NCBI GenBank assembly: GCA_963847945.1
Contig: CAWKBX010000009.1
Location: 583,915-647,914 of the forward strand
Direction of reading: 5' to 3'
Length of the DNA: 64,000 nt
Source of the DNA: an uncultured Actinomycetes bacterium
GTDB lineage: Bacteria; Actinomycetota; Acidimicrobiia; Acidimicrobiales; Ilumatobacteraceae
Shown here: piece by piece, positions 1 through 64,000 of the stretch
Layout: each line of letters opens with the position of its first letter
How positions within the stretch are numbered: the first letter of the stretch is position 1
The notes under the pieces: generated by a model
The model's input: the letters and a program-made list of their open reading frames with translations, nothing else
Told to the model about the DNA's origin: nothing
Database searches by the model: none
Translations under genes and position numbers: made by a program

Positions 1-18
1 GAGCAGAAGGCGCACTAC

Positions 19-881
19 GTGCCCCGATTGCTGTCCGGCGAGTACGCGTTCTGCCAGCTGTTCAGCGAGCCCGGCGCCGGCAGCGACCTGGCCGGTCTGG
101 CCTGCCGAGCGGTCCGCGACGGTGACGAGTTCGTCGTCACCGGCCAGAAGGTGTGGAACTCGGCCGCCCAGTTCTGCAACTGGGGCATGATCCTCGTGCG
201 TACCGATCCCGACGTGCCCAAGCACCGCGGCATCACGTTCCTGCTGGTCGACATGACCTCAGCCCGGGAATCGAGGTGCGCCCGCTGGTGCAGCCGACGG
301 GCGCGTCGGAGTTCAACGAGGTGTTCCTCAGCGAGGTGCGCATCCCGGTGGCCAACGTCATCGGCGAGATCAACGGCGGTTGGGCGCGCGGCGCGCACGG
401 TGCTGTCGAACGAGTCGGCGTTCATCGGGAGCGGCGGCGGCCGGCGGGTCGCATGCGAAGCTCGTCACTGCTCGCCGGCCGCTACGGCGGACTCGACGAC
501 CCGACGGTGCGCCAGACCCTCGCCACCACCTACACGCGTGAGTGCCTGCTGCGGGTGATGGGCGACCGCATCCTCGCCGCCGTCCGTCGCCGCGAGGCCC
601 CGCCGATGGACCCGTCGATTCTCAAGCTGTTCATCGCCGAGAACCGGGTGCAGTCAGCGGCAACCTGGCGATGGCAACTCGCCGGGCCGACCGGTATCGC
701 CACCGACGACGAGATCTCCCAGTGGATTCAGGCGCGAGCTGCATCGGCCGCTTCGGCGATCTCGATCGGCGGCGGCACCAACGAGGTGCAGCGCAACAAC
801 CTCGCCGAGCGCGCCCTCGGCCTGCCCAAGGAGATGCGCAACGACCACGAACTTGCCTGGAAGGACATCCCGCGGAGCTGA
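19..881 (+). pseudogene. acyl-CoA dehydrogenase, C-terminal part (5' end cut by the window edge; at least 3 frameshifts)
   Basis: The translation switches between frame 1 and frame 3 near 265, 400 and 450 but keeps ACAD motifs throughout: GITFLLVDM / [18 protein letters not shown] / [13 protein letters not shown] / IGGGTNEVQRNNLAERALGLPKE. Confidence 0.75.
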
Positions 882-914
882 CCCATCTGAGATCGGCGTT
901 CGCCGCCCCAGAGC

Positions 915-1499
915 TCAGACGCGGTGGATGGCGCGCAGACCGGCCCAGGCGAGATCGGAGACCTGCTGGGCGATCACGTCGGGATCGAAACGCATGCCAT
1001 CGGTGACCAGTTGACGACTGACGCCTTCGGCCAGACCGGCGAGGCCGTGAGCGACCGTGCGGCGATGGTGTTCGTCGACGTCGACGGCGATCAGCGGGGC
1101 GATCGCCTCGGCGGTGTGATCGACCACGCGGCGGACCGCTTCGGCAAACTCGGGCTCGGGAGGTGCCCCACTGTTGAACAGCAGACTGAACGCATCGCGG
1201 TCTTCATGCACCCAATGAAAGTACGCCCGGAAACCCTGCTCGGTTTGGGCCTTGCCACTCGCCGCGTTACTCGTCGCCTTGGAGATCGAGTCGATCAGCT
1301 TGCCACCCACCGCATCGAGCAGCGCCAGGTACAGCTCCCGCTTGGAGTCGAAGTGCTGGTAGAGCACCGGCTTGGTCACCCCGGCGGCATCGGCGATCTC
1401 GTTCATCGACGCGCCGTGATATCCCAGTCGGGCAAAGACCTCGAGGGCGACATCGAGCAGTTGCTCACGTCGAGCGGGGGCGGTGAGTCGAACAGACAT
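915..1499 (-). CDS. TetR family transcriptional regulator
   Basis: N-terminal HTH signature LGYHGASMNEIADAAGVTKPVLYQHF; ~190 aa size. Confidence 0.85.
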   Translation of the reverse strand: MSVRLTAPARREQLLDVALEVFARLGYHGASMNEIADAAGVTKPVLYQHFDSKRELYLALLDAVGGKLIDSISKATSNAASGKAQTEQGFRAYFHWVHEDRDAFSLLFNSGAPPEPEFAEAVRRVVDHTAEAIAPLIAVDVDEHHRRTVAHGLAGLAEGVSRQLVTDGMRFDPDVIAQQVSDLAWAGLRAIHRV

Positions 1500-1562
1500 G
1501 AGTTACTACATGGTAACCGACTTTCCGAACGCCCACCCAAGGAGTTCGATGACCTCGGTCCG

Positions 1563-1880
1563 CTACAGACCCTTTTCGCGATCGTCACGCTCGGCCGCCT
1601 TGACCCCGTAGCCCAACACCAGTGCCGGGGCCAGCAGAATCGATCCGGCGATCATGCAGGTCGTGATGATCGCCACCATCGTGCCATTGAACGAGAATGC
1701 GAACGCCATCACGAACACCGCAATGGCCAGGGCAAACAGCAGATATCCAACCCGGTTGGCGATCAGCGTCCAATGCGCCACCTTGGCGCGCCGAGCCCTC
1801 ACCGGATCGCCCGAAGTGTCCCGGGGCGCACTCGGTCGGTTGGCAGTCGATTCGTGCCCGTCTTCGCTCATGGCCCCCAT
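1563..1880 (-). CDS. small membrane protein (2 predicted TM helices)
   Basis: Internal Met start (MGAMSEDGH...) followed by two hydrophobic stretches, LLFALAIAVFVMAFAF and VAIITTCMIAGSILLAPALVLGY; sits between the TetR and hydratase genes. Confidence 0.4.
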   Translation of the reverse strand: MGAMSEDGHESTANRPSAPRDTSGDPVRARRAKVAHWTLIANRVGYLLFALAIAVFVMAFAFSFNGTMVAIITTCMIAGSILLAPALVLGYGVKAAERDDREKGL

Positions 1881-1907
1881 CGTTATCGACAGGTAGGGTC
1901 GTTTGCC

Positions 1908-2675
1908 ATGTCCGCTGAAACTTCGGTCGTTCAGGCCGCACCGGTTCGGGTCGAGATTCATGGTGCAGTGCAGCTGATCACGATCGATCGGCCATCGCGC
2001 CGTAACGCGGTCGACCACGCGACGCTGCTGGGTCTGATCCACGCGCAGGCGCAAGCGGCAGACGCCACCGGCGAGATTCGCGCCGTGGTACTGACGGGAG
2101 CAGCGCCGGCCTTCAGCGCAGGAGCCGACCTCACGGGCGCCGAGAGCGGCGAGTTCACCCGGCTGCTGCGCACCGTGCTGCAGGGCTTCGGCCGCCTGGC
2201 GATCACTACCCTCGCGGCAATCGACGGCCCGGCGCTCGGGGCCGGGACCCAGTTGGCGATCGCCTGCGACCTACGCGTTGCGACACCCACCAGCCGATTC
2301 GGTATTCCCGCGGCCCAACTCGGCCTGGCCGTCGACGAGTGGACCATCGAGCGGCTCGCCGCCCAGGCCGGCGCCTCGATTGCTCGCAATATGCTGCTCG
2401 CAGCGTCCACGTACACGGCCGAACAGTTGGAGCCGAGCGGGTTCATCCATCGCCGCGGCAATCTCGATGTCGCCATGGAGTGGGCCACGAAGATCGCCGG
2501 TCTCGCCCCGTTGACGATCGCCGCCCACAAGCTGGCCCTCGAGGCTCTGTTGCCTCCTCACCCGCACCGCGACCTCTTCGAGCAGGCCCGGCAGCGGGCA
2601 TGGGACAGCGCGGATGCCACCGAGGGGCGTCAGGCATTCCTCGAAAAGCGCCCGGCCAACTTCACCGGGGCCTGA
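1908..2675 (+). CDS. enoyl-CoA hydratase/isomerase family protein
   Basis: Crotonase fold motifs LITIDRPSRRNAV, AFSAGADL, AAIDGPALGAGTQLAIACDLRVA; the ATG at 1908 is the real start inside the longer ORF 924..2675. Confidence 0.85.
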   Translation: MSAETSVVQAAPVRVEIHGAVQLITIDRPSRRNAVDHATLLGLIHAQAQAADATGEIRAVVLTGAAPAFSAGADLTGAESGEFTRLLRTVLQGFGRLAITTLAAIDGPALGAGTQLAIACDLRVATPTSRFGIPAAQLGLAVDEWTIERLAAQAGASIARNMLLAASTYTAEQLEPSGFIHRRGNLDVAMEWATKIAGLAPLTIAAHKLALEALLPPHPHRDLFEQARQRAWDSADATEGRQAFLEKRPANFTGA

Positions 2676-2680
2676 TCAGG

Positions 2681-4069
2681 TCAGATGACGCTGAACGACA
2701 CCTGGCGCTGTTCAGGGTCGGCCCGCTCAAGTCGCAGCGACAAGACATCGCCCGGCGTCTTCCCCCGCACTTCGACACGGGCGATGATTGCCGGATCGTC
2801 GATCTGTACCTTCACCCCGCCGCGCTGGTCGATGTCGATCACCACGGCGCTGAACTGCTGCCCGATGCGACCCACCATCGACACCGCCTCGACGAGATCG
2901 ACCACCTCTCGTTCGATTTTCGACGTCCTCGCCTCGGCGGCGTCCATCACCTCGGGCAGCCGCTCGAAGGCCTCTAGCACCTCGGCCGGAACCGCCCGTC
3001 CGGCACTGAGGGCGACGACCGTGGCCAATACATACCGATCGGCCAAGCGGCGTAACGGGGCCGTGGCGTGCGCATACGTCGAAGCGATCGCGGCATGCCA
3101 CGGGGCCACCCCCGGGGTGAACGGCGCGTAGCTCGCGCCACCAGAGGCCCGGCGAACCGACAACAGAAATGCCGCCGCCTTGGGATCTTCGGTCGACAGC
3201 GACCGGGCGAACCGGTCGAGCGGCGTGTCACGAGTCCACCGCAGGCCCAGGCAGTGGGCGGCGTGGCGCAGACCCTTCACCTCGCGGGCGTCGGGCTCTT
3301 CCATCACCCGAAACAGCCCGACTCCGGCCGACTGCATCGCCCTGGCGACGGCCAGGTTGGCCGCCAGCGACATCGTCGCGTTGTCATCCTCGCTGGCCAG
3401 TCGGGGCCGGATACGCAGCTCGAAGCCACCATCGGGCGCGTCGACGATCTCCTGCTCGGGGAACTCCACCCGGCTCGCCCCTCGGGCATCCTCGTCACCA
3501 CGGATCCGGCGAGCCAGTTCGGCCAACGCCGGGGGAAGGTCGCCTGGGCCGACGGCGTCGTAGGCGAGCTTGGCTCGGCTGCGGATCATCGCCCGTTCGG
3601 CCGACCGCAAGGTCGCCTTGCCCCGCGGATCGACGGCAACCGTCATCACCACCGCCGGTCGCGGGCCATCCGGAAGCAGGCTGGCGGCCGCCTCGGCCAA
3701 CGCCGGGGGGTACACCCCCGCCTTGCCGTCGGGCAGGTACACCGTGAGCGCCCGGTTCCAGGCTTCGAGATCGAGAGCCGAGCCAGGAGCGACGAACGCC
3801 TCGACGTCGGCGATCGCATAGTGCAACACCACGTCGTCACCATCGGTCGACACCGCAAACGCCTGGTCAAGATCGGTCGACGATGCCGGATCGAGCGTCG
3901 CAAACGGGATCTCGGTGCGGTCGGGGCGATCGCCCGGCCGAAAGTCGGCCGCAGCCTGCCGGGCTGCGTCGTTGAGCGCGTCGGAGAACCCGGTGGGGAC
4001 CTCGTGTTCACGCCGCAGGCGCCCGATCCCCGCGGAAAGAACCTGTTCATGGGTGATATCGCGCATCAT
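2681..4069 (-). CDS. RNB-domain exoribonuclease (RNase II/R family)
   Basis: Length and RNB-like core; the start is taken at the MMRDITHEQ methionines and overlaps the stop of the upstream hydratase. Confidence 0.7.
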   Translation of the reverse strand: MMRDITHEQVLSAGIGRLRREHEVPTGFSDALNDAARQAAADFRPGDRPDRTEIPFATLDPASSTDLDQAFAVSTDGDDVVLHYAIADVEAFVAPGSALDLEAWNRALTVYLPDGKAGVYPPALAEAAASLLPDGPRPAVVMTVAVDPRGKATLRSAERAMIRSRAKLAYDAVGPGDLPPALAELARRIRGDEDARGASRVEFPEQEIVDAPDGGFELRIRPRLASEDDNATMSLAANLAVARAMQSAGVGLFRVMEEPDAREVKGLRHAAHCLGLRWTRDTPLDRFARSLSTEDPKAAAFLLSVRRASGGASYAPFTPGVAPWHAAIASTYAHATAPLRRLADRYVLATVVALSAGRAVPAEVLEAFERLPEVMDAAEARTSKIEREVVDLVEAVSMVGRIGQQFSAVVIDIDQRGGVKVQIDDPAIIARVEVRGKTPGDVLSLRLERADPEQRQVSFSVI

Positions 4070-4860
4070 CGTCCTACATAGCGGGCTGGCCGCTTCTCGA
4101 GGAAGGCCCGGGCGCCCTCGCGGTGATCTTCGGTTTGGAACAGCTCGCCCAACGTCGACGACACCCACACACCCAGCGACTTCCACTCCGGGTCGACGGC
4201 TCGCCGCAGTCCGGCCTTCAGTCGTTGCACCGCCAGCGGGGGATTCGAGGCGATCCGCCCCGCCACGGCCATCGCCGTGTCGAGGAGATCGTCATGCAGC
4301 ACGACTCGCGACACCAGACCCATCGACAAGGCGGTCGCGGCGTCGATCACCTCACCGGTGAACAGCAGCTCGGCGGCGCGCTCGCGCCCGACTAGTTGAG
4401 CAAGTCGCCCCAGCCCGGCAACATCGGACACCAGCCCGCGGAGCACGAACAATTCTCCAAACCTCGCCCGTTCACTGGCGACGCGGATGTCGGCCATCAA
4501 GGCCAGTTCCATACCCCAACCCACCGCGGAGCCATTGACGGCGGCGATGATCGGCACATCAGTGTGCAACAGCGCGTCGGCCGCCGGAGTCAGCTGCGGG
4601 TGGCGACCGGCGGTCGACATCACCGGGGTGTGCCCCTCGGCCCCGCCACCCATCACTTGGCGGACGTCGTCCCCTGAACAGAACGCCGGATCAACACCGG
4701 TGATGATCAAGCATCGAGCCGTGGTGGTTCGCACCAATCGCTCAAGTTCCGCATACATCGCGTGAGTGAGCGCGTTGCGGGTGGCCGGACGGTTGAGAGT
4801 GATCAGCCCGACGTGCTCACGCTCGTCGTAGACCACGTCGTCGACGGCCGATTTGCTCAA
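4066..4860 (-). CDS. enoyl-CoA hydratase/crotonase family protein
   Basis: Crotonase motifs ITLNRPATRNAL, AFCSGDDV, AAVNGSAVGWGMELALMADIRVA; a TTG start overlaps the mreB stop (TTGA). Confidence 0.8.
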   Translation of the reverse strand: MSKSAVDDVVYDEREHVGLITLNRPATRNALTHAMYAELERLVRTTTARCLIITGVDPAFCSGDDVRQVMGGGAEGHTPVMSTAGRHPQLTPAADALLHTDVPIIAAVNGSAVGWGMELALMADIRVASERARFGELFVLRGLVSDVAGLGRLAQLVGRERAAELLFTGEVIDAATALSMGLVSRVVLHDDLLDTAMAVAGRIASNPPLAVQRLKAGLRRAVDPEWKSLGVWVSSTLGELFQTEDHREGARAFLEKRPARYVGR

Positions 4861-5861
4861 CGGCGGGCTCCCATGAACATCGTCTTGAGCGCCTCGTAGT
4901 GCTCGATGCAATGGCCGGCGCCGAGGACGACGGCTTCGAGCGGCATCGGCGACATATGTACCGGCACCTGGGTTTCCCGCTCGATTCGATGGGCCAAACC
5001 GCGCAGCATGCCGCCACCCCCGCACAGGAACATGCCGCGGATCAAGAAGTCCTGCGCCAATTCCGGCGGAGCTTTCGACAGACAGCGGATCACCGATTGG
5101 ACGATCGCCGCAACCACGTCTTCGATTGCCCCGCGAATCTCTTGGGGGTTGAGGGTCACCGTCTTGGGTAGGCCGCTCATCAGGTCGCGACCGCGAACCT
5201 CGGCATGGGACTCGTCGGGCGTGGGGTCGGCCGAGCCAATGGCGACCTTGATCTCCTCCGCCGTGCGCTCGCCAATGGCGATGCCGTGCTCCCGGCGCAC
5301 ATAGCTCTGGATCGCGTTGTCGATGTCGAACGACCCGACCCGCACCGCTTCCAACGCCACGATGCCGCCAAGGGAGATGACCGCAGTCTCAGATGTGCCG
5401 CCGCCGATATCGATGACCATGTTTCCGACCGGTTCGTCGATCGGCAGGTCGGCCCCGATGGCCGCGGCCATCGGCTGCTCGATCAACTGAGCATCGGCCG
5501 CGCCGGCCCGTCGGGCGGCATCGGTCACCGCGCGTCGCTCGACCTCGGTGATCGCCGAGGGCACGCAGATGACCACCTTCGGCCGGTTGAAACGGGTCAC
5601 ACCGACCCGCTGTAACAGCAGGCGGATCATTTTCTCGGTGATCTGGAAGTCGGTGATCGCGCCACCGCGCAGCGGCCGGACGGCGACGATGTAGCCGGGC
5701 GTACGACCGATCATCTGCCACGCTTCGCGACCGGTAGCAAGCACCTCGCCGGTCTGACGGTTGAGGGCGATGACCGAGGGCTCGTTGAGTACGATGCCCC
5801 GACCCTTCATGTAGACCAGGGTGTTGGCGGTGCCGAGATCGATGGCGAGGTCGCGCGCCAC
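4857..5861 (-). CDS. mreB: rod shape-determining protein MreB (actin-like ATPase)
   Basis: Canonical MreB sequence along the whole protein: DLGTANTLVY..., NEPSVIA, DIGGGTSE, LCGGGGMLRGL. Confidence 0.9.
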   Translation of the reverse strand: MARDLAIDLGTANTLVYMKGRGIVLNEPSVIALNRQTGEVLATGREAWQMIGRTPGYIVAVRPLRGGAITDFQITEKMIRLLLQRVGVTRFNRPKVVICVPSAITEVERRAVTDAARRAGAADAQLIEQPMAAAIGADLPIDEPVGNMVIDIGGGTSETAVISLGGIVALEAVRVGSFDIDNAIQSYVRREHGIAIGERTAEEIKVAIGSADPTPDESHAEVRGRDLMSGLPKTVTLNPQEIRGAIEDVVAAIVQSVIRCLSKAPPELAQDFLIRGMFLCGGGGMLRGLAHRIERETQVPVHMSPMPLEAVVLGAGHCIEHYEALKTMFMGARR

Positions 5862-5863
5862 GA

Positions 5864-6070
5864 CTACTCCTCACGCCAATCGTCATCGCGACGGGCGTCC
5901 TGCACCCGGTCGATGACCTCGCGGCGGGCGTCGGACGACAACGCGTCCATGTGCGCCCGGTGGCGCGACAACCCGTCGATCGGGCCACCACCCGATCGGC
6001 TGCGGAGCACCACCAGGGCAATGCCCGCGGCCACGATCAGCAGCCCCAGAATGATTGCTACGGTCTTCAT
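5864..6070 (-). CDS. small single-pass membrane protein
   Basis: MKTVAIILGLLIVAAGIALVVL transmembrane segment followed by a charged tail; 4-nt overlap with moaE upstream and adjacent to mreB downstream. Confidence 0.4.
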   Translation of the reverse strand: MKTVAIILGLLIVAAGIALVVLRSRSGGGPIDGLSRHRAHMDALSSDARREVIDRVQDARRDDDWREE

Positions 6071-6555
6071 CGGTTCCCGTCCACTGCCCCCGGCACGGTG
6101 ATGTGCTGGGCGCCCAGCGCCCAATCGGCACCAGCGTTCCACACCTCGTGCTTCCAGATCGGGACGCTCGCCTTCAGGGCATCGATACCGAACCGGGCCG
6201 CCTCGAATGCTTCGGGGCGATGCGGCGACGATACGACGACGATGACCGACGACTCCCCCAGCCCCAGCTGCCCTAAACGATGCAACAACACCACCCGACC
6301 CACCGTCGGCCACCGGGTGCGAATCTCGTCGTCGATCTGCATCAACCGCGGCAACGCCTGTTCTTCGTATGCCTCATAGGTGAGGTGGGAAACGTCGTCG
6401 CGACCATCAGCATGGTCACGCACCGTGCCCGAGAAGAGCACGACTGCTCCACACGACGGCTTCACTGCCCACTCATAGGCGGTGCCCACCGGAAGTTCAA
6501 GATCGGTCAGCGCGATCCACGTCTCGCCGTCGGGGGGTACCAGCACGCTGCGCAT
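6067..6555 (-). CDS. moaE: molybdopterin synthase catalytic subunit MoaE
   Basis: MoaE-like sequence (~160 aa, VLFSGTVRDH..., HRLGQLGLGESSVIVVVSSPHR). Confidence 0.7.
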   Translation of the reverse strand: MRSVLVPPDGETWIALTDLELPVGTAYEWAVKPSCGAVVLFSGTVRDHADGRDDVSHLTYEAYEEQALPRLMQIDDEIRTRWPTVGRVVLLHRLGQLGLGESSVIVVVSSPHRPEAFEAARFGIDALKASVPIWKHEVWNAGADWALGAQHITVPGAVDGNR

Positions 6556-6692
6556 CGTAGCCCGACAAGGGTCGATCGCACCTGGTGGCGATGCGGTGCC
6601 ACCGACCGACGGCCACGCCGGGGGTCGCTCGGATCGCCAGGCGTTCCGGGGGCGCGGCCACTTGCGCGCCCAAGGTCATTACCGTAGGGGTT

Positions 6693-7904
6693 GTGAATGA
6701 CGGCGCGTGGGAGGGGGACGACTCGATACCCCCTGCTCCCGTTCCCCGCCACGAACGGGAATGGCGCCATCCATCCGAGCTCGGACGCCCCGAGCTGGCG
6801 ACCTTCGAGACCCGCTCGGTCAGTCGAGCAGCCCTCGCCGTCGCCGGGCTGACCGGCGTCGCCCTGAGCCTCGTTCTCGGCCGAATGCTGATTCCGAGCG
6901 GCGGGGGGAACACGACCCCCATCGCCGAACCAGCCTCGTCGACCATCCGCCCGGTCCCGGTTACCCTCGTGATCCCGTCATCACGTGGCGTGCCAACCAC
7001 GATCAAGCCTCCCGAGCCGGAGCCGACAGTTCTCGACACCGTCGAACCGGCGACGACACCAACACCCCCACCGACCGGCGAGGCGGTCCCTCAGACGGTA
7101 ACCGAGCCGTCGCTGGCCACGTTAGCGAGCCCCGAACCGAGTATCGGGGCAGCGGTCGTGTCGATCGGTGGCACCGAGCACCTGGGGGTGCTGTGGAACG
7201 GTCGATACGCAATCGCCACGGCTGGTGCCGGCGATCTCGGGGCAACCGTGTCCCTACTCCTCGCCGACGGCTCGACGCTCGACTCGATCGTTGTCGCCCA
7301 AGACGCCGGATTGGTATTGCTCGAACTCGTCGAACCGACGCATGCCGATGAGGTCTCGGCGGCATGGCCTCCCGAAGGAGCCACCCGCTACATCGGCACC
7401 GACGGTTCGATCTCCCCAGTCGACGTCGTGCCGGGCGACGACGGCACTTACCTGCTCCGTGACAGCGCAACGACCGAGCAACACTCCACTCGCCAGGGAA
7501 CCCCGGTGATCGACAGTCAGGGCCGGTTGGTCGGCATGTGCGCTCCCATTTCCGACGGCTCGAGCACGTTGGTGTCGTGGATCCCCGTCGAGGCGCTGAT
7601 CGACCGAGCCGATCAGCTCGGCGCGTGGCTCGGCATTCGATCAGGACCGGAGCCCACCGGGCCGGCGACGATCGCCGAAGTCGCCCCCGGGGCACCGGCC
7701 GAAGCGGCGGGTCTCATGGTCGGCGACGTGGTGACAGCAATCGACGGACGCCCCGTCGGCTCGTTGAGCGAGCTCGGAGGTCGACTCCGGGTGATCAGCC
7801 CCGGTACCACCGTCACCTTGACCGTGCAACGATCTGACGCCGAGATCACGCTGGTCATCACCACCGCCGGTCGGCCGAAAGTGGCCGACTCCAACGACGA
7901 CTGA
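6693..7904 (+). CDS. membrane-anchored trypsin-like/PDZ domain protein (HtrA-like, catalytic Ser motif not evident)
   Basis: N-terminal TM (ALAVAGLTGVALSLVLG), Pro/Thr-rich linker and a C-terminal PDZ domain (GLMVGDVVTAIDGRPVGSLSELG). The protease-like core has GTPVIDSQGRLVGM where GNSGGPL is expected. The GTG start is uncertain. Confidence 0.6.
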   Translation: MNDGAWEGDDSIPPAPVPRHEREWRHPSELGRPELATFETRSVSRAALAVAGLTGVALSLVLGRMLIPSGGGNTTPIAEPASSTIRPVPVTLVIPSSRGVPTTIKPPEPEPTVLDTVEPATTPTPPPTGEAVPQTVTEPSLATLASPEPSIGAAVVSIGGTEHLGVLWNGRYAIATAGAGDLGATVSLLLADGSTLDSIVVAQDAGLVLLELVEPTHADEVSAAWPPEGATRYIGTDGSISPVDVVPGDDGTYLLRDSATTEQHSTRQGTPVIDSQGRLVGMCAPISDGSSTLVSWIPVEALIDRADQLGAWLGIRSGPEPTGPATIAEVAPGAPAEAAGLMVGDVVTAIDGRPVGSLSELGGRLRVISPGTTVTLTVQRSDAEITLVITTAGRPKVADSNDD

Positions 7905-7915
7905 CCGGTGTTCGA

Positions 7916-8905
7916 CTAGCGACGCGCTCGACGAGCGACCCTGACGACACCCAATGCGACGGCCACGACGCCGCCGACCATGGCGCCGAGGGCCAACTCC
8001 TGCTTGCGCTGCGGGGTCAACATCGTCCACCACCGGGCCTCGGTGCCCTCGACGTAGGCCTGCTCGTTGGTCACGGTCGGCCGCCATCCAGCCGCCTTCA
8101 AGCGGTCGTTGGCGACGAGCCACGGGTGTTGGGCGAACGGCCAGAGTCCGGGTGGAATCGGCCCGCGTTGAAACCGCCAGCGGACGTCGACCGCCGCTTC
8201 GATCAGCCACGCCGGCAGCCGGATCCGCGGGGGCGTTCCCGCCAGCGCTCGCACGGTCTCACCGGCCACCCAACCATCAGGAGCCACATTGAACACCCCG
8301 TCAAGGTGCTGGTCATGGCCCAGAACGACGGCGGAGGCCAGATCGTCGAAATGCAGGAACTGGGCCGGTGGATCCTCCTCGTCGAGCCTCGCTCCGATCC
8401 CGGCGGCCAGGGCGCGGACCACGCTGCTCGTGCCGTCGGCGGCCAACGTCAGCACGGGGCGTAGCACCGTCACGGTTCGTCCCGGAACCGCCAGGCGCCA
8501 GGCATCGACCATCTGCTCGACCTGGGCGAGTTGATGGGCGAACCCGAAGCTGACGTCGGCCCGCAGCGGAGCCTCCTCGGTCAACGGAACCGGATTGTTC
8601 GGCCAGGCGCCATAGACCATGGCCGACGACAGCAGCACCATGTGGGTAACCCGGGCGGCAGCCGGATCGGCCAGCACCTGTTCGGTGACTCGCAGGGCGT
8701 TCGCGCCACGTTCGGCCAGCGTGTCGTGGTCGCCGGCGGTCAAATGAAGCAGGCAATCCGCGTCGACGTAGCGATCGGACCGTCGCGATCGATGCAGCCG
8801 CCGATCAGACTCGATGGTGACCACGTCGAGGTCGGCTCGATCGGCCAACAACTTCAGCACCCGGGTACCCAGCGCCCCCGCGGCTCCGGTCACGAGCGTG
8901 GTCAC
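7916..8905 (-). CDS. NAD-dependent epimerase/dehydratase family protein
   Basis: Rossmann motif VTTLVTGAAGALG; the GTG start at 8905 lies 20-25 nt downstream of the intron 3' end. The longer ORF reaching 9142 runs through intron RNA. Confidence 0.75.
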   Translation of the reverse strand: MTTLVTGAAGALGTRVLKLLADRADLDVVTIESDRRLHRSRRSDRYVDADCLLHLTAGDHDTLAERGANALRVTEQVLADPAAARVTHMVLLSSAMVYGAWPNNPVPLTEEAPLRADVSFGFAHQLAQVEQMVDAWRLAVPGRTVTVLRPVLTLAADGTSSVVRALAAGIGARLDEEDPPAQFLHFDDLASAVVLGHDQHLDGVFNVAPDGWVAGETVRALAGTPPRIRLPAWLIEAAVDVRWRFQRGPIPPGLWPFAQHPWLVANDRLKAAGWRPTVTNEQAYVEGTEARWWTMLTPQRKQELALGAMVGGVVAVALGVVRVARRARR

Positions 8906-8977
8906 TGGTCCGCACTCCGGTTCATTGGTAGTCAGGGGCGCGGTGCTGTTGCCAGCCCGTTTCCCCATCCCCCTTTC

Positions 8978-9010
8978 AATCCGTGCGTGCGGTTTTCCCG
9001 CACACGGCTT
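8978..9010 (-). ncRNA. group II intron domain V (catalytic hairpin)
   Basis: The minus strand reads AAGCCGUGUGCGGGAAAACCGCACGCACGGAUU: an AGC triad, 2-nt bulge and GAAA-type loop, matching the DV consensus GAGCCGUAUGCG..CGCACGUACGGUUC. Confidence 0.7.
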
Positions 9011-9032
9011 ACCTTCGTGCTTCTGGACATTG

Positions 9033-10373
9033 TTACGCGGCCTTCGGGTAGCGGATGGTGCCCATGAGTTGATGCAGGCCCTGGTCATGGAACCAGGCGG
9101 GTGTCCAGCGGGCTGCTTGACCAGCACGTAGGTTGCGCCCACGCTTCTTGATCAACAACCGTTTCAGCCGCCACACGACATGGCGATCGAGCTGCACGAA
9201 CTTGTTGGCTGCGTTCCCAGTCCGAAAGTAGTTGCCCCATCCCCGAAGGAACAGGTTCAACTCGCCGATGACGACCGGCAGGTCAGCACCGACACGTTTC
9301 CGACCGGTCAGGTCCTTGATCCGTTGGCGTGCCCGTTTCATGCTCCGAGCCGATGGCCAGCGGTGCAGGTAGTAACGCACGATGCGTTGCTGCTCCCACA
9401 AGCGTCCCGACATCCGAGCCCGAAAATGGCAACCCAGGAAATCGAACCCTTCACACCCCTCCCGAAGATCGACCACACGGGTCTTGTCCGGGTGAAGTTC
9501 CAGACCGAGTTCACCCATCATCTCGACAGCGAGACGATGCGCGTGTTCGGCCTGATCCCGGGTCTCACAGAGCACCACGAAGTCATCCGCATAACGGACA
9601 AGCTTCCCGGTTCCATGCTCGGCCCAAGCGTGATCAAACGCATCCAAGAAGATGTTGGCCAACAACGGTGAGATCACCCCACCCTGGGGGGTGCCCGTGA
9701 CCGTCGTCTGGTGCACCCCATCGACCAACACCCCAGCCGTCAACCACTGACGGACCAGTTTGAGCACCCGACGATCCGACACCCGACGCTCAACAAGCGC
9801 CATCAGCCGAACATGATCGATCGACCCGAAGAAATCTCGGATATCGGCCTCGAAGACGAACTGGTCGCCTTTCGGGAACGCCACCCTGATCGCTTCCATC
9901 GCATCAGTGGCGGAACGTTTCGGGCGGAACCCGAAACTACACGCCAAGAAATCGGCCTCGAACAACGGCTCAAGAACGATCTTGACGGCCTGCTGCGCCA
10001 CCCGATCACGAACAGTCGGGATACCCAACGGCCGTTTACGGCCATCCGGCTTCGGTATCTCCACCCGCCGCACCGGCAACGGGTAATACCTCCCTGCACG
10101 AAGATCCCCAGCCAACTCATCCAACATTCGATGAACCCCGGAATCCTCAACCGCTGCCACCGTGACCTTGTCGATCCCGGCAGCACCACGATTCTCACGC
10201 ACACGTTCCCACGCCTCCCACAAGACGTCACTCCTGTGAACACGGTCAAACAGGGCATGGAAACGCCTACCCTCAGACTGCTTGGCAGCAGCCCATAGCC
10301 GATTCTGAAGTTGTCGCACTTTCACCGGAGCCTTACGACCCCGAGGGTGGTTGGACCGGGCGGTCCCGGTCAT
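9033..10373 (-). CDS. group II intron-encoded reverse transcriptase/maturase
   Basis: RT motifs 0-7 (RPLGIPTVRDRVAQQA, FGFRP, GTPQGGVISPLLANIFL, YADDFVV) plus a maturase X domain; the start is taken at MTGTARSN. Confidence 0.9.
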   Translation of the reverse strand: MTGTARSNHPRGRKAPVKVRQLQNRLWAAAKQSEGRRFHALFDRVHRSDVLWEAWERVRENRGAAGIDKVTVAAVEDSGVHRMLDELAGDLRAGRYYPLPVRRVEIPKPDGRKRPLGIPTVRDRVAQQAVKIVLEPLFEADFLACSFGFRPKRSATDAMEAIRVAFPKGDQFVFEADIRDFFGSIDHVRLMALVERRVSDRRVLKLVRQWLTAGVLVDGVHQTTVTGTPQGGVISPLLANIFLDAFDHAWAEHGTGKLVRYADDFVVLCETRDQAEHAHRLAVEMMGELGLELHPDKTRVVDLREGCEGFDFLGCHFRARMSGRLWEQQRIVRYYLHRWPSARSMKRARQRIKDLTGRKRVGADLPVVIGELNLFLRGWGNYFRTGNAANKFVQLDRHVVWRLKRLLIKKRGRNLRAGQAARWTPAWFHDQGLHQLMGTIRYPKAA

Positions 10374-10943
10374 GCCCTCACGCTTACCCCCATAACCAGC
10401 ACGCCCGAAGCCGGGGCCCTTCCCTCCCGCCACGTTGTGTTGCATGGCGATCTGCGGTACTACGACCCCGTCGGACTCCCGCTGCGCTCCGGATGATTTC
10501 ACCACTGGCTTATACATCCGGTCTTTGCTGACAAGGCTGCGCAGACGGGCCTCTCCTGTTCCGAACCAAACCTTGCGTACGTGCCACTTCCCATACCCCG
10601 GAAGAACCCGCCAAGTGCATCTCCGACACGCACCCAACGGACATGGCCTTCACCGTGAAATGAGCGGCTCGGCTTCTTCGTTGTGGATCTGACGAGGCTG
10701 CAGAATTCGCTTGATGCTGCGGCCCGCACGCTTGCTCCCTCCCTACAGAGGCTTTCGACACCCCGCTCAGCCCGCGACCTCTCGATCACGAACCGGGGCC
10801 TGCTACCGGGCGCGTCGGCGCTTACCCGGACGGGACTCACACCCGCTGGTCTGGTCCAGCTTTCAGGACGCAACATTGGCTGATCCTACGACCCCTTCGC
10901 CGCGAGTCATCGGGTCGCCACGACCGGCTTTAGGCTGGGCGAT

Positions 10944-12311
10944 GTGAGTGACAACCCGGGCAATGACGAATCGGAGTTCGACGAGTCAGCCTTCGATGAA
11001 TCAACGTTCGATGAGTCCGCGTTCGAGGGCATCAACTTCGACGAGTCTGCGCCCGATGCGACGATCGATGACGCCAATCCGGCGGCGGCCGGCAACCCGT
11101 TCGGGGGTCTGCTCGGAGCCGGGGCCGGAGGGCCGGGTGGTGCGGGCGGCGGGAATCCGTTCGCCGGGATTCCGATGTTCTCTGAGATCGCCAAGATGAT
11201 GCAGACCCAGGGGCCACTCAACTGGGACATCGCCCGTCAGATGGCGATGTCGTCGGCCACCGGTGGCCAAGCCGAGGTCAATGTCGATCCGCTCGTGCGC
11301 ATCAGCTTCAACGACCTTGCCCGTATCGCCGACATGCACGTCCAGAACCTCACCGGGCTCGACACGACGGTCGGCGGTCGCAACATCGAGATCGCCACCA
11401 CCACCTCGGGCGGTTGGGCCCAACGCACCCTCGATGCCTACAAGCCATTGATGACCGAGTTGGCCACCTCACTCGGTCAGCGCGGACCGACCGGCGACGA
11501 TCCCGAAACCGGCGATCCGTTCGCGGCGATGCTCGCCGGCATCGGCCAGATGATGGGTCCGTCGATGCTCGGGATGGCCGTCGGTGGCATGGTCGGGCAA
11601 CTCGGGGCCCGGGCGTTCGGTCAATATGACCTGCCGATTCCTCGACCGCCGAGCCACGAGTTGCTCGTGGTGCCGGCAACGATCGACGCCTTCGCCAAAG
11701 CGTGGAGCCTCTCCGTCGATGAGCTGCGGCTGTGGGCCTGCCTGCAGGAGATCGCTACCCATGCCGTCCTCAATGTCTCGCACGTTCGTGCCGAGTTGGA
11801 GCGTCTGCTCCGTTCGCACGTTGCCGGGTTCCGGCCCGATGCCTCGGCGTTGATGGACAAGCTCGAGGGCCTTGAGTTCGGCGACGCCGACCCGGCAACG
11901 GCGTTGCAACGCACGCTCGGCGACCCCGAGGTGCTGCTCGGAGCGGTGCAGACGCCCGAACAACTCGCCCAACTCCCCCGCCTCGACGCGATCGTTGCCA
12001 CGATTATCGGCTATGTCGACCACGTTGTCGACCGGGCCGCGGGCATGTTGCTCGGTTCGCATCGCCAGATCGGCGAGGCCGTACGACGCCGGCGGGTGGA
12101 AAGCTCACCCGAGGACATTTTCGTGGAACGACTCCTCGGGCTGCGACTTTCGCGCCAGCAGGTGGAGCGGGGCCGCACCTTCGTCGACGGTGTGCTCGAA
12201 CGAGCCGGTGAGGACGGGCTCGCCCGATTGTTCGCTACCGCCGGCAACCTGCCGACCCCGGCCGAGATCGACGCCCCCGGGCTCTGGCTCGCCCGCCTCG
12301 ATATCGGCTGA
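10944..12311 (+). CDS. DUF2342/zincin-like metallopeptidase family protein with an acidic repeat N-terminus; HExxH is replaced by QExxH
   Basis: Typical family architecture, length and GTG start. The expected zinc motif reads LQEIATHAV, with the first His encoded as Gln (CAG). Confidence 0.65.
   Translation: MSDNPGNDESEFDESAFDESTFDESAFEGINFDESAPDATIDDANPAAAGNPFGGLLGAGAGGPGGAGGGNPFAGIPMFSEIAKMMQTQGPLNWDIARQMAMSSATGGQAEVNVDPLVRISFNDLARIADMHVQNLTGLDTTVGGRNIEIATTTSGGWAQRTLDAYKPLMTELATSLGQRGPTGDDPETGDPFAAMLAGIGQMMGPSMLGMAVGGMVGQLGARAFGQYDLPIPRPPSHELLVVPATIDAFAKAWSLSVDELRLWACLQEIATHAVLNVSHVRAELERLLRSHVAGFRPDASALMDKLEGLEFGDADPATALQRTLGDPEVLLGAVQTPEQLAQLPRLDAIVATIIGYVDHVVDRAAGMLLGSHRQIGEAVRRRRVESSPEDIFVERLLGLRLSRQQVERGRTFVDGVLERAGEDGLARLFATAGNLPTPAEIDAPGLWLARLDIG
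10968..11052 (+). repeat. 15-nt imperfect tandem repeat (x5) encoding (E/D)ES(A/T/E)FDES inside the CDS
   Basis: gagtc(a/c)gc(c/g)ttcga(t/c) units encoding ESEFDESAFDESTFDESAFEGINFDESAPD. Confidence 0.6.
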
Positions 12312-12333
12312 ACCGCCCACAGCCCGACCAGCG

Positions 12334-13098
12334 CTAACCGCTGCGGCCCCGTAACGCAGCAAGTTCCGCTTCGAGCGCCGCAATCCGCTCGCCGTACTCG
12401 GCAGACAGCGCCGCAGTACGACGCTGCTCCTCGTCCGCGCGGGCCGATTCGACGTCGGCGCGTTCGGTCTCGACGTCGGCTCGATGGTCTGCTTGGTCGG
12501 CGCGATTCATCTCGTCGACCAGCCAACCGAACGGATCGTCACCCGGACGGACCATGCGACCTGCCAGACAGCACACGCCGAGATCTCGACCGACGAGCGC
12601 AAACGTGATGCCCAGGCCCGGGCTCGGAATCCCGATGGCCGAGCGCTCGATGAGCGCCTCGCCATCGAGTTCGGCCCGCACGATCGTCTCGCGGCGAGGA
12701 TCGAGTACATAAACCTCGGGAACCCCCAGCCGCAACAGCCGACGACAGCGCCGCTGGATGTCGGCGGCGGTGTTCGACGGCGACAGGATCTCGAGGCACA
12801 CCGACGGCACTGGATCGCCCTCGCCGGGCTCGTAGCGACCAAAGCTTCGCCCCGCCGCACCCGGTATGACCATGAGGTCTGGAGCGGTGTGCGGGTCGCC
12901 GTCGGACGGGGCGAAGGCGACGTTGCCGGTGACCAGATGGTCGGTGCCGGCCAAGGCGTGACGGACGGAGTTGAGGAGCACCAGGCCCCAATCAACGTGC
13001 GCGGTGGACTCCATGAGCGGGTTCTGCTCTTCCCCGGGCAGATGCGCGTAGTCCACCGGTGGGTAATCACTCACGGCTGGAACGGTATCGCGTTTCAT
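12334..13098 (-). CDS. Uma2 family (DUF820) endonuclease-like protein with a C-terminal coiled-coil
   Basis: Uma2 core including EILSPSN; the tail is rich in ERADVE/AALEAELAALR heptad-like repeats. Confidence 0.65.
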   Translation of the reverse strand: MKRDTVPAVSDYPPVDYAHLPGEEQNPLMESTAHVDWGLVLLNSVRHALAGTDHLVTGNVAFAPSDGDPHTAPDLMVIPGAAGRSFGRYEPGEGDPVPSVCLEILSPSNTAADIQRRCRRLLRLGVPEVYVLDPRRETIVRAELDGEALIERSAIGIPSPGLGITFALVGRDLGVCCLAGRMVRPGDDPFGWLVDEMNRADQADHRADVETERADVESARADEEQRRTAALSAEYGERIAALEAELAALRGRSG

Positions 13099-13293
13099 CT
13101 CTCTCCCGATCTGCGTAGTTGGTCAATGGGTTGCCGGGGAAGCAACCGTGACCATACGCAAGGGGTGCGCGACAGTTTCCGAGTCAGTCCGATGAGGGCG
13201 GGTTGACGCCTCGCCGGCGCAGAATCTGGTCAGCCCGATCAAGACTCGTCGGGCGCATCCGCTTGAGAAATCGCGAATCCGCCGAACGGCGAC

Positions 13294-14715
13294 CTAGCGG
13301 TCGGGGCGAGGAGGGCGGAGTGAGCCGCGGGTGGGGGTGCCTTCGCGGCGTTGTTCGATGCGTTTGTTGAGCTCTCGCTTGGCCCGACCGGTCAGGGTTT
13401 GCGGCACCGGCAGGCCTTTGCGGACGCGCTGCATGCTGATCATGTAGGTCGCCATGGCGAAGGCCGCGAGGGCGCCGACGATGGCGAATCCGAGCGAGCC
13501 GGGGATGGAGATCAACACCGGCACGATGCCGGCGGCCACCCACGCCAATTGGAACTTGGTTTCGAACTGGGCGAACGCCCGGCCCTGGTTGGCGCCGCGG
13601 GCGTCACGCTGAACCGTCGAGTCGAACGCCAACCGACCAATGGCGGCGGCCATGTTCACCGCGGCCATCAGCAGCAGGGCGGCGAGTACCCCACCGACGA
13701 GGGCCGCGCCGACTCCGGCGATCGCCGTGAATCCGAGAGCGCCGATCAACATCAGTTCCTCGCGCACCGATCGGCGGATGAAGGGGCCGAGCGTGTTGCC
13801 GATCATCGTGCCGATCGCCGCCAACCCCACTCCCAAACCGAACCACAGGGTCCCGGTGTTCTGATCGGCATGCCGCAGCCAAAAGGCCAGGTGAAAAAAC
13901 AAAAACCCAACGGACGCCCGCAACAGCCCCATCGCCGTCGCGGCCAACAGAATCACGGGAGAACGCAACTCCAACTGCTCGTCGCGGCCTACGCGATCGG
14001 CGGCGACCACCTCGCGTGGCAGCTGGGCGGCGGCCAGCAAGGCCGCGAGGAACACCAGGACATCGAAACCCAACGTCGCCCGGTCGCTGATCAGGTGCAG
14101 CAGGCCGGCGGGGATCGCGGCAAGAAACCCGACCACGCCCGAGATCACGCCGAGCTTCGAGTTTGCCTCGACCAACTCCTCCTCACCGCTGACCACCGTC
14201 GGCACGAGCGCAGACTTCGACACCACGTAGGTCTTCTGCAGCACCATGGCCGCGAACGCGAGGGGGAACAGCAGAACGTTGTCGAGGTTGGCCATCATCA
14301 AGATGCTCACCACGGCCCGACCCAGCGCCGTGATCTGCACGACCAGGCGACGACCACCGGCCATCCGGTCGATCACCGGACCGATCAGCGGAGCGACCAC
14401 GGCGAAGGGGGCCACGCTGACGGCCAGGAACAACAGCACCTTGCCACGCGCCGCGGTGGGGCTGATGTCGAGGAACAGCGACCCGGCGAGGGCCACGGCC
14501 ATGACCGCCTCACCGGCGGCCATCAGGGCGTGGGTGCGGGCCAAGAGTTGGAACGGCGTCAGCGGACGACCGGACCGCGTCGTCGATGCTCCGACGCCTC
14601 CGAGCGCCCGGCCCACCCGACCACCTCTGCTGGGAACACGACGGGTCACCACCCGGCGCGGCGGCACCCCGGCGCGACCGCTACCAGGTCGGGAAGTTCG
14701 GCCTGGCTCGGGCAT
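13294..14715 (-). CDS. MFS transporter
   Basis: About 12 hydrophobic helices after an Arg/Pro-rich N-terminus. Confidence 0.8.
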   Translation of the reverse strand: MPEPGRTSRPGSGRAGVPPRRVVTRRVPSRGGRVGRALGGVGASTTRSGRPLTPFQLLARTHALMAAGEAVMAVALAGSLFLDISPTAARGKVLLFLAVSVAPFAVVAPLIGPVIDRMAGGRRLVVQITALGRAVVSILMMANLDNVLLFPLAFAAMVLQKTYVVSKSALVPTVVSGEEELVEANSKLGVISGVVGFLAAIPAGLLHLISDRATLGFDVLVFLAALLAAAQLPREVVAADRVGRDEQLELRSPVILLAATAMGLLRASVGFLFFHLAFWLRHADQNTGTLWFGLGVGLAAIGTMIGNTLGPFIRRSVREELMLIGALGFTAIAGVGAALVGGVLAALLLMAAVNMAAAIGRLAFDSTVQRDARGANQGRAFAQFETKFQLAWVAAGIVPVLISIPGSLGFAIVGALAAFAMATYMISMQRVRKGLPVPQTLTGRAKRELNKRIEQRREGTPTRGSLRPPRPDR

Positions 14716-14862
14716 CGGCCCACTCTACGACGCAGCGATTGAGCCAACGAGTCTGCCGGTGGTGCGCTCGGTGTGCCCGCCGGGCGGACACGGGGGAAAC
14801 GCTGGTACGTGAGCAGACCGGCGACGCTGTTCTCCCCTTGTTCGACTGCCGATGATCCACGT

Positions 14863-14893
14863 GTTACCCAGCGGACACCACCGATTTACCCAA
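14863..14893 (+). promoter_or_regulatory. candidate Pho box: direct repeats GTTACCCA / TTTACCCA spaced 23 nt, 50-80 nt upstream of phoX
   Basis: Direct repeat of a (G/T)TTACC core, as for OmpR-family PhoP/RegX3 sites; a similar repeat lies upstream of pstS. Confidence 0.35.
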
Positions 14894-14940
14894 ATTTTCT
14901 AGTGTCGGTGACGTACGCAAACCGAAGGTGAGGACTCTTT

Positions 14941-16968
14941 ATGCCCAACGTCGACGACGACATCGAGACGAACACGAGCTCAAATCCGCAGCTCTCCGAC
15001 ATCGTTGCAACGCAACTCTCGCGCCGCCGGGCCCTCCAGGTCGGTGGCCTGGTGGCCGGCGCTGCGTTCTTCGCCGGTCGCGGCGCACGACCGGCCGCCG
15101 CAATCCCGGGCGATCCCGCGCCGGCCGATCCCGCCGCACCGGAGGTCGCCGAGGTCGCCATCACGGCGGCACCGCTGATCGGGTTCGCCAGCGTGCCGCT
15201 GAACAGCGACGATGCGATCACCGTGCCCCCCGGCTACACCGCCCGACTGCTGTTCGCCTGGGGCGATCCGGTGGGCAAGGGTCCGGCGTTCAAGTTCGAC
15301 GCCTCCCAGGATTGGAAGACCCAGGCGCTCCAGGGCGGCATGCATCACGATGGCATCTTCTACTTCCCCAAGGACGACGACGAGGAGTCCACCGAAGGCC
15401 TGTTGTGCATCAATCACGAGTACGTCGATCAGGGGCTGTTGTTCCCTGACGGCATGGCCACCTGGACGGCCGACAAGGTCCGCAAGGCTCTCGCCGCCCA
15501 CGGGGTGTCGGTCATCGAGGTCGAAGCCGACGGCGATGAGCCGTGGGCCGTCGTGCGGGGTTCGAAGCGCGCACGGCGCATCACCGGCGTCACCCCCACC
15601 AAGGTCGTCGGCCCGGCCGCCGGATCGGCCCTGCTGCAGACCACCGATGACCCGAAGGGCACCAAGGTGCTCGGGACGCTGAACAACTGCGGCAGCGGCC
15701 AGACCCCGTGGGGCACGTACGTCACCTGCGAAGAGAACTTCAACGGCTACTTCGGATGGGACGGCACCTACACCCCGACCGCCGAGCAGGCCCGCTACGG
15801 CCTCGCCAAGGACGGCTTCGGCTACCGCTGGCATGACTTCGACCCTCGCTTCAACGTGCGACTGAACCCCAATGAGCCCAACCGCTTCGGCTGGAACGTC
15901 GAGATCGACCCCTACGACCCGAAGAGCACCCCGCTCAAGCTCACCGCCCTCGGCCGGTTCAAGCACGAGAGCGTGGCGTTCCGCCTCACCGCCGATGGTC
16001 GACCCGTGTGCTATTCGGGCGACGACGAGCGCAACAACTACCTCTACAAGTTCGTCGGCAAGCACACCGTGCGTCAGGCCAAGAAGCGCAAGATCAGCCC
16101 GCTGGCCGAAGGCACGCTGTATGTCGCTCGCTTCAATGCGGGTCCGGTCGTCGGCGACGAGATGGGCGTCGGCGAGTGGCTGCCGCTGACCACCGACAAC
16201 CCGGCATTGGCCGGCATGTCAATCGACCAGATCCTCGTCCATGCCCGGGTGGCCGCCGACAAGGCGGGAGCGACCAAACTCGACCGCCCCGAATGGGTCA
16301 CCATCGCCCCCGACAATCTGGGCTACGTGGCCTTGACCAACAACAGCCGCCGCGGTCGCACGACGACCAATCCGAGCGAGAACCCGAACTCCGTCGCCGA
16401 CGAGGCCAACCCGCGAGCGGCGACCGGAGCTGGCAACCCCTACGGTCAGATCGTCCGCTGGTCAGAAGATGGCGATGCCGACGCGACGACGTTCACGTGG
16501 GACATCTTCATCCTCGCCGGCGATCCGGCCAACCCGGCGGCCCTCGATGGCTACAAGCCGGGCGGCAGCGTGGTCGGCGACATGTTCGGCTCTCCTGATG
16601 GCCTGTGGGCCGATGCCGATGGTCGCATCTGGATTCAGACCGACATCTCGACCAGCACGCTGGGGGCCGGGCCGTATGTGAACATCTCGAACAACATGAT
16701 GTTGGCTGCCGATCCGGTCACCAAGGAAGCCCGGCGTTTCCTCGTCGGCCCGAAGGGTTGCGAGGTGACCGGCGTCTGCACGACCCCCGACCAGCGCACG
16801 ATGTTCGTCGACATCCAGCACCCGGGCGAGCCGGCCAGTGAGACGAACGATCCGGCCAATCCTCAGGCGATCAGCAACTGGCCCGACTTCCGCCCGATCG
16901 GTCAGGGTCGCCCCCGCTCGGCGACCGTGGTCATCACCAAAGACGACGGCGGCATCATCGGAACGTGA
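14941..16968 (+). CDS. phoX: PhoX family alkaline phosphatase (Tat-secreted)
   Basis: Twin-arginine signal SRRRALQVGGLVAGAAFFAG; characteristic PhoX/DUF839 length and motifs; an RBS (aaggtgagg) precedes the ATG. Confidence 0.9.
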   Translation: MPNVDDDIETNTSSNPQLSDIVATQLSRRRALQVGGLVAGAAFFAGRGARPAAAIPGDPAPADPAAPEVAEVAITAAPLIGFASVPLNSDDAITVPPGYTARLLFAWGDPVGKGPAFKFDASQDWKTQALQGGMHHDGIFYFPKDDDEESTEGLLCINHEYVDQGLLFPDGMATWTADKVRKALAAHGVSVIEVEADGDEPWAVVRGSKRARRITGVTPTKVVGPAAGSALLQTTDDPKGTKVLGTLNNCGSGQTPWGTYVTCEENFNGYFGWDGTYTPTAEQARYGLAKDGFGYRWHDFDPRFNVRLNPNEPNRFGWNVEIDPYDPKSTPLKLTALGRFKHESVAFRLTADGRPVCYSGDDERNNYLYKFVGKHTVRQAKKRKISPLAEGTLYVARFNAGPVVGDEMGVGEWLPLTTDNPALAGMSIDQILVHARVAADKAGATKLDRPEWVTIAPDNLGYVALTNNSRRGRTTTNPSENPNSVADEANPRAATGAGNPYGQIVRWSEDGDADATTFTWDIFILAGDPANPAALDGYKPGGSVVGDMFGSPDGLWADADGRIWIQTDISTSTLGAGPYVNISNNMMLAADPVTKEARRFLVGPKGCEVTGVCTTPDQRTMFVDIQHPGEPASETNDPANPQAISNWPDFRPIGQGRPRSATVVITKDDGGIIGT

Positions 16969-17011
16969 CCGCCGCATAGTCCCCCTGCACTTCACCCGGC
17001 AGGGCAACGAC

Positions 17012-17050
17012 AAACGGGCACCATGTGGTCGATCCACATGGTGCCCGTTT
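17012..17050. terminator. perfect 17-bp stem hairpin between the convergent phoX and regX3-like genes (bidirectional terminator candidate)
   Basis: aaacgggcaccatgtgg-tcgat-ccacatggtgcccgttt; a second smaller hairpin (ccctgc..gcaggg) lies at 16983-17004. Confidence 0.6.
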
Positions 17051-17121
17051 CACGTTCCGGCAACGTTTTGGTGGGTCGGACCAGCCGACCGGTCGCCGCT
17101 TGCGGGCGACGACCGCGGACC

Positions 17122-17820
17122 TCAGCGAGGCTTCTCGTATTTGTAGCCGAGGCCTCGAATGGTCACCAGCAGTACTGGGTTGGTCGGATCAGGCTCGATC
17201 CGATTCCGCAGGCGCTTGACATGAACGTCGAGGGTTTTGGTGTCACCCACGTAGTCGGCGCCCCACACCCGATCGATCAGCACGTCGCGGGTCAGCACCC
17301 GGCCGGCGTTCGCCAACAGCAAGTGCAACAGATCGAATTCTTTCAACGGCAGCGTCACCGCCCGTCCGCGGACCGTGACCTCGTGTTGCTCGGGGTCCAA
17401 GGCGACGTCGCCGATGGTCAGCGCTCCTGCGGCAGCTGGTGCGTCGCGCTCCACCGGGACCCGACGGGAGACGGCTCGCATTCGGGCGACCAACTCTCGC
17501 ATCCGGTACGGCTTGGTGATGTAGTCGTCGGCTCCCACCTCCAGGCCGACGACGGTGTCGATCTCCGAACCCTTGGCGGTGACCATGATGATCGGCACCC
17601 GCGATCGTTTACGCAGCTCACGACACACATCGATGCCCGAGACACGCGGCAACATGACATCGAGCAGCACCAGATCGGGCTGCACCTCATCGAATCGGGC
17701 CAGAGCCTCGGCGCCGTCGCGGGCGACCTCGACCCGGAATCCTTCGCGGGCGAGACCGATCCGCAAAGCGTCGATGAACGACTCTTCATCCTCGACGACG
17801 AAAACGGTGATGACGCTCAC
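17122..17820 (-). CDS. OmpR/PhoB-family response regulator (RegX3-like)
   Basis: Receiver domain (VFVVEDEE, LLDVMLP, VTAKG) plus a winged-helix C-terminus (GYKYE); GTG start at 17820. Confidence 0.9.
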   Translation of the reverse strand: MSVITVFVVEDEESFIDALRIGLAREGFRVEVARDGAEALARFDEVQPDLVLLDVMLPRVSGIDVCRELRKRSRVPIIMVTAKGSEIDTVVGLEVGADDYITKPYRMRELVARMRAVSRRVPVERDAPAAAGALTIGDVALDPEQHEVTVRGRAVTLPLKEFDLLHLLLANAGRVLTRDVLIDRVWGADYVGDTKTLDVHVKRLRNRIEPDPTNPVLLVTIRGLGYKYEKPR

Positions 17821-17824
17821 AGGT

Positions 17825-18986
17825 TCAACGCTCCTCTGGTTCCAGATGGCTATCGGCCGGGACTCGCAGTGTGAATGTGCTGCCCTGGCCTTCCTCGGAA
17901 TGGACGAAAATCTCGCCGCCGTGGTTGACCGCGACGTGACGTACGATCGCCAAACCCAACCCGGTCCCACCCGTGTCGCGTGATCGCGCCCGGTCGACTC
18001 GGTAGAAGCGTTCGAAGATGCGCTCGAGGTGTTGCTGACCGATCCCCATGCCGCGATCGGCCACGATGACGTCGACCCATTGCCCATCGTTGGCCGCACC
18101 GATCGTCACCGGGTCGCCATCGGCGGAGTACTTGACCGCGTTGTCGAGCAGGTTGGCGACCGCCGAGACGAGTTGCCGGCGATCTCCGACCAGACGTGTG
18201 TCGGCGATACTGCGGTCGACGACGACCCGCACTCCTCGGAGTTCGGCCAGTTGATTGACCCGCTCCACGGCGTCTTCAACGACCGATCGGAGGGCGACGA
18301 CGTCGCGAACCGGCTCACCTCCGAGCTCGATGCGCGACAGCTCAAGCAGGTCGTCGATGGTCCGCGCCAGGCGCGTCGACTCGCGCACCACCTTGCCGGC
18401 GAGGCGTCGCGCGGTAGGGAAGTCGTCGACGTCGGCCAGCGTTTCGGCGAGGAGCGACATCGCCCCGACCGGCGTCTTCAGCTCGTGGCTGATGTTGGCG
18501 ACGAAGTCGGTACGCACGGCATCAAGGCGCGTGCGCTCGGTGACGTCTGAGACGGTCACCAGCCAACCACCTGGATCGTCGGCGAGTTGGACACCCTGGA
18601 GTTGCAGGGTGCGCGGCGGTGGACCCTGCAGCGCAACGATTCGCCGGGCAACCCGATTCGTCTGGTGATCGGCCAGCAGTTGTTCAACCGCTTCGCCGAC
18701 CAGCGCATCGCCATAACGGGACCCGACGACCCGTTCGACCGACGCATTACGCAGCAGCACCCGAGCCGAACCGTCGGTGAGCATGACCCCGACGTCGAGC
18801 GCATCGAGCGACACTCGCAAGCGATGGGCATCGGCTTCGGCGGCCAGAGCCCGCTCCTCGGCGCGTTCGCGACTCCTGGCGGTCCGATCGAGCCCGCGCC
18901 ACGGAGGCCTTGAGGCGGCGGTGGATGACCAGCCAGGTCACCAGCACCCCGATGAGCGCCCCGAGCGCGAGCAGAGCGACGGGCAT
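17825..18986 (-). CDS. sensor histidine kinase (SenX3-like), one frameshift near 18895
   Basis: HisKA H-box FVANISHELKTP and HATPase_c (GGTGLGLAIV). The N-terminal TM (MPVALLALGALIGVLVTWLVI) is in a different frame from the kinase core. Confidence 0.8.
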
Positions 18987-18994
18987 GGGCGAAC

Positions 18995-19735
18995 TCAGGT
19001 GTCGGTCTGGTCGGTGAGGGGGGTTCCCGCCGCGGGCGTTCCGTCAACGGTGCGCGCCAGATGACGAGCGGCACCCGAATGCTCGGGGAGCCACCCGGTC
19101 ACAAGGAACCGCACCCGCTCTCCGATGTTGACAGCGTGGTCGCCGATTCGCTCGTAGAACCGGCCGATCATCGCCAGTTGGATCGCCACCTGCAAATCGA
19201 TGGAGCCCGCCGCGTTGCTCTCGAAGATCACCTGGATGAACTGGCGATGCAGGTCGTCGAGAAACGAGTCCATGTCATCGATCGCCGCAGCCTTGGCGGC
19301 GTCGTTCTCGGCGTACGAATCCATCGCCGAAATGAACAACGACTGGGCCTGCTCGCTCATCTTGGTGATCAGGCCGCGCAGCTTCGGGTTGAGTTCGTGC
19401 CCATAGATGCGCCGTGCCCCCTTGCAGATGTTCACCGCGAGGTCGGCCGAGCGCTCTACTTCGCCGGCCATCTTGATCGCCGCGATCACGGCGCGCAAAT
19501 CGCTCGCCACCGGTGCCTGCAATGCCAGCAACTGGAAGCAGCGCTCCTCGACATCGATACAGATCGAATCGATCTCGTCGTCGGACTGGATCAACAGATC
19601 GGCACCCTCCAGGTCGGAGTCGAGCAAGATCCGCGTTGCCCGGGGAACCGCATCGATCACGAACGCGCCGGCCAGCATCAACTGATCGTGGACCTCACCG
19701 AGAGAATCGTGGAAGTGCTTGCGTAGCTCGGGCAT
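18995..19735 (-). CDS. phoU: phosphate transport system regulator PhoU
   Basis: Two PhoU repeats; the start ATG overlaps the pstB stop (TGATG). Confidence 0.9.
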   Translation of the reverse strand: MPELRKHFHDSLGEVHDQLMLAGAFVIDAVPRATRILLDSDLEGADLLIQSDDEIDSICIDVEERCFQLLALQAPVASDLRAVIAAIKMAGEVERSADLAVNICKGARRIYGHELNPKLRGLITKMSEQAQSLFISAMDSYAENDAAKAAAIDDMDSFLDDLHRQFIQVIFESNAAGSIDLQVAIQLAMIGRFYERIGDHAVNIGERVRFLVTGWLPEHSGAARHLARTVDGTPAAGTPLTDQTDT

Positions 19736-20649
19736 CAGCCAAACCGTCCCGTCACATATGCCTCGGTCCGTTCATCGGACGGTTGGGAGAACATCTTCTC
19801 GGTGCGATCGAACTCGACAAGACGGCCTGTACGACGATCGCTGTCGGGGTTGATCTCGGTGGTGAAAAACGCCGTGTAGTCGCTGACCCGGGCGGCCTGC
19901 TGCATGTTGTGGGTCACGATGATGATCGTGTACTCCTGCTTGATCTCCTGCATCAGATCCTCGATGCGCGCGGTGGCAATCGGGTCGAGGGCGGAACAGG
20001 GCTCGTCCATCAGCACGACCTCGGGGTCGATCGCCATGGCCCGGGCGATGCAGAGCCGCTGTTGCTGCCCGCCCGACAGACCAAGGGCCGAACTCTTCAG
20101 CCGATCCTTCACCTCGTCCCACAACGCCGCGCCCTTCAGCGACTTCTCGACGGCATCGTCGAGGTCAGCCTTCTTCGGGCGCCCATTGACGCGTAGCCCG
20201 AACGCGACGTTCTCGTAGATCGACTTCGGGAACGGGTTGGGCTTCTGAAACACCATGCCGATCCGCCGGCGGACTTCGCCGGCGTCTGCTTCGGGCCCGT
20301 ACATGTCGATGCCGTGATAGGTGACCTTGCCCTCGACGCGGGCGCCGGGGATCAGGTCGTTCATCCGGTTGAAGCACCGCAGCACCGTGGACTTCCCACA
20401 GCCCGATGGCCCAATGAAGGCGGTGATCCGGCCACGGTGGAGTGACAGATCGACTTCTCGTACCGCCCGGAACGCGCCGTAGTACACCGCGAGGTCGCGG
20501 GCCTCGAGCACGACATCATGGGTTTCGACGGGTTCTGCGGAGAGACCCGCCATCCCTGGCCGCAGAGGCCTGGCCGCGGCCACGCCCGATGTGGAAACAG
20601 CCGGTTCGTTCACGACCAACATCTCGTCGTTCCCTTCGTTGATAGACAT
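19735..20649 (-). CDS. pstB: phosphate ABC transporter ATP-binding protein PstB
   Basis: Walker [10 protein letters not shown], signature LSGGQQQRL, Walker B/D-loop; start at MSINEG. Confidence 0.95.
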
Positions 20650-20653
20650 CGAA

Positions 20654-21553
20654 TCACCACGACTTCCGGAAGCGATTTCGTACGTAGATCGCCACCGCAT
20701 TGAGGGACAAAAGGATCACCATCAGCACAATGATGGCAGCCGCCGCCAGTGGCTTGAACTCCTGCTTCGACTGGCTGACGTAGTTGAAGATCTGAATCGG
20801 CAGGGTGGTGAACTTCGAGTCGAACCCCTCGGGATTGAACGTCACGAAAGTGAGGGCACCGATCATCAGCAACGGGGCCGACTCGCCCAGGGCTCGCGAG
20901 ACCGACAGGATGCTGCCCGTGGCGATGCCGGGCACCGCGTTGGGAAGCACTTGGCGTCGCACCGCCTGCCAGCGAGTGGCACCGAGCGCCAGCGCCCCTT
21001 CCCGCAACGAGGGCGGGACCGCCCGCAGCGCCTCGCGCGAGGTGATCACCACGGTCGGCAAGACGAGCATCGCCAGGATCAGCGCCCCGGTCATCACCGT
21101 GAAGCCGAGTCCGAGCGGGCCACGTGCGACGAAGGCGAGTCCGAGGATGCCGTAGACCACCGACGGCACGGCGGCCAGGTTTTGGATGTTCAACTCGATG
21201 AGCCGGTTGTACCAGCGGTCCTTGCGGGCAAACTCTTCGAGGTACACCGCGGCGGCGACCCCGATCGGGAGAGAAATCGCGGCCGTGGTCAACACCACCC
21301 ACAACGAGCCCCAGATCGCCGATTCGATACCCGCCCGCTTGGGCCGGGCCGACGGCATCGAGGTGACCAGTTCGCGGTTCAGCCGAGGACGAGCCTCGAC
21401 AAACACGTCGATGAGCAACGTAGCGAGCACGCCGAGGGCGATGCCGATCGAGGCGACGATCGCCCATTTGAACAGTGAGTTCCGTAGTCGCCGATCGCTC
21501 GTCATCGTCGATCGCAGATCGGTGACGGTCGCGGTGTCCTGTACTGAGCTCAT
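20654..21553 (-). CDS. pstA: phosphate ABC transporter permease PstA
   Basis: ABC permease with an EAA-like loop; start at MSSVQDT overlapping pstC. Confidence 0.9.
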
Positions 21554-22449
21554 TCGTACGCCTCCCGGAATCGACGCACGATGCGCATGCTGATGATGTT
21601 GAGCACCATCGTGATCACGAACAGGAACGAGCCGACGGCGAAGATCGTCTTGTAGCCGACCGACCCGGTGGGCTGGTCCCCAATGCCGGCGAAGCCGATG
21701 AAGCCGGCCATCGTCTGCATGCCTTCGCCCGGATTCACCGTCAGGGCCGGCCTGCTGCCCGCCGCCAACAACGCAATCGTCGTCTCGCCCACGGCTCGGG
21801 ACCCGGCCAACACGACGGCAGCGACGATGCCCGAGAGGGCGGCGGGGAACACGACCTTGGTGCACACCTCGCGTCGGCTGCTCCCCAGTGCCAGTGCTCC
21901 GTCGCGCAGGGCCTGGGGCACCGACGACATCGCATCCTCGGCGAGCGAGGCGACCGTCGGCAAAATCATGATTCCGGTCACCAAGCCGGCGGTCAGCGCG
22001 CTATAGGTGCCGACCTCACCGACCGGCCAGATCTTCTGCACCAACTGTGGGGTGACGAAGTTGAGCGCGAAGAACCCGAAGACCACCGTCGGCACGCCGG
22101 CCAGCACCTCAAGCACCGGCTTGAGCACCTTGCGGACTCCGGGTCGGGCGTATTCGGCAAGATAGAACGCCGCACCCAGCCCGAGTGGGATGGCGATCAC
22201 CAGGGCGATCACCGCAACCCACAGGGTTCCGACGACGATCGGCCACACGCCATACCGCGCCGGCTTGAACAGGGGAGCCCAGTCGGTGCTCCCGAAGAAG
22301 TCCCCGAAACCGACATTGCTGAAGAAGTCGAATGCAGGTCGGGCAAGGGCAATAACGATCAACACGGTGATCCCGACGGTGACGATTGCCGCCGCCGCCA
22401 GGATCACCTTGATGATGCGTTCATACACATATCTGCCGGCGCGCTGCAC
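21550..22449 (-). CDS. pstC: phosphate ABC transporter permease PstC
   Basis: Six-helix ABC permease characteristic of PstC. Confidence 0.9.
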   Translation of the reverse strand: MQRAGRYVYERIIKVILAAAAIVTVGITVLIVIALARPAFDFFSNVGFGDFFGSTDWAPLFKPARYGVWPIVVGTLWVAVIALVIAIPLGLGAAFYLAEYARPGVRKVLKPVLEVLAGVPTVVFGFFALNFVTPQLVQKIWPVGEVGTYSALTAGLVTGIMILPTVASLAEDAMSSVPQALRDGALALGSSRREVCTKVVFPAALSGIVAAVVLAGSRAVGETTIALLAAGSRPALTVNPGEGMQTMAGFIGFAGIGDQPTGSVGYKTIFAVGSFLFVITMVLNIISMRIVRRFREAYE

Positions 22450-22538
22450 CGGTGGGCCGAAGGCTCACCGGTGCAGCGCCCGAGACGGGGGGAATGTTCA
22501 CGAGTTGGTTGTACTCGAAGTTGCTTCGGACCCGGGTA

Positions 22539-23609
22539 TCAGGCGCCGACGATTTCGGCGACTTCGGCCGCCTGCTTGGTCTTCTGGGCGTCGTCGAGCG
22601 GCACGAACAGCGCCTCTTCGATCAGCGCATCCTGGTCGGCGAGGAAGAACTCGGCGAACGCCTTGACCTCGGGGCGGGCGGCCGACTTCATGCTGACGTA
22701 CATGTACAGCGGCCGGGCGAGGGGGGTGTAGGTGCCGTCCTGCACGGTCTCGGTCGACGGGAGTACGCATCCGCCGCCACTGTCGATTGCCACGCCCTTG
22801 AGCTTGCCCTCGTTCTCGAGCAGGTACGACAGGCCGAGGTAGCCAAGGCCACCCTTGTCGCCGGAGATGCCGGTGATCGTGTTGTTGTCGTCTTCCGACG
22901 GGTTGTAGTCGGCGCGGCTGGCACCCTCTTCACCGTTGATCTCCTTGGTGAAGTAGTCGAACGTGCCCGAGTCGGTGCCGGGGCCGAACAGGGCGAGCGC
23001 CTGGTCGGGGAAGGCCGGGTCGATCTGGTTCCAGTTGGAGACGGTGCCCTCGGCCTCGGGTGCCCACATCGTGCCGAGCTGCTCGACGGTCAGGCACTCG
23101 GCCCAGTCGTTCTCGGGGTTGACGACGACCGAAAGGGCGTCATTGGCGACGACGACTTCGACGAACTCGATGCCTTTGGCGGCGCATGCCGCAGCCTCTT
23201 CATCCTTGATCGCCCGGGAAGCGTTGGAGATGTCGGTCTCACCGGCACAGAACTTCTCAAAGCCACCACCGGTACCGGACGTACCGACCGTCACCTGCAC
23301 ACCATCGTTGGCGGCCATGAAATCCTCGGCGGCCAGCGAGCTGAGCGGGGCCACCGTCGACGAACCGTCGATCGAGATGGCACCGCCGGCTGCGGGCTCC
23401 GCCGCCTCGGTATCTGCGGGCTCGGGCTCGGCCGCAGCCTCGGTAACCGTCGGCTCGGCTGCCGCCGCGGTGGTGACGACAGCTGCCGCGGCGGTCGTGG
23501 CCGCAGGGGCGGCGGGCTCGGAGGACTCGCTGCCTCCACACGCCGCTCCGAGCAGGCTGATCACTGCCACACCGGCGGCGAACGAAAGACGCTGACTCTT
23601 GATGTTCAC
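22539..23609 (-). CDS. pstS: phosphate-binding lipoprotein PstS
   Basis: GTG start at VNIKSQRL; lipobox LLGAACGG; Ala/Thr/Glu-rich linker followed by a PBP domain. Confidence 0.9.
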   Translation of the reverse strand: MNIKSQRLSFAAGVAVISLLGAACGGSESSEPAAPAATTAAAAVVTTAAAAEPTVTEAAAEPEPADTEAAEPAAGGAISIDGSSTVAPLSSLAAEDFMAANDGVQVTVGTSGTGGGFEKFCAGETDISNASRAIKDEEAAACAAKGIEFVEVVVANDALSVVVNPENDWAECLTVEQLGTMWAPEAEGTVSNWNQIDPAFPDQALALFGPGTDSGTFDYFTKEINGEEGASRADYNPSEDDNNTITGISGDKGGLGYLGLSYLLENEGKLKGVAIDSGGGCVLPSTETVQDGTYTPLARPLYMYVSMKSAARPEVKAFAEFFLADQDALIEEALFVPLDDAQKTKQAAEVAEIVGA

Positions 23610-23702
23610 GCTTGAACTCCTCTTGTGATCGCATTCACTTGGTTGATGAAACGAACCGTAGAAGTCCAAGTTGTCGGCAAGGGATGACGGAGATGAACAG
23701 GA

Positions 23703-23733
23703 GGTAAACGGATACCGAATGGTCGGTAAACGG
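23703..23733 (-). promoter_or_regulatory. candidate Pho box upstream of pstS: direct repeat GGTAAACGG x2 (CCGTTTACC on the coding strand), 22-nt spacing
   Basis: Direct repeats 95-125 nt upstream of the pstS start; same TTTACC core as upstream of phoX. Confidence 0.35.
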
Positions 23734-23834
23734 GATTCCGGCAAGCGGTGTGACCAGGCCGAATAGCCCATCCACGACCGGCACTGCGACTTATCCGCCC
23801 CGGCGACGGGTCGCCTCGGGGTGGTGTTGGCCCG

Positions 23835-25941
23835 CTATTTCGGGCGCTGGCGCTCCTCGACCCAGCGTTGCATCTGCAACTGGACATCGACCTCGCCCGG
23901 CTGACGGTGCCACTCGCCATCAGATTGCAGCTCCCAGCAGCGCACCTCAGCACCGAGTTGGAAATCGAACACCGAATCAAGCCAGAACTGATGGCGAGGG
24001 TGACGCACCGGTACCAGCGTTTCGACGCGGGAGTCCAGGTTGCGCGGCATCATGTCGGCCGAGCCGATGAGATGCAGCGGACCGCCGTCGATGTCTCCGT
24101 GACCGAACCGGTAGATACGGGAATGCTCCAAGTACCGCCCGAGAATCGAGCGGACCCGAATCGTTTCCGACACCCCCGGCACGCCGGGTCGCAGACAGCA
24201 CAGGCCGCGCACGATCAGATCGATCTGCACCCCCGCCTGGCTTGCCTCGTAGAGCGCCCGCACCATCCGCGGGTCGCCCAACGAGTTCATCTTCGCGGTG
24301 ATCCGACCGTCGGTGCCGAACGAGGCCTCGCGATCGATCAGCTCCAACAGCTGCGTGCGCAAATGCTCGGGGGCGACGAGCAGCGATCGGTAGCGCTGCA
24401 TGCGGGCAAAGCCGGTGAGATGGTTGAACAACTGCGTCGCGTCGGCGCCGATATCGGGGTCACAGGTGAAGTAGCCGATGTCCTCGTACAAGCGCGCGGT
24501 GCGCGAGTTGTAGTTTCCGGTTCCCAGATGAACGTATCGGCGCAGACCGTCGTCGTCGGCCCGCACGACCAGAACGCACTTCGTGTGGGTCTTGAGCCCG
24601 CTGAGGCCATAGACCACATGCACGCCGGCCTGTTCCAGCGTCTTGGCCCACTCCACATTGGTGGCCTCGTCGAAACGCGCCTTGATCTCGACCATCGCGG
24701 CCACCTGCACGCCTCGTTCGGCGGCGCGGATCAGGCTGCGGGCAATCGCCGAGTCGCCCGATGTGCGATACAGCGTGATCTTGATCGTCTGCACCGCCGG
24801 GTCTTCGGCAGCTTGCTCGATGAACTCCTCGACCGATGACGCGAACGACTCGTATGGATGGTGCACCAGCAGGTCACGCTCACGAATCACCGAAAAAGGC
24901 TGCGGCCGGCGGCGTCGGCGGTGGCGACGCGGCCGGCGGTGATGTTCGGCCACGGCTTGAACTTGATCTTGGGCAGATCGAGGGCGTGGAGTTCGTTGAG
25001 GAACGTCAGGTCGATCGGAGCGCGATGCCGCGTGACGTCGTCGAACGCCAAGTCGAGCTGGTCGATGAGGAGTTGCTCCACCTCACCGGGCATCTCTCGA
25101 TTGACCTCGAGGCGGACCGACCGGCCGAACCGGCGACGTTTCAACTCGGTTTCCACGGCGACGAGCAGGTCGTCGGTGTCTCCCTCTTCGAGGGGAAGGT
25201 CGGCGTTGCGCGTGACCCGGAAGGTCCACCAGCCCTCGATCTCCATGCCCGAGAACAGCGTCGGCAGTTGGGCAGCGATGACCTGCTCGATGAGCACGAA
25301 CCGATATGAGCCCGGCAGCCGGGCCAGCCGGGGAAACAGCGGCGGCACCTTGACTCGGGCGAATCGACGTTCTCCTGTCTCGGGGTTCCGCACCGAGACC
25401 GCCAGGTTGAGCGACAGGTTCGAGATGTATGGAAACGGGTGCGAGGGGTCGACGGCTAGCGGTGTCAGAATCGGAAAACCCGCTGTTCATACAGCTCTAT
25501 CAGGTGTTTTCGCTCGTCACCGGTCAGGTCACTCCACGACGCGATCGTGACACCTTGGTCTGCAAGCAACGGAAGTAGGACGTCGAGGACCAGCGTTTCT
25601 TGTCGCTCGACCAGCGGTTCGACGGCCGCCCGAATTGCCGCGAGCTGTTCGGCGGCCGACAGGCCATCGGGCGAAAGCGCCCTCGACCCGGCGTCTTGCT
25701 GACCCTTGAGCATCGCCACGCGGACCTGGAAGAACTCATCAAGGTTCGACGAGACGATGGAACCGAACTTGACGCGTTCCAGGAGCGGCACCGAGACGTC
25801 ATCGACCAGCTCAAGGACTCGGGCGTCGAAATCGAGCCAGCTCAGTTCGCGATTGATGTACAGGTCGGTGATCTCACCGATCGTAGAACGACGGTCGGCC
25901 ACGTCGCCGCGGTCTTCGGAGGGATGTAATGCGCCGTTCAT
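23835..25941 (-). CDS. ppk: polyphosphate kinase 1 (PPK1), split into 3 frames by at least 2 frameshifts
   Basis: Contiguous N-terminal, middle and C-terminal PPK1 pieces (ORFs 25465..25941, 24887..25393, 23835..24953); frame changes near 24920 and 25430. Confidence 0.85.
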
Positions 25942-25970
25942 CAGGCCATCACCTCCCTGTCAACTTCGAT

Positions 25971-26240
25971 TCAGATCTCGACGCCCTCGGGCAGGCCGAG
26001 GTCCCACTCGATGGAGATGCGTTCGCGCTCGGCATCACGCAGAATGCGTTCGCGATTGCGGCGAAACTGGGGATCGTCACGGGGAAGTAGCACGAGACGA
26101 GCCAACACCCGGGCCCGGAACTCGTCGACGACCGTGCGATCGCCGTAGTCGCCGTAGACCTCCCAATGGGGGGACACCGGGCCTAGGTACACGATGCGAG
26201 CGTGGGCTCGGGGCGGCTCGGTCGTCATCGTGTCGGACAT
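25971..26240 (-). CDS. hypothetical protein (co-transcribed upstream of ppk)
   Basis: Internal Met start MSDTMTTEPP; no family recognised. Confidence 0.35.
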   Translation of the reverse strand: MSDTMTTEPPRAHARIVYLGPVSPHWEVYGDYGDRTVVDEFRARVLARLVLLPRDDPQFRRNRERILRDAERERISIEWDLGLPEGVEI

Positions 26241-26554
26241 TTGTAAACGTCTCCTGGTCGGTGAAGTCGCAATTCTAACGTCGCAAACCAACCGATTCCG
26301 CGTGCTCAAACGTGTCTACACGCGTGCGCTCAGCTACCAACGAGGTATCCGCTGGGTCCGCTGAATGTTGACTTGAGCACTCTAAGTGCTTAGACCGACG
26401 CAATGGGTCGAGTGACCCAGTGACCTCAGAGGGCATTCCTGCTTGACTCTCGGTCAACGGGAACCACTGCGGCCCCCCGAACGTCTAGTAACCGAACGTG
26501 TATTTCCGGAAGTCGGGCGGACACCGGCGTGGAAAGAAAACGAGGAAACCCCCC

Positions 26555-26806
26555 ATGTATGACGACACCGAAACCAGCTGGATGGCCGACGGCAACTGCC
26601 GCAGCTACCCGCCCGCAACGTTCTTCCCCAGCGATGGTGTAGGCGTCGATCGGGCCCGGCGGATCTGCGCCACCTGCACGGTGACCACCAGTTGCCTGGA
26701 GTACGCCCTGGAGCAGCGCATCGATCATGGAGTCTGGGGTGGAGCCTCCGAGCGCGAGCGTCGTCGCATTCTCAAGCGTCGCCGTCTCGCCCTGTACATC
26801 GGCTGA
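26555..26806 (+). CDS. WhiB-family transcriptional regulator (Fe-S)
   Basis: Four-Cys pattern C..C-X2-C-X5-C, a GVWGG turn and a basic tail (RRRILKRRR). Confidence 0.85.
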   Translation: MYDDTETSWMADGNCRSYPPATFFPSDGVGVDRARRICATCTVTTSCLEYALEQRIDHGVWGGASERERRRILKRRRLALYIG

Positions 26807-26957
26807 GACTGCCCACCCGGTCCACTCTCCCCCGGGGGTGGTACCGGGAAGTAGCGGGTCGGGGAGTCGAAGATGGGTGTTCGACTCCTCGATCCGGTCA
26901 TCTCCCTGAGGCGGATCAGGAAGAGCGTCCGATGGGCGGCTCGGATACTGAAACAGA

Positions 26958-26994
26958 ATGAGCCGGCACCCGAAGGTGCCGGCTCATGAGTTTT
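26958..26994 (+). terminator. rho-independent terminator downstream of whiB (13-bp stem plus T-tract)
   Basis: atgagccggcacc-cgaa-ggtgccggctcat followed by gagttttcg. Confidence 0.6.
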
Positions 26995-27047
26995 CGTCGA
27001 GAACCGTCGGACGACGATTGCTCGGCGGGCGACTCGGGGGCGACGAC

Positions 27048-27227
27048 CTACTTGGTCTCGGTCGACTCCTCGGCGGTCTTCTTGCCGTCGTCGAGGCCCT
27101 TCTTGAATTCCTTCTGAGCCTGACCCAGGTTCTTGGCCAACTTCGGCAGCTGCGAGCCACCGAACAGGACGAGCACCAGGACCAGAACGATGATCATCTC
27201 CTGGGGCCCAAAATCGAAAGCGAACAT
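27048..27227 (-). CDS. tatA: twin-arginine translocase subunit TatA/E (59 aa; below the ORF-track size cut-off)
   Basis: Translates to MFAFDFGPQEMIIVLVLVLVLFGGSQLPKLAKNLGQAQKEFKKGLDDGKKTAEESTETK: an N-terminal TM with the FGxxKLP hinge, an amphipathic helix and an acidic tail. Coordinates may be off by 1. Confidence 0.8.
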   Translation of the reverse strand: MFAFDFGPQEMIIVLVLVLVLFGGSQLPKLAKNLGQAQKEFKKGLDDGKKTAEESTETK

Positions 27228-27290
27228 GGCGATTACGCTAGCACTCGTCGACGGATTTGGGTAGGGCGAAGGCCGATGTCACGCGAACGC

Positions 27291-27569
27291 TTAGGCCGTG
27301 ACGGCCGGGCGACGGGTGGTGAGGGCCCGCTGGCGACGGATGCGCCGGCGCTCCCGCTCGGACAAGCCGCCCCAGATACCGAACTTCTCGCCGTTGATCA
27401 AGGCGAACTCCAGGCAGTCGGAGCGCACAACGCAACCCCGGCAGACCTCTTTTGCTTCTCGTGTTGATGCGCCGCGTTCTGGGAAGAACAGGTCGGGATC
27501 AACCCCCAGGCAGTTGGCCTGGTCTTGCCACGACTTGTCTTCTCCATTGGCACCGCCGTAATGACTCAT
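27291..27569 (-). CDS. WhiB-family transcriptional regulator (second paralog)
   Basis: CLGVDPDLFFP...CRGCVVRSDCLEFAL, GIWGG, basic tail RRRIRRQR. Confidence 0.85.
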   Translation of the reverse strand: MSHYGGANGEDKSWQDQANCLGVDPDLFFPERGASTREAKEVCRGCVVRSDCLEFALINGEKFGIWGGLSERERRRIRRQRALTTRRPAVTA

Positions 27570-27648
27570 TGCCCTCGGCCTCCCTAGCTGTCGGCCAGAT
27601 ATCGAGGGTGGCTCGCCGTGCCCGAGGGGGCCCGGCTACCGCCACCGC

Positions 27649-27658
27649 TGTAATTACA
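27649..27658. promoter_or_regulatory. perfect 10-bp AT-rich palindrome TGTAATTACA in the whiB (27291..27569) upstream region
   Basis: An AT-rich island in a ~70% GC genome, 80-90 nt upstream of the whiB start; followed by ggtgcaatctttgcatacc. Confidence 0.3.
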
Positions 27659-27779
27659 ACGGTGCAATCTTTGCATACCACATGGGTGTTGCGCAATGGG
27701 GGATTACAAGAAGCGTTTCCCAACGCGCGATGCGTCGGAAAGATTGACCTGAGCGCAGCGAAATCTCGACGCTGCGCGT

Positions 27780-29795
27780 TCAGCTCGCGCGGCGAGTCTG
27801 TGACAGGTTGCGGCGATGCTCGATGAAGTCGACGAGCACATAGTCGCCGAGGTTCTCGGGGGTGGTAAAAAACGCCCGACCGCGGTTCATCGAGGTCAGC
27901 CTCTCGATGAACGATTTCAGGTAGCTGTTGGCGTCGAGCATGAAGGTGTTGATCCGGATGCCCTCGCGAGTCGCCTTCATCACCTCGCGCAACGTCTCGG
28001 TGATCGTCTCGGGGATCGGCGGGTAGTTGAAGAACACTTCGCCGTTCGGCTCGATGTGGGCGGTCGGCTCGCCATCGGTGATCATGATGATCTGCTTGGT
28101 ACCGGTCTGCTTGGCGAGCAACTGGCGAGACAGCAGAAAGCCGTGCTGCATGTTCGTGCCGTAGTCGAAGTCCCACGACACCTCGGGCAGCTGATGCGGC
28201 TCGATCACCCGGGCGACCTTCGAGAACCCGACGATGCCGAGATAGTCACGAGGAAACTGTGATGAAATCAGCGAATGCAGGGCCATCGCCACCTTCTTGG
28301 CCGGCAGAAAGTTCTCCCGCATCGGCATCGACAGTGACAGGTCGAGCATCAACACCGTCGACGAACGGGTCATCACCTCGGTGCGCTCGATCTCGAAGTC
28401 GTCGGGGGTCAACCGCACCGGAGTGCCTTGGCCCTGCCTGCGCAGTGCGTTACGGATGGTGCGCTGCAGATCGAGATTGAACGGGTCGCCGTATTCGTAG
28501 ACCTTCGACTCGTAGGCGCGCTCGTGTCCAATGCCCTGGCGGTCGATCTGATGTTGCCCGGCGTGGTCTTTCGAAAGCTTCGAGAACAGCTCGCGCAGCG
28601 CGTTCGAGCCGATCTTGCGCAGGCCTTTGGGGGTGAGTTCCAGCTTGCCCTCACGGGAGTCGATCAGCCCGGCATCTTGCAGTTGCTTGGTCAGTTGCGC
28701 CAACCGCTGCAACGAGTCGGCGGTGTGATCGCCGAGCAGATCGCGGACGCGGTCGATATCGGCCTCGGCGAGGGCGCCCGGGTTGGTGGCCCCCCGCAGC
28801 AGATTCTCGAGCTGGTCGAGGTCGCCAAGGTCTTGCATGGCCTGCAGCGACTCGTTGAACCCCATCGGGTTCGAGCCCCGCATGTTCTGCGACTTCTGCC
28901 AGCCCATCTGCGGATACATCGACTGCAAGTGCCGGCCGAGCTGGGAAGCCTGGAAGCTGAGATCCATGTCTTGCATGAGTTGCTCGTTGAGCTGCTGCAG
29001 CTGGGAGCGCTGCTCGGGCGTCATCGAGTTCATCATCTGTTCCATCGCCGCCATCTGCCGGGCGATCGATTCGAGCAGCTCATCGAGGGTTTGGGGATTG
29101 TCGGGGAAGAAGTCACCGAAGTTCTCCATGAACTCCTCGAACTTCGGATCCTGCCCTGCTTCGCGCTTTTCGATCATCTGATTGAGCGCGGCCATCATGT
29201 CCTTCATTCGGGCCATTTGCTCGGGCGAGGTGTTCTGCACCCCCTCGGTGACCTGGTCGACGAACTGCTGCATCAACTGCTCGCGCAGCTTGTCCATCAG
29301 CTCGTCGAAGCGGCGCTGCGATTCGTCGGAGGCAAAGTCGTAGCTCTGCAGCTCCCGCACCTGGCCGGCGAGATCGTTGGGCAGCATGTCGAGGCGGAAG
29401 TTGCGTTCCATCGCCGCCTCGTTGGACAACTCGGCGCGGCGCTCATCGCCAGACGCCTCGGCCGCCGCGGTCTGATTCTCGATCTCATGGCGTTCCTCGT
29501 CGATGAGGTCTTTCAGAGCCTCGGCGATCTCGGCATACACCCCGCCGAGGTCGCCCTGCTCCTGGAGTTCCTGGCGCTTCTGGCGCAGCCGCTCCATCAT
29601 CTCGCGCAGTCCCTGCACCTGGTTTCCGTCGCGATCACGCATGCCTTGCTGCAACAGCCGACGCAACGCCGAGTTGAGGTCGCCGTGATAGAGCAGATCA
29701 TCGGTGATCTCGTCGAAGATCCCCTCGGCATCGAGCTCAAAGCCCTGCTGGGAACCATCCCAACGCGAGTACCTAAACCGGGAGACCATGAGCAT
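27780..29795 (-). CDS. vWA domain protein with a long Glu/Gln-rich coiled N-terminal region (M. tuberculosis Rv0959-like)
   Basis: C-terminal vWA with MIDAS motifs (VLMLDLSLSM, IIMITDGEPT); size (671 aa) and composition match the vWA partners of ChlI/MoxR-like ATPases. Confidence 0.8.
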   Translation of the reverse strand: MLMVSRFRYSRWDGSQQGFELDAEGIFDEITDDLLYHGDLNSALRRLLQQGMRDRDGNQVQGLREMMERLRQKRQELQEQGDLGGVYAEIAEALKDLIDEERHEIENQTAAAEASGDERRAELSNEAAMERNFRLDMLPNDLAGQVRELQSYDFASDESQRRFDELMDKLREQLMQQFVDQVTEGVQNTSPEQMARMKDMMAALNQMIEKREAGQDPKFEEFMENFGDFFPDNPQTLDELLESIARQMAAMEQMMNSMTPEQRSQLQQLNEQLMQDMDLSFQASQLGRHLQSMYPQMGWQKSQNMRGSNPMGFNESLQAMQDLGDLDQLENLLRGATNPGALAEADIDRVRDLLGDHTADSLQRLAQLTKQLQDAGLIDSREGKLELTPKGLRKIGSNALRELFSKLSKDHAGQHQIDRQGIGHERAYESKVYEYGDPFNLDLQRTIRNALRRQGQGTPVRLTPDDFEIERTEVMTRSSTVLMLDLSLSMPMRENFLPAKKVAMALHSLISSQFPRDYLGIVGFSKVARVIEPHQLPEVSWDFDYGTNMQHGFLLSRQLLAKQTGTKQIIMITDGEPTAHIEPNGEVFFNYPPIPETITETLREVMKATREGIRINTFMLDANSYLKSFIERLTSMNRGRAFFTTPENLGDYVLVDFIEHRRNLSQTRRAS

Positions 29796-29827
29796 CGACC
29801 GTAGCGCAGTACTAACCTGCAGTCGCC

Positions 29828-30379
29828 GTGCGAGTACCCAGAACCTTTGCCTTTGTGGACCTTTCGGGGTTTACCAACTACACCGCGGCCTTCGGCGACG
29901 ACGCCGCAGGCCGTTTGTTGGGCGCGTTCCGAGGCTTGGTCCGCGAGATCTCGTCCGAACGCGGCGTGCGCATCGCCAAATGGCTGGGCGATGGGTGCAT
30001 GGTCGTGGCCGTCGAGCAGATCGATGCCCTCGCCTTCGTCCTCGAACTCGACCATCGTTCCACCGACCTGTGCGCCCCGCTCGCCGTGCGTACAGGCATT
30101 GCCAGTGGGTACGCCCTGCTGTTCGACGGCGACGACTACATCGGCTCGGCCGTCAACATGGCGTCGCGGCTCTGCGACGCCGCCCAGCCTCACGAAACGC
30201 TGATGCCGACCATGCAGATCGAGAAGCTTCCCGAAGGGGTCGAGGCGATCACCCACGCTCCGGTCGAGCTGCGCGGCTTCCCCGGCCCGATCGAGGTCAT
30301 GGCCTTGTCGGGCATTCCCGGGCCGACGTACCGCAACGACACCGGCGAACTGTGGACGCGACTGCGGTTCGGCCAGTAG
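29828..30379 (+). CDS. stand-alone class III adenylate/guanylate cyclase catalytic domain protein (183 aa)
   Basis: FAFVDLSGFT (metal-binding Asp), WLGDGCMV, GIASGY, GSAVNMASRL; no sensor or TM domains. Confidence 0.7.
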   Translation: MRVPRTFAFVDLSGFTNYTAAFGDDAAGRLLGAFRGLVREISSERGVRIAKWLGDGCMVVAVEQIDALAFVLELDHRSTDLCAPLAVRTGIASGYALLFDGDDYIGSAVNMASRLCDAAQPHETLMPTMQIEKLPEGVEAITHAPVELRGFPGPIEVMALSGIPGPTYRNDTGELWTRLRFGQ

Positions 30380-30391
30380 CTCCACCCACGA

Positions 30392-31472
30392 ATGACCTCT
30401 CACCCCACCGCCACCGATCAATCACCCATCCCCCCGTTCATCAAGGGCGCGACGATCTCGCTGCGCGCCCCCAACGACGGCCTGGCGAGATTCGAAGAAG
30501 ATGCTGCCCTCCTCGCCTCGGTCGGCATCAGCCGGCTGCGCGTCGGGTTCGACTGGGCGACGTTTCAGCCTCGCCCCGGGGGACTCGACGACGACTGGTG
30601 CGAGTCCCTCGGCACCCTCATCGACGCCGCCTCGGCGGTCGGCATCGGCATCGTCGCCGGACTCAACGACGGACCACTGCCCGGCTGGTTCGTCGACGAC
30701 GGTGGCTTCGGCGATGCCAAGCACGCTGGACGCTGGTGGCCCCGGTGGGTCGAAGCGGTCGCCGAAACCTTCGGTGATCGCCTCGCCGGTTGGGTCCCGA
30801 TGAACCGACCACTGCTACTGGCCAAGCCGTGGGCCGACGACCCCAAGCGCTACGTCGAGGCCTTGACGATCACCGCCGCGGCCTGGCGCGACGCGTGGCG
30901 CATTCTGCCGCGGTGGTCCGCCGGTGGCGACCGACCTCAGCCTGCGCATCGTCCGGGCGGTCGATCAGACCATCCCGGCCGCCGATGACGCCCGGCGCGA
31001 GGACCATCTACGTTGGCGCATGTGGCTGCGAGCCCTGCGCGATGGCGTCGTCGCCTTCCCCGACGGCCCCGAGCGGCGCATCGAGGAGCTCGGCAGCTCG
31101 CTCGATGTGCTGGGCTTCTCGACCACATGCGACATTCCGGTCAACGCTCCGCTCACCACCGAGGGGCTCGAACGTTGGGAACATCGGTTGGGCACGATGT
31201 TGCGACGCCTCGCGGAGGAGGGGCCGGATCGTCCACTCGCTCTGACGTTGAAGGTCGTCCACCCCGACGACGATGATCGGCGCATCATCTTCGAATGGTC
31301 GGCGCGAGCCATCGTCGAAGCTCGCCGTGACGGGATTGCCCTCGATGAGGCCTATCTCGACCCGGCGATCGACCATCGGCCCGGGAGCCGCGAGGGCGGG
31401 GTGCTCGATCGGGATCGCGACCTGAAGGCAAGTTCCTCAGTGTGGTTGGCCAACACGCCCAGCGGTGGCTAA
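30392..31472 (+). CDS. glycoside hydrolase family 1-like TIM-barrel protein; one frameshift near 30935 and a possibly altered acid/base motif (NRP for NEP)
   Basis: RVGFDWATFQPRPG resembles the GH1 RFSISWSRILP signature; WVPMNRP stands where W-x-x-NEP is expected; the gene continues in ORF 30924..31472. Confidence 0.45.
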
Positions 31473-31562
31473 CCCCGACCCGATCATCTAGGCTTGCGAT
31501 CGGCTTAATGCGATAACGTCGGTCAGTGACTGCACGTCGTCAACAGGCAAGGAGGACTGATC

Positions 31563-32438
31563 TTGAAGTGGATCGTACTGATCCTGCTCGTTGCTGCGAT
31601 TGGGGTCGCGGTGTCGGCATGGTTGAAGAGCAGCCGCCAAACGATCGCGGTCACGTCCCCGGTTGAGCGCATCTTCGTGTACCAGAAACGACTTCGGCAG
31701 ACCGCTCCACTCGGGTTTTTCCACGGCCTGGTCGACGATCCGCTGACCGGTCGGGGGCGCACCGACCCCGGCAAGCAGCACCTCAAGATGGGGATCCACT
31801 CGTTCATCCGCCCGGTCATCGCCGTCAAGTGCTCGTCGGGTCAATACGCGATCACATTCTGGTCCGACGATGAGGTGAGTTGGAAGGCCGCCAAGGGGTC
31901 ACACACGCAGGGTCCGATCCCGGTGAAAACGGCCGACCTCATTCCGGCCAAGGTCGCCCTGCGGGCGTCGTATGCGATTATCGACAGCCCTGATCAGCTG
32001 TTGAAGATTCAGATGCCCGAGGCGTTCGCAGAGCGAGCGATCGCCGACGTCCTGGTCGCCACCCGCGAGGCGATCGGGCGGCGCGACAGCCTCGACTACG
32101 CCACGATCGGCCGCGAAGACTTGTCGGGCGAGCTGTTCGCCGACATCGACGCCCGGTTGAAGAAGCGCGGCCTGGTGTTGCGTGACCTGTGGCTCGGCAA
32201 CATCGAGTTCGATCCGGAAGTGCAGCAGGCGATCAAAAATCGCTTCAATGCCATGACCCTGGCCGACATCCCGCGGATCGCCGCTGGCGGTCAAGCTGTT
32301 GCCAACCGAGTGATCGCCGAGAGCGTGTCACCGCAGCTCATCGAGCTGATCCGCGCCGAGCGATCGGGCAACCCGTGGAACTACTGGGTGGCCCACATGG
32401 CCGAACTCGAAGGCAGCCCCAAGTCGCTCCAACGCTGA
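31563..32438 (+). CDS. SPFH/band-7 (stomatin/prohibitin-like) domain membrane protein
   Basis: N-terminal TM (MKWIVLILLVAAIGVAVSAWL) followed by an SPFH-like core. Confidence 0.65.
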   Translation: MKWIVLILLVAAIGVAVSAWLKSSRQTIAVTSPVERIFVYQKRLRQTAPLGFFHGLVDDPLTGRGRTDPGKQHLKMGIHSFIRPVIAVKCSSGQYAITFWSDDEVSWKAAKGSHTQGPIPVKTADLIPAKVALRASYAIIDSPDQLLKIQMPEAFAERAIADVLVATREAIGRRDSLDYATIGREDLSGELFADIDARLKKRGLVLRDLWLGNIEFDPEVQQAIKNRFNAMTLADIPRIAAGGQAVANRVIAESVSPQLIELIRAERSGNPWNYWVAHMAELEGSPKSLQR

Positions 32439-32545
32439 CAAATCGCTGGCAAATCGGGTCTCTTCCCCGATTTGCCAGCTGTCGTTGTCGTCGATCGTTG
32501 TCGGGAGTCCACGGGCGGAGCCCCCCGTGTCAGGGCCCCGTGTGA

Positions 32546-33986
32546 CTACGCCTTGGCGTGGTAGCCGAGGATCGCCTTGGCCTCGAGGAACTCCATGAGC
32601 CCGTGCTTGCCGAACTCGCGGCCGTTGCCCGACTGCTTGTAGCCGCCGAACAGTGGCGTTCGAGTCGGTGCCGGCACCGTTGAGGTGCACGTTGCCCGAC
32701 CGCATGCGGCGAGCCACCGCGCGGGCCCGGTCGGCGTCGGTCGACGAGACGTAGCCGGCCAGGCCGTAGACGGTGTCGTTGGCGATGCGCACGGCGTCGT
32801 CCTCATCGTCGTAGCCGATGATCGACAGCACCGGGCCGAAGATCTCTTCGCGGGCGATCGTCATGTCGTTGGTGACGTTGGCGAACACCGTCGGCTTGAC
32901 GTAGAAGCCGGCTGTCGAGCCCGTCGGGACGGCCGGGGCCACCGGCGACGAGCGTGGCGCCCTCGTCGATGCCGGTCTGGATGAGCCGCTGGATCTTGTC
33001 GAACTGCAGCCTCGGACGCGACCGGGCCGATGACGGTGCCCTCGGCGTTCGGGGTCGCCGACGGCGATCTTGTCGGCGGCGGCCCCGGCGATCGCGGCGG
33101 CCTCGTCCATCCGGTCGTGGCGGCACCAGCATGCGGGTTCCGGCGTTGCACGACTGGCCCGAGTTGACGCACATCGGCCGACGTCACGGGCGACCACCGC
33201 TGCGAAGTCGACGTCGTCGAGGATGATGTTGGCCGACTTGCCACCGAGTTCCTGCGCGACACGCTTGACGGTCGGGGCGGCGTTGCGGGCAACTTCGATC
33301 CCGGCGCGGGTCGAGCCGGTGAACGAGACCATGTCGACGTCGGGATGCGACGACAGCGCCGCACCGACGGTCGGGCCGTCGCCGTTGACCAGGTTGAACA
33401 CGCCGGCCGGCACGCCGGCCTCGTGCATCACTTCGGCGAAAACGATGGCGTTGAGCGGCGCGACTCTCCGACGGCTTGAGCACCATCGTGCAGCCGGCCG
33501 CGAGCGCCGGGGCGACCTTGGCGGCGATCTGGTTGAGCGGCCAGTTCCACGGCGTGATGAACGCGCAGACCCCGATCGGCTCGTACTCGATGCGGCTGGT
33601 GCCGACGTCTTCGGCGAACTCGAACGCCTCGAGCGCCTTGGCCGTCGCCATGAAGTGGCCGATGCCCGACGGGGCCTGGGCCCGGTTGGCCAGCGAACGT
33701 CGGCGCGCCCATCTCGCAGCTGACCGCGGCGGCGATGTCGCCCATGCGCGCCTTGTAGACCTCGATGATCCGGCCGAGCAGGGCGAGGCGATCTTCACGC
33801 GTCGTCTGCGAGAAGGTGTCGAACGCAGCCTTCGCGGCGGCGACGGCGGCGTCGACATCGGCCTGGTTACCCAGGGCGATGGTGCCGACGACCTGCTCGG
33901 TTGCCGGGTTGACGACGTCGAGCGTGGCGCCGGACGACGGGCTCGACCCACTGGCCGTTGATGTAGAACTTCTGGGCGTTGTCCAT
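32546..33986 (-). pseudogene. NAD(P)-dependent aldehyde dehydrogenase, at least 7 frameshifts
   Basis: A full-length ALDH can be read only by hopping frames (ORFs 33428..34030, 32861..33364, 32803..33174, 32546..32806 and others). Motifs are conserved across the shifts: [52 protein letters not shown]. Confidence 0.85.
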
Positions 33987-34040
33987 GCCCGCAGACTACG
34001 CGCCGGTTCCGGCCGATCCGCACGTGGCACAGGCCCGAGG

Positions 34041-35459
34041 TCAGCTCCGGCTGCGGTATGCCGCCCGGGCGCCGGAGGAATCCTTGTTCAGCCGCTTCGA
34101 CAGGTGCAGCCCCTCGAGGATGAACTCGACGGCGGCAGCAACGGCGGCCGGGGACTCGTCACCGGCGGTCAAGCCGACGACTGCGGGACGCAGGGCCGGG
34201 ATCTGCTCGATGAGCCGGGCGGCGTCGACCGACGAGACGTCTTCGCCGGTGTGGGCGACGATGCCTTCCTCGAACGAGGTGACCACGTCACGAATACCCT
34301 CGGTCGCTACAACATCGCGATAGACGGTGAGGACCGCGCCGCGCAGCATGTTCTCGATGATCGAACCCTCACGGCCGTCTTCCAGCGACTCGATCTCGAC
34401 CTTGCCCGAGGTCGATGCGGGTAGGGCATTGAGATCGGAGATCCGCGGGACGACCTCGCTCTCGCCCGCCCGCAGACCGCGGCGAACGGCGTTGGCGCAG
34501 AGCACCTCGATATTGCTGACCGACAACCGCACCGACACGCCGCTGCGCTGATTGACCTGGCTGCTGGCGCGGGCCATGTGCGAGAAGGTGGCGACGATGC
34601 GCTCCATGTACTCGGGAACGTGGACCTGCACGTTGCCGATGCTCGCCGGACGAGCCTCCTGGCGCATGATCGCGATCTCGGTCGACACGTCGAGCGGATA
34701 GTGGGTGCGGATCTGACTGCCGAAACGATCCTTCAACGGAGTGATGATCCGACCGCGGTTGGTGTAGTCCTCGGGGTTGGCCGAAGCCATCAGCAGCACA
34801 TCGAGCGGCAGCCGGATCTTGTAGCCGCGGATCTGCACGTCGCGCTCCTCGAGCACGTTGAGCAGACCAACCTGGATGCGTTCGGCCAGGTCAGGGATCT
34901 CGTTGATAGCGAAGATGCCGCGGTTGGTGCGGGGTACCAGGCCGTAGTGCAACGTCAGTTCGTCGCTCAGGTAGCGACCCTCGGCGACCTTGATCGGGTC
35001 GACCTCGCCGATCAGGTCGGCGATCGAGGTGTCGGGGGTGGCCAGCTTCTCGCCGAAGCGCTCGTCGCGATGCACCCAGGAGATCGGGGTGTCGTCACCG
35101 TTGTCGGCGACCAGCGCCTTGGCATGGCTCGAAACCGGATTGTATGGGTCGTCGTTGATCTCGCTACCGGCGACGATGGGCATCCATTCGTCGAGCAGGC
35201 CAGTGAGGGAGCGGATCATGCGGGTCTTGGCCTGGCCGCGTTCGCCGAGGAAGATCACGTCGTGACCGGCGAGGATCGCGTTCTCGAGTTGTGGCATGAC
35301 GGTGTCTTCGTAGCCGAGCACGCCCTCGAACAGCGGGTGCCCGGCGGCGATGCGAACGACCGCGTTGCGACGGAGTTCTTCCTTGACGGGCACCGATTGC
35401 CAACCAGATGCACGTAGCGCACCGAGGGTGTTCGGACGGGACTGGTCAGCTTCGGCCAT
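34041..35459 (-). CDS. ChlI/BchI-MoxR-like AAA+ ATPase (Rv0958-like, putative Mg-chelatase-type)
   Basis: Walker [11 protein letters not shown], Walker B/sensor [11 protein letters not shown], arginine finger region [10 protein letters not shown]; 472 aa. Confidence 0.85.
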
Positions 35460-36350
35460 GTGCCGACCATATCCCGAGCGGGTACTGTTCTGCCTACCGA
35501 CACCCCTCTAGATCCGGAGTCCTTCGTGCCGATCGCCCAGCGACCCGTTCTGCCGACCTCTGTCGTCGACGACTTCCAGCAAGACGGAGCGGTGCTCTTG
35601 CGCGGCGTACTCGCCGACGAGTGGCTGGAGAAGCTGTCCACTGGAGTGGAGTACAACCGAACGAACCCGAGCCAGTACGGCTACGGCTACACCAAGCCCG
35701 GATCGTCGGTTGGGTTCTGGGCGGACTATGTGACCTGGCAGAACGTGCCGGAGTACCGAGACATCGCCTTCAACAGTGGCCTCGCCGCCCACGCCCGGCA
35801 GTTGATGGGTTCGACGACCAGCCGGTTCTTCCACGAGCACGTACTAGTCAAGGAAGCCGCGACCGCGGAGCGGACGCCGTGGCATCACGATCAGCCGTAC
35901 TACTGCGTGAACGGCGACCAGAACGTCAGCATGTGGGCTCCGCTCGACACCGTTCCGGCTCACTCAGGGATGCGGTTGATCGCCGGTTCGCACCGCTGGA
36001 ACCGGTGGTTCATCCCCCGCAAGTTCATCGATCACACGCCGTACGCCCAGCCGAGCGAGCACTACGAACTGATCCCCGACATCGATGCGATGATCGCGGA
36101 CGACCCATCGCTGCGGGTGCTCTCGTTCGATGTCGAACCGGGTGACGTGGTCGCCTTCCACTACCGCACCCTCCACGATGCTGCGGGGACGACCGAGTTG
36201 GACGGCGGTCGGCGGGTCGTCAGCCTGCGGTGGATCGGCGACGACGCCACCTTCGGTCTACGGCCGTGGCTGCACTCCCCGCCCTTCGAGCAGGCCGACC
36301 TCGAACTCGGCGGCCCCCTCGACGACGACCGCTTCCCCCTGGTCGACTAA
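35460..36350 (+). CDS. phytanoyl-CoA dioxygenase (PhyH) family Fe(II)/2OG oxygenase
   Basis: HHDQPYY (H-x-D), a distal His (FHYRTLHDA) and a double-stranded beta-helix core. The start codon is uncertain: no ATG, so a GTG or TTG within the first ~30 nt. Confidence 0.7.
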   Translation: MPTISRAGTVLPTDTPLDPESFVPIAQRPVLPTSVVDDFQQDGAVLLRGVLADEWLEKLSTGVEYNRTNPSQYGYGYTKPGSSVGFWADYVTWQNVPEYRDIAFNSGLAAHARQLMGSTTSRFFHEHVLVKEAATAERTPWHHDQPYYCVNGDQNVSMWAPLDTVPAHSGMRLIAGSHRWNRWFIPRKFIDHTPYAQPSEHYELIPDIDAMIADDPSLRVLSFDVEPGDVVAFHYRTLHDAAGTTELDGGRRVVSLRWIGDDATFGLRPWLHSPPFEQADLELGGPLDDDRFPLVD

Positions 36351-36359
36351 CCCAACCTG

Positions 36360-36957
36360 CACCACTCCGACTCGACCGACCCCCCGGACTTCAGCCCGGC
36401 AACTCGTCTCGCGCCACCACCGGACGCCACTTTGGAGCACAATCACGCTCCCAGCGTGACCGCACTCCCCGAAACCCGAAACCCGAGCCCCCGCGGCTGG
36501 GCGGGGCGGCGACTTGGCACTGGGCGATCTCGGATATGGTCCCAGGCGTGCAGCGGCGTGACCTCGAGAATGGACTGCCAGCCCCCACCGGGGGTTGGCG
36601 AGCCTGCCCCGGGGCTCCCCCGGGGTGTCAAGTGTTGCTTGAGCATTCCATCGCCGGCGCGAGACGGTGCTGGCGCACCGCACCACGCCCGCACGGCCAG
36701 TACAGTCGAGGCGCGTCGCTGCACCCATGAATCGGCGGGATCAGATCATCACCCAGGCGGTCGCCGGAGCGTTTCTCGCCGGCGAGTGGGAGCCACGGCT
36801 GATGGTTCGCCGTGCCGGCCGAGCGCTGGGCGATCGCCGGACCACCTGGTTGACGCCGCTCGCCACGTTGGTCGTCCACGCCTTTCCCATTGCCCCTCAC
36901 GACGCTCCTCGCGAGTTGGGTGCCGTCATCTGGGCGAGTGGAATCATCCAGGAACAA
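36360..36957 (+). ncRNA. candidate retron msr/msd-type non-coding RNA region upstream of the RT (boundaries not determined)
   Basis: About 600 nt without a convincing CDS, carrying several G-rich hairpins (ccccc-acc-ggggg at 36581-36593, ccccggggctcccccgggg, tcaag-tgttg-cttga at 36629-36645, ctggc..gccag at 36669-36700) and a short tandem gaaacccgaaacccga. Position and orientation match a retron ncRNA; a1/a2 repeats could not be assigned by eye. Confidence 0.25.
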
Positions 36958-38082
36958 ATGCGCGCCGACACGATGGCGCTCCGACCGCAGTGGCGAATCC
37001 ACCCCGCTACGGCACCGATTCGAATGAGAGCGACGCCCTGGCCCGTTGCCGAGATCGACTCGCTCGGTGACTTGGCCGAGCATCTCGGGCTCTCCACCGG
37101 GCGCCTCCGGTGGTTCGCTGACGTCCGATCGTGGGAGCGGGCTGTCGGTGTCGAGCCTCTGCGGCAGTACCGCTACCGGTGGCTGCCGTCGTCGAGCGGC
37201 TTTCGGCTGATCGAGGCGCCCAAGGGCACGTTGCGACACATCCAACGAGTGTTGCTCCGCACCATCCTCAACCATGTACCCATCCACGATGCCGCCCACG
37301 GGTTCCATGTCGGCCGATCGATCCACGGCTTCGTCGCCCCACACGTGGGCGCACCGGTGCTGATCAAGGCCGACCTGCGGGCGTTCTTCACCTCGATCAC
37401 GGCCGGACGCGTCTTCGGCCTGTGGCGGCGGATGGGCTACGCGGAGCCGGTCGCCCACGTCTTGACCGGGCTGACCACGAACGCAGTCCCCTCGTCGGTT
37501 CTGCGTCGATCGCCCGCCGCCGATCACCACCTCGCCGCGCTCCTTCGTGGCCCGCACCTCCCGCAGGGAGCCCCGACGTCACCCGCCTTGGCCAATCTGC
37601 TGGCATTTCACCTCGACGTGAGACTCGATGCGATGGCGCGGTCGTTCGGGGCGAACTACACGCGCTATGCCGACGACCTCGCCTTCTCGGGGGCCGCGAC
37701 GCTGGAAAAACGACAGCTCGCCCTGCTGCGGCTGGCCGAGGAGATCGTGCGCGACGAGGGTTTCCGGCTCAACCCGCTCAAGACCGCGGTCGCCGGCCCC
37801 GCACAGCGACATCGACTTGCCGGCATCGTCGTCAACGCTCGACCGAACATCGATCGACGAGAATACGACCAGCTCAAGGCCGAGTTACACGATGCCGTCA
37901 CCAACGGACCGGTCGTCGCCAACCGGCGCGACAACCCGCATTTTCGCGACCACCTGCTCGGCCGCATCGGCTGGGTTGCCGAGCTCAATCCGCCACGGGC
38001 CGAACGACTGGAGGCGATGTTCGACCGCATCACATGGGATACGACGGGAAAACGACGACGGCGTGAGTGTGTGACGCCGTGA
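36958..38082 (+). CDS. retron-type reverse transcriptase
   Basis: Collinear with Ec86-type retron RT: WPVAEIDSLGDLAEHLGLSTGRLRWF; SGFRLIEAPKGTLRHIQRVLLRTIL; VAPHVGA (NAxxH-like); DLRAFFTSI; LPQGAPTSPALANL; YTRYADDLAFS; GFRLNPLKT; HRLAGIVVN (VTG-like). No maturase or endonuclease domains. The start is taken at ATG 36958 (aGGAAcaaATG); the ORF is open back to 36667. Confidence 0.85.
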   Translation: MRADTMALRPQWRIHPATAPIRMRATPWPVAEIDSLGDLAEHLGLSTGRLRWFADVRSWERAVGVEPLRQYRYRWLPSSSGFRLIEAPKGTLRHIQRVLLRTILNHVPIHDAAHGFHVGRSIHGFVAPHVGAPVLIKADLRAFFTSITAGRVFGLWRRMGYAEPVAHVLTGLTTNAVPSSVLRRSPAADHHLAALLRGPHLPQGAPTSPALANLLAFHLDVRLDAMARSFGANYTRYADDLAFSGAATLEKRQLALLRLAEEIVRDEGFRLNPLKTAVAGPAQRHRLAGIVVNARPNIDRREYDQLKAELHDAVTNGPVVANRRDNPHFRDHLLGRIGWVAELNPPRAERLEAMFDRITWDTTGKRRRRECVTP

Positions 38083-38100
38083 GGCAATCGCACACTCACG
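38078..38100. terminator. hairpin between the convergent RT and rpsJ genes (gtgag..ctcac stem)
   Basis: cgtgag-gcaatcgcaca-ctcacg lies in the 44-nt gap between the two stop codons. Confidence 0.35.
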
Positions 38101-38126
38101 CCGACGCGTGAATCAGTGAACCGAAA

Positions 38127-38441
38127 TCAGGCGGACTGAATCTTGATTTCGATGTCGACGCCGGCCGGCAGCTCGATGCGCTGCAGGCTGTCGATGGTCT
38201 TCGGGTTCGGATCGACAATGTCGATCAGGCGCTTGTGAATGCGCATCTCGAAGTGCTCACGGCTGTCCTTGTCCTTGTGCGGCGACCGGATGACCGTATA
38301 ACGGTGCTTGTCGGTCGGCAGCGGGATGGGACCGCGCACCTTGGCGTTGGTACGGGTGACCGTCTCGACGATTTTCTTCGTCGACTGGTCGATGATTTCG
38401 TGATCAAACGCCTTGAGGCGAATACGGATGCTCTGGGCCAT
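38127..38441 (-). CDS. rpsJ: 30S ribosomal protein S10
   Basis: [14 protein letters not shown]...RGPIPLPT...[16 protein letters not shown] is canonical S10. Confidence 0.95.
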
Positions 38442-38458
38442 GTTGTTGTATCAGCCGA

Positions 38459-39643
38459 TCACTTGAGAATCTTGGTGACGCGGCCGGCGCCAACGGTACG
38501 GCCACCCTCACGAATAGCAAACCGCAACTGCTCATCCATCGCGATCGGCTTACCAAGCTCCACGATCATCGTCACGTTGTCACCAGGCATGACCATCTCG
38601 GTCCCCTCCGGCAACTGCACCATCCCCGTCACATCCGTCGTACGGAAGAAGAACTGCGGCCGGTAATTGTTGAAGAACGGCTTATGACGACCACCCTCCT
38701 CCTTGTTCAACACATACACCTGACCCTCAAAATTCGTATGCGGAGTAATACTGCCCGGCTTACACAACACCTGCCCACGCTCAACATCCTCCTTCTTCGT
38801 CCCCCGAAGAAGCGCACCGATGTTGTCGCCCGCCATACCCTCATCAAGCAACTTACGGAACATCTCCACACCCGTACACGTCGTCTTCTGCGTCTTACGC
38901 AACCCAACGATCTCAATCTCATCGCCCGTGTGGACCTTGCCCTGCTCAATCTTGCCCGTGACCACCGTGCCACGACCCGTGATCGTGAACACATCCTCAA
39001 TCGGCATCAAAAACGGCTTATCCAACTCACGCAACGGCTCCGGCACCGACGCATCACACGCCGCCATCAACTCCATGATCTTTTCCTGCCACGCCTCATC
39101 ACCCTCCAACGCCTTCAACGCGCTGACCCGCACCACAGGGCAATCATCACCCGGAAACTCATACTCCGACAGCAACTCGCGAACCTCAAGCTCCACCAGC
39201 TCCAGCAGTTCCTCATCATCGACCATGTCAGCCTTGTTCAACGCCACCACGATGTACGGCACCCCAACCTGACGAGCCAACAACACATGCTCACGCGTCT
39301 GGGGCATCGGACCATCAGTCGCCGCCACCACCAAGATCGCCCCATCAACCTGAGCCGCACCCGTGATCATGTTCTTGATGTAGTCCGCGTGACCCGGCAT
39401 GTCCACATGGGCATAATGGCGATTCACCGTCTCGTACTCGATATGCGCGATCGAGATCGTGATACCACGAGCCTTCTCCTCCGGCGCCTTATCGATCTGA
39501 TCAAACGGCGTGTAATTCGCCAGACCCTTACCCGCCAACGTCTTAGAAATCGCCGCCGTCAACGTCGTCTTACCATGGTCAATATGACCCATAGTGCCGA
39601 TATTCACGTGCGGCTTATTCCGCTCGAACTTTGCCTTGGACAT
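38459..39643 (-). CDS. tuf: elongation factor Tu
   Basis: [26 protein letters not shown], full-length canonical EF-Tu. Confidence 0.97.
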
Positions 39644-40067
39644 TGGACTACTGCTCCGTTTGCGTGATGAGGGGTGTCAAGGATCGGACGCGCTCGGGGG
39701 CTCCCGGGCACAAGGTCGACCATCCTCAGCGCGCCTGCGGGCCGCGCCAAACTCCACGCTCAGGTTCCCGCAACGGGAGGCCTGAGCAGGACTTCGTGGG
39801 TGATCGTGGCCCCATCGTACCCTCACAACGCGGCATCGATCACATGTCGAACGGTCATCTCGGTCGAGTCATGCGGGTGCCGATGAGACGGGTTTCCGGT
39901 CCGCTCATTCCACCCGGCCCGACGGCGCCGGTGACGTCTGCTGCGTCGATGGGTTGGGCACACGGCGATCTGATCGAAACGCCTCAACCCGAGATTCACG
40001 TCGCGGATGATCAGCGCCTTCCACGGATCGCCCATCACACCGAAGGAACCTCGGCAACTACCAGGCG

Positions 40068-40448
40068 ATGATTGACGGGTTGGCTTCGCCGTTCGAATAC
40101 CGATTCCTCGGCGATCATCCGTTGAGCGGCCGACGAACCAGCACCGTCACGATCGATCTATGGTGGCAGCGAATCTTCCGGCTCCTGCCGAACGGGAAGT
40201 TCACGATCCATCAGATCGTCGTGCAGGGCAACCCGTTCAAGACGCGCATCGCCGTGCGGTCGACCATCAGCGCAGCCTTGGCGTCGGGTGACGGGTACTC
40301 CAACGACGTGATGCAGTTCAGGCGGCTCCGGCTCGGCAAGCTCACCCGCATCGAAACGATGGAGGACACCGCCAAGTTCGAGCGCTACCTCACGACGCTC
40401 GACCCTGCCACCCACCCGGACGCCATCGCCCCGCCGATCAACGACTGA
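40068..40448 (+). CDS. hypothetical protein (NTF2/SnoaL-like fold suspected)
   Basis: 126-aa ORF; the pattern and size suggest an NTF2-like protein; weak. Confidence 0.35.
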   Translation: MIDGLASPFEYRFLGDHPLSGRRTSTVTIDLWWQRIFRLLPNGKFTIHQIVVQGNPFKTRIAVRSTISAALASGDGYSNDVMQFRRLRLGKLTRIETMEDTAKFERYLTTLDPATHPDAIAPPIND

Positions 40449-40528
40449 CCCATACTGGTCGGTCGCGCAGCAGTCGGGCCCGTACCCATCTCCCCAGTTG
40501 GTTCCGCTCGGAACCTACGGCCGAGCGA

Positions 40529-42520
40529 TCAAACGAGCAGGGGGTTGGTGACGACGTCGACGAGCGCCGGACCGGGGTGAGCCAGGGCGGTCGCGATGGC
40601 CGAGTCGAGGTCGGTTGGGTCGGTGACGCGGATGCCGCGGGCACCGCAGAGCTCGGCGAAAGCGGCGAAGTCGGGGTTGTGGAGCGAGGTCTGCCACACG
40701 TCCCAGTGGGCGGCCCGTTGCTCTTTGGAGATCTTGCCCAACTCGCTGTTGTCGAGCACCACGTGGGTGATGTTCATGCCGTACTTCACCGCGGTGGTCA
40801 TCTCCATGGCGTATTGACCGAGCCCGCCGTCGCCACTGATCGACACAATCTGGCGGGTGTCACCGACTGCCGCCCAGGCCCCCATCGCCGCCGGGAGAGC
40901 GAAGCCGATCGAGCCGAGGTAGCCCGACATCACCAGATCCTGGCGGCCTGAGGCCTCGAAGTAGCGACCAAATGAGTAGGTGTTGTTGCCCACGTCGACG
41001 GCGATGACGGCGTTGGGGTCGATCAGCCGGGTGAGGCTCGCCATCACCGCGGCGGCCCCGATGCCATGCGCTGCATCGTCGGCGGCGCGCTTCGACTTCT
41101 CGGCTCGCCACAGGGACCACCGTTGGGCGACCTCGGCCCGCTGATCGACCTCGGCCCGCGGGTCGCTGTCGACTCGGACTTCGAGCGCGGCGATCATCGC
41201 CCGAGCGGTGACAGCCACATCGCCAAGCAGACCGACCTCGACGCCGTGGAACCGGCCGATCGACATCGGGTCGTCGTCGATCTGGATCGTCGGTTTGTAC
41301 GACGCAATCCCGGTGTGATTCGAGAAGCTGGCACCGAACACCACCAACAGATCGCTCTCGTTCATGAACCAACTGGCCACGGGCGTACCCGACCGCCCGA
41401 GCACACCACACCCGAGCGGATGGCTGTCGCTGACGAGCCCCTTGGCCTTGAACGTCGTCCCAACCGGTGCACCGAGCCGTTCGGCGAGATCCATGATCGC
41501 GGTCATCTGCCCGCGGCAGCCCGCTCCCACAACGATCATCGGGCGTCGCGCCGTGCGCATCATCTCGAGCGCGCGGTCGAGTTCGGCGGCCGGTGGCGCA
41601 GTGGCTCGTGAGGCGAGACGACCCGCCGGCGTGCCGGCCGCCGCATCGGCCGCTACCGGGTGGTGCTGCACCTCGTCGGGCAGAATCAAGTGAGCCACGC
41701 CGCGCCCGACAATCGCGTGCTTCATCGCCAGACCGGCGAGTTCGGCATGGTCGGAGCCGAGCGCGACGGTCTCGCTGTAGAGCGTCACATCGGCGAACGC
41801 CGCTTCGAGGTCGGTGTCCTGGAATGCTCCACGGCCCCGTACCTTCGACGGCACCTGACCCGAGATGGCGAGCACCGGTGAGCGGTCCTCGCGGGCGTCA
41901 TACAAGCCGGTAAGCAGGTTGGTCGAGCCCGGCCCCGCGATCCCGAAGCACACCGCCGGGCGACCGGTGAGCTTCCCGTAGGCCGACGCAGCGAACGATG
42001 CTGCGCCCTCATGGCGGATGCCGACGAAGGTGAGTTCGCCGCGTTCGGCGGCCTTGCGCATCGCGTCGGCGAACCCGAGGTTGGAATGGCCGACCATGCC
42101 AAACGCGTGGGTGAGTCCCCAGTTGACCAGCGTCTCGACGAGTACATCGGCGACCGTTCGCGGCTGCACCGGTTCAGGCGGGAGGGCAACGTAGACACCG
42201 TCGGCGCGGGTTTCCACGGCGAAGCAGGCCGGCGCGTCGGAGAACCCCGTAGGAGGCTTGCCGGTCACGGGTGAGTAGTCGTAGCCGTGCCACGGGCACC
42301 GCAGCCAGCCGTTCTCGATCGATCCTTCGCCGAGCGGTCCACCCTGGTGCGGACAGGCATTGTCGAGGCAGCCGTACTGGCCGTCGTGATGCGTCATCGC
42401 CAGCGAGCGCCGCCCGACCGAGACGGTGGTGACCCGACCCTCGGGCAGCTCGTCGGGGCCGAGCACTCGGTGCCAGGAGGTACCGCCGGAGTCGCCTGCG
42501 GTGGTGACGTTGTCGTTCAC
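40529..42520 (-). CDS. Rieske [2Fe-2S] domain fused to a thiamine-diphosphate enzyme (acetolactate synthase/pyruvate oxidase family)
   Basis: N-terminal Rieske CPHQGGPL-x16-CPWHGYDY; then TPP enzyme N-terminal (GIAGPGSTNLLTGLYDA...GQV), central and TPP-binding (ISGDGGLGQY...NN) domains. Confidence 0.85.
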   Translation of the reverse strand: MNDNVTTAGDSGGTSWHRVLGPDELPEGRVTTVSVGRRSLAMTHHDGQYGCLDNACPHQGGPLGEGSIENGWLRCPWHGYDYSPVTGKPPTGFSDAPACFAVETRADGVYVALPPEPVQPRTVADVLVETLVNWGLTHAFGMVGHSNLGFADAMRKAAERGELTFVGIRHEGAASFAASAYGKLTGRPAVCFGIAGPGSTNLLTGLYDAREDRSPVLAISGQVPSKVRGRGAFQDTDLEAAFADVTLYSETVALGSDHAELAGLAMKHAIVGRGVAHLILPDEVQHHPVAADAAAGTPAGRLASRATAPPAAELDRALEMMRTARRPMIVVGAGCRGQMTAIMDLAERLGAPVGTTFKAKGLVSDSHPLGCGVLGRSGTPVASWFMNESDLLVVFGASFSNHTGIASYKPTIQIDDDPMSIGRFHGVEVGLLGDVAVTARAMIAALEVRVDSDPRAEVDQRAEVAQRWSLWRAEKSKRAADDAAHGIGAAAVMASLTRLIDPNAVIAVDVGNNTYSFGRYFEASGRQDLVMSGYLGSIGFALPAAMGAWAAVGDTRQIVSISGDGGLGQYAMEMTTAVKYGMNITHVVLDNSELGKISKEQRAAHWDVWQTSLHNPDFAAFAELCGARGIRVTDPTDLDSAIATALAHPGPALVDVVTNPLLV

Positions 42521-44156
42521 GGATGCAGTCCTCCATAGGGAACACCGGCCAGATGGTGCATCTCACGGTCGAACGTCGTGAGATCGTCGATGCACAGCTC
42601 CGACAGATGGTGATGGCCGCAGGCTCGGGCGAGCACGGTCATCAGCTCGACCGTCGCCTCAAGGAAACGGGTGAGCCGACGAGCCGACTCGTCGACCACC
42701 AGCCGCTGGCGAAGACCGGGTTTCTGCGTGGCGATGCCGACCGGGCAGTTGTCGCTGTTGCACGCCCGCATGCCAATGCAACCGATCGCCTGCAACGCGG
42801 CATTGGAGATCGCCACCGCGTCGGCACCGAGCGCGAGCGCCTTCACGAAATCGGTATGGGTACGCAGACCGCCGGTGATCACGAGCGTCACCGCGGATCC
42901 CGATCGGTCGAGATGCCGACGGGCCCTCGCCAACGCCGGAATGGTCGGCACCGAAATGTGGTCGCGGAACAACACCGGCGCAGCTCCCGTCCCCCACCCC
43001 GACCATCGAGGATCACGTAGTCGACCCCGATCTCAAGCGCGGCATCGAGATCGGCCTCGATGTGCTGCGCCGACAGCTTCGCTCCGATCGGAATACCGCC
43101 GGCTGTCTCGCGCACCATCGCCGCGACCTCGCGGTAGTCGCCGGTCGTGCGCAGATCGGGGAAGGTGGCCGGCGAGACCGCCGGTTGGCCCTCGGGCAGA
43201 CCGCGCACCTCGGCGATGCGCCCGACCACTTTGTTGCCCGGGAGATGCCCGCCGGTGCCGGTCTTGGCGCCCTGGCCGAACTTGAAATGGAAGGCCTGAA
43301 CGTCGCGCACCTTGTCGAGCGACCAACCAAATCGGGCCGAGGCGAGCTCATAGAAGTAACGGCTGTTCTCGGCGTGCTCCTCGGGCAACATCCCACCCTC
43401 ACCCGAACAGATGCCGGTGCCCGCGCCCTCGGCACCGCGGGCCAGCGCGACCTTCGCTTCGAGCGACAGTGAACCGAAGCTCATATCGCTGACGAACAAC
43501 GGGATCTTCAGGTGCAGCGGTTTGGCCGCCGTACCGCCGATGGTGATGTCGGTGGCGACCGTCTCGTCATCGAGGAGCGGTCGCTTCGCCAGCTGGGCGG
43601 TGACGATCTGGATCGAGTCCCACAGCGGGAGCCGATCACGGGGCACGCCCATCGCCGCCACCGGGCCATGGTGCCCGACCTTCGACAACCCGTCGATCGA
43701 GAGCTGACGGATCTGGCCGACGAAGGGTTCCTCGGGCGCGCCGTGGGGATCTTGGAACGCCCCTTGGTAGGCATCGCGGTCGTACGGCTGGGGATGCTCA
43801 CGCTCCCAGGCGGCGATCTCGTCGGCGTCGACCATGAGCTGATCGCTGACCTCGTCGACCCACGACGTGAAGAGGTGGAGCTGCTGGTCGTTGTCGTACG
43901 CGCTGATCCCGGTGCGCAACGAGTAGTCCCAACCGTGCAGCCCGCAGACCAGGTCGTCGCCGCGGACCGTGCCGTCTGCCATCAGTGCGCCGCGGTGCAG
44001 GCATCGGCCGTAGAGGACTGAATGCTCGTCACCGAAACGGACGATCACCAGATCGACATTGGCCACGATCGCACCCGTCGGCGTGCGATCACTCAACTCG
44101 CTCCACCGGGCGACGGACACTGGTGTCATTGAGGTCGTTGGCGTCGTTGTTGTCAT
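42517..44156 (-). CDS. Rieske [2Fe-2S] domain fused to a glutamate synthase domain-2-like FMN/Fe-S oxidoreductase; one frameshift near 42990
   Basis: Rieske CLHRGALMADGTV-x-CGLHGWDY followed by GltS-type motifs (GSLSLEAKVALARGA, SGEGG, FKFGQGAKTGTGGHLPG). The C-terminal part (GGLRTHTDFVKALALGADAV..CPVGIATQ) continues in ORF 42517..42975. 4-nt overlap with the downstream Rieske-TPP gene. Confidence 0.8.
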
Positions 44157-44174
44157 GGCGGGAATCGCTCCTGG

Positions 44175-44888
44175 TCAGACAAGCCGACGATAGCCGACGA
44201 GCAGGAATGCGGTGCCCGCACCGATGACATCGGCCGACTCTCCGGCGAGTTCGCTGCGGGCGCGGAACGCGCCGAACGGGGCGTTCCAGAACCCGGCGTC
44301 GCCGGGGCGGTCGGCGGTCCACGGCCCGACATAGAGATACGGCTCATTGCAGAATCCGTCGCCGGGCGAGCCGCCGAGATTCACCCGTCGATCGGCATGA
44401 GCTTGGGCCTCGATCGCCACATCGAAGTGTTCGGGCCACAGTCGGGGCAGCGTGGGTCGGGCGGCGGCGGGCAGGTCGACCAGCACCCGGTCGAGGATCG
44501 CCGCAATCGTTGCGAACCATCCGGTGACGTCGGCTGCGCCGACGCCGTCGAGAACGATCGGAGCATCAGCGTCGCCGACCGGCGGCGTGTCGCGACCGAC
44601 ATCGAGCGGTTCGGCAAGGTCGACGCCGGCGAACGCGGCGAGCTGCGCGAGCGAGGACCCATTGATCTCGATCGACCCGATGGAAGCCTCGCCGGGTGCG
44701 TCGGACTCGACGATCAGATGGGCTCCCGACACCCTCACCCGCCGTCCTACCGGAGGGAGATCGGGCGTGCCGAAACCCCCGGGAGCGACGCGCAATGAGA
44801 ACCGGGTGGAAGCCGCTACCCGGGCCCGAGCAACCACATGCACGGCGACGCTGTGCAACGATTCGCGGGCGGCTGAGAAGGTGTCCAT
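44175..44888 (-). CDS. hypothetical protein (first gene of the Rieske-fusion operon)
   Basis: 237-aa ORF, co-oriented and 19 nt upstream of the Rieske-GltS gene; no family recognised. Confidence 0.4.
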   Translation of the reverse strand: MDTFSAARESLHSVAVHVVARARVAASTRFSLRVAPGGFGTPDLPPVGRRVRVSGAHLIVESDAPGEASIGSIEINGSSLAQLAAFAGVDLAEPLDVGRDTPPVGDADAPIVLDGVGAADVTGWFATIAAILDRVLVDLPAAARPTLPRLWPEHFDVAIEAQAHADRRVNLGGSPGDGFCNEPYLYVGPWTADRPGDAGFWNAPFGAFRARSELAGESADVIGAGTAFLLVGYRRLV

Positions 44889-44994
44889 GTAACAAAGTCT
44901 CCCAGGTAAAACGAGGCCGGCCGACGGGCCCTTGGATCTCCCACACCGTCATCCAGAGCGCCACCGCGTTACGAAATGGGGTACTGACCGACCC

Positions 44995-45924
44995 CTACCC
45001 GACGCCGGGGACGGCGCTGATGAGCTGGTGGTAGAGATCGTCGGCGGTGGCGTCGGGGACGCCGTGACGGGCGAACCAGTTGGCGATGTTGACGCAGTCG
45101 CGGTGAAGAAATTCAAAACCCTGCGGATTGCCGACCAGGTCGACGGCTTGGGGTAGGTCGATGAGCACCAACCGGTCGCCGTCGACCAACACGTTGTACG
45201 GCGACAGGTCACCATGGGCCAATCCCGCGTCCGCCAAGGCACCCAACACACGGACCATCTCGTCGTACAGGTGGGCGGCGAAGTCGGGCGAAGGCCGGAG
45301 TTGGGCAAGGCGGGGCGCGGCCTGACCATCGGCCGAGCCGACGAACTCCATCATCAACTCGGTACCGATCAACTGCACCGGATAGGGCACCGCCGCCCCA
45401 ACCGACCACAGGCGCGACAACACACTGAACTCCGCCGCGGCCCACTGCCCGGCGATCAGGTCGCGTCCGAAGGTGGTGCGGGTGGCCATCGCCCGGGTTT
45501 CACGACTGCGCCGCATTCGGCGACCTTCGAGATAGCCGGCGTCGCGGTGGAACATGCGGTGCTCGGCGCTGCGATATCGCTTGGCGGCAAGCAGGCATCG
45601 ACGGCCGTCGGGTGCGATGCGTTCGATCAACGAGACGTCGGCCTCCTTGCCGGTCTTGAGCACACCGTGGTCGGTGTCGAGCGCCCGGGCGTCGGTGACC
45701 ACCCAGCCGGGTACCGGGCCTGGACCATGGGCGGAATCGGTGTACGTCGACCACGCGGGTTCGAGATGCTCGTCGGCGTCGAAGCGGTTCGAAACATCGA
45801 CCAGTTCGACACGTTCGGTGTCATCGTCGGCGTCGTGGTCGTGGTCGTGGTCGTGAGCGGGGTTTGACGGTTCCCAACCGTCGTCGTCGAACTTGGTTCG
45901 ACGGGTGCTGCGGGGTGCAGCCAT
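44995..45924 (-). CDS. RIO-type atypical serine protein kinase
   Basis: Catalytic loop LAHGDLSPYNVLV and metal-binding LIDLPQ match the RIO1 LVHGDLSEYN / IDxPQ motifs; His/Asp-rich N-terminus. Confidence 0.65.
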   Translation of the reverse strand: MAAPRSTRRTKFDDDGWEPSNPAHDHDHDHDADDDTERVELVDVSNRFDADEHLEPAWSTYTDSAHGPGPVPGWVVTDARALDTDHGVLKTGKEADVSLIERIAPDGRRCLLAAKRYRSAEHRMFHRDAGYLEGRRMRRSRETRAMATRTTFGRDLIAGQWAAAEFSVLSRLWSVGAAVPYPVQLIGTELMMEFVGSADGQAAPRLAQLRPSPDFAAHLYDEMVRVLGALADAGLAHGDLSPYNVLVDGDRLVLIDLPQAVDLVGNPQGFEFLHRDCVNIANWFARHGVPDATADDLYHQLISAVPGVG

Positions 45925-46125
45925 CAGTGGATGTCTCCTCGGTGCGGATGGCACCGAGCAAGGTCAGCCGGTGCCGGATCAGTGGCGTTCAGGGGCGCGG
46001 GAGTAGAGGTCGACAGTCATTGCTGGACCTCCTTTCCGCACCGAAGCGCACTCGCAGACGTAGAGCACAAAGTAGCCCGGCCGTGCGACACCCGCAACCG
46101 ATTTACGCGCGCTGCCCGACGCGTT

Positions 46126-46863
46126 CTATTGCAGCGCCGTCATCATTCCGCCGTCGATGGGAAGGCCGACGCCGGTGACGTAGCAGGCAGGTTGCGAGCA
46201 GAGGAAGGCGGCGACGCGGCCGAAGTCTTCAGCGCGGCCGTACATGCCGGCGGGTACTCCGGCCGGGGGCGGCAGGCTTGACGCATCGCCACCCATGCGG
46301 GCGGTTGCATGGAGGCCGGGTTGGACTGAGTTGACGGTCACGCCGTCGGCGGCGACGGCTAGGGCCAGGGTCTTGAGGTAGCCGGTGACGGCGGGGCGGG
46401 TGATGTTCGACAGGGCGATTGCAGGGATCGGCTGGCGAGCGGTGATCGAGGTGATCGCCACGATCCGCCCCCACCGCTGTTGACGCATGGGACCCAACGC
46501 CGCCGCGCACATGCCGATCGTCGAGTGCAGGTTCAACTCCAACGCCGCGGTCACCGACTCGGCGTCGACGATCTCGATGCCGCCCATCGGCGGTCCGCCG
46601 GCGTTGGGGACAAGGATGTCGATCGGCCCACCGAGGGCGGCGGCGGCCTGCTCGACGAACGACCGGCCACCTTCGTGGCTGCCGATGTCGAGCACGATCG
46701 CCACCGCGCCGATGCGCTCCGCGGCAGCTTGCACCTTGGCGGCATCGCGCCCACAGATCGCCACCGCAACCCCGGCGTCGCGCAACGCGGCCGCGGTGGC
46801 GAACCCGAGTCCTTCCGATGCTGCGGCCACGGCAGCCCGACGGCCGGCGATTCCAAGATCCAT
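46126..46863 (-). CDS. SDR family oxidoreductase
   Basis: Rossmann AAASEGLGFA, NAG, YxxxK-type core. Confidence 0.8.
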   Translation of the reverse strand: MDLGIAGRRAAVAAASEGLGFATAAALRDAGVAVAICGRDAAKVQAAAERIGAVAIVLDIGSHEGGRSFVEQAAAALGGPIDILVPNAGGPPMGGIEIVDAESVTAALELNLHSTIGMCAAALGPMRQQRWGRIVAITSITARQPIPAIALSNITRPAVTGYLKTLALAVAADGVTVNSVQPGLHATARMGGDASSLPPPAGVPAGMYGRAEDFGRVAAFLCSQPACYVTGVGLPIDGGMMTALQ

Positions 46864-46969
46864 GGGACACCTCGTCAAAAGTTCGTTCGGGACACAACCG
46901 AACCCCATTCGGTCGGTCGCCACCTCAACGGTAGTCCGGGTGACGTCGCGACCTCGACGGTCAAGCAGA

Positions 46970-47107
46970 TCAGGCGGCGGCGACGGTCACGAACACCGAC
47001 AGGGCGGGCACGACGAGTGCGGCGAAGGCGAGGACCGCCAGACCCGCTTTGGTCGGCACGCCGCGGTGCTTCGAACGAGCGGATCGGGATGCTTGACGAC
47101 GGTTCAT
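46970..47107 (-). CDS. possible small membrane protein (46 aa)
   Basis: MNRRQASRSARSKHRGVPTKAGLAVLAFAALVVPALSVFVTVAAA: a basic N-terminus plus one TM helix; could be spurious. Confidence 0.25.
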   Translation of the reverse strand: MNRRQASRSARSKHRGVPTKAGLAVLAFAALVVPALSVFVTVAAA

Positions 47108-47271
47108 CGTGATGACTCCTTGGATCGCGACCACCGACGGCTTCGATGGCCGCCCGGCAATCGGCTCCAGCGCCCGCAGGCACCGTCCGACCACTCAAAG
47201 CACGATGCAGCCCGCCAGCAGGTTTGGGTGCAGGTGATTATTCGGCTGAAATCCTGCTGAACGTGTTCACG

Positions 47272-48597
47272 TCAGCTCGAATGGGCCCGTTCGTAGGTCA
47301 GAATCTCGGCTGCCCAGTTGCCGACCTTCTCACCCGCGATCCGCTGGCGGTTTGGCCACGGGGCGGTCAGGTCAACGGCACGTCCACGGGAGATGACGGC
47401 ACGCAGGCGAGCACGGTCCTGCAAGATCCGCACGTCGGCGGCAGGATCACCGTCGACCACGAGCACATCGGCGAGATAGCCCGGGGCTACCACACCGAGC
47501 CGACCATCGAGACGCATGGCAAACGCGTTATTCCTGGTCGCGCAGGTGATCGCCTCGAGCGGGGTGAGGCCGAGTTCGGCGACGAACACCTCCATCTCGC
47601 GGGCGTGCCAGTGACCGTAGGGGGTGAGGGCGAAGCCACTCTCCGAACCGCACAACAGTCGGACTCCGGCGTCATACGCCCGGCGCATCATCGCCGCGGT
47701 CGCCCGAATCTCGCCCCGGAAGATGTCGGTCATCCCCGCGCCAGCGCCGACCCGGTCGCCGAAGTCGGCCAAGTTGGCCAGGAACGTGAATGTCGGGCAG
47801 ATCGCAGCGCCAGCTGCGACTACCGCGTCGAGCCCCTCGTCGTCCATGAACGAGGCGTGGAGGATGAGATCGACCCCGGCGCGGGCCGCGTCGCGCACCG
47901 ACGATGCGTTGCGGCAGTGGGCGGTGACCGGGGTGCCGAGTTCGTGGGCGGTGTCGACCACGGCGCGCATCTCGTCGAGCTTCCAGACCTGCAACTCGCC
48001 GCGGTGTCGGGGGATCGAGCCGGTGGCGTGGATCTTGATCCAATCGGCGCCCTGCTTGATGTGGCGGCGGGTCATCGTGACCATCTCGTCGACGGTGTTG
48101 ACGACCGCCGCGTAGCCGACGCGACCCTCGTCGGGAATCAGCCTCCCGGCGGTACCGCCGACCGAGGTGAGCAGGGCCTGCACCCCGGTCGCCATCCGCG
48201 GGCCCGGGAACGCTCCAGCGTCGAGGGCGTCGCGCACCTGCGGTCCGATACCGTCGATCGTGTCGGGATCGAAGAATGACGTGACCCCGGCGAGCAGCAG
48301 CTTGGGCAGGTTGAAGGCGGTGAGCAACGCCGCCGTCGGGGCCGGCCGATGGAAGAACAGCTCGTCGTTCGACTGCACATCGTCGAACGTCGAGTGGCAG
48401 TGGGCGTCGATCAAGCCCGGCATCACGGTCATCCCCGTGGCGTCGATCAACAACACGTCGGCCGGGGCCGCGACAGCAGCCGTCGGGCCGACGGCGACGA
48501 TTTCGTCACCGATCAACAGCACATCGGTTGACTGTCGCGGCGCGACCCCGGTGCCGTCGATCAACGAGCCGCCCGAGATGAGGATCGACGATGCCAT
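47272..48597 (-). CDS. amidohydrolase family metal-dependent hydrolase
   Basis: GLIDAHCH metal-binding motif and a TIM-barrel amidohydrolase core; start at MASSILISGG. Confidence 0.8.
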   Translation of the reverse strand: MASSILISGGSLIDGTGVAPRQSTDVLLIGDEIVAVGPTAAVAAPADVLLIDATGMTVMPGLIDAHCHSTFDDVQSNDELFFHRPAPTAALLTAFNLPKLLLAGVTSFFDPDTIDGIGPQVRDALDAGAFPGPRMATGVQALLTSVGGTAGRLIPDEGRVGYAAVVNTVDEMVTMTRRHIKQGADWIKIHATGSIPRHRGELQVWKLDEMRAVVDTAHELGTPVTAHCRNASSVRDAARAGVDLILHASFMDDEGLDAVVAAGAAICPTFTFLANLADFGDRVGAGAGMTDIFRGEIRATAAMMRRAYDAGVRLLCGSESGFALTPYGHWHAREMEVFVAELGLTPLEAITCATRNNAFAMRLDGRLGVVAPGYLADVLVVDGDPAADVRILQDRARLRAVISRGRAVDLTAPWPNRQRIAGEKVGNWAAEILTYERAHSS

Positions 48598-49576
48598 GGT
48601 GATGAAGTTACGCCGAGCCGCAGGAGTCGACGGGCGTTGTCGTCGTACTCGGCGCGGTAGGGGATCTCGGCCGGGTCGTGGGGGGCGTCCCAGCCGGCGA
48701 GGTTCGTGCCAACGACCAGCCGGTCGACCCCGACCTTGCCCTCCACCAGGTCGAACGCGTCGACGTCGTGGACGTGCTGATCGAACCACAGGCGCCGGAG
48801 GCCGGCACCGAAGTCGACCGGGTTCGACCGGGCCCACGGCCGCGACCGGCCCTGGTGCTCCAGGCGACCGACCATGAACGCGGCCGCCCCGCCGCCGTGG
48901 GAGAAGCACACGTCGAGGCCTGGATGACGGTCGAGCACCCCGCCGTAGATCGATGCAGGCGACAGCCAGGGTCTCCTCGTACAGAAACCCCAGCGACAGA
49001 TCGAGGTCGAACTTGCGGATGCGCTCGTCGCGCAACGGGCCGTCGATTCCGGCCGGCGCAGGGTGGATGAAGATCGGCACGTTTCAGTTCGACGGCCGCG
49101 GCCCACAGCGGGTCGAGCCGTTCGCTGTCGAAGGTCATCCCGAAGTCGGTGCCGATGTACGCACCGAGCAGACCGAGGTCGTCGACTGCTCGTCGTAGCT
49201 CGATACACGCCGCATCGACGTCTTGCATCGGGAGCTGGGCGAAACCCCGTAGACGATCGGGATAGGCATCGACAACCAGCGCCAGTTCGTTGTTGTGCCA
49301 CCGGCAGAACTCGGCCGCGGTGGCCGGCTCGATGTGGTGGAAATAGGTGATCGGGTTGGGCGAGAGCACCTGAAGCTCGATGCCGAGATGGTCGTTCAGC
49401 GCCAGACGACGGTCGACATCCATGAACGGGGAGTCGCGGTACTTGACCCCTTCGAGCACGTAGTCGCCGGCTCGGAACCGGGCGATGCCGTCGGCACCCT
49501 CGGTCAGAGTCGGGCCGTAGACCCCGGCGCAGCCGAGTACCCCTTCGAGCACCACATGGGCATGGACGTCGATCAT
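48561..49576 (-). CDS. amidohydrolase-2 (ACMSD-like) family protein, frameshifted near 49300
   Basis: MIDVHAHVV start motif; the C-terminal half continues in ORF 48561..49301. Confidence 0.6.
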
Positions 49577-50783
49577 GCCGTGGGTCGCGGCAGCGCCGAA
49601 CACGATCGGGTAGCGACCGAAGTATGGGCGGGTCGTCGACTCGTCGAGTTCCGGCGGGTCGCTCGGGTCGGGACGTGCGCCGTGGTCGAAGATCGCCTGC
49701 ACGGCCTGAGGGACCAGGCCGAAGAGGTGGGCGTCCATCGAACCGCTCTCATCTCCGTCAAAGGCGACACCCGAGGCGAGGTCTTGGCCGATACAGGCGT
49801 GCATCCCCGACCCGTACGACAGCCCCCAGGGTGCCACGCCGTGGGGCATCAGTCGATGCGGGTTGAACTCGGTCTGCATCGTCGCCGAACACTCGTGGTA
49901 TCGCGGTTGACCGACAACAGGTCGATGACCAGCTTGTCGCCCTTCGGGAATCGCGCGACCCGACTGCAGCTGCACATCGCTCAACGCCCAGCGCATCGCC
50001 GTCGGGCTCGACGGTTGCAGGCGGATCGTCTCGTGGGTGCAGCGCTGCACGAACAGCCGATCGGCGGCGCACCCGCTCGGCGTCTTCGGGGTGGACTTCG
50101 AGCCACTTGAAGATGTTGTGCGATCACCCGGGTGAAGGCGGTCGCCGAAGTGTGCGCCCCGGCCAGTAGGTAGAAGCGCGATCTCGCGGACGATCACCTC
50201 GGCCGAGAGGTCGAGGTTGTCGTTGTTGGCCAACAGCACGCTGAGCACGTCGTGCGGGGCATCGCCGCGGCCAAGGCTCGGCGGCGGGCGATCGACGGCT
50301 GGACGAACTCGTCGTCGAAGGCGGCGAGCTTCTCGGCGACCTCGGCCCGCTTGGCGTCGCGGTCGCCGGTGTAGTGGGCCAGCGTGGCCCCTCGATGAAC
50401 CGCATCAGGTAGTCGTAGAGCCGGAACGTCTCGGCGGGCGTACCGAGGGGACGATCGACTCCGGCGGTTTGGGCGGCCAGGTTCATCATCATCTGGTGGC
50501 CGAGTTTGACCAGTTCAGCCCGGCCATTGGCGACGTGCGGTGCGATCGTCTCGGCGATCACCGGCGGGAAGAGGTCGCGTTCGTAGACGTTGACGACCGA
50601 GCGGCTGAACAGGCGGTTCTCGAGCCGCCGCCGGGCCCGGTGATCGTCACCGTGGAGGTTGACAAGCACATCGGCCATGATCACCTCGCCGGCGTCATAC
50701 AGCGCCTGGCGCAGGTCTTTCTGGCGGTACGCGTCGCGGGCCTCGTCGTAGCCCGTGATGGTGTGGATGGTCGGCTGGCTCAT
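49577..50783 (-). pseudogene. cytochrome P450 (paralog of 53963..55153), at least 4 frameshifts; no stop before the downstream amidohydrolase-2 start
   Basis: N-terminus (50124..50783) and C-terminus with ExxR (HETIRLQP) and the heme loop FGSGMHACIGQ (within 48608..50248) lie in different frames. The middle region aligns to the intact paralog only piecewise. Confidence 0.7.
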
Positions 50784-50813
50784 GATCCCTGACTCCTTCC
50801 CCGACTGGCGAGC

Positions 50814-51578
50814 CTATGCATTCGTCACGCCAAGGGCGAGGCCACCGTCGACGGTGACGATGCCACCGGTGGTCCACTCGGCACATGCAACGTATTCGAC
50901 GGCTTCGGCGATCTCGACGACCGTGCCGATCCGTCCGAGGGCATGAGCACCGGCCAAACCCTGCAACCGGGCGAGCGCGGTCTCGTCGTCAAAGAGACCG
51001 GCGCGTTGGTTGATCTCGCTGAACACCGCACCGGGCCGGATGCACGACACACGCACCCCCTGCGGCCCCAACTCGGCGGCGAGCACCCCGGTCAGCGTCT
51101 CGATCGCCCCCTTCGTCGCCGCATACGGCGAGGCCCCGGGGAACGCCCGCTGCGAATGGACCGACCCCATGAACACGACCGCCCCGGCCGCCTCGACGAG
51201 ATGGGGCAGCGCGGCCTGGGTCAGCATCATTGCGCCAATCACGTTGGAGTCGAAGACCCTGCGCAACTCGGCCTCGTCGAGTTCGGCGAGCGGGCCGCGG
51301 TACATGTTCCCGGCATTGTTGACGAGCACATCGAGACGACCGCCCCCGTGTTCGACGGCGGCGGCGACCATCGCCCGACGATCGGCGTTGACCGTCACGT
51401 CGCCGGTGACCGCGCAGCACGCGTCGCCGATCTCCGTGGCGACCGCGGCCAACTTGTGCGCTCGTCGTCCCGAGATGGTCACCCGTGCACCGCGAGCGGC
51501 GAAGTGTTCAGCGATCCCCGCGCCAAGACCCGATCCCCCACCGGTCACCAGGACCGACATGCCCCCGATCGGCCTCAT
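50814..51578 (-). CDS. SDR family oxidoreductase
   Basis: VTGGGSGLG, NNAG, SxxxxxxxxxxxxYxxxK. Confidence 0.85.
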   Translation of the reverse strand: MRPIGGMSVLVTGGGSGLGAGIAEHFAARGARVTISGRRAHKLAAVATEIGDACCAVTGDVTVNADRRAMVAAAVEHGGGRLDVLVNNAGNMYRGPLAELDEAELRRVFDSNVIGAMMLTQAALPHLVEAAGAVVFMGSVHSQRAFPGASPYAATKGAIETLTGVLAAELGPQGVRVSCIRPGAVFSEINQRAGLFDDETALARLQGLAGAHALGRIGTVVEIAEAVEYVACAEWTTGGIVTVDGGLALGVTNA

Positions 51579-52318
51579 CGCGCTGCCGACCCATCCACCG
51601 ACGCCGGCCGCGGCAGGTGGGCGATCACCGAGCCAGTCACGCCGCCGTCGACGAGGATGTTCTGCCCGGTGATGTACGCAGCATCATCGGAGGCGAGGAA
51701 CAGCACGGTTCGGGCGATGTCGTCACCCGTGCCCAGCCGCCCGAGGGGGACCTTCGATTCGCGGGCCGCGCGGATGGCCTCGTCGGCGTAGATCGGGGCC
51801 GACATCCCGGCGTCGATCAGCCCGGGAGCGACCGCGTTGACCCGGATGCCGTGCGGCCCCCACTCCAACGCCATCTGGGCGGTGAGCAACGCGACCGCAG
51901 CCTTCGTCGCCCCGTACGCGCCGGCGCGGGGCCCCGCGACGACGCCATTGATCGAGGTCACGTTGACAATCACGCCCGGTGTTCCGGCCGCGATCCACCG
52001 TTGAGCGACTGCTTGGGCCATCAGAAACGTGCCGGTGAGATTGACGTCGACGACGGCCTGCCAGTCGGCCAGCGACAACTCGGCCAATGCCCCGAACCGC
52101 ACGATGCCGGCGTTGTTGACGATGACGTCGGGGGTGCCGAAGTCATCGAGCGCGGCCTCAATGGCCCCCCGGTCGGTGACGGAACCAACATACGACTCGC
52201 AATCGACCGCGGGCTGCACGTCGAACACGCCGACTCGGTAGCCGGCTTGCCGCGCGGCCTTGGCGATTGCCGCACCGAGCCCGTTCGCGGCCCCGGTGAC
52301 CAGTATCGATCGACTCAT
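51575..52318 (-). CDS. SDR family oxidoreductase
   Basis: VTGAANGLG, NNAG, YGATK; 4-nt overlap with the downstream SDR. Confidence 0.85.
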   Translation of the reverse strand: MSRSILVTGAANGLGAAIAKAARQAGYRVGVFDVQPAVDCESYVGSVTDRGAIEAALDDFGTPDVIVNNAGIVRFGALAELSLADWQAVVDVNLTGTFLMAQAVAQRWIAAGTPGVIVNVTSINGVVAGPRAGAYGATKAAVALLTAQMALEWGPHGIRVNAVAPGLIDAGMSAPIYADEAIRAARESKVPLGRLGTGDDIARTVLFLASDDAAYITGQNILVDGGVTGSVIAHLPRPASVDGSAAR

Positions 52319-52327
52319 CAGGGCGGC

Positions 52328-53473
52328 TCAGACAAGCGAGGCGTAGACGGCCGATTCGAACGCTTCGAGTTCGGCGGTCACCGTGGGGTCTTGGAACGGG
52401 AACAACTGGGTGGCCCACACGCCGACGACCCGCTTGGTCGGGTCGATCCAGTAGTAGCTGTTGGCCAACCCGGCCCAGGCGAGGCTGCCCGCCGGGCGAC
52501 CCTGCGGGGTATCGGCCATGTTGAGCAGGAACGACAGGCCCCAGCCCTTGGGGGTCCCCGGCAGCACGTCGAGGTCGTGCGCCAGCGGGGTGGCGGTCGC
52601 CAAGGTCGGAATCTGGACGTCACCCAACTGGTTGCGACCCATCTCGGCCACGGTCTCGGGTCGCAGAATCTGCTGACCGCCAGCCGTCCCACCGTCCATG
52701 ATCATCTGGGCGAACTTGGCGTAGTCGCCGACCGTCGAGAGCAGGCCACCGCCGCCCATCTCGAACTCGGGGCTCGGCGCGGCGGGCAACTCCATCGGAA
52801 CTATGCCGTCGGGCAACCGGAGGTGCAGGCTGGCGGCGCGGGCCGCCATGTCGGCAGTCGGGGCGAACCCGGTCGATGTCATGCCGAGCGGCCCGAAGAG
52901 GTGTTCGGCGCAGTACGCGCCGAGGGTCTGACCGGTAACCGTCTCGACCAGCAGACCAGCCCAGTCGATGCCGATGCCGTACTCCCAGGCTGTCCCCGGG
53001 TCGAACATCAGCGGCAACTTCAAGCCCGCCTTCTCGAGGGAGAAGATCGACGGAATCCCGAGCGCCTCAATCGCCGCCCCAAGCTCTGCGTCCCACAGGT
53101 CATAACCGAACCCGGAGGTGTGGGTGAGCAGATGACGCAGCGTGACCGGGCTCTTCGGGGCCCGGAGCTTCGGCTTCCCGTCGTTGTCGACACCGTCGAG
53201 TACCTGCACCTCGTTCAACCAATCGATGTAGATGCCGGCGGGAGCATCAAGGTCGAGCGCGCCGCGCTCCACCTGTTGCATTGCCGCCGCGCCGGTCACG
53301 GCCTTGGTCATCGAGAAAATGCCCAACACGGTGTCGGCCGTCATCGGGACATCGCCACCGACCTGGCGCACACCGGCCGCCCCTTCGTAGACGACTTCGC
53401 CATCGACGAGGACCGTGGCGGCGACGCCGGGGAGCTCGGTGGCCCGCAACAGCGCATCAAGAGAGGAATTCAT
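52328..53473 (-). CDS. serine hydrolase (class C beta-lactamase/esterase family)
   Basis: S-x-x-K nucleophile motif FSMTKAV and a YxN-like region. Confidence 0.8.
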   Translation of the reverse strand: MNSSLDALLRATELPGVAATVLVDGEVVYEGAAGVRQVGGDVPMTADTVLGIFSMTKAVTGAAAMQQVERGALDLDAPAGIYIDWLNEVQVLDGVDNDGKPKLRAPKSPVTLRHLLTHTSGFGYDLWDAELGAAIEALGIPSIFSLEKAGLKLPLMFDPGTAWEYGIGIDWAGLLVETVTGQTLGAYCAEHLFGPLGMTSTGFAPTADMAARAASLHLRLPDGIVPMELPAAPSPEFEMGGGGLLSTVGDYAKFAQMIMDGGTAGGQQILRPETVAEMGRNQLGDVQIPTLATATPLAHDLDVLPGTPKGWGLSFLLNMADTPQGRPAGSLAWAGLANSYYWIDPTKRVVGVWATQLFPFQDPTVTAELEAFESAVYASLV

Positions 53474-53535
53474 TCCCGGACACTACTCACGGTTGACCGA
53501 GGCGCATTTCAGCGGACCACGAACAATTACCCTGC

Positions 53536-53940
53536 TTGTTTGTGGCAACGAGCCGAGAAGTTTCCAACCCGGTCGAGCGGCTTCGGACGATCTGTCTGGC
53601 GTTCCCCGAGGTCACCGAACGGATCAGCCACGGCGAACCTGCGTGGTTCGTCGGGGGCAAGAAAACCCTGGCCACCCTGGACGATCATCATCACGGAGCC
53701 GACCACCTCTCGTTCTGGACCCCGGCCCCACCCGGTGTGCAGGCCGAGATGATCGAGGAAGATCCCGAACAGTTCTTCCGCCCGCCCTACGTCGGCGGCC
53801 GCGGCTGGATCGGCGTCAGAATCGATCGGGATCCCGACTGGGACGAGATCGCCGCCATCCTCCTCGACGCCTACCGTCTGGTCGCCCCGAAGAAACTGCT
53901 TGCCGTGCTGCCCCCGAACTCGGCGTCGCTTCTCGATTGA
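53536..53940 (+). CDS. MmcQ/YjbR family DNA-binding protein
   Basis: Size and a conserved N-terminal pattern (ICLAFPEVTERISHGEPAWFVGGKK). Confidence 0.55.
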   Translation: MFVATSREVSNPVERLRTICLAFPEVTERISHGEPAWFVGGKKTLATLDDHHHGADHLSFWTPAPPGVQAEMIEEDPEQFFRPPYVGGRGWIGVRIDRDPDWDEIAAILLDAYRLVAPKKLLAVLPPNSASLLD

Positions 53941-53962
53941 GCCGCGAGTCGCCGCGACCAGA

Positions 53963-55153
53963 TCAACCGAGGGCGACCCAGTAGGAGCTGAAGTTCGGCC
54001 GGGTGGTGTGGATGTCCCGCTCGGGCAGACGGTCAGGGTGGGGGCGGGCGCCGTGGGCGAACAGGCGGGCGGCCATCGCCACGATGGCGCCGAAGACATG
54101 CACGTCGTCATCGACGGTCTCGCTGGTCGGCATGCCTCCGGCGAGGGCTTGCCCGAGGCAGGCGTGGGTGCCGCTCCCGAAGCTGAGGCCCCATGGGGCC
54201 ACCCGCGGCGGCAACCGACGGCCGGGGATGAAGTCGGCGGCATCCGCTCCGAACACCGCCGGATCACGGTTGGCGTCCGACATCGCCAGGGTCAGCTCAT
54301 CGCCGACCTCCAGCGTCCGGCCCGACGACAATGTGAGCCGCGAGACGGCTCGACGGCGGGCTTCGGGGCTCGCCGGGTGCAGGCGCAGCGATTCGTGGAC
54401 ACACGCCGCCAGCCACTGCGGGTCGGTCGTCAGCCCGATATCAGATGGATGGCGAGCGAGCCAACCGAAGATCTCGTCCATCGCGAAGACGAACTCGATG
54501 GAGGTGGAATGGGCCCCCACCCAGGGATAGTACGCCGCTTCACGCAACACATCGTCATACGGCAGGTCGAGACGGTCCTGGTTGCGGAGCAACACCGTCA
54601 GCACGTCGCGGGGCGTTTCGGCTTCCGTCACCGCACCCGTTTCGAGGGCGGCCAGCGCGGCCAGTCGGCGGTCGCGCGATGGACCAAAGAACCGGCTCTC
54701 GAACTCGGCGAGCGCCGCGTTCCCATCGGCAACCACGGCGTCGGCCGGCAACATCGAGTGGACGACGATCGATGCCACCGCCATCCGGTTCATCAGCGCG
54801 GCGAACTCGGCGAGGGTCGCCGGTGAGTCATCGGGCAGGTCGATGCCGGCGACGCGCCGTGAGACCGTCATCATCGCCGAGCGGGCCATAGGCAGCAGGT
54901 CGACCTCGCCGGCGACCAGCGACGGCTGCAACACCGCGTCGATCGTCGGGGCAACCAATGATCGCTCCCAAGCGGCAAACACGTCGCGCCGGAAGAGCCG
55001 GTTCTCCAACCGCCGTCGATCGCGATGCTCGTCGCCATGGAGGTTGACGATCACCGGGCCCATCAGCGCCGCTCCGGCGTCGTACAGCGCCTGGCGCAGC
55101 TCTCGCGCTCGCAGCGCCTCGGCGACTTCGGCATACGACTCCAGCAGAATCAC
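53963..55153 (-). CDS. cytochrome P450 (intact copy)
   Basis: ExxR (HESLRLHP) and heme loop FGSGTHACLGQ; GTG start overlapping the stop of the ThuA-like gene; 397 aa. Confidence 0.85.
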   Translation of the reverse strand: MILLESYAEVAEALRARELRQALYDAGAALMGPVIVNLHGDEHRDRRRLENRLFRRDVFAAWERSLVAPTIDAVLQPSLVAGEVDLLPMARSAMMTVSRRVAGIDLPDDSPATLAEFAALMNRMAVASIVVHSMLPADAVVADGNAALAEFESRFFGPSRDRRLAALAALETGAVTEAETPRDVLTVLLRNQDRLDLPYDDVLREAAYYPWVGAHSTSIEFVFAMDEIFGWLARHPSDIGLTTDPQWLAACVHESLRLHPASPEARRRAVSRLTLSSGRTLEVGDELTLAMSDANRDPAVFGADAADFIPGRRLPPRVAPWGLSFGSGTHACLGQALAGGMPTSETVDDDVHVFGAIVAMAARLFAHGARPHPDRLPERDIHTTRPNFSSYWVALG

Positions 55154-55824
55154 AATGCGATCAACCAGTCGACGATTCGCCCGAGCAGCGCCCGGTGACC
55201 GGGATGTTCCAACGACCGTTGGTCGTGACCGAGTGAGCTGTACGCCACTCGGGCCGCAGTGGAATGATTCCGCCAAGCGACCGGGTGCGCGACGGAGGCA
55301 TCGTCGGTCGCTGTCGCCAGGACCGCGGCCCCAAGAGACGGGGTGACATAGCGGTACAACTCGTCGACCACGTCGATTGGGGAGAGTCCGTCGACCACTG
55401 AGTCGTCGGTGAAGATCACCGTGAACTGGCCGGGGGGCGGGTGGTTCGATCGCTCCCAACTCCAGGCCGCGCCCAACACCGAGACCCACTCGGGCCAGTC
55501 GTCGAAACACAACGCTGCGGTGTGCATTCCCAACAATGGACGTCCGTCCGCGAGATGGCGCTGCACCGCGACCCGAAAGGCCAAGGGCGTCGTCAATGCG
55601 AACTTCGCCCGCTGGTCGGGCGTGTACCGGGCATCGAGCATTTGGAACATGCAGGCGTGAACGACGAGTAGATCGAACGACCGGCCGGCCAACGCAGTCG
55701 TCGCGTCGTCCAACGAGGTGACCGTATCCACCGTGAACCCGAGCGAGGCCAATGCGGCTGCTGTGGGAGGGCCGGTTTGTTCGGCTGGATGGGCCCATCC
55801 TCCAACCAGCAGCAACGCTCGCAT
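55150..55824 (-). CDS. ThuA-like / class I glutamine amidotransferase-like domain protein
   Basis: Start taken at MRALLLVGGWAHP; a ThuA-type fold is suspected. Confidence 0.45.
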   Translation of the reverse strand: MRALLLVGGWAHPAEQTGPPTAAALASLGFTVDTVTSLDDATTALAGRSFDLLVVHACMFQMLDARYTPDQRAKFALTTPLAFRVAVQRHLADGRPLLGMHTAALCFDDWPEWVSVLGAAWSWERSNHPPPGQFTVIFTDDSVVDGLSPIDVVDELYRYVTPSLGAAVLATATDDASVAHPVAWRNHSTAARVAYSSLGHDQRSLEHPGHRALLGRIVDWLIAL

Positions 55825-55921
55825 CTGCGGAATCGTAGACAGCAACTCGCCGTCCAGCCGTCGAGGAGCGGCGCGGGTCGCGATACTCTCCGCCCGGGGA
55901 AGACACGTGAAGGGGTACGCA

Positions 55922-58242
55922 ATGGCATCGATGGTTGGCTCAGTGGTCGTTCGCAAAGAAGACCCGAACCTGCTCACCGGACGCGGCAAATACACCGATG
56001 ACCTGGTGCTCAGCGGCATGGCTCACGCCGCCTTCCACCGCTCGTCGGAAGCTCACGCCGACATCGTCAGGGTCGACACCACCGAGGCCCGAGCCATGCC
56101 GGGCGTGATCGGAGTGTGGACGGCGGCCGACCTTGCCGACATGCCCAACCTGCCGTCGGTGCCGATCCCCGGGCTGGAGCGGCCCTGTCTGGCCATCGAC
56201 CGGGTGCGGTTCGTTGGTGAGATGATCGCCGTCGTCGTGGCCAACACCCGCTATCAGGCCGCCGATGCCGCCGCGGCGATCGAGGTCGAATACGCCACGC
56301 TGCCGGTCGTCGCCACGCTCGAACAGGCGATGGCCGGGGCCGAGGCGATCTGGCCGGCGATGGGCGGCAACGCCGTGCCGCTCGTGCCGATGGACGACGA
56401 GGGTGCCGAGGCCGCGCTCGCCGGGTGCGCCAACCGGTTCACCCTGCAACTGCGCAACACCCGCTGCGCCCCCGTCCCGATGGAAACCGGTGCCTACCTG
56501 GCCGATTGGGGCCCGGCCGGGCTGACCATGTGGCTCAGCACCCAGGGCGCCCATGCGGTACGCAACACCGTTGCCGCCACCTTCGGCCTCGGTCATCACG
56601 AATGCCGGATCGTCACCCCCGAGGTCGGCGGCGGGTTCGGGGCGAAGGTGCCGTGGTACCCCGAGCATTTCCTCATCCCGTTGATGTCGAAGCTCACCGG
56701 ACGACCGGTGAAGTACTCCGAGACCCGCACCGAGAACATGCTGGCGATGGTGCATGGCCGCGATCAGATCGAGCAGATCGAGGTCGGCTGCGACGATGAC
56801 GGCAAGGTCCACGTGCTCAAGGTGCAGATCAACTCGAACGTTGGTTCCTACGCCGACCCGACCGGGTTCGGCCTGGCGATGCTCACCTCGTGGATGTCGG
56901 GCGGCATTTACGACATCGGTCAGATCTACGCCGGGATCACCGACTGGTTCACCAACCAGATGTCGCTCGCCGCGTACCGCGGCGCGGGCGGCCCGAATCG
57001 TCGTTCCTCATCGAACGGACGATGGATCTGATCGCCGACGAACTGGGTCTCGACCCGCTCGCCGTGCGCCGCCGCAACATGCTGCAACCCGACCAGTTCC
57101 CGTTCACCGTCGCCCACACCGGCGGGTTCGTCAACTACGACAGCGGCGACTATCCCCAGCAACTCGACAAGCTGATGACCCTCATCGACATCTCTGCTTT
57201 GCAGGCCGACCAGGCCGCTCGATTGGCCGATCCGAGCGCCAAACTGCTCGGCATCGGGTTCTCGACGTGGTTGGAGATCGCCGGATTCGGGCCGCGTGGT
57301 TCGCTGGAAGGCTTCGGCCATCTCGGCTCATGGGAGTCGGCTCGTCTGCGAGTACTCCCCGACGGTTCGTGTCACATCACCACCGGCATCTCCCCCCACG
57401 GCCAGGGCACCTACACGATGCTCTCGCAGATCGCCTCCGAGGTGACGGGTATCGATTTCGACAAGATCACTGTGTTCCACGGCGACACCGACGTCGTCCC
57501 GCAGGGCATCGGCACGATGGGGTCACGGGCCACCCCCGTCGCCGGGTCGGCCGTGTGGACGTCGGCCCAGGTGATCGTCGACCGCGCCCGCAAGATCGCC
57601 GCCCACATGCTCGAGGCCGCCGAGGAAGACATCGTGATCGTGGATGGTGCGTTCCAGGTGGCCGGCTCGCCCGACCGCACCAAGTCGTGGGCCGAGATCG
57701 GCACCGCCGGGTTCCAGGGCGCATCGTTGCCCGAAGGCATGAAGATCGGGGCCCTCGAAGAGCTGACCCACTTCGAACCGTCGAACTTCACGTTCCCCAG
57801 CGGGGCGTACTGCGCGATCGTCGAGATCGACCGCGAGACCGGCGAGGTCGTCGTGCAGCGGTTCGTCGCCGTCGACGATTGCGGCGTGATCATCAACCCG
57901 GCCAACGCGGCCGGCCAGGTGATGGGCGGCGTCGCCCAGGGGATCGCCCAGGCGCTGTACGAATCGGTGGAATACGACCCGTCGTCGGGACAGCCGCGCA
58001 CCGCCACGCTGATGGACTACCTGGTGCCGTCGGCCGCCGAGTTCCCGATGTTCGAACTTGACCACACCGTCACCCCCACGCCATCGAACCCGCTGGGGGC
58101 CAAGGGCCTCGGCGAGTCGGGTGCGGTGGGCGCCACCCCGGCCGTAGTCAACGCCGTGGTCGACGCGCTCAGCCACCTGGGCGTCCGCGATGTCTCGATG
58201 CCGATCACCCCCGAGAAGGTCTGGCGTCTCCTCAACGCCTGA
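55922..58242 (+). CDS. xanthine dehydrogenase / CoxL-family molybdopterin-binding large subunit; one frameshift near 56990
   Basis: Aldehyde oxidase/xanthine dehydrogenase a/b-hammerhead and MoCo-binding domains (GGGFGAK, VDDCGVIINP). The reading frame switches between ORFs 55718..57031 and 56890..58242. No FAD or Fe-S subunit genes adjacent. Confidence 0.8.
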
Positions 58243-58244
58243 TC

Positions 58245-58913
58245 ATGCGCGTCACCCTGAGTTTCGACAACGGCCCGACGCCGGGCGTGACCGATGCCGT
58301 GCTCGACATGCTGGGCGAACGTGGGTTGCACGCCTGGCTTTTCGTGGTTGGGGCGCGCCTCGCCGACCATCGCCATCTCGCCGAGCGGGCTCATCGCGAG
58401 GGACACCTGATCGGCAATCACACCTTCAGCCACACCGTCCCGCTGGGCGAACGACCGGGCGACGAGGCGATCGCCGAAGTCGTGCAGACCGAGGCATTGA
58501 TCGGCGACCTGGCCACCAGTCCGCCGACGTTCCGACCATTCGGCCGGGGCGGGGCGATCGGTCCCCACCTCGTCGGGCAACCGGCCGCTGATCACCTGGT
58601 GGAGCACGGGTACACCATGGCGCTGTGGAACAACGTCCCCGGCGACTGGCACGACGCCGGCTGGGTGGAAACATGTCTGACCACTCTGGCCACGCAGGAC
58701 TGGTCGGTCGTCGTTCTCCATGACATCGCCGACGCGTGTCTCACCCGGTTGCCGGAGTTCCTCGACTACCTCGCCGAGCTACATGCCGACATCACTCTTG
58801 AACTCCCGATCGCTTGCTGCCCGATCAACGCCGGCGACCCAATGGCGCGACAACCCATCGTGACGGCGGTGAGACGTCCCAAATCAAGACCCGACCAGGT
58901 GTCGAGCAAATAG
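58245..58913 (+). CDS. polysaccharide deacetylase (NodB homology domain)
   Basis: TLSFDNGP (TFDDGP-like) and a His-containing motif 2 (GNHTFSH). Confidence 0.75.
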   Translation: MRVTLSFDNGPTPGVTDAVLDMLGERGLHAWLFVVGARLADHRHLAERAHREGHLIGNHTFSHTVPLGERPGDEAIAEVVQTEALIGDLATSPPTFRPFGRGGAIGPHLVGQPAADHLVEHGYTMALWNNVPGDWHDAGWVETCLTTLATQDWSVVVLHDIADACLTRLPEFLDYLAELHADITLELPIACCPINAGDPMARQPIVTAVRRPKSRPDQVSSK

Positions 58914-59046
58914 CCGAGCAGCCCGCCCTGATTCGTCAAGCCCATTCGCCCGGAAACCCCTACCCTTTCGCCGCATAGACGCTTAACGTGTTTCTGCAAC
59001 ACCACGGGTGAAGTTAGCCTCGCAGTAGAGGGGAAAGCAGGACATC

Positions 59047-59646
59047 GTGTCAACAACGGCTCAAGACGACGCGACCAGTGTTCCTTCGTGGGTGCTGGTA
59101 CCCCCGCACTCACCTCGACGTACCAACCATCCGCCTTCGCTGCCTGCGCCGCTACCCCCACCGCCGCCTCTGGCCCCACCGGTGGTCATCGCCAACCTGG
59201 TGACTCCGCCGCTGACCGCCAACTCTTCGGCCTCGGCTCTACGGCCACCGAAGGCCGCTCGCCCCGACCTGGACAATGAGATCCGCGTGCTCTTGGCGAA
59301 GTCGCACGAGAAGGCCCAACGCGAGCAGGCCGAGCGGCGGGAAGTCGACACCTGGGTGGTCGCCGTGGTCTCGCGTCTCGACGACTTCGAACGCGATCGC
59401 CAACTTCTTGCCGAACGCACCGAAGCCCTGGAAAACCGCTTGGGCCACGTTGAACACGTCGCCTCGGAACAAACGCGGGCCGCCGAGGCGTTGGCATTCG
59501 AATTCGACGACCGAATGACCGCCGTCGAACGTCGACAGGCACGTCGGCGGGCGTTCAGTTGGTGGACGGGCGCCGCCGAACCGTCGGCCAGCCGGACAAC
59601 TTCGATCAGCCCGACAACACCGATCAGTCCGGCGATTCCGGACTGA
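59047..59646 (+). CDS. hypothetical Pro-rich / coiled-coil protein
   Basis: ORF with a proline-rich N-terminus and a charged heptad-like middle; overlaps the livM 3' end by 22 nt; low support. Confidence 0.3.
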   Translation: MSTTAQDDATSVPSWVLVPPHSPRRTNHPPSLPAPLPPPPPLAPPVVIANLVTPPLTANSSASALRPPKAARPDLDNEIRVLLAKSHEKAQREQAERREVDTWVVAVVSRLDDFERDRQLLAERTEALENRLGHVEHVASEQTRAAEALAFEFDDRMTAVERRQARRRAFSWWTGAAEPSASRTTSISPTTPISPAIPD

Positions 59647-60655
59647 CGAGACGCCGGCGCACGGGGAACAAGTCGATCCCGGTCTTGTTGCGCAACCATC
59701 CCCACAGCCCCGACTGGAGGAGGAGGGCAACGGCGATGGCGACGACACCCGTGGCGATCAGGTACACCGTCGAATAGTCCTTGAACGCATCGCGCAGGAA
59801 GTAGAAGAGCACCGCGCCGAGGATTGGCCCCTCGATGGTCCCCAGCCCCCCGATCACCACAATGAAAATGATCGGTGCCGTCCACAGAATCACGCTGAAT
59901 GCCCCGCCGGTGCCGGTTGGCTGCACCCGCAACTGCCAGGTGTAGTACGTCGCCGCCGTCAGCCCCGTCCAGAACGCGGCGACCACCCAGATGACGAAGC
60001 GTATGCGATAGACGTTGGCCCCCAGCCCGCGCGCGCCCTCCTCGTTGTCGCGGATCGCTTGCATCTGCAGACCCTGGCGGCTGCGCAGCACGAGATAGGC
60101 GATCAGCACCGAGCCGATGCCGACGACCAGCGCCCACCAGTAGGCCATGTCGAGGCGGACTTCCTTGGAATAGCCCTTCACCTTCAGCGAGGCACCGTCA
60201 CCGGCGCCCAGCTTCTTCTGGGTGACCATCACCTTCGAACAAACCTCGGCGAGCACCCAGGTGCCGATGGCGAAATAGCTCCCGCGCAGCCGGAAGGCGA
60301 CCAGCCCGATCGGAACCGAGATCGCGGCGGCAACCAGTGCAGCCAGCGGGATCGACCAGTACAGGTTTTGGCCGTGCACGTTGACGAAGAAGATCATCGA
60401 GTACGCCCCGAGCCCGACGAACGCCTGCTGACCGACCGACACCACCCCGCCGAAGCCGGCGAGCAGGTTCCACATCTGGGCCATCGCCAGCAAGATCATC
60501 AACTCGAAAATCTTGCGCTGCAGCGAATCGCTGCCCCATGACGGGAGGGTGAGCAGCAACGCCAGGATGCCGAGCGCCACGACCGAGAACACCCGACTGG
60601 CCGTCGTCCCGCGCCGGACGCGGAAGGCCTCGGTCGAAACCGTTGTGGCGCTCAT
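59624..60655 (-). CDS. branched-chain amino acid ABC transporter permease (LivM type)
   Basis: Start at MSATTVST; multi-TM permease homologous to LivM. Confidence 0.85.
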   Translation of the reverse strand: MSATTVSTEAFRVRRGTTASRVFSVVALGILALLLTLPSWGSDSLQRKIFELMILLAMAQMWNLLAGFGGVVSVGQQAFVGLGAYSMIFFVNVHGQNLYWSIPLAALVAAAISVPIGLVAFRLRGSYFAIGTWVLAEVCSKVMVTQKKLGAGDGASLKVKGYSKEVRLDMAYWWALVVGIGSVLIAYLVLRSRQGLQMQAIRDNEEGARGLGANVYRIRFVIWVVAAFWTGLTAATYYTWQLRVQPTGTGGAFSVILWTAPIIFIVVIGGLGTIEGPILGAVLFYFLRDAFKDYSTVYLIATGVVAIAVALLLQSGLWGWLRNKTGIDLFPVRRRLVSPESPD

Positions 60656-61521
60656 CGGGCTTCCACCTTTCCGAACATGCCGGTAGGTCTGGAGGCGAGA
60701 ACGGCGAGGAACACGATGTGACCGGCGAGCTGACCGTATTGCGGATCGATCTGGTTGCCGACAAGTTGGGCGATCCCCAACGTGATCCCACCGGCGAGGG
60801 TGCCCCACAACGAGCCGAGCCCGCCGATGATCACGGTCTCGAAGGCGAAGATCAGGTTCTGCGGGCCGGTGAATGGGCTGAAGGTCTGCTTGGTACCGAG
60901 CAATACCCCGGCGAGGGCAACCGTGGCGATCGCCAACGCCATCGCCACCGCGTACACCCGGCGCACGTCGATACCCATCAACCGCGCCGCGTCGAGGTCG
61001 TCAGAGGTGGCCCGGAAGGCCCGGCCGAGCTTGGTCCGCGACAGAAACAGGGCCAGCCCGCCGAGCACGGCCACCGCACACAGCAGGGTGATCAGCGGCA
61101 GCCAACCGATCGAGATCTTGTCGTTGACCTTGATGCTGGCGGTCTCGATGCCGCCGGCGGTGAGGCCTCGCTCGTCGGCGGTGTACTTCTCGAGCAACAG
61201 GTTCTGCACCACGATGCCGAGACCGAAGGTGGCCACGATCTGGAACGCCGGGTTGACCCCGACGACCCGGTCGAAGATCAGCCGCTGCAACAGCAATCCG
61301 ACGATGAACGCGCCGGGCAGCACGATGACCAGGGCGAGCAGCGGGTTGATCTTCGCCGTGGTCGACAACGACAGGGTGACGAAGGCGGCGAGAATCGCCA
61401 GGTCACCGTGGGCGAGATTGACGAATCGCATGACTCCGAAAGCCAGCGACAGGCCCGTCGCGAAGAGCGCATAGAGCCCTCCGAGCAGGATCCCTTGGAT
61501 GATTGCATCGACCCAGACCAT
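60652..61521 (-). CDS. branched-chain amino acid ABC transporter permease (LivH type)
   Basis: MVWVDAIIQGILLGGLYALFATGLSLAFGV is a typical LivH N-terminus. Confidence 0.85.
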   Translation of the reverse strand: MVWVDAIIQGILLGGLYALFATGLSLAFGVMRFVNLAHGDLAILAAFVTLSLSTTAKINPLLALVIVLPGAFIVGLLLQRLIFDRVVGVNPAFQIVATFGLGIVVQNLLLEKYTADERGLTAGGIETASIKVNDKISIGWLPLITLLCAVAVLGGLALFLSRTKLGRAFRATSDDLDAARLMGIDVRRVYAVAMALAIATVALAGVLLGTKQTFSPFTGPQNLIFAFETVIIGGLGSLWGTLAGGITLGIAQLVGNQIDPQYGQLAGHIVFLAVLASRPTGMFGKVEAR

Positions 61522-62291
61522 CAGTGGGACCCTTCAGTCGAGGCAGAGCCGGTGGAAGCGATGCCCGTCGCGGTGAGCCCGAAGTAGGCGTCGGTGATCT
61601 GCTGGCGATCGGCGCTGGCCGGGGAGCCGGTCAGCGAAATGCGGCCTTCGAGCAGGCAGTAGAAGCGATCGGCGACCGACAGCGCCTGGTTGACGTCTTG
61701 TTCCACGATCAAGATCGTCGTGCCTTGCGCCTTGATGATCGGGACCGCCTCGTACACCTGCCGCACAACAATCGGGGCTAGGCCGAGCGACACCTCATCC
61801 ATCAACAGCAGTGTCGGGTTCGACATCAACGCGCGGCCGATCGCCAGGATCTGGCGTTCACCACCCGAGAGACCATTCGAACCGCGGCCCTTCAGCTTGT
61901 CGAGCAGCGGAAACGCGTCGAGCACGGTCTCGAAGTTCCACGGACCGGGCCGCCCGGTGTGGGCGCCGATCATCAGGTTCTCGGCGACCGACAACGACGG
62001 AAAGATCCGTCGGCCTTCGGGCACGAGGGCGATGCCATCGGCCACCCGCTTATGCGCCGGACGATCGGTAACGGGCGTCCCCGCCAGCGAGATCACCCCG
62101 CGGCGTGGCGCGACCAGCCCGGCGATCGACTTCAGCAATGTCGACTTACCGGCTCCGTTCGCCCCGATGATCGCCACCGTCTCCGCCTCGGCGACGTGCA
62201 GCGAGATGCCGAACAGCGCCTGGAAGTCGCCATAGCCGACATCGATCGATTCGACGTTGAGCATCTCTCGTTTCTCGTCGGACGTACTCAT
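61521..62291 (-). CDS. ABC transporter ATP-binding protein (LivF type)
   Basis: Walker A GANGAGKST, signature LSGGERQ, Walker B LLLMDE. Confidence 0.9.
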   Translation of the reverse strand: MSTSDEKREMLNVESIDVGYGDFQALFGISLHVAEAETVAIIGANGAGKSTLLKSIAGLVAPRRGVISLAGTPVTDRPAHKRVADGIALVPEGRRIFPSLSVAENLMIGAHTGRPGPWNFETVLDAFPLLDKLKGRGSNGLSGGERQILAIGRALMSNPTLLLMDEVSLGLAPIVVRQVYEAVPIIKAQGTTILIVEQDVNQALSVADRFYCLLEGRISLTGSPASADRQQITDAYFGLTATGIASTGSASTEGSH

Positions 62292-63037
62292 GATGCTGCC
62301 AGATCGTCGCCGAGATAGACGGAGCGGACCTCGTCGGAGGCCATCACCGTCTGCGGATCACCTTCGATGAGCTTGCGACCGGCATCGACGGCCATCATCC
62401 GGTCGACCACCCGCAGCAGAGCGTGGACGATGTGTTCGATCCACACGATCGAGACCCCCGAAGCGTGGATCTCTTTGATGGTGTCGACCAGCGCCAACAC
62501 CTCGGCCTCGGTCAGCCCACCGGCAATCTCGTCGAGCAGGAGCAACTTGGGTTGCGTCGCCAACGCCCGGGCCAACTCGAGTCGCTTGCGGTCGAGCAGG
62601 GTCAACGAACCGGCCAACGTGTTGACCTTGGCAAGCATCCCGGCGCGCTCAACCGCTTCGATCGCCGCCTCTTCCGGAGAACCTTTGAGCCGACCACCGG
62701 CGCCAACGGTGGCGCCGACCAGGACATTCTCGAAGACCGTCAGCCCTTCGAACGGGCGAGGAATCTGGGCAGTCCGCCCGATCCCGCGCTGACACCTTTT
62801 GTGCGCAGGAAGCCGACTGATGTCGACTCCGTCGAGCGAGACGGTGCCCGTCTCGGGCCGGAGATCACCGGCGATCAGGTTGAGGAGCGTGGTCTTACCC
62901 GCCCCATTGGGCCCGACGATGCCGAGGGCCTCGCCCTCGGCAACGTCGAACGTGAAGTCATCGACCACGACGAGAGCGCCGAAGCGCTTCGTCAGGCCGG
63001 CAACCCGTAGCAGGTCCCCCACAGCCCGATATGTCAA
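62288..63037 (-). CDS. ABC transporter ATP-binding protein (LivG type)
   Basis: Walker A GPNGAGKTT, Walker B LLLLDE. Confidence 0.9.
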   Translation of the reverse strand: MTYRAVGDLLRVAGLTKRFGALVVVDDFTFDVAEGEALGIVGPNGAGKTTLLNLIAGDLRPETGTVSLDGVDISRLPAHKRCQRGIGRTAQIPRPFEGLTVFENVLVGATVGAGGRLKGSPEEAAIEAVERAGMLAKVNTLAGSLTLLDRKRLELARALATQPKLLLLDEIAGGLTEAEVLALVDTIKEIHASGVSIVWIEHIVHALLRVVDRMMAVDAGRKLIEGDPQTVMASDEVRSVYLGDDLAAS

Positions 63038-64000
63038 TCAGCCGAGTGGGATGAGCTCGCCCGTCACCGGGATCTCAGGCGACAGCGGGTTGTTGGTGAC
63101 GTACAGCTCGAAGGGGTGCGCCCCATCTGACTTCTGCCACTGGCCACCGACGAGCGAGGTCGGGCTGACATTCTTCGGGACGCCACCCGCGCCGTAGGCC
63201 ACCGGGCCGACGATCGTGTCGAGCTTGGTCGCCGCCGCGGCATCGGCGATGGCCTGCTTGTCGGTCGAACCGGCGCGCGAGACGACATCGAGGGCAACTT
63301 CGAACAGGGCGTGAACGAAGCCGACGAACTGGGTCCACTGCTTGCCACCCTTCTCGTACTCGGCCGAGAGGTCCTTGGCCGACATGCCGGTCAGCGAGCT
63401 GGAGAACGGATGATCAGGGGTCCACCAAATCTCGGTGCAGATGCCGTTGCCGATGTCGCCGAGCGCCTCGACGGCGGCCGGGAACAACAGGGCCTTGGCG
63501 ACGGTGACCATCTTCGGGTTGAAGCCCTTTTGCTTGGCGGCCGTCCAGAAGTTGGCGAAGTCGGGCGGAATCGGAATGCCGACGACGATCTCGACCTCTT
63601 CGTCGATGAACTTCGAGATGATCGAGTCGAAGCTGTTCGACAAGGTCTCGTAGCGACCCGGGTCGACCATCGTGTAGCCACCGGCGGCCGCACCAGCCGG
63701 GAAGCCGGTCTTGGCGTCCGACAGGGCATTGCCGTCGGGATCATTCGGGGCGAACAGGCCGACCTTCTTGTTGCTCTCGATCGAGTCCCACAGGTTGACG
63801 AAGTTGCCGATGAGCTGCTCAGCACCCCAGAAGAAGTGGTACGTCCAGTCGAAACCGACGGCCGGATCGCCGCCGCGGCCGAAGAAGTACGGCTGCCACG
63901 GAGCAAGGGTCGACAGACACGGGACGCCGTTGGCCTCGCACTGATCGGCAACCGGGTTGATCATCTCGGGGGTGGCGATGGCGAGCATCATGTCGACCTC
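63038..64000 (-). CDS. ABC transporter substrate-binding protein (Leu/Ile/Val-binding family), N-terminus beyond the window
   Basis: Type I periplasmic-binding fold; the ORF runs off the window edge. Confidence 0.8.
   Translation of the reverse strand, partial: EVDMMLAIATPEMINPVADQCEANGVPCLSTLAPWQPYFFGRGGDPAVGFDWTYHFFWGAEQLIGNFVNLWDSIESNKKVGLFAPNDPDGNALSDAKTGFPAGAAAGGYTMVDPGRYETLSNSFDSIISKFIDEEVEIVVGIPIPPDFANFWTAAKQKGFNPKMVTVAKALLFPAAVEALGDIGNGICTEIWWTPDHPFSSSLTGMSAKDLSAEYEKGGKQWTQFVGFVHALFEVALDVVSRAGSTDKQAIADAAAATKLDTIVGPVAYGAGGVPKNVSPTSLVGGQWQKSDGAHPFELYVTNNPLSPEIPVTGELIPLG

Follow-up and report, generated by a model that had tools for sequence, protein, structure and literature searches.

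The locus considered here raises the question of why a group II intron should lie between two divergently transcribed genes, immediately in front of a gene for a NAD-dependent epimerase/dehydratase-family protein, and of which features of the DNA mark this place as a target. An earlier first-pass annotation of the window (the whole stretch of 64,000 nucleotides that was analysed) had recognised a group II intron carrying a reverse transcriptase (RT)/maturase in its domain IV, located ahead of the epimerase gene and oriented like it; this core reading holds, and the intron looks intact. The reading that we prefer, with a probability of roughly 80%, is that of an intact, probably mobile, IIB-like intron without endonuclease, inserted after the ATG of a leaderless-type epimerase promoter region and belonging to a clade that targets such starts. 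The intron, its protein and its ribozyme domains are placed as follows:

8923..10873, minus strand: complete group II intron, 1951 nt, 5′ UUGCGUCC ... CUGACUACCAAUG 3′
9033..10373, minus strand: RT/maturase of the intron, ATG at 10373, 446 aa plus stop, with a YADD motif and without an endonuclease domain
10554..10868, minus strand: domain I, approximate limits, ~315 nt (Rfam RF02003 and RNAalifold consensus of 33 family members)
10846..10830, minus strand: conserved GGGUGnGAGUCCC hairpin motif of domain I
10406..10553, minus strand: domains II and III, limits approximate, based on compensatory pairs in the RNAalifold consensus
8978..9010, minus strand: domain V, with AGC triad, 2-nt AC bulge and GAAA-type loop
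8927..8973, minus strand: domain VI, with bulged A8929 located 7 nt from the 3′ splice site

The intron-encoded protein had been described as an intact RT with motifs 0-7 followed by an X domain, in agreement with its score of 416.6 bits against TIGR04416 (cut-off 300) and with the additional presence of RVT_1 and GIIM domains. The domain search of the protein returned no match to an HNH or other endonuclease domain, and the protein ends ~30 residues past the GIIM (maturase X) match. Its nearest relatives among solved structures in the PDB are class C group II RTs. Weak secondary matches to Drt and retron RT models could point to a free-standing RT (retron or defence RT) without functional ribozyme, yet these matches fall far below the cut-offs of their models, the match to the group II model exceeds its cut-off, and covarying ribozyme domains flank the ORF on both sides; such a reading is in effect already refuted.

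The ribozyme evidence itself is as follows. The domain V that had been quoted directly after the ORF stop occurs as an exact string only once, at 9010..8978, and was matched in no shuffle of the window; all 12 of its pairs are kept in 31 sequences, three of them with compensatory changes, and in its AGC triad the G stands opposite an invariant A, not a U. The domain VI-like stem noted behind it is likewise real: its helices are 95-100% paired, columns 70/102 show a compensatory exchange of G-C for C-G, and A8929 is bulged between conserved pairs, at a distance from the 3′ splice site that agrees with the 7-8 nt of a branch point. Rfam RF00029 (DV/DVI) matches 9012..8931 with 37.1 bits, slightly under its gathering score of 40, and 98.7% of the DV/DVI cells are paired, a value that falls to 31-44% if the partners are displaced by 1-3 columns. 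Between the protein gene and the intron 5′ end, RF02003 (group-II-D1D4-4) matches 10848..10712 with 91.6 bits (gathering score 49), and 66 of the 141 predicted DI-DIII pairs show compensatory changes in the RNAalifold consensus of 33 family members, so that the domain I to III fold for which the first-pass annotation had proposed a structure-based search is present. The GGGUG motif starts 27 nt from the intron 5′ end. The hallmarks of a group II intron (domain V, domain VI, a DI-DIII fold, RT and maturase in domain IV, and EBS-IBS pairings) are all found in this element.

The limits of the intron, 10873..8923, were set by intron-less relatives of the locus (L081-L086), junction alignments and EBS3-IBS3 covariation, the last of which puts the 3′ splice site after G8923. 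A search for further copies, which had been suggested as the way to define ends and pairings, indeed provided both: in blastn comparisons with the best 80 related loci, found in unrelated contexts, similarity runs from 10876/10875 to 8923/8922. Syntenic relatives of the window locus provide precise empty sites. Three of them (L081-L083), whose epimerase is 93% identical, read GTCGTAGGCTCGGCCCTATGACCCGGAGTGCGGACCAGTGACC, with a single ATG and no intron, as opposed to the ATG-intron-ATG of the window; in three others without intron (L084-L086), the epimerase itself begins TAGGCT-N6/7-ATG. The boundaries proposed earlier thus needed correction. The GUGUGAG taken for the 5′ end at 10843 is the internal domain I motif GGGUGnGAGUCCC, 30 nt away from the true end at 10873, and the 3′ end had been placed at 8928, 5 nt away from 8923 as given by the family similarity limits, the empty sites and the EBS3-IBS3 pair. 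Accordingly, the distance from the intron 3′ end to the epimerase GTG is 17 nt instead of 20-25 nt, and that from the 5′ end to the GTG (10944) of the divergent gene is 70 nt instead of ~100 nt.

Family counts were made on a sample consisting of the best 80 related loci, and also on 79 junctions, 71 flanks and 63 or 61 copies from it; since the family members are related to each other, all of these counts overstate the number of independent events. The pairings between intron and exons involve the following elements:

10874..10877, minus strand: IBS1 (AAUG), including as its final three bases the ATG at the end of the 5′ exon
10886..10882, minus strand: IBS2, overlapping the TAGGAT hexamer
10659..10662, minus strand: EBS1 (CAUU), in the hairpin loop CUCAUUUCA, partner IBS1 AAUG
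10685..10689, minus strand: EBS2 (GAUCC), partner IBS2 GGAUC
10593..10593, minus strand: EBS3 (U), in the internal loop GGGGUA[U]GGG, partner IBS3 A8922

In the window copy the IBS1, IBS2 and IBS3 pairings are all Watson-Crick, and across the family covariation between exons and intron identifies EBS1 (CAU-N), EBS2 and EBS3. The fourth loop base of EBS1 is paired with exon position -4 in 95% of 61 copies (MI 0.75), and the three representatives in alignment A1 that have C at the third EBS1 base all have a GTG exon. EBS2 columns covary with exon positions -9, -11 and -12; a permutation test gave 4.10 of 6 bases paired versus 3.35 +/- 0.09 after permutation (z ~8). EBS3 is complementary to the first base of the 3′ exon in 61/61 copies, 60 of them Watson-Crick (MI 1.46 bits).

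The termini deserve a separate comment. The window intron begins with UUGCG and ends with ...CCAAUG, where the canonical sequences are 5′ GUGYG and 3′ AY; the GUGYG consensus is matched at positions 2-5, with deviations at the first and last base of the intron. A U at the start and UG at the end, in place of the canonical G...AY, count against our best explanation. Among 71 flanks, the first intron base is U in 48 and G in 23. Shifting both splice sites by one base would create canonical termini (a G...AU intron inserted between T and G of the ATG), yet this alternative was rejected, since it is the base after the 3′ ATG, and not the G of that ATG, that covaries perfectly with EBS3; the finding that the 5′ triplet differs (ATG, GTG or CTG) between otherwise identical copies also counts against it.

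The initial U is one of three observations that would suit a decaying, immobile remnant, present upstream of the epimerase gene by chance, the others being the RF00029 score below the gathering threshold and the single copy in the window, in whose 64 kb no second intron copy was found. We nevertheless regard a remnant as very improbable: the ORF is full-length and scores 416.6 bits against TIGR04416, all domains and EBS/IBS pairings are intact, those of the window being entirely Watson-Crick, and U at position 1 together with a 3′ AUG is common to most of the family, including genomes with 5-7 dispersed copies. Dispersed copies and empty sites constitute evidence of mobility at the level of sequence, and the intron is probably still mobile.

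What, then, is the site? The exon features that surround the intron are these:

10883..10888, minus strand: TAGGAT, a -10-like TANNNT hexamer, 6 nt upstream of the 5′-exon ATG
8902..8922, minus strand: start of the 3′ exon, covering a 7-codon upstream ORF (M-NRSADQ-stop) from codon 2 to its stop
7916..8905, minus strand: NAD-dependent epimerase/dehydratase-family gene (PF01370), 329 aa, GTG start at 8905, the downstream host gene

Mycobacterial promoters have TANNNT as their -10 motif, with its centre 7-12 bp before the transcription start, and leaderless mRNAs are frequent in mycobacteria (PMC3898074). TAGGAT is the only TANNNT on the minus strand of the 70-nt gap to the divergent gene (10943 to 10874), and intron-less relatives keep the hexamer at the same position. 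A scan for E. coli-type promoters found nothing; the scan is uninformative because mycobacterial promoters have no conserved -35 element (PMC3898074). A separate -10 box before the ATG at the intron 3′ end was looked for and is absent. The interrupted ORF of the window is the 7-codon upstream ORF and not the epimerase, which retains its own GTG start, with GGAG 9 nt upstream of it. The TGA of the upstream ORF overlaps this GTG (GTGA), and L081-L083 carry the same short ORF uninterrupted. Epimerase homologues with 83-93% identity start at the position of GTG 8905, confirming the earlier suspicion that the longer ORF 7916..9142 is an artefact of reading through DV/DVI. For the annotation of this locus, the intron ends are thereby corrected and a false 408-aa ORF is removed. 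By sequence geometry, a leaderless-type start is seen both for the epimerase and for the gene diverging from it. From the spacing between TAGGAT and the 5′-exon ATG, the intron would lie at about +4 of the epimerase transcript. The earlier description of an insertion in the 5′ leader was therefore right in placing the intron upstream of the epimerase, but understated the position, which is exactly after an ATG located 6 nt past a -10-like hexamer.

This arrangement recurs throughout the family. TANNNT is found 6-7 nt before the ATG/GTG abutting the intron (14-17 nt upstream of the junction) at 66/79 junctions, and the position weights of the family emphasise T-15, A-14, T-10, C-4 and an RTG over positions -3 to -1. 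The 5′ flanks have no hairpin but instead TANNNT-N6/7-RTG. In most loci, a long ORF continues in phase from the 3′ ATG, as opposed to short ones in the other two frames; the downstream ORFs tested were real genes in 10/10 cases, with Pfam models that begin within the first ~10-50 residues, and the genes hit include dnaX, uvrB, purL and clpC-like genes, among others. Several genomes hold multiple copies at different genes, at least five being listed in some. Judging from these alignments, the family apparently inserts nearly always directly after a start codon with a promoter-like hexamer immediately upstream. Behind the window copy, as behind a few further copies (L034, L048, L071), the phase stays open for only 2-23 codons, from which it follows that the intron recognises a DNA signature and not a coding gene. 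The clade, within which intron-encoded proteins are at least ~65% identical, has hosts in Acidimicrobiia, Mycobacteriales and other Actinomycetota, and its nearest outgroups, at ~50% protein identity, are not located at start codons. We found no description of this targeting habit in the searchable literature on group II introns with leaderless genes, initiation codons or Actinobacteria.

Since EBS2 pairing explains part of TANNNT, it is conceivable in principle that the likeness to a promoter is a side effect of that pairing. The element would then be an ordinary site-specific group II intron, in which EBS2 pairing (with hexamer positions 3-6) and protein contacts produce the TANNNT, and the targeted start codons would not be sites of transcription initiation but would stand in conventional 5′ leaders or operon junctions; a protein contact is known for T-15 in RmInt1, and TAGG/TAGA hexamers also look like weak Shine-Dalgarno sequences. 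We consider this unlikely, as T-15, A-14 and T-10 remain constant while EBS2 has at least 30 variants, about one quarter of the hexamers are TAC... and thus not Shine-Dalgarno-like, the spacing of 6-7 nt to the start-codon purine is too short to accommodate a leader or a Shine-Dalgarno sequence, and the hexamer of the window has no competitor in the gap to the divergent gene.

Under the preferred reading, the clade would have as its DNA target a sequence characteristic of leaderless gene starts, TA-NNNT-N(5-6)-(C)RTG-N, most of it read through base pairing by the intron RNA. EBS2 would read hexamer positions 3-6 and the next base, with an invariant A pairing to the last T of the hexamer, EBS1 (CAU-N) the start codon and the preceding base, and EBS3 the first base of codon 2. 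Pairing does not explain the TA at -15/-14, which the protein may read. If transcription begins at the A of the ATG, as the geometry suggests, the host promoter would transcribe the intron with an RNA 5′ exon of 3 nt only, and splicing would restore AUG and codon 2. To spread, the intron would reverse-splice into DNA and then be primed from replication intermediates, in the manner of endonuclease-less introns. A point against this reading is that a 3-nt RNA 5′ exon held by 3 bp would be unusually short for group II splicing.

An additional open frame starts from the host ATG:

10499..10876, minus strand: read-in ORF, 125 codons open from the 5′-exon ATG through domain I into domain II

This frame is open for 93-128 codons in 63/63 copies, and the other two frames close after 3-23 codons; a shuffle restricted to the window gave p = 0.015. 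A conserved protein was considered and rejected, the peptide differing between sub-lineages because the frame shifts mid-way. If the more speculative proposal that follows is true, this stretch of ~125 open codons behind the host AUG would hint that ribosomes may be permitted to continue into the ribozyme sequence.

It is tempting, although at present we would put the case slightly below even, to regard the My.va.I1-like clade as a specialised lineage, not recognised before, whose homing sites are the start codons of leaderless genes. Bacterial group II introns, in the usual description, stay away from housekeeping genes. If the proposal is true, the -10 hexamer and the start codon would be read by EBS2, EBS1 (CAU, like the initiator-tRNA anticodon) and EBS3, and new copies would land 3 nt behind the host transcription start, often in essential genes (dnaX, uvrB, purL, clpC-like). 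The RNA 5′ exon would be pppAUG, which would leave the intron two options, namely to splice with a 5′ exon of three nucleotides or to gate the expression of leaderless genes, and it would be explained how a promoter-less retroelement guarantees its own transcription. First-codon targeting of leaderless genes would also be a further strategy beyond the three distinguished in a 2015 review, namely specific homing sites, terminators and attC sites (PMC4424553). The questions raised are whether a group II ribozyme can splice with a 3-nt 5′ exon, whether splicing controls the translation of leaderless mRNAs in Actinomycetota, including mycobacteria, and whether introns of this kind could be used as retargetable tools for gene starts in high-GC actinobacteria.

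Several known systems can be compared with this element, which has IIB-like RNA and a protein lacking the endonuclease domain. Insertion within or next to initiation or termination codons has been described for a specialised IIB1 clade (Michel 2007, summarised in PMC12584367). Its proteobacterial members encode a CL1 RT with an endonuclease domain at the C terminus and always contain 300-700 nt of inserted sequence (subdomain Ia) at the base of domain I, close to the 5′ end; those that have been characterised (groEL introns) home to one gene. Our family likewise sits at start codons, but it is actinobacterial and hits many different genes through a generic -10 and start-codon signature, and the window intron lacks both the endonuclease domain and the subdomain Ia insertion (domain I ~315 nt; 27 nt to GGGUG).

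RmInt1 (IIB-like, bacterial class D) resembles the family in being endonuclease-less and in reading its target by EBS1, EBS2 and EBS3, and reverse splicing followed by priming at replication forks is likely a mechanism common to both. RmInt1 requires a T at -15, which is contacted by its protein, and the family has a similarly conserved T at -15 outside the pairings. Differently from the family, RmInt1 homes to one insertion-sequence element and has longer IBS1 and IBS2; it also belongs to class D, whereas the nearest solved relatives of the window protein are class C RTs.

Group IIC (class C) introns, whose proteins are those relatives, share with the family a generic gene-boundary signal, an IBS1 of 3-4 nt and a single-base IBS3. 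They insert after terminator hairpins or into attC sites and not at a promoter/start-codon signature, they have no EBS2, whereas the family has evidence for an EBS2-IBS2 pairing and an Rfam match to D1D4-4, and the IIC domain V triad is CGC as opposed to the AGC found here. For these reasons (triad of domain V, EBS2, type of target) membership of class C was rejected, the 5′ flanks containing no hairpin. Protein searches of plasmids and the PDB gave ~50% identity to unclassified relatives, with class C as nearest solved structures, and did not separate classes D/E/F.

Class g1 introns (Rh.js.I1, Sr.me.I2) are largely actinobacterial and have endonuclease-less RT-X proteins, as does the window intron, but they are 2160-2210 nt long (1951 nt here), begin with GUGCGCC and occupy other kinds of sites (Toro and Martinez-Abarca 2013). 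Class g1 was rejected on this length and on pairwise protein identities of 40% (Rh.js.I1) and 37% (Sr.me.I2), which are below the ~50% shared with unclassified actinobacterial relatives.

A close known counterpart is My.va.I1 of Mycobacterium vanbaalenii (CP000511 2360134-2362120), also actinobacterial and with an endonuclease-less RT-X protein; the published intron table lists its site as non-coding and mentions neither a start codon nor a promoter there. Its 1987 nt are the exact length of the mycobacterial members of our family, the window copy, from an Acidimicrobiia-like genome, measuring 1951 nt. From its length, genus and domain content, My.va.I1 probably belongs to the clade of the window intron, which is a new member of a catalogued but unclassified, probably My.va.I1-like lineage.

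Between about 10.9 and 8.9 kb, the minus strand of the window carries a group II intron, as the first-pass annotation had proposed. The Rfam model group-II-D1D4-4 matches 10848..10712 with 91.6 bits (gathering score 49), and RF00029, which covers domains V and VI (DV/DVI), matches 9012..8931 with 37.1 bits, slightly below its gathering score of 40. The domain V string quoted in that annotation occurs once, at 9010..8978, and none of 100 shuffled sequences has a match. The ORF lying between both Rfam matches reaches 416.6 bits with the NCBIfam group II RT/maturase model (cut-off 300). Read from the ATG at 10373 it encodes 446 aa with the Pfam domains RVT_1 and GIIM, and no endonuclease domain was detected by Pfam and NCBIfam domain search.

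Features of the intron and its target-recognition elements
10873..8923, minus strand: group II intron, 1951 nt, starting with UUGCG and ending with CCAAUG
10664..10656, minus strand: EBS1 hairpin loop CUCAUNUCA, in which 10659 is the fourth base of CAU-N
10593, minus strand: EBS3, in the loop GGGGUA[N]GGG
9010..8978, minus strand: domain V, with AGC triad, 2-nt AC bulge and GAAA-type loop
8929, minus strand: bulged A of domain VI, 7 nt from the intron 3′ end

The RNAalifold consensus for the first ~495 nt of the intron, obtained from 33 diverse family members, comprises 141 pairs, 66 of which keep their pairing through changes on both sides. The DV/DVI structure, specified on 31 sequences and then scored, is 98.7% paired; sliding the partners by 1-3 columns lowers this to 31-44%. 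Compensatory changes occur in 8 of its pairs. No signs of decay were seen in the ribozyme fold or the ORF, and the element is a complete intron, precisely inserted and paired with its flanks. In 31/31 aligned members, an invariant A stands opposite the G of the domain V AGC triad (window 9008 and 8980, minus strand), a G-A opposition that replaces the usual G-U wobble.

The ends of the intron were established using a protein-guided scan of one genome per species, from which the best 80 related loci (66-90% protein identity) were retained; their hosts include Acidimicrobiia, Mycobacteriales, Propionibacteriales, Pseudonocardiales and others. In nearly all blastn comparisons of the window with these loci, similarity starts at 10876/10875 and stops at 8923/8922; the flanking genes of the 80 loci are mutually unrelated, yet these limits agree. 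The earlier candidate 5′ end, GUGUGAG at 10843, is internal and lies inside a conserved domain I hairpin, GGGUGnGAGUCCC. In the 80-locus alignments, the 5′ junction reads TANNNT-N5/6-[A/G]TG followed by the intron sequence [T/G]TGCGTCC, and the 3′ junction reads CTGACTACCAATG followed by coding-looking sequence. As an ATG occurs on both flanks, four registers of insertion are possible. Among otherwise identical copies of one genome the 5′ triplet is ATG, GTG or CTG, while the 3′ triplet is constant, assigning the A/G at -3 to the host and the A of the 3′ triplet to the intron. Moreover, the base right after the 3′ ATG is complementary to window position 10593 in 61/61 copies, 60 of them Watson-Crick (G-C 33, A-U 17, C-G 7, U-A 3; mutual information, MI, 1.46 bits). 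The two bases form an IIB-type EBS3-IBS3 pair, which places the 3′ splice site after G8923 and the intron at 10873..8923. Both boundaries of the first-pass annotation are thereby revised, through the family similarity limits and this covariation. The first intron nucleotide, near-universally G, is U in the window and in 48/71 flanks (10873, minus strand; column 1 of the family alignment), and the last two are UG instead of the usual AY. Which base occupies position 1 is correlated with the IBS3 base (MI 0.44), which may reflect shared ancestry.

Empty sites are provided by epimerase homologues (83-93% identical) whose gene order is conserved with the window: Zincin_2 on one strand, then epimerase, PDZ protease, MoaE and MreB genes. 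The intron is absent from the divergent gap (55-91 bp) of these syntenic homologues. In the intron-less relatives L081-L083 the site reads GTCGTAGGCTCGGCCCTATGACCCGGAGTGCGGACCAgtgacc, and the window without its intron reads GTCGTAGGATCAGCCAATG joined to AACCGGAGTGCGGACCAGTGACC; the empty site thus has a single ATG, and in the filled site an ATG flanks the intron at either end. In L084-L086, which are more distant, TAGGCT-N6/7-ATGACCACGCTGGTG forms the start of the epimerase itself, with its start codon 6-7 nt past a TANNNT hexamer. In the window lineage, the ancestral epimerase ATG now opens a 7-codon ORF (MNRSADQ in the window, MTRSADQ in L081, each followed by a stop), whose TGA overlaps the epimerase GTG at 8905 (GTGA); a GGAG precedes this GTG by 9 nt.

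Comparing window 8902..8925 (minus strand) with L081-L086, the ancestral leaderless-type ATG became this 7-codon uORF after an insertion of ~14-21 nt that also created the GGAG, and the more distant relatives retain the direct ATG start. The divergent Zincin_2/DUF2342-family gene starts with TAGGCT-N7-GTG (10931..10946, plus strand), also leaderless-type; given the epimerase-side start, both divergent genes appear leaderless, with -10 hexamers 43 bp apart. In the 70-nt stretch that reaches to the GTG of the divergent gene, TAGGAT at 10888..10883 is the sole minus-strand TANNNT.

In 95% of 61 copies, the base at window 10659, the fourth of CAU-N, pairs with exon position -4; EBS1 in the window is accordingly CAUU and pairs with AAUG. 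Three of the 33 representatives in alignment A1 carry C as their third EBS1 base, and in each of them the exon is GTG. Further upstream, covariation links exon positions -9, -11 and -12 to 10689, 10687 and 10686, and EBS2 (GAUCC) pairs with GGAUC, that is, hexamer positions 3-6 and the next base. A permutation test gave 4.10/6 EBS2-IBS2 positions paired versus 3.35 ± 0.09; none of the 2000 permutations exceeded 3.62. The EBS2 base opposite the hexamer's last T is an invariant A; no pairing was found that explains the conserved T-15 and A-14. The start of the EBS1 loop (10656..10664, minus strand) resembles the initiator-tRNA anticodon loop, CUCAUAA. Both loops have to recognise AUG or GUG by pairing, and the likeness could be convergent or coincidental.

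Across the family, the informative positions of 71 distinct 5′ flanks are T-15, A-14, T-10, C-4, R-3, T-2 and G-1, and 66/79 junction pairs have TANNNT 14-17 nt before the intron, counts that are not independent events because the sequences are related. In most loci a long ORF runs in phase with the 3′ ATG, the other two frames being mostly short. All 10 tested downstream ORFs are real genes whose Pfam models begin within about the first 10-50 residues, including SDR, ClpC/ClpB-like ATPase, DnaX, PurL, UvrB, Ser/Thr kinase, SelO, PLP-dependent decarboxylase and others. Relatives occupy the same kind of site in many genes, and several genomes have multiple dispersed copies. In Mycobacterium tuberculosis, where leaderless mRNAs are plentiful, the -10 motif TANNNT is centred 7-12 bp upstream of 73% of primary TSSs (PMC3898074). 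A start codon 6-7 nt past TANNNT leaves no space for a leader or Shine-Dalgarno sequence, which suggests that the family's target starts are leaderless-type. It is this apparently hard-wired targeting of a -10 plus start-codon signature that raises the interest of the family.

From group II biology, we infer the transcription starts, splicing and mobility of the intron as follows. An excised RNA-protein particle would reverse-splice into the sense strand, between the start-codon G and codon 2; lacking an endonuclease, it would be copied from replication-derived primers. The new copy would be transcribed from the host promoter, since group II introns have no promoter themselves (PMC12584367). 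Should transcription begin at the A of ATG, the RNA 5′ exon would be 3 nt long and IBS2 would be missing from the RNA; in IIE and IIF introns, self-splicing has been shown not to require EBS2-IBS2 (PMC3753933).

The frame that begins at the host start codon contains no stop across domain I and into domain II (window 10499..10876, minus strand), remaining open for 93-128 codons (median 125) in 63/63 copies (window and 62 loci); a stop ends each of the other two after 3-23 codons. Shuffling the window sequence alone gives p = 0.015. Sub-lineages differ in the read-in peptide, as the frame is not the same mid-way, and any selection would be on openness. For group I introns, an early in-frame stop is stated to be commoner (PMC3073962).

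Three related loci in unrelated genomes are twintron-like (L007, 4369-6328; L011, ~4384-6340; L076, ~4420-6378): a different group II intron, of Rfam D1D4-2 type with its own DV/DVI match, is nested in domain V or at the DV-DVI junction of the family intron. Locus L051 has a ~1.6 kb insertion at the same place without an Rfam match. Orphan copies of the first 8-11 nt of the intron adjoin -10-like hexamers at L064 (1069-1079) and L090 (990-1000) (TTGCGTCCTGG, GTGCGTCCATG). The L090 copy is directly upstream of a full intron; the L064 copy comes after TAGAGT-N6-GTG, at another site that precedes a 5′-truncated copy by ~1.4 kb. Earlier insertions and deletions may have left both as footprints.

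A 2015 review recognized three bacterial target strategies: homing sites, terminators and attC (PMC4424553). In the literature searched, which did not include Michel et al. (2007), no description of start-codon or leaderless targeting in this lineage was found. Members of the IIB1 start/stop-codon clade are proteobacterial, encode a CL1 RT with endonuclease and always have a 300-700 nt subdomain Ia (PMC12584367); the window intron differs in having neither a proteobacterial host, nor an endonuclease-containing CL1 RT, nor subdomain Ia. Its RT protein is 37-40% identical to class g1 and ~50% identical to Rh.sp.I1 and other unclassified actinobacterial relatives, which are not at start codons and differ at the 3′ end. 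An Embleya copy (65% identical) lies at TACGGT-N6-ATG. My.va.I1, listed as "Unclassified", 1987 nt and in "putative non-coding sequence" (Table S2, Toro and Martinez-Abarca, 2013), has the exact length of the family's mycobacterial members, and the family is probably My.va.I1-like. The window element is a new member of a catalogued, unclassified lineage.

Follow-up and report, generated by a model that had tools for sequence, protein, structure and literature searches.

The phosphate-limitation genes of this Ilumatobacteraceae genome raise the question of whether a sensor kinase and its response regulator are transcribed together with a phosphate transporter, and which operator would control them. 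The window, that is, the whole stretch of DNA analyzed, comprised 64,000 nt of contig CAWKBX010000009.1 (GCA_963847945.1) from an uncultured member of the Acidimicrobiia (family Ilumatobacteraceae). A preliminary description had reported a Pho cluster of ppk1, pstS-C-A-B, phoU, kinase and regulator genes on the minus strand with a convergent phoX, and Pfam and NCBIfam models support these assignments. We estimate a probability of roughly 0.8 that the locus is a phosphate-limitation (Pho) module working like the Streptomyces PhoR-PhoP and mycobacterial SenX3-RegX3 systems. The PHO-box logic is known from Streptomyces PhoP and mycobacterial RegX3, and it is met here in the unstudied class Acidimicrobiia.

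Seven minus-strand genes follow one another head to tail in the order pstS-pstC-pstA-pstB-phoU-kinase-regulator. The pstS gene (22539–23609) encodes a lipoprotein with a PBP_like_2 domain (TIGR02136, 281 bits against a cut-off of 206.6), and reads as a GTG start with a ribosome-binding site (AAGAGGAG) and a lipobox (LLGAAC). It is followed by pstC (21550–22449; TIGR02138, 244.7 bits, cut-off 196.45), pstA (20654–21553; TIGR00974, 260.5 bits, cut-off 193.45) and pstB (19735–20649; TIGR00972, 390.7 bits, cut-off 343.2), whose product matches the model over residues 48–304 and has an N-terminal extension of ~45 aa. The product of phoU (18995–19735) contains two PhoU domains (TIGR02135, 160.3 bits, cut-off 130.25). 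The SenX3/PhoR-type histidine kinase (17825–18986) has HisKA and HATPase_c domains and a weak PAS_4 match, and its best NCBIfam models, PnpS and PhoR, both scored below cut-off. The last gene (17122–17820) encodes a RegX3/PhoP-type response regulator of the OmpR/PhoB family with Response_reg and Trans_reg_C domains. Its best solved relative was M. tuberculosis RegX3 (2oqr; E = 2.6e-87, 295 bits; next match 208 bits), with a near-identical DNA-binding region; judged by this similarity, the regulator is a RegX3 orthologue.

As previously stated, ppk1 (polyphosphate kinase 1; 23835–25941, minus strand; PP_kinase_N, PP_kinase, C_1 and C domains) lies directly upstream of pstS. The broken reading frames of ppk1 and the kinase gene had been overlooked. 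The intact PPK of the close relative L001, used as a tblastn query, recovered ppk1 in three pieces in three frames, owing to two single-base deletions in T runs (25474–77 and 24893–96). In the kinase gene, the ATG at 18986 opens the transmembrane-helix segment, which is out of frame with the PAS-HisKA-HATPase ORF (18820–17825). An alignment showed an apparent +1 frameshift near 18875, the window having one nucleotide more than L001, L002 and L003; the helix is in frame with the kinase in these three and in other relatives. Because similar single-base losses occur in short runs of two unrelated genes of the window (Glu_synthase, G6 to G5; MoCoBD_1, C4 to C3), the frameshifts in ppk1 and the kinase gene are most likely assembly errors. 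If both genes were true pseudogenes, regulated Pho signalling and polyphosphate synthesis would be lost and the operon would be constitutive or silent. We consider this very improbable. Three frame breaks do fall within 8 kb of Pho genes, and the kinase break lies outside any evident homopolymer, so a real kinase mutation is conceivable. However, the identical losses in two housekeeping-type genes point to a sequence-wide artefact, both ppk1 breaks are T-run deletions amid 73–87% conserved sequence with no further decay, and the remaining Pho genes are all intact. In M. smegmatis, moreover, SenX3 without its membrane anchor still senses phosphate (PMC12301784), although in the window no plausible ribosome-binding site was found before the kinase's internal TTG.

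Apart from the pstS-pstC spacer (89 nt), the gaps within the seven-gene string range from a 4-nt overlap to 8 nt. The pstC/pstA junction is an ATGA overlap and 4 nt separate pstA from pstB. The junctions given in the preliminary description agree with the sequence: pstB and phoU overlap in TGATG, the phoU TGA is followed by 8 nt and the ATG at 18986, and the kinase TGA by 4 nt and the GTG of the regulator at 17820. Downstream, a perfect hairpin with a 17-bp stem separates phoX from the convergent regulator gene (17012–17050; region z-score −3.98); an A tract precedes the stem and a U tract follows, and the hairpin is likely a bidirectional terminator. A second stable hairpin lies in the pstS-pstC spacer (22441–22479, minus strand; −54.3 kcal/mol and z-score −5.3 for the spacer, 111 nt as folded), and its 3' arm contains the pstC GTG. 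The same hairpin is found in L001, and in the relative L052 this position holds a strong but unrelated hairpin. From pstC to the regulator gene, no terminator-like site was found beyond chance.

We further compared 80 related Acidimicrobiia loci, essentially all of which contain phoU-kinase-regulator. This core is kept across the class and is usually preceded by ppk. It follows pst(S)CAB in 28 of the 80 loci and pstB in 18, and the string begins with phoU in another 29; roughly one locus in three has pstSCAB between ppk and phoU. Adjacency of phoX was seen only in L002, the closest relative, and no PHO box was found upstream of ppk. The "supercluster" proposed earlier is therefore reduced to ppk, one operon and a lineage-specific neighbour, phoX.

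The gene layout, its conservation among relatives and the presence of just one PHO-box promoter, ahead of pstS, fit the earlier suggestion that the two-component system is co-transcribed with the transporter and phoU, and the seven genes may well form one transcription unit. Alternatively, an internal promoter in pstB or phoU could drive phoU-kinase-regulator, or kinase-regulator alone. Such a division has its appeal: these genes are separate from pst in Streptomyces and mycobacteria, a two-component system needs basal expression ahead of induction, the very stable pstS-pstC hairpin could terminate part of the transcripts, and some relatives have a second PHO box after phoU, before an inserted second phoU. 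We nevertheless regard it as unlikely, given that the phoU-side junctions leave no intergenic space, that loci with directly adjacent phoU and kinase genes had no PHO-box match of at least 16 bits between pstB and the kinase gene, and that in variants without pst genes the PHO box shifts to the front of phoU.

Streptomyces PHO boxes consist of tandem 11-nt units, G(G/T)TCAYYYR(G/C)G, of which at least two are needed, and complex operators have up to six units, some of them poorly conserved; for pstS, the arrangement is (EE)CC, read along the coding strand (PMC2275107). The site of RegX3, GGTGCcaactGGTGA, corresponds to a TCACC core in reverse complement (bioRxiv 10.1101/400960). In the related Acidimicrobiia loci, the family operator is a tandem GTTCACC-N4-GTTCACC with an 11-nt period. 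This seed was found with at most two mismatches within 280 nt past the ppk stop in 28 of 52 loci. A matrix built from the relatives gave 87 matches of at least 16 bits in 1.2 Mb of related loci; it was seeded with the known Streptomyces consensus, and the operator search was thus not naive. Nearly all of these matches were coding-strand sites a short way ahead of the first gene of the operon, ~17 of the loci lying outside the training set, and the others preceded divergent PstS-type binding proteins, PhoU_div/PHO4 (pit) genes or a second phoU. Units of at least 5 bits occupied offset 0 in 98% of the family promoters, +11 in 96% and +33 in 42%, with no other offset exceeding 8%. Of 50 family promoters, 38 had a −10-like hexamer, TAnnGT, 51–52 nt after the start of the core pair. 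Across ~50 related genomes the operator is conserved in its sequence, its strand and its spacing from TAnnGT, and in all of them it precedes the first gene of the string, be it pstS, pstB or phoU.

In the window, the best match was the core PHO box upstream of pstS, two adjacent 11-nt direct repeat units, CCGTTTACCTC (12.0 bits) and CTGTTCATCTC (15.0 bits), at 23690–23711 on the minus strand. The match (23688–23711) scored 21.1 bits, whereas none of 100 shuffles exceeded 19.9 bits, and was the sole strong operator-like site. Its orthologues are CCGTTCACCTC / CCGTTCATGTT in L001 and the equivalent sites in ~50 related loci. Phased unit pairs of at least 14 bits occurred only in this promoter, except for one match inside the phoU coding sequence (expectation 0.12–0.17 per spacing per shuffled window). 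An extra in-phase unit, CCGTTTACCGA (23723–23733, minus strand; 7.1 bits), precedes the first core unit by 22 nt; it has no counterpart in L001, and upstream units were not enriched among the family promoters. The promoter-proximal (+33) unit is degenerate in the window (GCCGACAACTT). The hexamer TACGGT (23655–23660, minus strand), 51 nt past the start of the first core unit, is the candidate −10 element of the pst promoter; a sigma-70 consensus scan of 14.5–26.5 kb found no promoter. The two copies of CCGTTTACC reported 22 nt apart upstream of pstS were found at 23733–23725 and 23711–23703 (minus strand), and their kinship to actinomycete GTTCACC PHO boxes was borne out. As a pstS box, the second copy belongs to the core; the first is the extra unit, and one core unit, CTGTTCATCTC, the strongest single unit of the window, had been missed. 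By itself, the exact repetition of a 9-mer within 33 nt is unremarkable, the window containing 51 such repeats versus 17.5 ± 5.9 in shuffles.

The phoX gene (14941–16968, plus strand) encodes a full-length alkaline phosphatase (PF05787, E = 2.4e-157, profile positions 2–515 of 515), and its translation carries the expected twin-arginine signal, SRRRALQVGGLVAGAAFFAG, with SRRRALQ followed by a hydrophobic stretch. The repeats previously taken as its Pho box, GTTACCCA (14863–14870) and TTTACCCA (14885–14892), are 22 nt apart, not 23. They belong to the 11-nt units CGTGTTACCCA (14860–70) and CGATTTACCCA (14882–92), with GCGGACACCAC between (14860–14892, plus strand), each of which scored below 3 bits; the octamers do so because of mismatches at the two most conserved, near-invariant G and T positions. 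In L002, TTTACCC and GGACACC are kept and GTTACCCA becomes GTCACTCG. These units share the 11-nt phase of a better pair, CTGTTCTCCCC / TTGTTCGACTG (14827–14848, plus strand; 4.7 and 5.7 bits singly), whose GTTC cores are kept in L002. The match at 14827–14850 was the second best in the window; its 13.1 bits are roughly what the best match in a random 64-kb sequence reaches on average. A −10-like hexamer, TAGTGT (14900–14905, plus strand; TAGCGT in L002), has the family TAnnGT form, at the 51-nt offset with 14849 taken as the position of the first core unit, and is the putative −10 of phoX. Measured from it, the repeats would correspond in position to the family's second and promoter-proximal units. 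At best, the octamers are weak extension units. In L081, whose PhoX is 69% identical, three phased units (GTTCnnn/CTTCACC/GTTCACT) are about as far from the start codon. Location and conservation in these two relatives weakly suggest that the phoX units are real; among 66 more distant metagenome PhoX loci, most from other phyla with PhoB-type boxes, only two reached 13 bits.

The low unit scores would also suit repeats unrelated to the Pho regulator, arising by chance or serving another factor at the divergent promoter region. The 225-nt region upstream of phoX is shared with a divergent MFS-transporter gene (13294–14715), and the L002 segment contains an inverted repeat, GGTGTC-N8-GACACC. This reading is doubtful, however. 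All six phoX units are in one 11-nt phase, the last ending 7 nt before the conserved TAGNGT; TTTACCC and GGACACC are kept in L002 and the spacers are not; L081 has a clear three-unit array; and Pho-type direct repeats are also widespread ahead of phoX in other phyla. A different possibility, that of the preliminary description, concerns both promoters: two (G/T)TTACC half-sites, 22 nt or two helical turns from each other, would make up the functional box, a geometry unlike the tandem 11-nt PHO box. A search of both strands of the window found KTTACC-N15-17-KTTACC at two places only, the pstS and phoX promoters, each time in sense orientation, but the count is circular since the pattern was defined from those two sites. 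The family promoters also place 22 nt between the second core unit and the proximal unit, which is often GGTTACC, CGTTACC or GTTTACC. Still, the strong units adjoin each other at 11-nt spacing in 96–98% of these promoters, and a half-site pair would exclude CTGTTCATCTC and include an upstream pstS copy that L001 lacks, besides the poorly matching phoX octamers. We therefore find half-sites improbable and favor the tandem 11-nt operator.

The lone tatA reported earlier is a tatA/E-family gene (27048–27278, minus strand; TIGR01411, 58.3 bits, cut-off 53.9) flanked by unrelated ORFs without Tat domains; no tatC adjoins it in the window.

Taken together, these features suggest a mechanism. When phosphate is scarce, the kinase would be released by PhoU from phosphatase mode and would phosphorylate the RegX3-like regulator. 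Regulator molecules would bind head to tail on the coding-strand repeats and bring RNA polymerase to the −10 element. Transcription of the entire string would then autoregulate the sensor pair positively, together with its own negative regulators (Pst and PhoU). The hairpin after pstS, covering the pstC start codon, may keep PstS in excess over PstCAB. The convergent phoX would be a separate unit with an array of six in-phase units and, this array being weaker, probably needs more active regulator; PhoX would be exported via the Tat pathway. Read-through from ppk1, the conserved upstream neighbour, could give the sensor pair basal expression.

The phoX gene resembles those of Tat-exported PhoX proteins, e.g., in Campylobacter jejuni (PMC3197622), in its full-length PhoX domain, twin-arginine signal and phosphate-regulon context; its export and regulation are predicted here from sequence, and the tatA gene of the window has no adjoining tatC. 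Among the closest known systems, Streptomyces coelicolor PhoR-PhoP shares tandem 11-nt G(G/T)TCAYY units on the coding strand upstream of pstS, a core pair plus one upstream extra unit, a weaker multi-unit operator before a phosphatase gene, ppk linked to pstSCAB, and phoU adjoining the sensor-regulator genes (PMC2275107; PMC7866108). In contrast to the Acidimicrobiia locus, where all seven genes are contiguous on one strand, pstSCAB, phoU and phoRP are three separate units in Streptomyces, with phoU attached to phoRP and not to pst. The Acidimicrobiia family also differs in that a third unit often occupies a fixed place farther downstream by one helical turn, immediately ahead of the −10. The Mycobacterium SenX3-RegX3 system has the closest solved relative of the regulator and shares the TCACC core and the kinase layout of transmembrane helix-PAS-DHp-CA (PMC12301784; bioRxiv 10.1101/400960). 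PhoU acts on the SenX3 PAS domain, and the same control of the kinase here would be a further likeness (PMC12301784). Unlike here, the mycobacterial senX3-regX3 locus is separate from pst and phoU/phoY, and the RegX3 repeats have a reported 10-nt period (5+5) versus 11. Transporter genes and phoU likewise share one PhoB-activated operon in E. coli, with a direct-repeat box of 11-bp period near the −10 element; there, phoBR lies elsewhere and the box is CTGTCAT rather than GTTCACC. Caulobacter belongs to a different phylum and has separate phoR and pstS genes and a different box, but it offers a precedent for the co-transcription of transporter, phoU and response regulator genes from a regulator-dependent promoter.

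There is good support for a real Pho operon with a predicted PHO-box-type promoter in the minus-strand string pstS-pstC-pstA-pstB-phoU-kinase-regulator. In agreement with the preliminary description of this DNA, Pfam and NCBIfam assigned ppk1, pstSCAB, phoU, the kinase, the regulator and phoX, in a window with a G+C content of 62–70%. On the minus strand, ppk1 (25941–23835), with all four Pfam domains, was followed by pstS (23609–22539), which carried a lipoprotein signal and the ribosome-binding site AAGAGGAG, and by pstC (22449–21550), pstA (21553–20654), pstB (20649–19735) and phoU (19735–18995). All five transporter and PhoU products exceeded curated NCBIfam cut-offs (PstS-family, 281 vs 206.6 bits; PstC, 244.7 vs 196.45; PstA, 260.5 vs 193.45; PstB, 390.7 vs 343.2; PhoU, 160.3 vs 130.25), and the C-terminal piece of ppk1 alone scored 476.2 bits against TIGR03705 (cut-off 465.85). 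The window PstB had an N-terminal extension of ~45 residues ahead of its family-model match (residues 48–304). The catalytic ORF of a PAS-HisKA-HATPase kinase (18820–17825, Pfam) had PnpS (262.7 bits, cut-off 400) and PhoR (257.2 bits, cut-off 334.2) as its best NCBIfam models, with a query lacking the N-terminus. The OmpR-family regulator (17820–17122), with Pfam receiver and winged-helix domains, had M. tuberculosis RegX3 (2oqr) as its best solved relative (E = 2.6e-87, 295 bits vs 208 bits for MtrA). The two proteins were essentially identical in the recognition region, with the segment LTR..LIDRVWGADYVGDTKTLDVHVKRLR identical, and the window regulator scored 222 bits against the proteobacterial PhoB equivalog model, below the cut-off of 296, indicating that it is not a PhoB equivalog. 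The convergent phoX (14941–16968, plus strand) matched PF05787 end to end (E = 2e-157, 525.6 bits). Its product begins with SRRRALQ and a hydrophobic stretch, with SRRRALQVGGLVAGAAFFAG at residues 27–46; PhoX is of the Tat-dependent type by domain and twin-arginine signal, and its export is predicted. The lone tatA reported nearby corresponded to a TatA/E-family ORF (27048–27278, minus strand, NCBIfam) without Tat neighbours.

The junctions quoted in support of co-transcription were all present. The pstC and pstA genes overlap by ATGA, pstA and pstB are separated by 4 nt, pstB and phoU overlap in TGATG, the phoU TGA lies 8 nt from an ATG at 18986, and 4 nt separate the kinase TGA from the regulator GTG. 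Right after the regulator gene, a hairpin (17012–17050) had a 17-bp perfect stem with flanking A and U tracts; between 14.5 and 26.5 kb, terminator-like matches were at chance level (7 vs 5.7 expected). We compared the window with 80 related Acidimicrobiia loci (L001, L002 and so on), the nearest being from metagenome-assembled Acidimicrobiia whose records bear the labels Ilumatobacteraceae or Acidimicrobiales, with PhoU identities to the window of 93% down to 61%; no record matched the window PhoU exactly at the protein level. The gene order was pst(S)CAB-phoU-kinase-regulator in 28 loci, pstB-phoU-kinase-regulator in 18 and phoU-kinase-regulator in 29, usually directly behind ppk, and the PHO box always lay in front of whichever gene came first in the string. 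Internal promoters within the string may exist; in every locus where phoU adjoins the kinase, the stretch from pstB to the kinase lacked matches of at least 16 bits to the family PHO-box matrix. The junctions, the terminal hairpin, the lack of an internal box and the conserved order are consistent with a single transcription unit as predicted from sequence. Several public records of the Acidimicrobiia-like contigs (L006, L013, L033, L048, L064–L066 and L072) have titles that name Bifidobacterium breve, an uncultured Bifidobacterium sp. or Ferrithrix thermotolerans DSM 19514 and look like labelling artefacts.

Within this predicted unit, the 89-nt pstS-pstC spacer contained a hairpin with a 14-bp stem (22441–22479, minus strand; z-score −5.3), whose 3' arm holds the pstC GTG start. 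The same hairpin was found in L001, and an unrelated strong one lay at the same place in L052. It could act by attenuation or stabilisation, or by translational occlusion, and so set the PstS:PstCAB ratio with PstS in excess. Rfam gave no matches between 14 and 27.5 kb, which argues against a riboswitch or leader. Among the relatives, pstB stayed with phoU-kinase-regulator even where pstC and pstA were divergent or absent (L018, L027, L034 and the 18 pstB-first loci), and in the divergent cases PHO boxes occurred on both strands of the spacer. The attachment of pstB, phoU and kinase genes would fit their products acting as one signalling complex. A second phoU paralogue lay between phoU and the kinase in L069, L070, L072, L075, L076 and L078, with its own PHO box upstream where scored (L069, L070, L072, L076). 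In other relatives (those listed being L010 and L011), a PHO box preceded PhoU_div or PHO4 (pit) genes; a second kinase was present at the L011 locus.

Upstream of pstS, the two repeat copies described earlier were found 22 nt apart, with CCGTTTACC at 23733–25 and 23711–03. When exact close 9-mer repeats were counted in the window, this pair was unremarkable as a repeat alone. In 28 of 52 loci, GTTCACC-N4-GTTCACC with at most two mismatches occurred just after the ppk stop codon. From 23 distinct sites we built a 24-nt matrix, with which 1.2 Mb of related loci were scanned. The 87 matches of at least 16 bits, which included ~17 loci absent from matrix building, were nearly all on the coding strand, immediately 5' of the gene that opens the pst/phoU string; the few elsewhere preceded divergent PstS-type binding proteins, PhoU_div, PHO4 (Pit) or the second phoU paralogue. 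The motif thus marks phosphate genes in the clade, which bears out the enrichment before other Pho genes on which the earlier reading hung. The best match in the window (23688–23711), CCGTTTACCTC followed by CTGTTCATCTC, scored 21.1 bits (highest score among 100 shuffles, 19.9) and aligned base for base with CCGTTCACCTC followed by CCGTTCATGTT in L001.

The repeat units are 11 nt long, and two of them are adjacent at 23711–23701 and 23700–23690, with a third in phase at 23733–23723. Their cores, GTTTACC, GTTCATC and GTTTACC, scored 12.0, 15.0 and 7.1 bits, respectively, against the family matrix; they conform to G(G/T)TCAYY (the GTTCACC type), with a tandem period of 11 nt. The best matrix match and the alignment with L001 place the conserved core in the second of the two copies and an adjacent unit that had been missed. 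The first copy of the pair, which scored 7.1 bits, lies two turns further upstream as an additional unit that has no counterpart in L001. The pstS site is found in ~50 related loci on the same strand and at the same distance from TAnnGT. By sequence and position it is of the actinobacterial PHO-box type (PhoP/RegX3), and it is predicted to bind the phosphorylated regulator and to make transcription phosphate-dependent.

To describe the family geometry, 50 non-identical promoters were used with a unit threshold of at least 5 bits. Counted from the start of the first core unit, units occurred at offset 0 in 98% of promoters, at +11 in 96%, at +33 in 42% and at any other offset in at most 8%, and the +33 unit was often GGTTACC, CGTTACC or GTTTACC. 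TAnnGT lay at offset 51–52 in 38 of the 50 promoters, and TAnnnT in 46. The window pstS promoter had TACGGT at offset 51 exactly (23660–55) and a degenerate +33 unit, GCCGACAACTT. A sigma-70 consensus scan of 14.5–26.5 kb found no promoter. Upstream of pstS in L004, L019, L021, L051, L070, L072, L076 and L078, the PHO box was palindromic, with two coding-strand units followed by two or three overlapping opposite-strand units (e.g., GTTCATCTGAACAGAAGATGAAC), a head-to-head operator grammar unlike that of the window.

The phoX promoter region gave a weaker picture. The copies there, GTTACCCA at 14863 and TTTACCCA at 14885, are 22 nt apart and not 23 nt as first counted. Their units, TGTTACC and ATTTACC, keep the 11-nt phase, falling where the family has the second and the promoter-proximal unit, but mismatch the first two near-invariant positions and score below 3 bits. 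The second-best window match, CTGTTCTCCCC followed by TTGTTCGACTG (14827–14850), lay in sense orientation, 91 nt 5' of the phoX ATG, and scored 13.1 bits, about what a random 64-kb sequence gives somewhere; we estimated the chance of such a match in this 230-nt stretch and on this strand at ~0.002 from the shuffle rate. Its GTTCTCC and GTTCGAC (14829–46) conform partly to G(G/T)TCAYY (4.7 and 5.7 bits), and its phase runs on through CCGATGATCCA, CGTGTTACCCA, GCGGACACCAC and CGATTTACCCA, stopping 7 nt before TAGTGT (14900–05), giving six units in one phase from 14827 to 14892, all weak. In L002, where PhoX is 93% identical, the GTTC cores, GGACACC, TTTACCC and TAGCGT were kept and the spacers were not. 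In L081, a locus with a 69% identical PhoX, three clean phased units (GAGTTCGTTCG, CCCTTCACCCG and CAGTTCACTCC) lay at an equal distance from the start codon. The PhoX proteins found in a metagenome scan were mostly ~50% identical and from other phyla, with PhoB-like TGTCA repeats upstream, leaving L081 as the one informative relative; the family matrix reached at least 13 bits in only 2 of 66 metagenome PhoX loci. We infer a phoX operator of the weak complex type, in which the copies first noticed are at best low-affinity extension units. An MFS transporter gene (13294–14715, minus strand) runs divergently from phoX, with which it has a 225-nt promoter region in common (14716–14940), and the pair is kept in L002.

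Upstream of ppk, no PHO-box-like units were found on either strand. A terminator in the ppk-pstS spacer was considered and is unsupported, as the spacer showed no significant structure (z-score −0.7). Given this result, and since in some relatives the box begins at the ppk stop codon, read-through from ppk could supply basal expression of the sensor pair. Among related loci, phoX was adjacent in L002 only. The term 'supercluster' therefore overstates the regulatory unity, as ppk is linked to the pst-phoU-kinase-regulator string and has no box of its own, and phoX is rarely beside it. A further reading, with a probability of roughly 0.4, is that one self-contained, self-activating transcription unit is kept directly behind ppk1 across Acidimicrobiia; it would comprise PhoU, the kinase, the regulator and either the full transporter or at minimum its ATPase PstB. 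This unit would be driven by an operator with a fixed grammar, in which a pair of adjacent units is followed, after one skipped helical turn, by a third unit ~8 nt before a TAnnGT −10, and of which the window would be a variant with the proximal unit decayed and an upstream unit gained. If so, the contiguity of PstB, PhoU and kinase genes would be comparative evidence for a PstB-PhoU-PAS signalling complex, while the sensor would owe its basal level to read-through from ppk.

Two genes of the cluster had broken reading frames. The kinase start proposed 8 nt after phoU does exist, as ATG 18986 opens MPVALLALGALIGVLVTWLVIHRRL (a membrane helix), but this frame ends after 79 codons and differs from that of the catalytic ORF. 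The N-terminal membrane anchor, PAS, HisKA and HATPase elements were all found, the anchor being out of frame, whereas in L001, L002, L003 and other relatives helix, linker and PAS form one ORF. Relative to these, the window has one surplus base near 18875 (break at 18870–18880), with no obvious base run at the site. The ppk1 gene is split over three frames by two −1 frameshifts and forms no single intact ORF; the intact L001 PPK aligned in three pieces abutting at 25474–77 and 24893–96, where in each case a T run lacks one base needed to keep the frame. Candidate breaks were picked by GC3-based frame segmentation, which mixed up strands, and then tested with Pfam; among other overlapping same-strand ORFs, Pfam revealed two more split domains, in unrelated genes. 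Positions 54–240 and 240–367 of the Glu_synthase profile were in different frames in a Rieske/Glu_synthase gene (42989–42993), with GGGGG where DGRGGGTGAAP requires six G, as were positions 18–216 and 213–244 of MoCoBD_1 in a xanthine-dehydrogenase-type gene (56986–56999), with CCC where GRPESSF requires four C. A glycosyl-hydrolase-1 fragment (30380–30985) covered only profile positions 56–169 of 453. As one base is missing from a short run (T5/T6, G6, C4) at four of the five breaks, and these are spread across 64 kb and unrelated functions, we treated ppk1 and the kinase as intact in the organism, which they probably are; the breaks probably reflect consensus (homopolymer) errors of the assembly and not selective decay of Pho genes. 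With such errors, an automatic annotation would label both ppk1 and the phosphate sensor as pseudogenes. Overall, the preliminary description was largely accurate, with the operator core misassigned, one spacing miscounted and the broken frames overlooked.

Elsewhere in the window, a stand-alone reverse transcriptase ORF of 471 aa (36667–38082, plus strand; RVT_1 E = 3e-16, YADD motif) lies beside rpsJ and tuf, with no maturase or other partner domain seen, and may belong with the retron, Abi or DRT enzymes. A G+C dip to 58% with strong negative GC skew at 38–40 kb coincides with tuf and rpsJ (38127–39643, minus strand). A mobile element or foreign island was rejected for this region because of these two genes, and the dip reflects the codon usage of highly expressed genes.

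Acidimicrobiia are abundant in lakes and soils and almost uncultured, and phosphorus limitation is ecologically relevant there. In the paper library searched, no work on Pho regulation in this class was found. Our results extend to it the PHO-box logic defined experimentally for Streptomyces PhoP and mycobacterial RegX3, and the position matrix and promoter geometry can be used for predicting Pho regulons in Acidimicrobiia metagenome-assembled genomes; the understanding of Pho regulation itself is unchanged. All components, the operator type and the pairwise linkages are already known. In E. coli, pstSCAB is linked to phoU. In Streptomyces, phoU adjoins phoRP and ppk lies beside pstSCAB (PMC7866108), and Caulobacter has a pstCAB-phoU-phoB operon under a PhoB-dependent promoter (bioRxiv 10.1101/2023.10.07.561339). 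The PHO units of S. coelicolor are 11 nt long with the consensus G(G/T)TCAYYYR(G/C)G, at least two are required, and a 10-nt unit cripples binding; its pstS operator, on the coding strand and at 39 nt from the transcription start, is (EE)CC, and as many as six units, not all of them well conserved, make up complex operators (PMC2275107). The promoter geometry predicted for the window and its family matches this published picture. In the M. tuberculosis RegX3 site GGTGCcaactGGTGA, the same TCACC core lies on the opposite strand (bioRxiv 10.1101/400960). In contrast to these systems, the fixed grammar with a skipped turn and a third unit near the −10, if correctly read, is not described for Streptomyces, and here all seven genes lie on one strand in an arrangement conserved over a class.

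Follow-up and report, generated by a model that had tools for sequence, protein, structure and literature searches.

The genes Rv0958 and Rv0959 of Mycobacterium tuberculosis, which we take to be adjacent in the H37Rv annotation, have putative counterparts in a 64,000-nucleotide stretch of DNA from an uncultured Ilumatobacteraceae bacterium (the window), an acidimicrobial actinobacterium and not a mycobacterium, and there they lie far apart, which raises the question of how the pair came to be separated. An earlier note had attributed the split to the insertion or rearrangement of one 4.2-kb block with accompanying gene decay. We confirmed all of the open reading frames that the note described, including the ATPase and vWA frames on the minus strand, and likewise the interruption itself, which measures 4,245 bp (29796-34040) and holds four genes, for a cyclase, a GH1-like protein, an SPFH protein and an aldehyde dehydrogenase (ALDH). 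The features of the locus are as follows.

27780-29795, minus strand: vWA protein of the Rv0959 family, 671 aa, intact (open reading frame and translation)
29796-29827: divergent spacer, 32 bp, vWA start to cyclase start (sequence)
29828-30379, plus strand: minimal class III nucleotidyl cyclase domain protein, 183 aa, intact (NCBIfam, PDB match)
30392-31472, plus strand: GH1-like TIM-barrel-type gene, frameshifted (Pfam Glyco_hydro_1)
31563-32438, plus strand: SPFH/Band 7 protein, 291 aa, intact (Pfam Band_7)
32445-32479: terminator-like hairpin between the convergent SPFH and ALDH genes (read from sequence, RNA fold)
32546-33986, minus strand: ALDH reading frame, 1,441 nt, frameshifted (Pfam Aldedh)
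33987-34040: spacer, 54 bp, ATPase stop to ALDH start (sequence)
34041-35459, minus strand: ChlI/BchI-like AAA+ ATPase, 472 aa, intact (open reading frame)

The ATPase scores above the Pfam cut-offs for AAA_5, Sigma54_activat and Mg_chelatase, and a PDB search returned ChlI/BchI as its closest solved structures (E 1e-10), while its NCBIfam BchI-ChlI match of 42 bits is far under the cut-off. Its Walker A motif (GERGQAKT, 72-79), variant Asn-Glu Walker B (IFAINE), sensor-1 (ANPED) and conserved arginine within GVSVR are invariant in 83 of 83 relatives. In the vWA protein, a long Glu/Gln-rich, all-helical N-terminal part precedes a C-terminal vWA domain, where the MIDAS can be read from the translation (D485-x-S487-x-S489, T547 and D574) and Pfam VWA_2 matches residues 480-576 with 22.9 bits, less than the gathering score of 27. 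The AF2 model of this protein is poor (pLDDT 54), with residues 480-655 still alternating strand and helix, and its best Foldseek PDB matches are all vWA/MIDAS domains, NorD among them. That the gene is Rv0959-like, as had been proposed, is borne out by an identical public protein (P0121), which carries PF27532 (Mb0984_helical) and PF27098 (Rv0959_3rd), families named after Rv0959/Mb0984, and whose JGI and UniRef names agree with the assignment.

The window pair thus shares with Rv0958/Rv0959 its protein sizes (about 460-470 and 670 aa), a ChlI-like ATPase and a partner that joins a long helical N-terminal part to a C-terminal vWA domain, but differs in that its genes stand 4.2 kb apart with four genes between them, three on the opposite strand. 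The mycobacterial genes are annotated as 'magnesium chelatase' and a conserved hypothetical (COG1239 and COG4867), SEED has the name 'long form Mg-chelase associated protein with vWA domain', and our literature search on their function returned mentions in screens and tables only. The M. marinum orthologue of Rv0958 (1,392 bp) is annotated as a magnesium chelatase (PMC11237697), and CbbO likewise falls in COG4867 (PMC2942843). Similarity to the Mg-chelatases is evident in the AAA+ module, which is closest in sequence to structures 8osf, 1g8p and 6l8d, in the succession of an acidic/helical region and a MIDAS vWA domain, as in the C-terminal half of ChlD, and in weak NCBIfam matches to BchI, BchD and a putative cobaltochelatase. 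However, the window scores are about tenfold under the equivalog cut-offs (42 vs 467 bits), the ATPase has an invariant Asn-Glu in Walker B and about 200 extra C-terminal residues, the vWA protein lacks the N-terminal AAA+ module of BchD/ChlD, and a ChlH/BchH/CobN-like subunit is not seen at the window locus. NorQ-NorD, CbbQ-CbbO and RavA-ViaA have a comparable layout, with the gene for an AAA+ ring preceding that for a vWA/MIDAS adaptor, and the best fold matches of the window vWA include NorD vWA domains of NorQD complexes (9qhe and 9qh6). On the other hand, the N-terminal helical domains are specific to the Rv0959 family, which sets the protein apart from MoxR-type systems. The ATPase, too, scores under the cut-offs of the MoxR models (AAA_3 20 vs 27 bits, bpMoxR 18 vs 27).

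Many relatives keep the two genes side by side. Among the 62 related loci in which the ATPase and vWA genes are co-directional, 31 have them no more than 160 bp apart (effective gap), often overlapping, and these loci span Chloroflexota, Rokubacteria, Gammaproteobacteria, Rubrobacter and basal Acidimicrobiia. Since half of the loci, other phyla included, keep the pair together, adjacency is ancestral, and synteny upholds the earlier note's view of a conserved two-gene module. The ancestral locus had the vWA gene directly after the ATPase gene on the same strand (gap -4 to about 100 bp), which suggests that both belonged to a single operon and were perhaps translationally coupled. The opposite polarity, in which separation came first and adjacency arose by repeated loss of the intervening genes, gains something from the GH1-like gene, whose scattered occurrence at the junction among deep Acidimicrobiia implies several losses whatever the scenario. 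We nevertheless consider it very improbable, as basal Acidimicrobiia and every other sampled phylum as a rule have the pair adjacent with near-zero gaps, and the clades to which the cyclase, SPFH and ALDH genes are restricted nest within one another and become smaller step by step.

This nesting is seen on the ATPase tree, a single-protein neighbour-joining tree without support values. Junctions hold the cyclase only in L011, L007, L008, L005, L002, L003, L009 and L037; the cyclase and GH1-like genes in L001 and L019; these two and the SPFH gene in L004; and all of these with the ALDH gene in L084, L081 and the window itself. Loci L081-L084, from at least three other public assemblies, show the complete order of the window together with an undamaged ALDH of 477 aa, and the window is collinear with these loci at 82-85% nucleotide identity. 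ALDH orthologues elsewhere (81-84% and 75% identity) sit in unrelated contexts. Scattered, deeper-branching Acidimicrobiia (L042, L022, L026, L015, L021, L012 and L017) have the GH1-like gene as their only junction gene, so the order in which it and the cyclase were gained is uncertain, and the junction genes may have been lost repeatedly instead of gained repeatedly. Other Acidimicrobiia junctions carry DsbA, AbiEi/REase-like, EamA, PhyH, SpoU, AdoMetDC or MaoC genes. With at least 10 gene families between fixed flanks in Acidimicrobiia, the junction resembles a gene-insertion hotspot, but its cargo has been vertically inherited over long periods, and we found no tRNA, integrase, transposase or att-like repeat there. 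We infer that the junction turned permissive for gene gain within Acidimicrobiia and was filled stepwise in the window's lineage, probably by a divergent class III cyclase beside the vWA gene, then the GH1-like gene, then the SPFH gene and last the ALDH gene directly downstream of the ATPase.

The intervening genes were examined for identity and constraint. The cyclase is under the cut-off for Pfam Guanylate_cyc (E 0.003), and it matches the NCBIfam LipJ cyclase domain (E 8e-8) and, in the PDB, the Rv1264 catalytic domain (E 4e-12), Ma1120, LipJ and CyaB. Alignment with Rv1264 shows that it keeps D11, K51, D54, D102/103, N110 and R114 at metal-binding, substrate-binding and transition-state positions. 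The GH1-like gene matches Pfam Glyco_hydro_1 (E 1.9e-7) and NCBIfam BGL with 45 bits, far under the cut-off; it is one reading frame of 353-374 aa in relatives (356 aa in L004), and in the window alignment places a 1-nt insertion near 30908 that leaves reading frames 30392-30988 and 30924-31472. The SPFH gene (Pfam Band_7, E 6.4e-9) has orthologues in the same position in L004, L081 and L084. Amino acid identity to L081 is 93.6% for the ATPase, 97.3% for the vWA protein, 97.7% for the cyclase and 92.8% for the SPFH protein, with (pos1+2)/pos3 values on the window branch of 0.07, 0.11, 0.06 and 0.15, respectively.

These data bear on whether one recent 4.2-kb insertion or rearrangement, mobile or horizontally acquired, split a module whose new genes are now decaying. 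Such an event would fit the adjacency of the pair elsewhere and the higher G+C content of the ALDH and GH1-like genes (0.68-0.69 vs 0.62-0.65 in their neighbours), both of which are frameshifted. However, junction content is nested, the same order recurs in L081-L084 with both genes intact, the block's nucleotide identity to L081 (0.81-0.92) is on par with that of the flanks, and the GC3 of the cyclase, SPFH and GH1-like genes equals that of the ATPase and vWA genes. Moreover, repeats sought at the borders of the block, including between the ATPase-side spacer and the other border, were none above chance, and a Pfam search of the block's reading frames found no mobility-gene domain. A blastn comparison with L004 showed that 32439-34053 spans 1,615 bp in the window against 41 bp in L004, and the 54-bp spacer forms the ATPase-side end of this stretch. 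Frameshifts also occur far from the block. We therefore regard a single recent insertion as highly unlikely; the nested content instead points to an old, vertically inherited arrangement, built up in an order that we reconstruct from the tree, rather than to a recent insertion or a mobile element.

The ALDH frameshifts are present in the window sequence, but the earlier count of at least seven was too low. Three-frame reading and MAFFT alignment against two intact orthologues (L081 and L084) gave nine, namely eight 1-nt insertions (about 33942, 33694, 33464, 33121, 33049, 33007, 32911 and 32654) and one 1-nt deletion (about 33176). The Pfam Aldedh match is divided across two reading frames; the stitched protein has 477 aa, matches P0001 with 92% identity at 100% coverage and, after column correction, reaches 92.9% identity to L081, with zero in-frame stop codons and no nonsense or larger lesions after indel correction. 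At least five further window genes far from the insert are frameshifted (ppk, acyl-CoA dehydrogenase, GltS-like, amidohydrolase and P450-like). Since frameshifts are spread over the window in this manner, are private to its sequence and are single-base where alignable, they appear unrelated to the split, and the proposed accompanying decay is not supported.

Whether the lesions are biological is more finely balanced. We lean slightly towards consensus errors that were left uncorrected when a metagenome was assembled from long reads. True pseudogenisation, which would have affected ALDH, ppk, the GH1-like gene and others through an unusual set of one-base indels biased towards insertion, is a serious possibility that falls somewhat short of an even chance. 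Lesions are concentrated in certain genes, while neighbours just as long have none, with nine in the 1.44-kb ALDH gene vs none in 4.9 kb of the ATPase, vWA, SPFH and cyclase genes, the pattern expected from selection on living genes and a dead one; most ALDH insertions lie outside homopolymers; every broken gene is accessory and metabolic; and on the window branch a larger share of substitutions falls at first and second codon positions in ALDH (0.29 vs 0.13 and 0.18) and the GH1-like gene (0.26 vs 0.12 in L081). Conversely, all 12 aligned indels in ALDH, the GH1-like gene and ppk are exactly 1 nt, and nine are insertions, the opposite of the deletional bias that bacterial pseudogenes reportedly show. 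Both ppk deletions abut T-runs, nonsense codons and larger lesions are absent, the estimated excess substitutions number only about 17 against nine indels, and ALDH GC3 (0.944, the highest in the region) is raised rather than eroded. The window's contig is also very long (the public record places the identical vWA protein on a contig of 1.69 Mb), and so probably derives from long reads.

In the 32-bp spacer between the vWA and cyclase starts, a -10-like TANNNT box faces each direction: TAACCT (29813-29818, plus strand) lies 9 nt upstream of the cyclase GTG, and TACGGT (29803-29798, minus strand) lies 2 nt upstream of the first vWA ATG and 8 nt upstream of a second ATG (codon 3). Of 14 aligned loci, eight relatives of the window were read for this feature (L081, L084, L001, L002, L004, L005, L007 and L019); all have TANNNT 9-10 nt ahead of the cyclase start, and most have it upstream of the vWA gene. 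A sigma-70 consensus scan found nothing in the spacer and did no better than shuffles. The ATPase and vWA genes each seem to have their own promoter; judging from the short hexamers, which are candidate promoters, the vWA gene probably gained its own in the divergent spacer and likely gives a leaderless mRNA. The hairpin at 32445-32479, a perfect 14-bp stem with a 7-nt loop (-31.4 kcal/mol, z = -8.3, equalled in stability by 0 of 200 shuffles), may act as a terminator.

Altogether, we find it fairly likely that an ancestrally adjacent pair was separated by stepwise filling of its junction, that the partners work in trans and that the frameshifts are unrelated to the split. The locus is ordinary in this respect, combining an old, gene-by-gene separation with frameshifts spread over the window, and it belongs to a widespread type of two-gene module, that of M. 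tuberculosis Rv0958/Rv0959, with a ChlI-like AAA+ ATPase and a COG4867/Rv0959-type vWA protein. Strong purifying selection, the intact Walker A, the Asn-Glu Walker B variant and the MIDAS suggest that both partners still work. By analogy with BchI/BchD, NorQ/NorD and CbbQ/CbbO, they would form a predicted ATP-driven machine, with the ATPase ring remodelling a client that the vWA MIDAS site holds. An extended unit in Ilumatobacteraceae-like bacteria is also conceivable, in which the cyclase, perhaps together with the GH1-like and SPFH proteins, was recruited as a working accessory of this machine: the cyclase is head to head with the vWA gene over only 20-70 bp in 13 related loci, its identity to L081 exceeds that of the ATPase, and the GH1-like gene adjoins the ATPase in many Acidimicrobiia, even where the vWA gene is inverted or absent (L028 and L034). 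We consider this unlikely, as the cyclase and GH1-like genes accompany the pair only within one clade, so that common descent suffices, and all other lineages have the pair working without these genes, some with quite different junction cargo; a CRP-type site or other shared regulatory element, sought in the aligned loci, was not identified. If these proteins are accessories, cAMP signalling, for example, may control the divergently transcribed vWA gene.

The separation of a ChlI-like AAA+ ATPase gene from the gene of its vWA partner is a lineage-specific, vertically inherited gene-order variant that is present in several public assemblies. These two reading frames and the others proposed in the earlier note were recovered at exactly the same coordinates, with the pair itself as follows.

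34041-35459, minus strand: ChlI-like AAA+ ATPase, 472 aa (Pfam AAA_5, Sigma54_activat and Mg_chelatase above their cut-offs)
27780-29795, minus strand: vWA protein, 671 aa (Pfam VWA_2 at residues 480-576, sub-threshold with 22.9 versus 27 bits)

The only solved relatives of the ATPase detected by sequence in the PDB are ChlI/BchI (E 1e-10 to 2e-8), and its NCBIfam matches, to BchI/ChlI, BchD and a putative cobaltochelatase, are all weak, the top one, TIGR02030, scoring 42.2 bits against a cut-off of 467. The MoxR models AAA_3 (20.0 versus 27 bits) and bpMoxR (18.4 versus 27) stayed below their Pfam gathering scores, and the label "MoxR-like" is therefore without support at the family level. 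All 83 family members, the window included, share the Walker A motif GERGQAK[TS], the Walker B Asn-Glu, sensor-1 and a conserved Arg without change. Walker B carries Asn-Glu in place of Asp-Glu (hhhhNE-L/I-PD, residues 182-190) in each of these sequences, across phyla.

The vWA protein contains a full MIDAS signature (LDLSLS ... GT ... TDGE), and a public protein identical to it over all 671 aa (P0121) carries the Pfam domains PF27532 (Mb0984_helical) and PF27098 (Rv0959_3rd), as do 120 of the 120 homologues listed and the vWA orthologues at two related loci, L081 and L084. These two domains, together with the Pfam and PDB matches of the ATPase, bear out the earlier description of a ChlI-like AAA+ ATPase with an Rv0959-like vWA partner. 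AlphaFold2, given 34 close homologues, produced a poor model (pLDDT 54); the C-terminal third of the model alternates strand and helix as a vWA domain does, while the N-terminal 375 residues are predicted, at low confidence, to be all-helical. All good Foldseek matches in the PDB were vWA/MIDAS domains, including NorD of the NorQD complexes, and neither Pfam nor NCBIfam found an AAA+ module in the protein. Its lower total G+C is due to a Glu-, Gln- and Met-rich composition (GC2 0.36). From the family of this partner, the size of the ATPase and its likeness to ChlI, we infer that M. tuberculosis Rv0958 is an orthologue of the ATPase. The vWA gene is followed, a short way downstream, by two WhiB-family genes and a TatA gene (26555-26803, plus strand; 27294-27569, minus strand; 27051-27227, minus strand); they are 92-100% identical to their counterparts in L081 and L084 and belong to the same conserved neighbourhood.

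Scanning one genome per species, we found 80 loci with ATPase relatives at 54-91% identity, the closest in Acidimicrobiia/Ilumatobacteraceae MAGs and the more distant ones in Chloroflexota/Dehalococcoidia, Rokubacteria, Gammaproteobacteria and Rubrobacter. When these loci were searched by tblastn with the window's proteins, the vWA gene lay downstream of the ATPase gene on the same strand at 62 loci, the window counted. The conserved two-gene module assumed in the earlier note holds, since orthologues are adjacent at 31 of these 62 loci, with an effective gap of at most 160 bp and often of -4 to +40 bp. Outside Acidimicrobiia the two genes are as a rule adjacent, as they also are in several basal Acidimicrobiia, while the vWA gene is absent within 10 kb of the ATPase gene in a Dehalococcoidia/Tepidiforma group and inverted or upstream at three loci. 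The window's pair fits the Rv0958/Rv0959-type module by its domains and lacks only the adjacency, or operon, feature: its two genes are 4,245 bp apart. The insert (29796-34040) holds four genes, listed here with a hairpin found between two of them.

29828-30379, plus strand: class III cyclase domain protein, 183 aa (matching the Rv1264 catalytic domain at E 4e-12, and Ma1120, LipJ and CyaB)
30392-31472, plus strand: GH1-like gene (Pfam and NCBIfam matches span only about 115 N-terminal residues)
31563-32438, plus strand: SPFH/Band 7 gene (Pfam)
32445-32479, no strand: perfect 14-bp hairpin (-31.4 kcal/mol, z -8.3) between the convergent SPFH and aldehyde dehydrogenase genes
32546-33986, minus strand: aldehyde dehydrogenase (ALDH) gene (Pfam Aldedh domain)

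The spacers across the insert are 32, 12, 90, 107 and 54 bp, and a codon-position HMM assigns the entire insert to its four genes, with no space for an unrecognised one. The cyclase falls below the cut-off by Pfam alone, and in its alignment to Rv1264 two Asp, Lys, Asp, Asn and Arg are conserved, at the metal, substrate and transition-state positions of Rv1264. PADLOC gave no credible match that would place the pair or the block in a defence system; there were marginal, sub-threshold matches of the vWA protein to WH_III-A and of the cyclase to PycC.

To reconstruct how the split arose, we ordered junction content by a neighbour-joining tree of the ATPases, along which it proved to be nested. 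The cyclase gene is the only gene at the junction in L011, L007, L008, L005, L002, L003, L009 and L037 (gaps of about 600-730 bp), it is joined by the GH1-like gene in L001 and L019 and by the GH1-like and SPFH genes in L004, whose ATPase is 91% identical to the window's, and all four genes are present in the window, L081 and L084. L081 to L083 are contigs from metagenomes and L084 is one from the assembly GCA_031371195.1, all reached via the closest intact ALDH proteins. The exact gene order and orientation of the window recur in L081 and L084, and the shorter contigs L082 and L083, which end inside the SPFH gene, have the ATPase gene, an intact ALDH gene and the start of the SPFH gene in the window's order. 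All four align collinearly with the window (82-85% nucleotide identity) and encode an intact 477-aa ALDH; in L081 and L084 the GH1-like gene is also intact (353-374 aa).

A stretch of 1,615 bp in the window (32439-34053), which corresponds to the ALDH gene, has a counterpart of just 41 bp in L004. Since the ALDH gene is absent from L004 and its orthologues lie in unrelated neighbourhoods (P0020 and P0028 at 81-84% identity, and P0046, from Gammaproteobacteria, at 75%), it is the youngest arrival and confined to the terminal clade. The GH1-like gene occurs alone at the junction in several deeper Acidimicrobiia (L042, L022, L026, L015, L021, L012 and L017) and remains near the ATPase gene where the vWA gene is inverted or missing (L028 and L034); the relative age of the cyclase and GH1-like genes and the number of losses are uncertain. 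Other Acidimicrobiia carry different cargo at the same junction, namely DsbA-like, AbiEi/REase-like, EamA, PhyH, SpoU, AdoMet decarboxylase and MaoC genes. Evidently, the ATPase-vWA junction allows gene gain in Acidimicrobiia, and the split is neither surprising nor mechanistically new.

The earlier note had read the split as an insertion or rearrangement, and no feature marking a mobile element was found. At its proposed borders (29.8 and 34.0 kb), the longest shared word was 5 nt, a length reached by 300 of 300 shuffles; at the ALDH borders it was 8 nt, reached by 90 of 300, and a repeat search over 27-36.5 kb gave nothing at the borders above chance. Pfam detected no integrase or transposase domain among the reading frames of the block, only cyclase, GH1, SPFH and Aldedh domains, and the window contains no tRNA. 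GC3 is typical in the cyclase, SPFH and GH1-like genes of the block (0.80-0.84, versus 0.84-0.85 in the ATPase and vWA genes), and only the ALDH gene deviates. By composition, a foreign origin of the block as a whole is not favoured, and its nucleotide identity to L081 and L084 is the same as that of the flanks. Within the block, only the ALDH gene is missing from L004, and the whole block is present across L081 to L084.

The second part of the earlier reading was that gene decay had accompanied the insertion. Based on three-frame reading and alignment to L081 and L084, the ALDH gene has nine frame changes, eight 1-nt insertions and one 1-nt deletion, and with these removed it reads through 477 codons with no internal stop. 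The corrected ALDH is 92.9% identical to that of L081 and 92.2% to that of L084, which are 93.1% identical to each other. In the GH1-like gene, a single base is inserted near 30908. Frameshifts also occur outside the insert, in the polyphosphate kinase gene ppk and in four further genes, and decay tied to the insertion is therefore unsupported.

1-881, plus strand: acyl-CoA dehydrogenase gene, Pfam domain split between frames near 254
42517-44156, minus strand: Rieske and glutamate-synthase-like (GltS-like) gene, Pfam domain split between frames near 43004
about 48561-49573, minus strand: Amidohydro_2 gene, Pfam domain split between frames near 48950 and 49083
about 50124-50800, minus strand: P450-like gene, split near 50261 and 50390, with heme-binding and neighbouring motifs across three frames and no Pfam match

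The ppk gene (23838-25884, minus strand), a single 682-704-aa reading frame in L081, L084 and L004, has two single-base deletions here, near 25478 and 24897, each beside a T-run. An additional frameshift candidate lies near 44891.

We consider it slightly the better bet that these frameshifts are consensus errors of the assembly. Each of the 12 indels that were aligned measures exactly 1 nt, nine being insertions, and nonsense codons and larger lesions are absent; branch counts give an estimate of about 17 excess substitutions in comparison to nine indels. GC3 of the ALDH gene is the highest of the region (0.944; orthologues, 0.85 and 0.885; neighbouring genes, 0.80-0.86) and thus raised rather than eroded, and the gene has fewer GC-to-AT changes than any neighbour. 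In addition, the identical vWA protein is encoded on a 1.69-Mb contig, from which we infer long-read data for an uncultured actinobacterium. However, the lesions cluster by gene, with nine in the 1.44 kb of the ALDH gene and none in the 4.9 kb of the ATPase, vWA, SPFH and cyclase genes, and a uniform sequencing-error model was rejected since nine of the 12 aligned indels fall in this one gene. The same clustering favours true pseudogenes, to which we give somewhat less than an even chance. Most of the ALDH insertions lie outside homopolymers, the hits are confined to accessory enzymes, and the ratio of first- plus second-position to third-position changes on the window branch is raised in the ALDH (0.29) and GH1-like (0.26) genes. 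This ALDH ratio is nevertheless far from 1, and a model of biological decay alone does not satisfy either.

The window's ALDH gene shows about half of its neighbours' synonymous change on the window branch and is equidistant from L081 and L084, whereas its flanks are closer to L081. This pattern, with its GC3, hints at a different history, by recombination or a mixed-strain consensus, of exactly the stretch with the nine indels. A pattern of exact flanks with an optional base around ALDH indel 5 had 0 matches to a near-identical strain in metagenome contigs. Since single-base frameshifts are many across the window, "pseudogenes" there need a read check before they are interpreted biologically.

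Two further features of the window relate to reverse transcriptases and group II introns.

36667-38082, plus strand: retron-type reverse transcriptase (PADLOC RT_other, 529 bits, near full length)
10712-10848, minus strand: group II intron RNA domain RF02003 (Rfam, 91.6 bits)

The reverse transcriptase gave the only strong PADLOC matches in the neighbourhood and reaches 154 bits, short of the cut-off, with the NCBIfam model of retron St85. Its position upstream of the PhyH and ATPase genes is conserved in L081 and L084, and a 650-nt stretch scored as non-coding by the codon HMM (36394-37043) overlaps the start of its gene. The RF02003 match and a reverse-transcriptase-like remnant (9471-9869, minus strand) are enclosed in a block of about 2 kb, likewise non-coding by the codon HMM (8906-10885), which resembles a group II intron that has been degraded or frameshifted. 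A stretch of about 19.9 kb (39756-59651), with amidohydrolases, a P450, ThuA, SDR, a RIO kinase and the GltS-like gene, is missing from L004, the closest genome locus, which has 84 bp there; it holds several of the frameshifted genes.

Both members of the separated pair are well conserved, with amino acid identities to L081 of 93.6% for the ATPase and 97.3% for the vWA protein and nucleotide identities of about 84-89%. On the window's own branch, the ratio of first- plus second-position to third-position changes is 0.07 for the ATPase gene and 0.11 for the vWA gene. Since three genes on the opposite strand lie between them, their co-transcription is impossible. The 32-bp divergent spacer between the cyclase and vWA genes contains two -10-like TANNNT boxes, TAACCT 9 nt before the cyclase GTG and TACGGT 8 nt before the second ATG of the vWA gene, which is the start point of most homologue alignments. 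In an alignment of this spacer from 14 loci (13 relatives and the window), all eight relatives that were examined (L081, L084, L001, L002, L004, L005, L007 and L019) have a TANNNT box 9-10 nt ahead of the cyclase start codon, and most have one upstream of the vWA gene. These putative promoter boxes would fit leaderless or near-leaderless actinobacterial transcripts. A consensus scan for sigma-70 promoters and terminators performed no better than on shuffles and found nothing in the spacer, whose alignment also showed no obvious palindrome, CRP-like or otherwise.

By analogy with BchI/BchD, NorQ/NorD and CbbQ/CbbO, the vWA protein would present a client through its MIDAS site for remodelling by an ATPase ring, and the pair probably acts like a MoxR system though it lies outside the MoxR family models. 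A Mg-chelatase was rejected: scores are far below the cut-offs, no H/CobN porphyrin-binding subunit was seen among the window's reading frames scanned, and the vWA protein has no AAA+ module, unlike the D subunit of Mg-chelatase, which combines AAA+, linker and vWA. For Rv0958/Rv0959, COG4867 and Mb0984, our literature search found table entries only and no functional study.

The one lead of potential interest is the conserved head-to-head arrangement of the cyclase and vWA genes, which could, with low probability, mean functional recruitment. It is conceivable, but improbable, that in Ilumatobacteraceae-like Acidimicrobiia the vWA gene has been rewired to a back-to-back promoter shared with the minimal class III cyclase gene, with the cyclase, and perhaps also the GH1-like and SPFH proteins, as working accessories or regulators of the ATPase/vWA machine; if true, cAMP would be the first functional handle on the Rv0958/Rv0959 family. 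Otherwise, the split carries little weight for mechanism; it is of modest use to annotation, and it exemplifies a permissive junction that tolerates and keeps foreign genes in one actinobacterial class. Altogether, co-transcription of the ATPase with its vWA partner is dispensable in the Rv0958/Rv0959 family, and operon-based function prediction for this family misses the partner in genomes where the pair is split.
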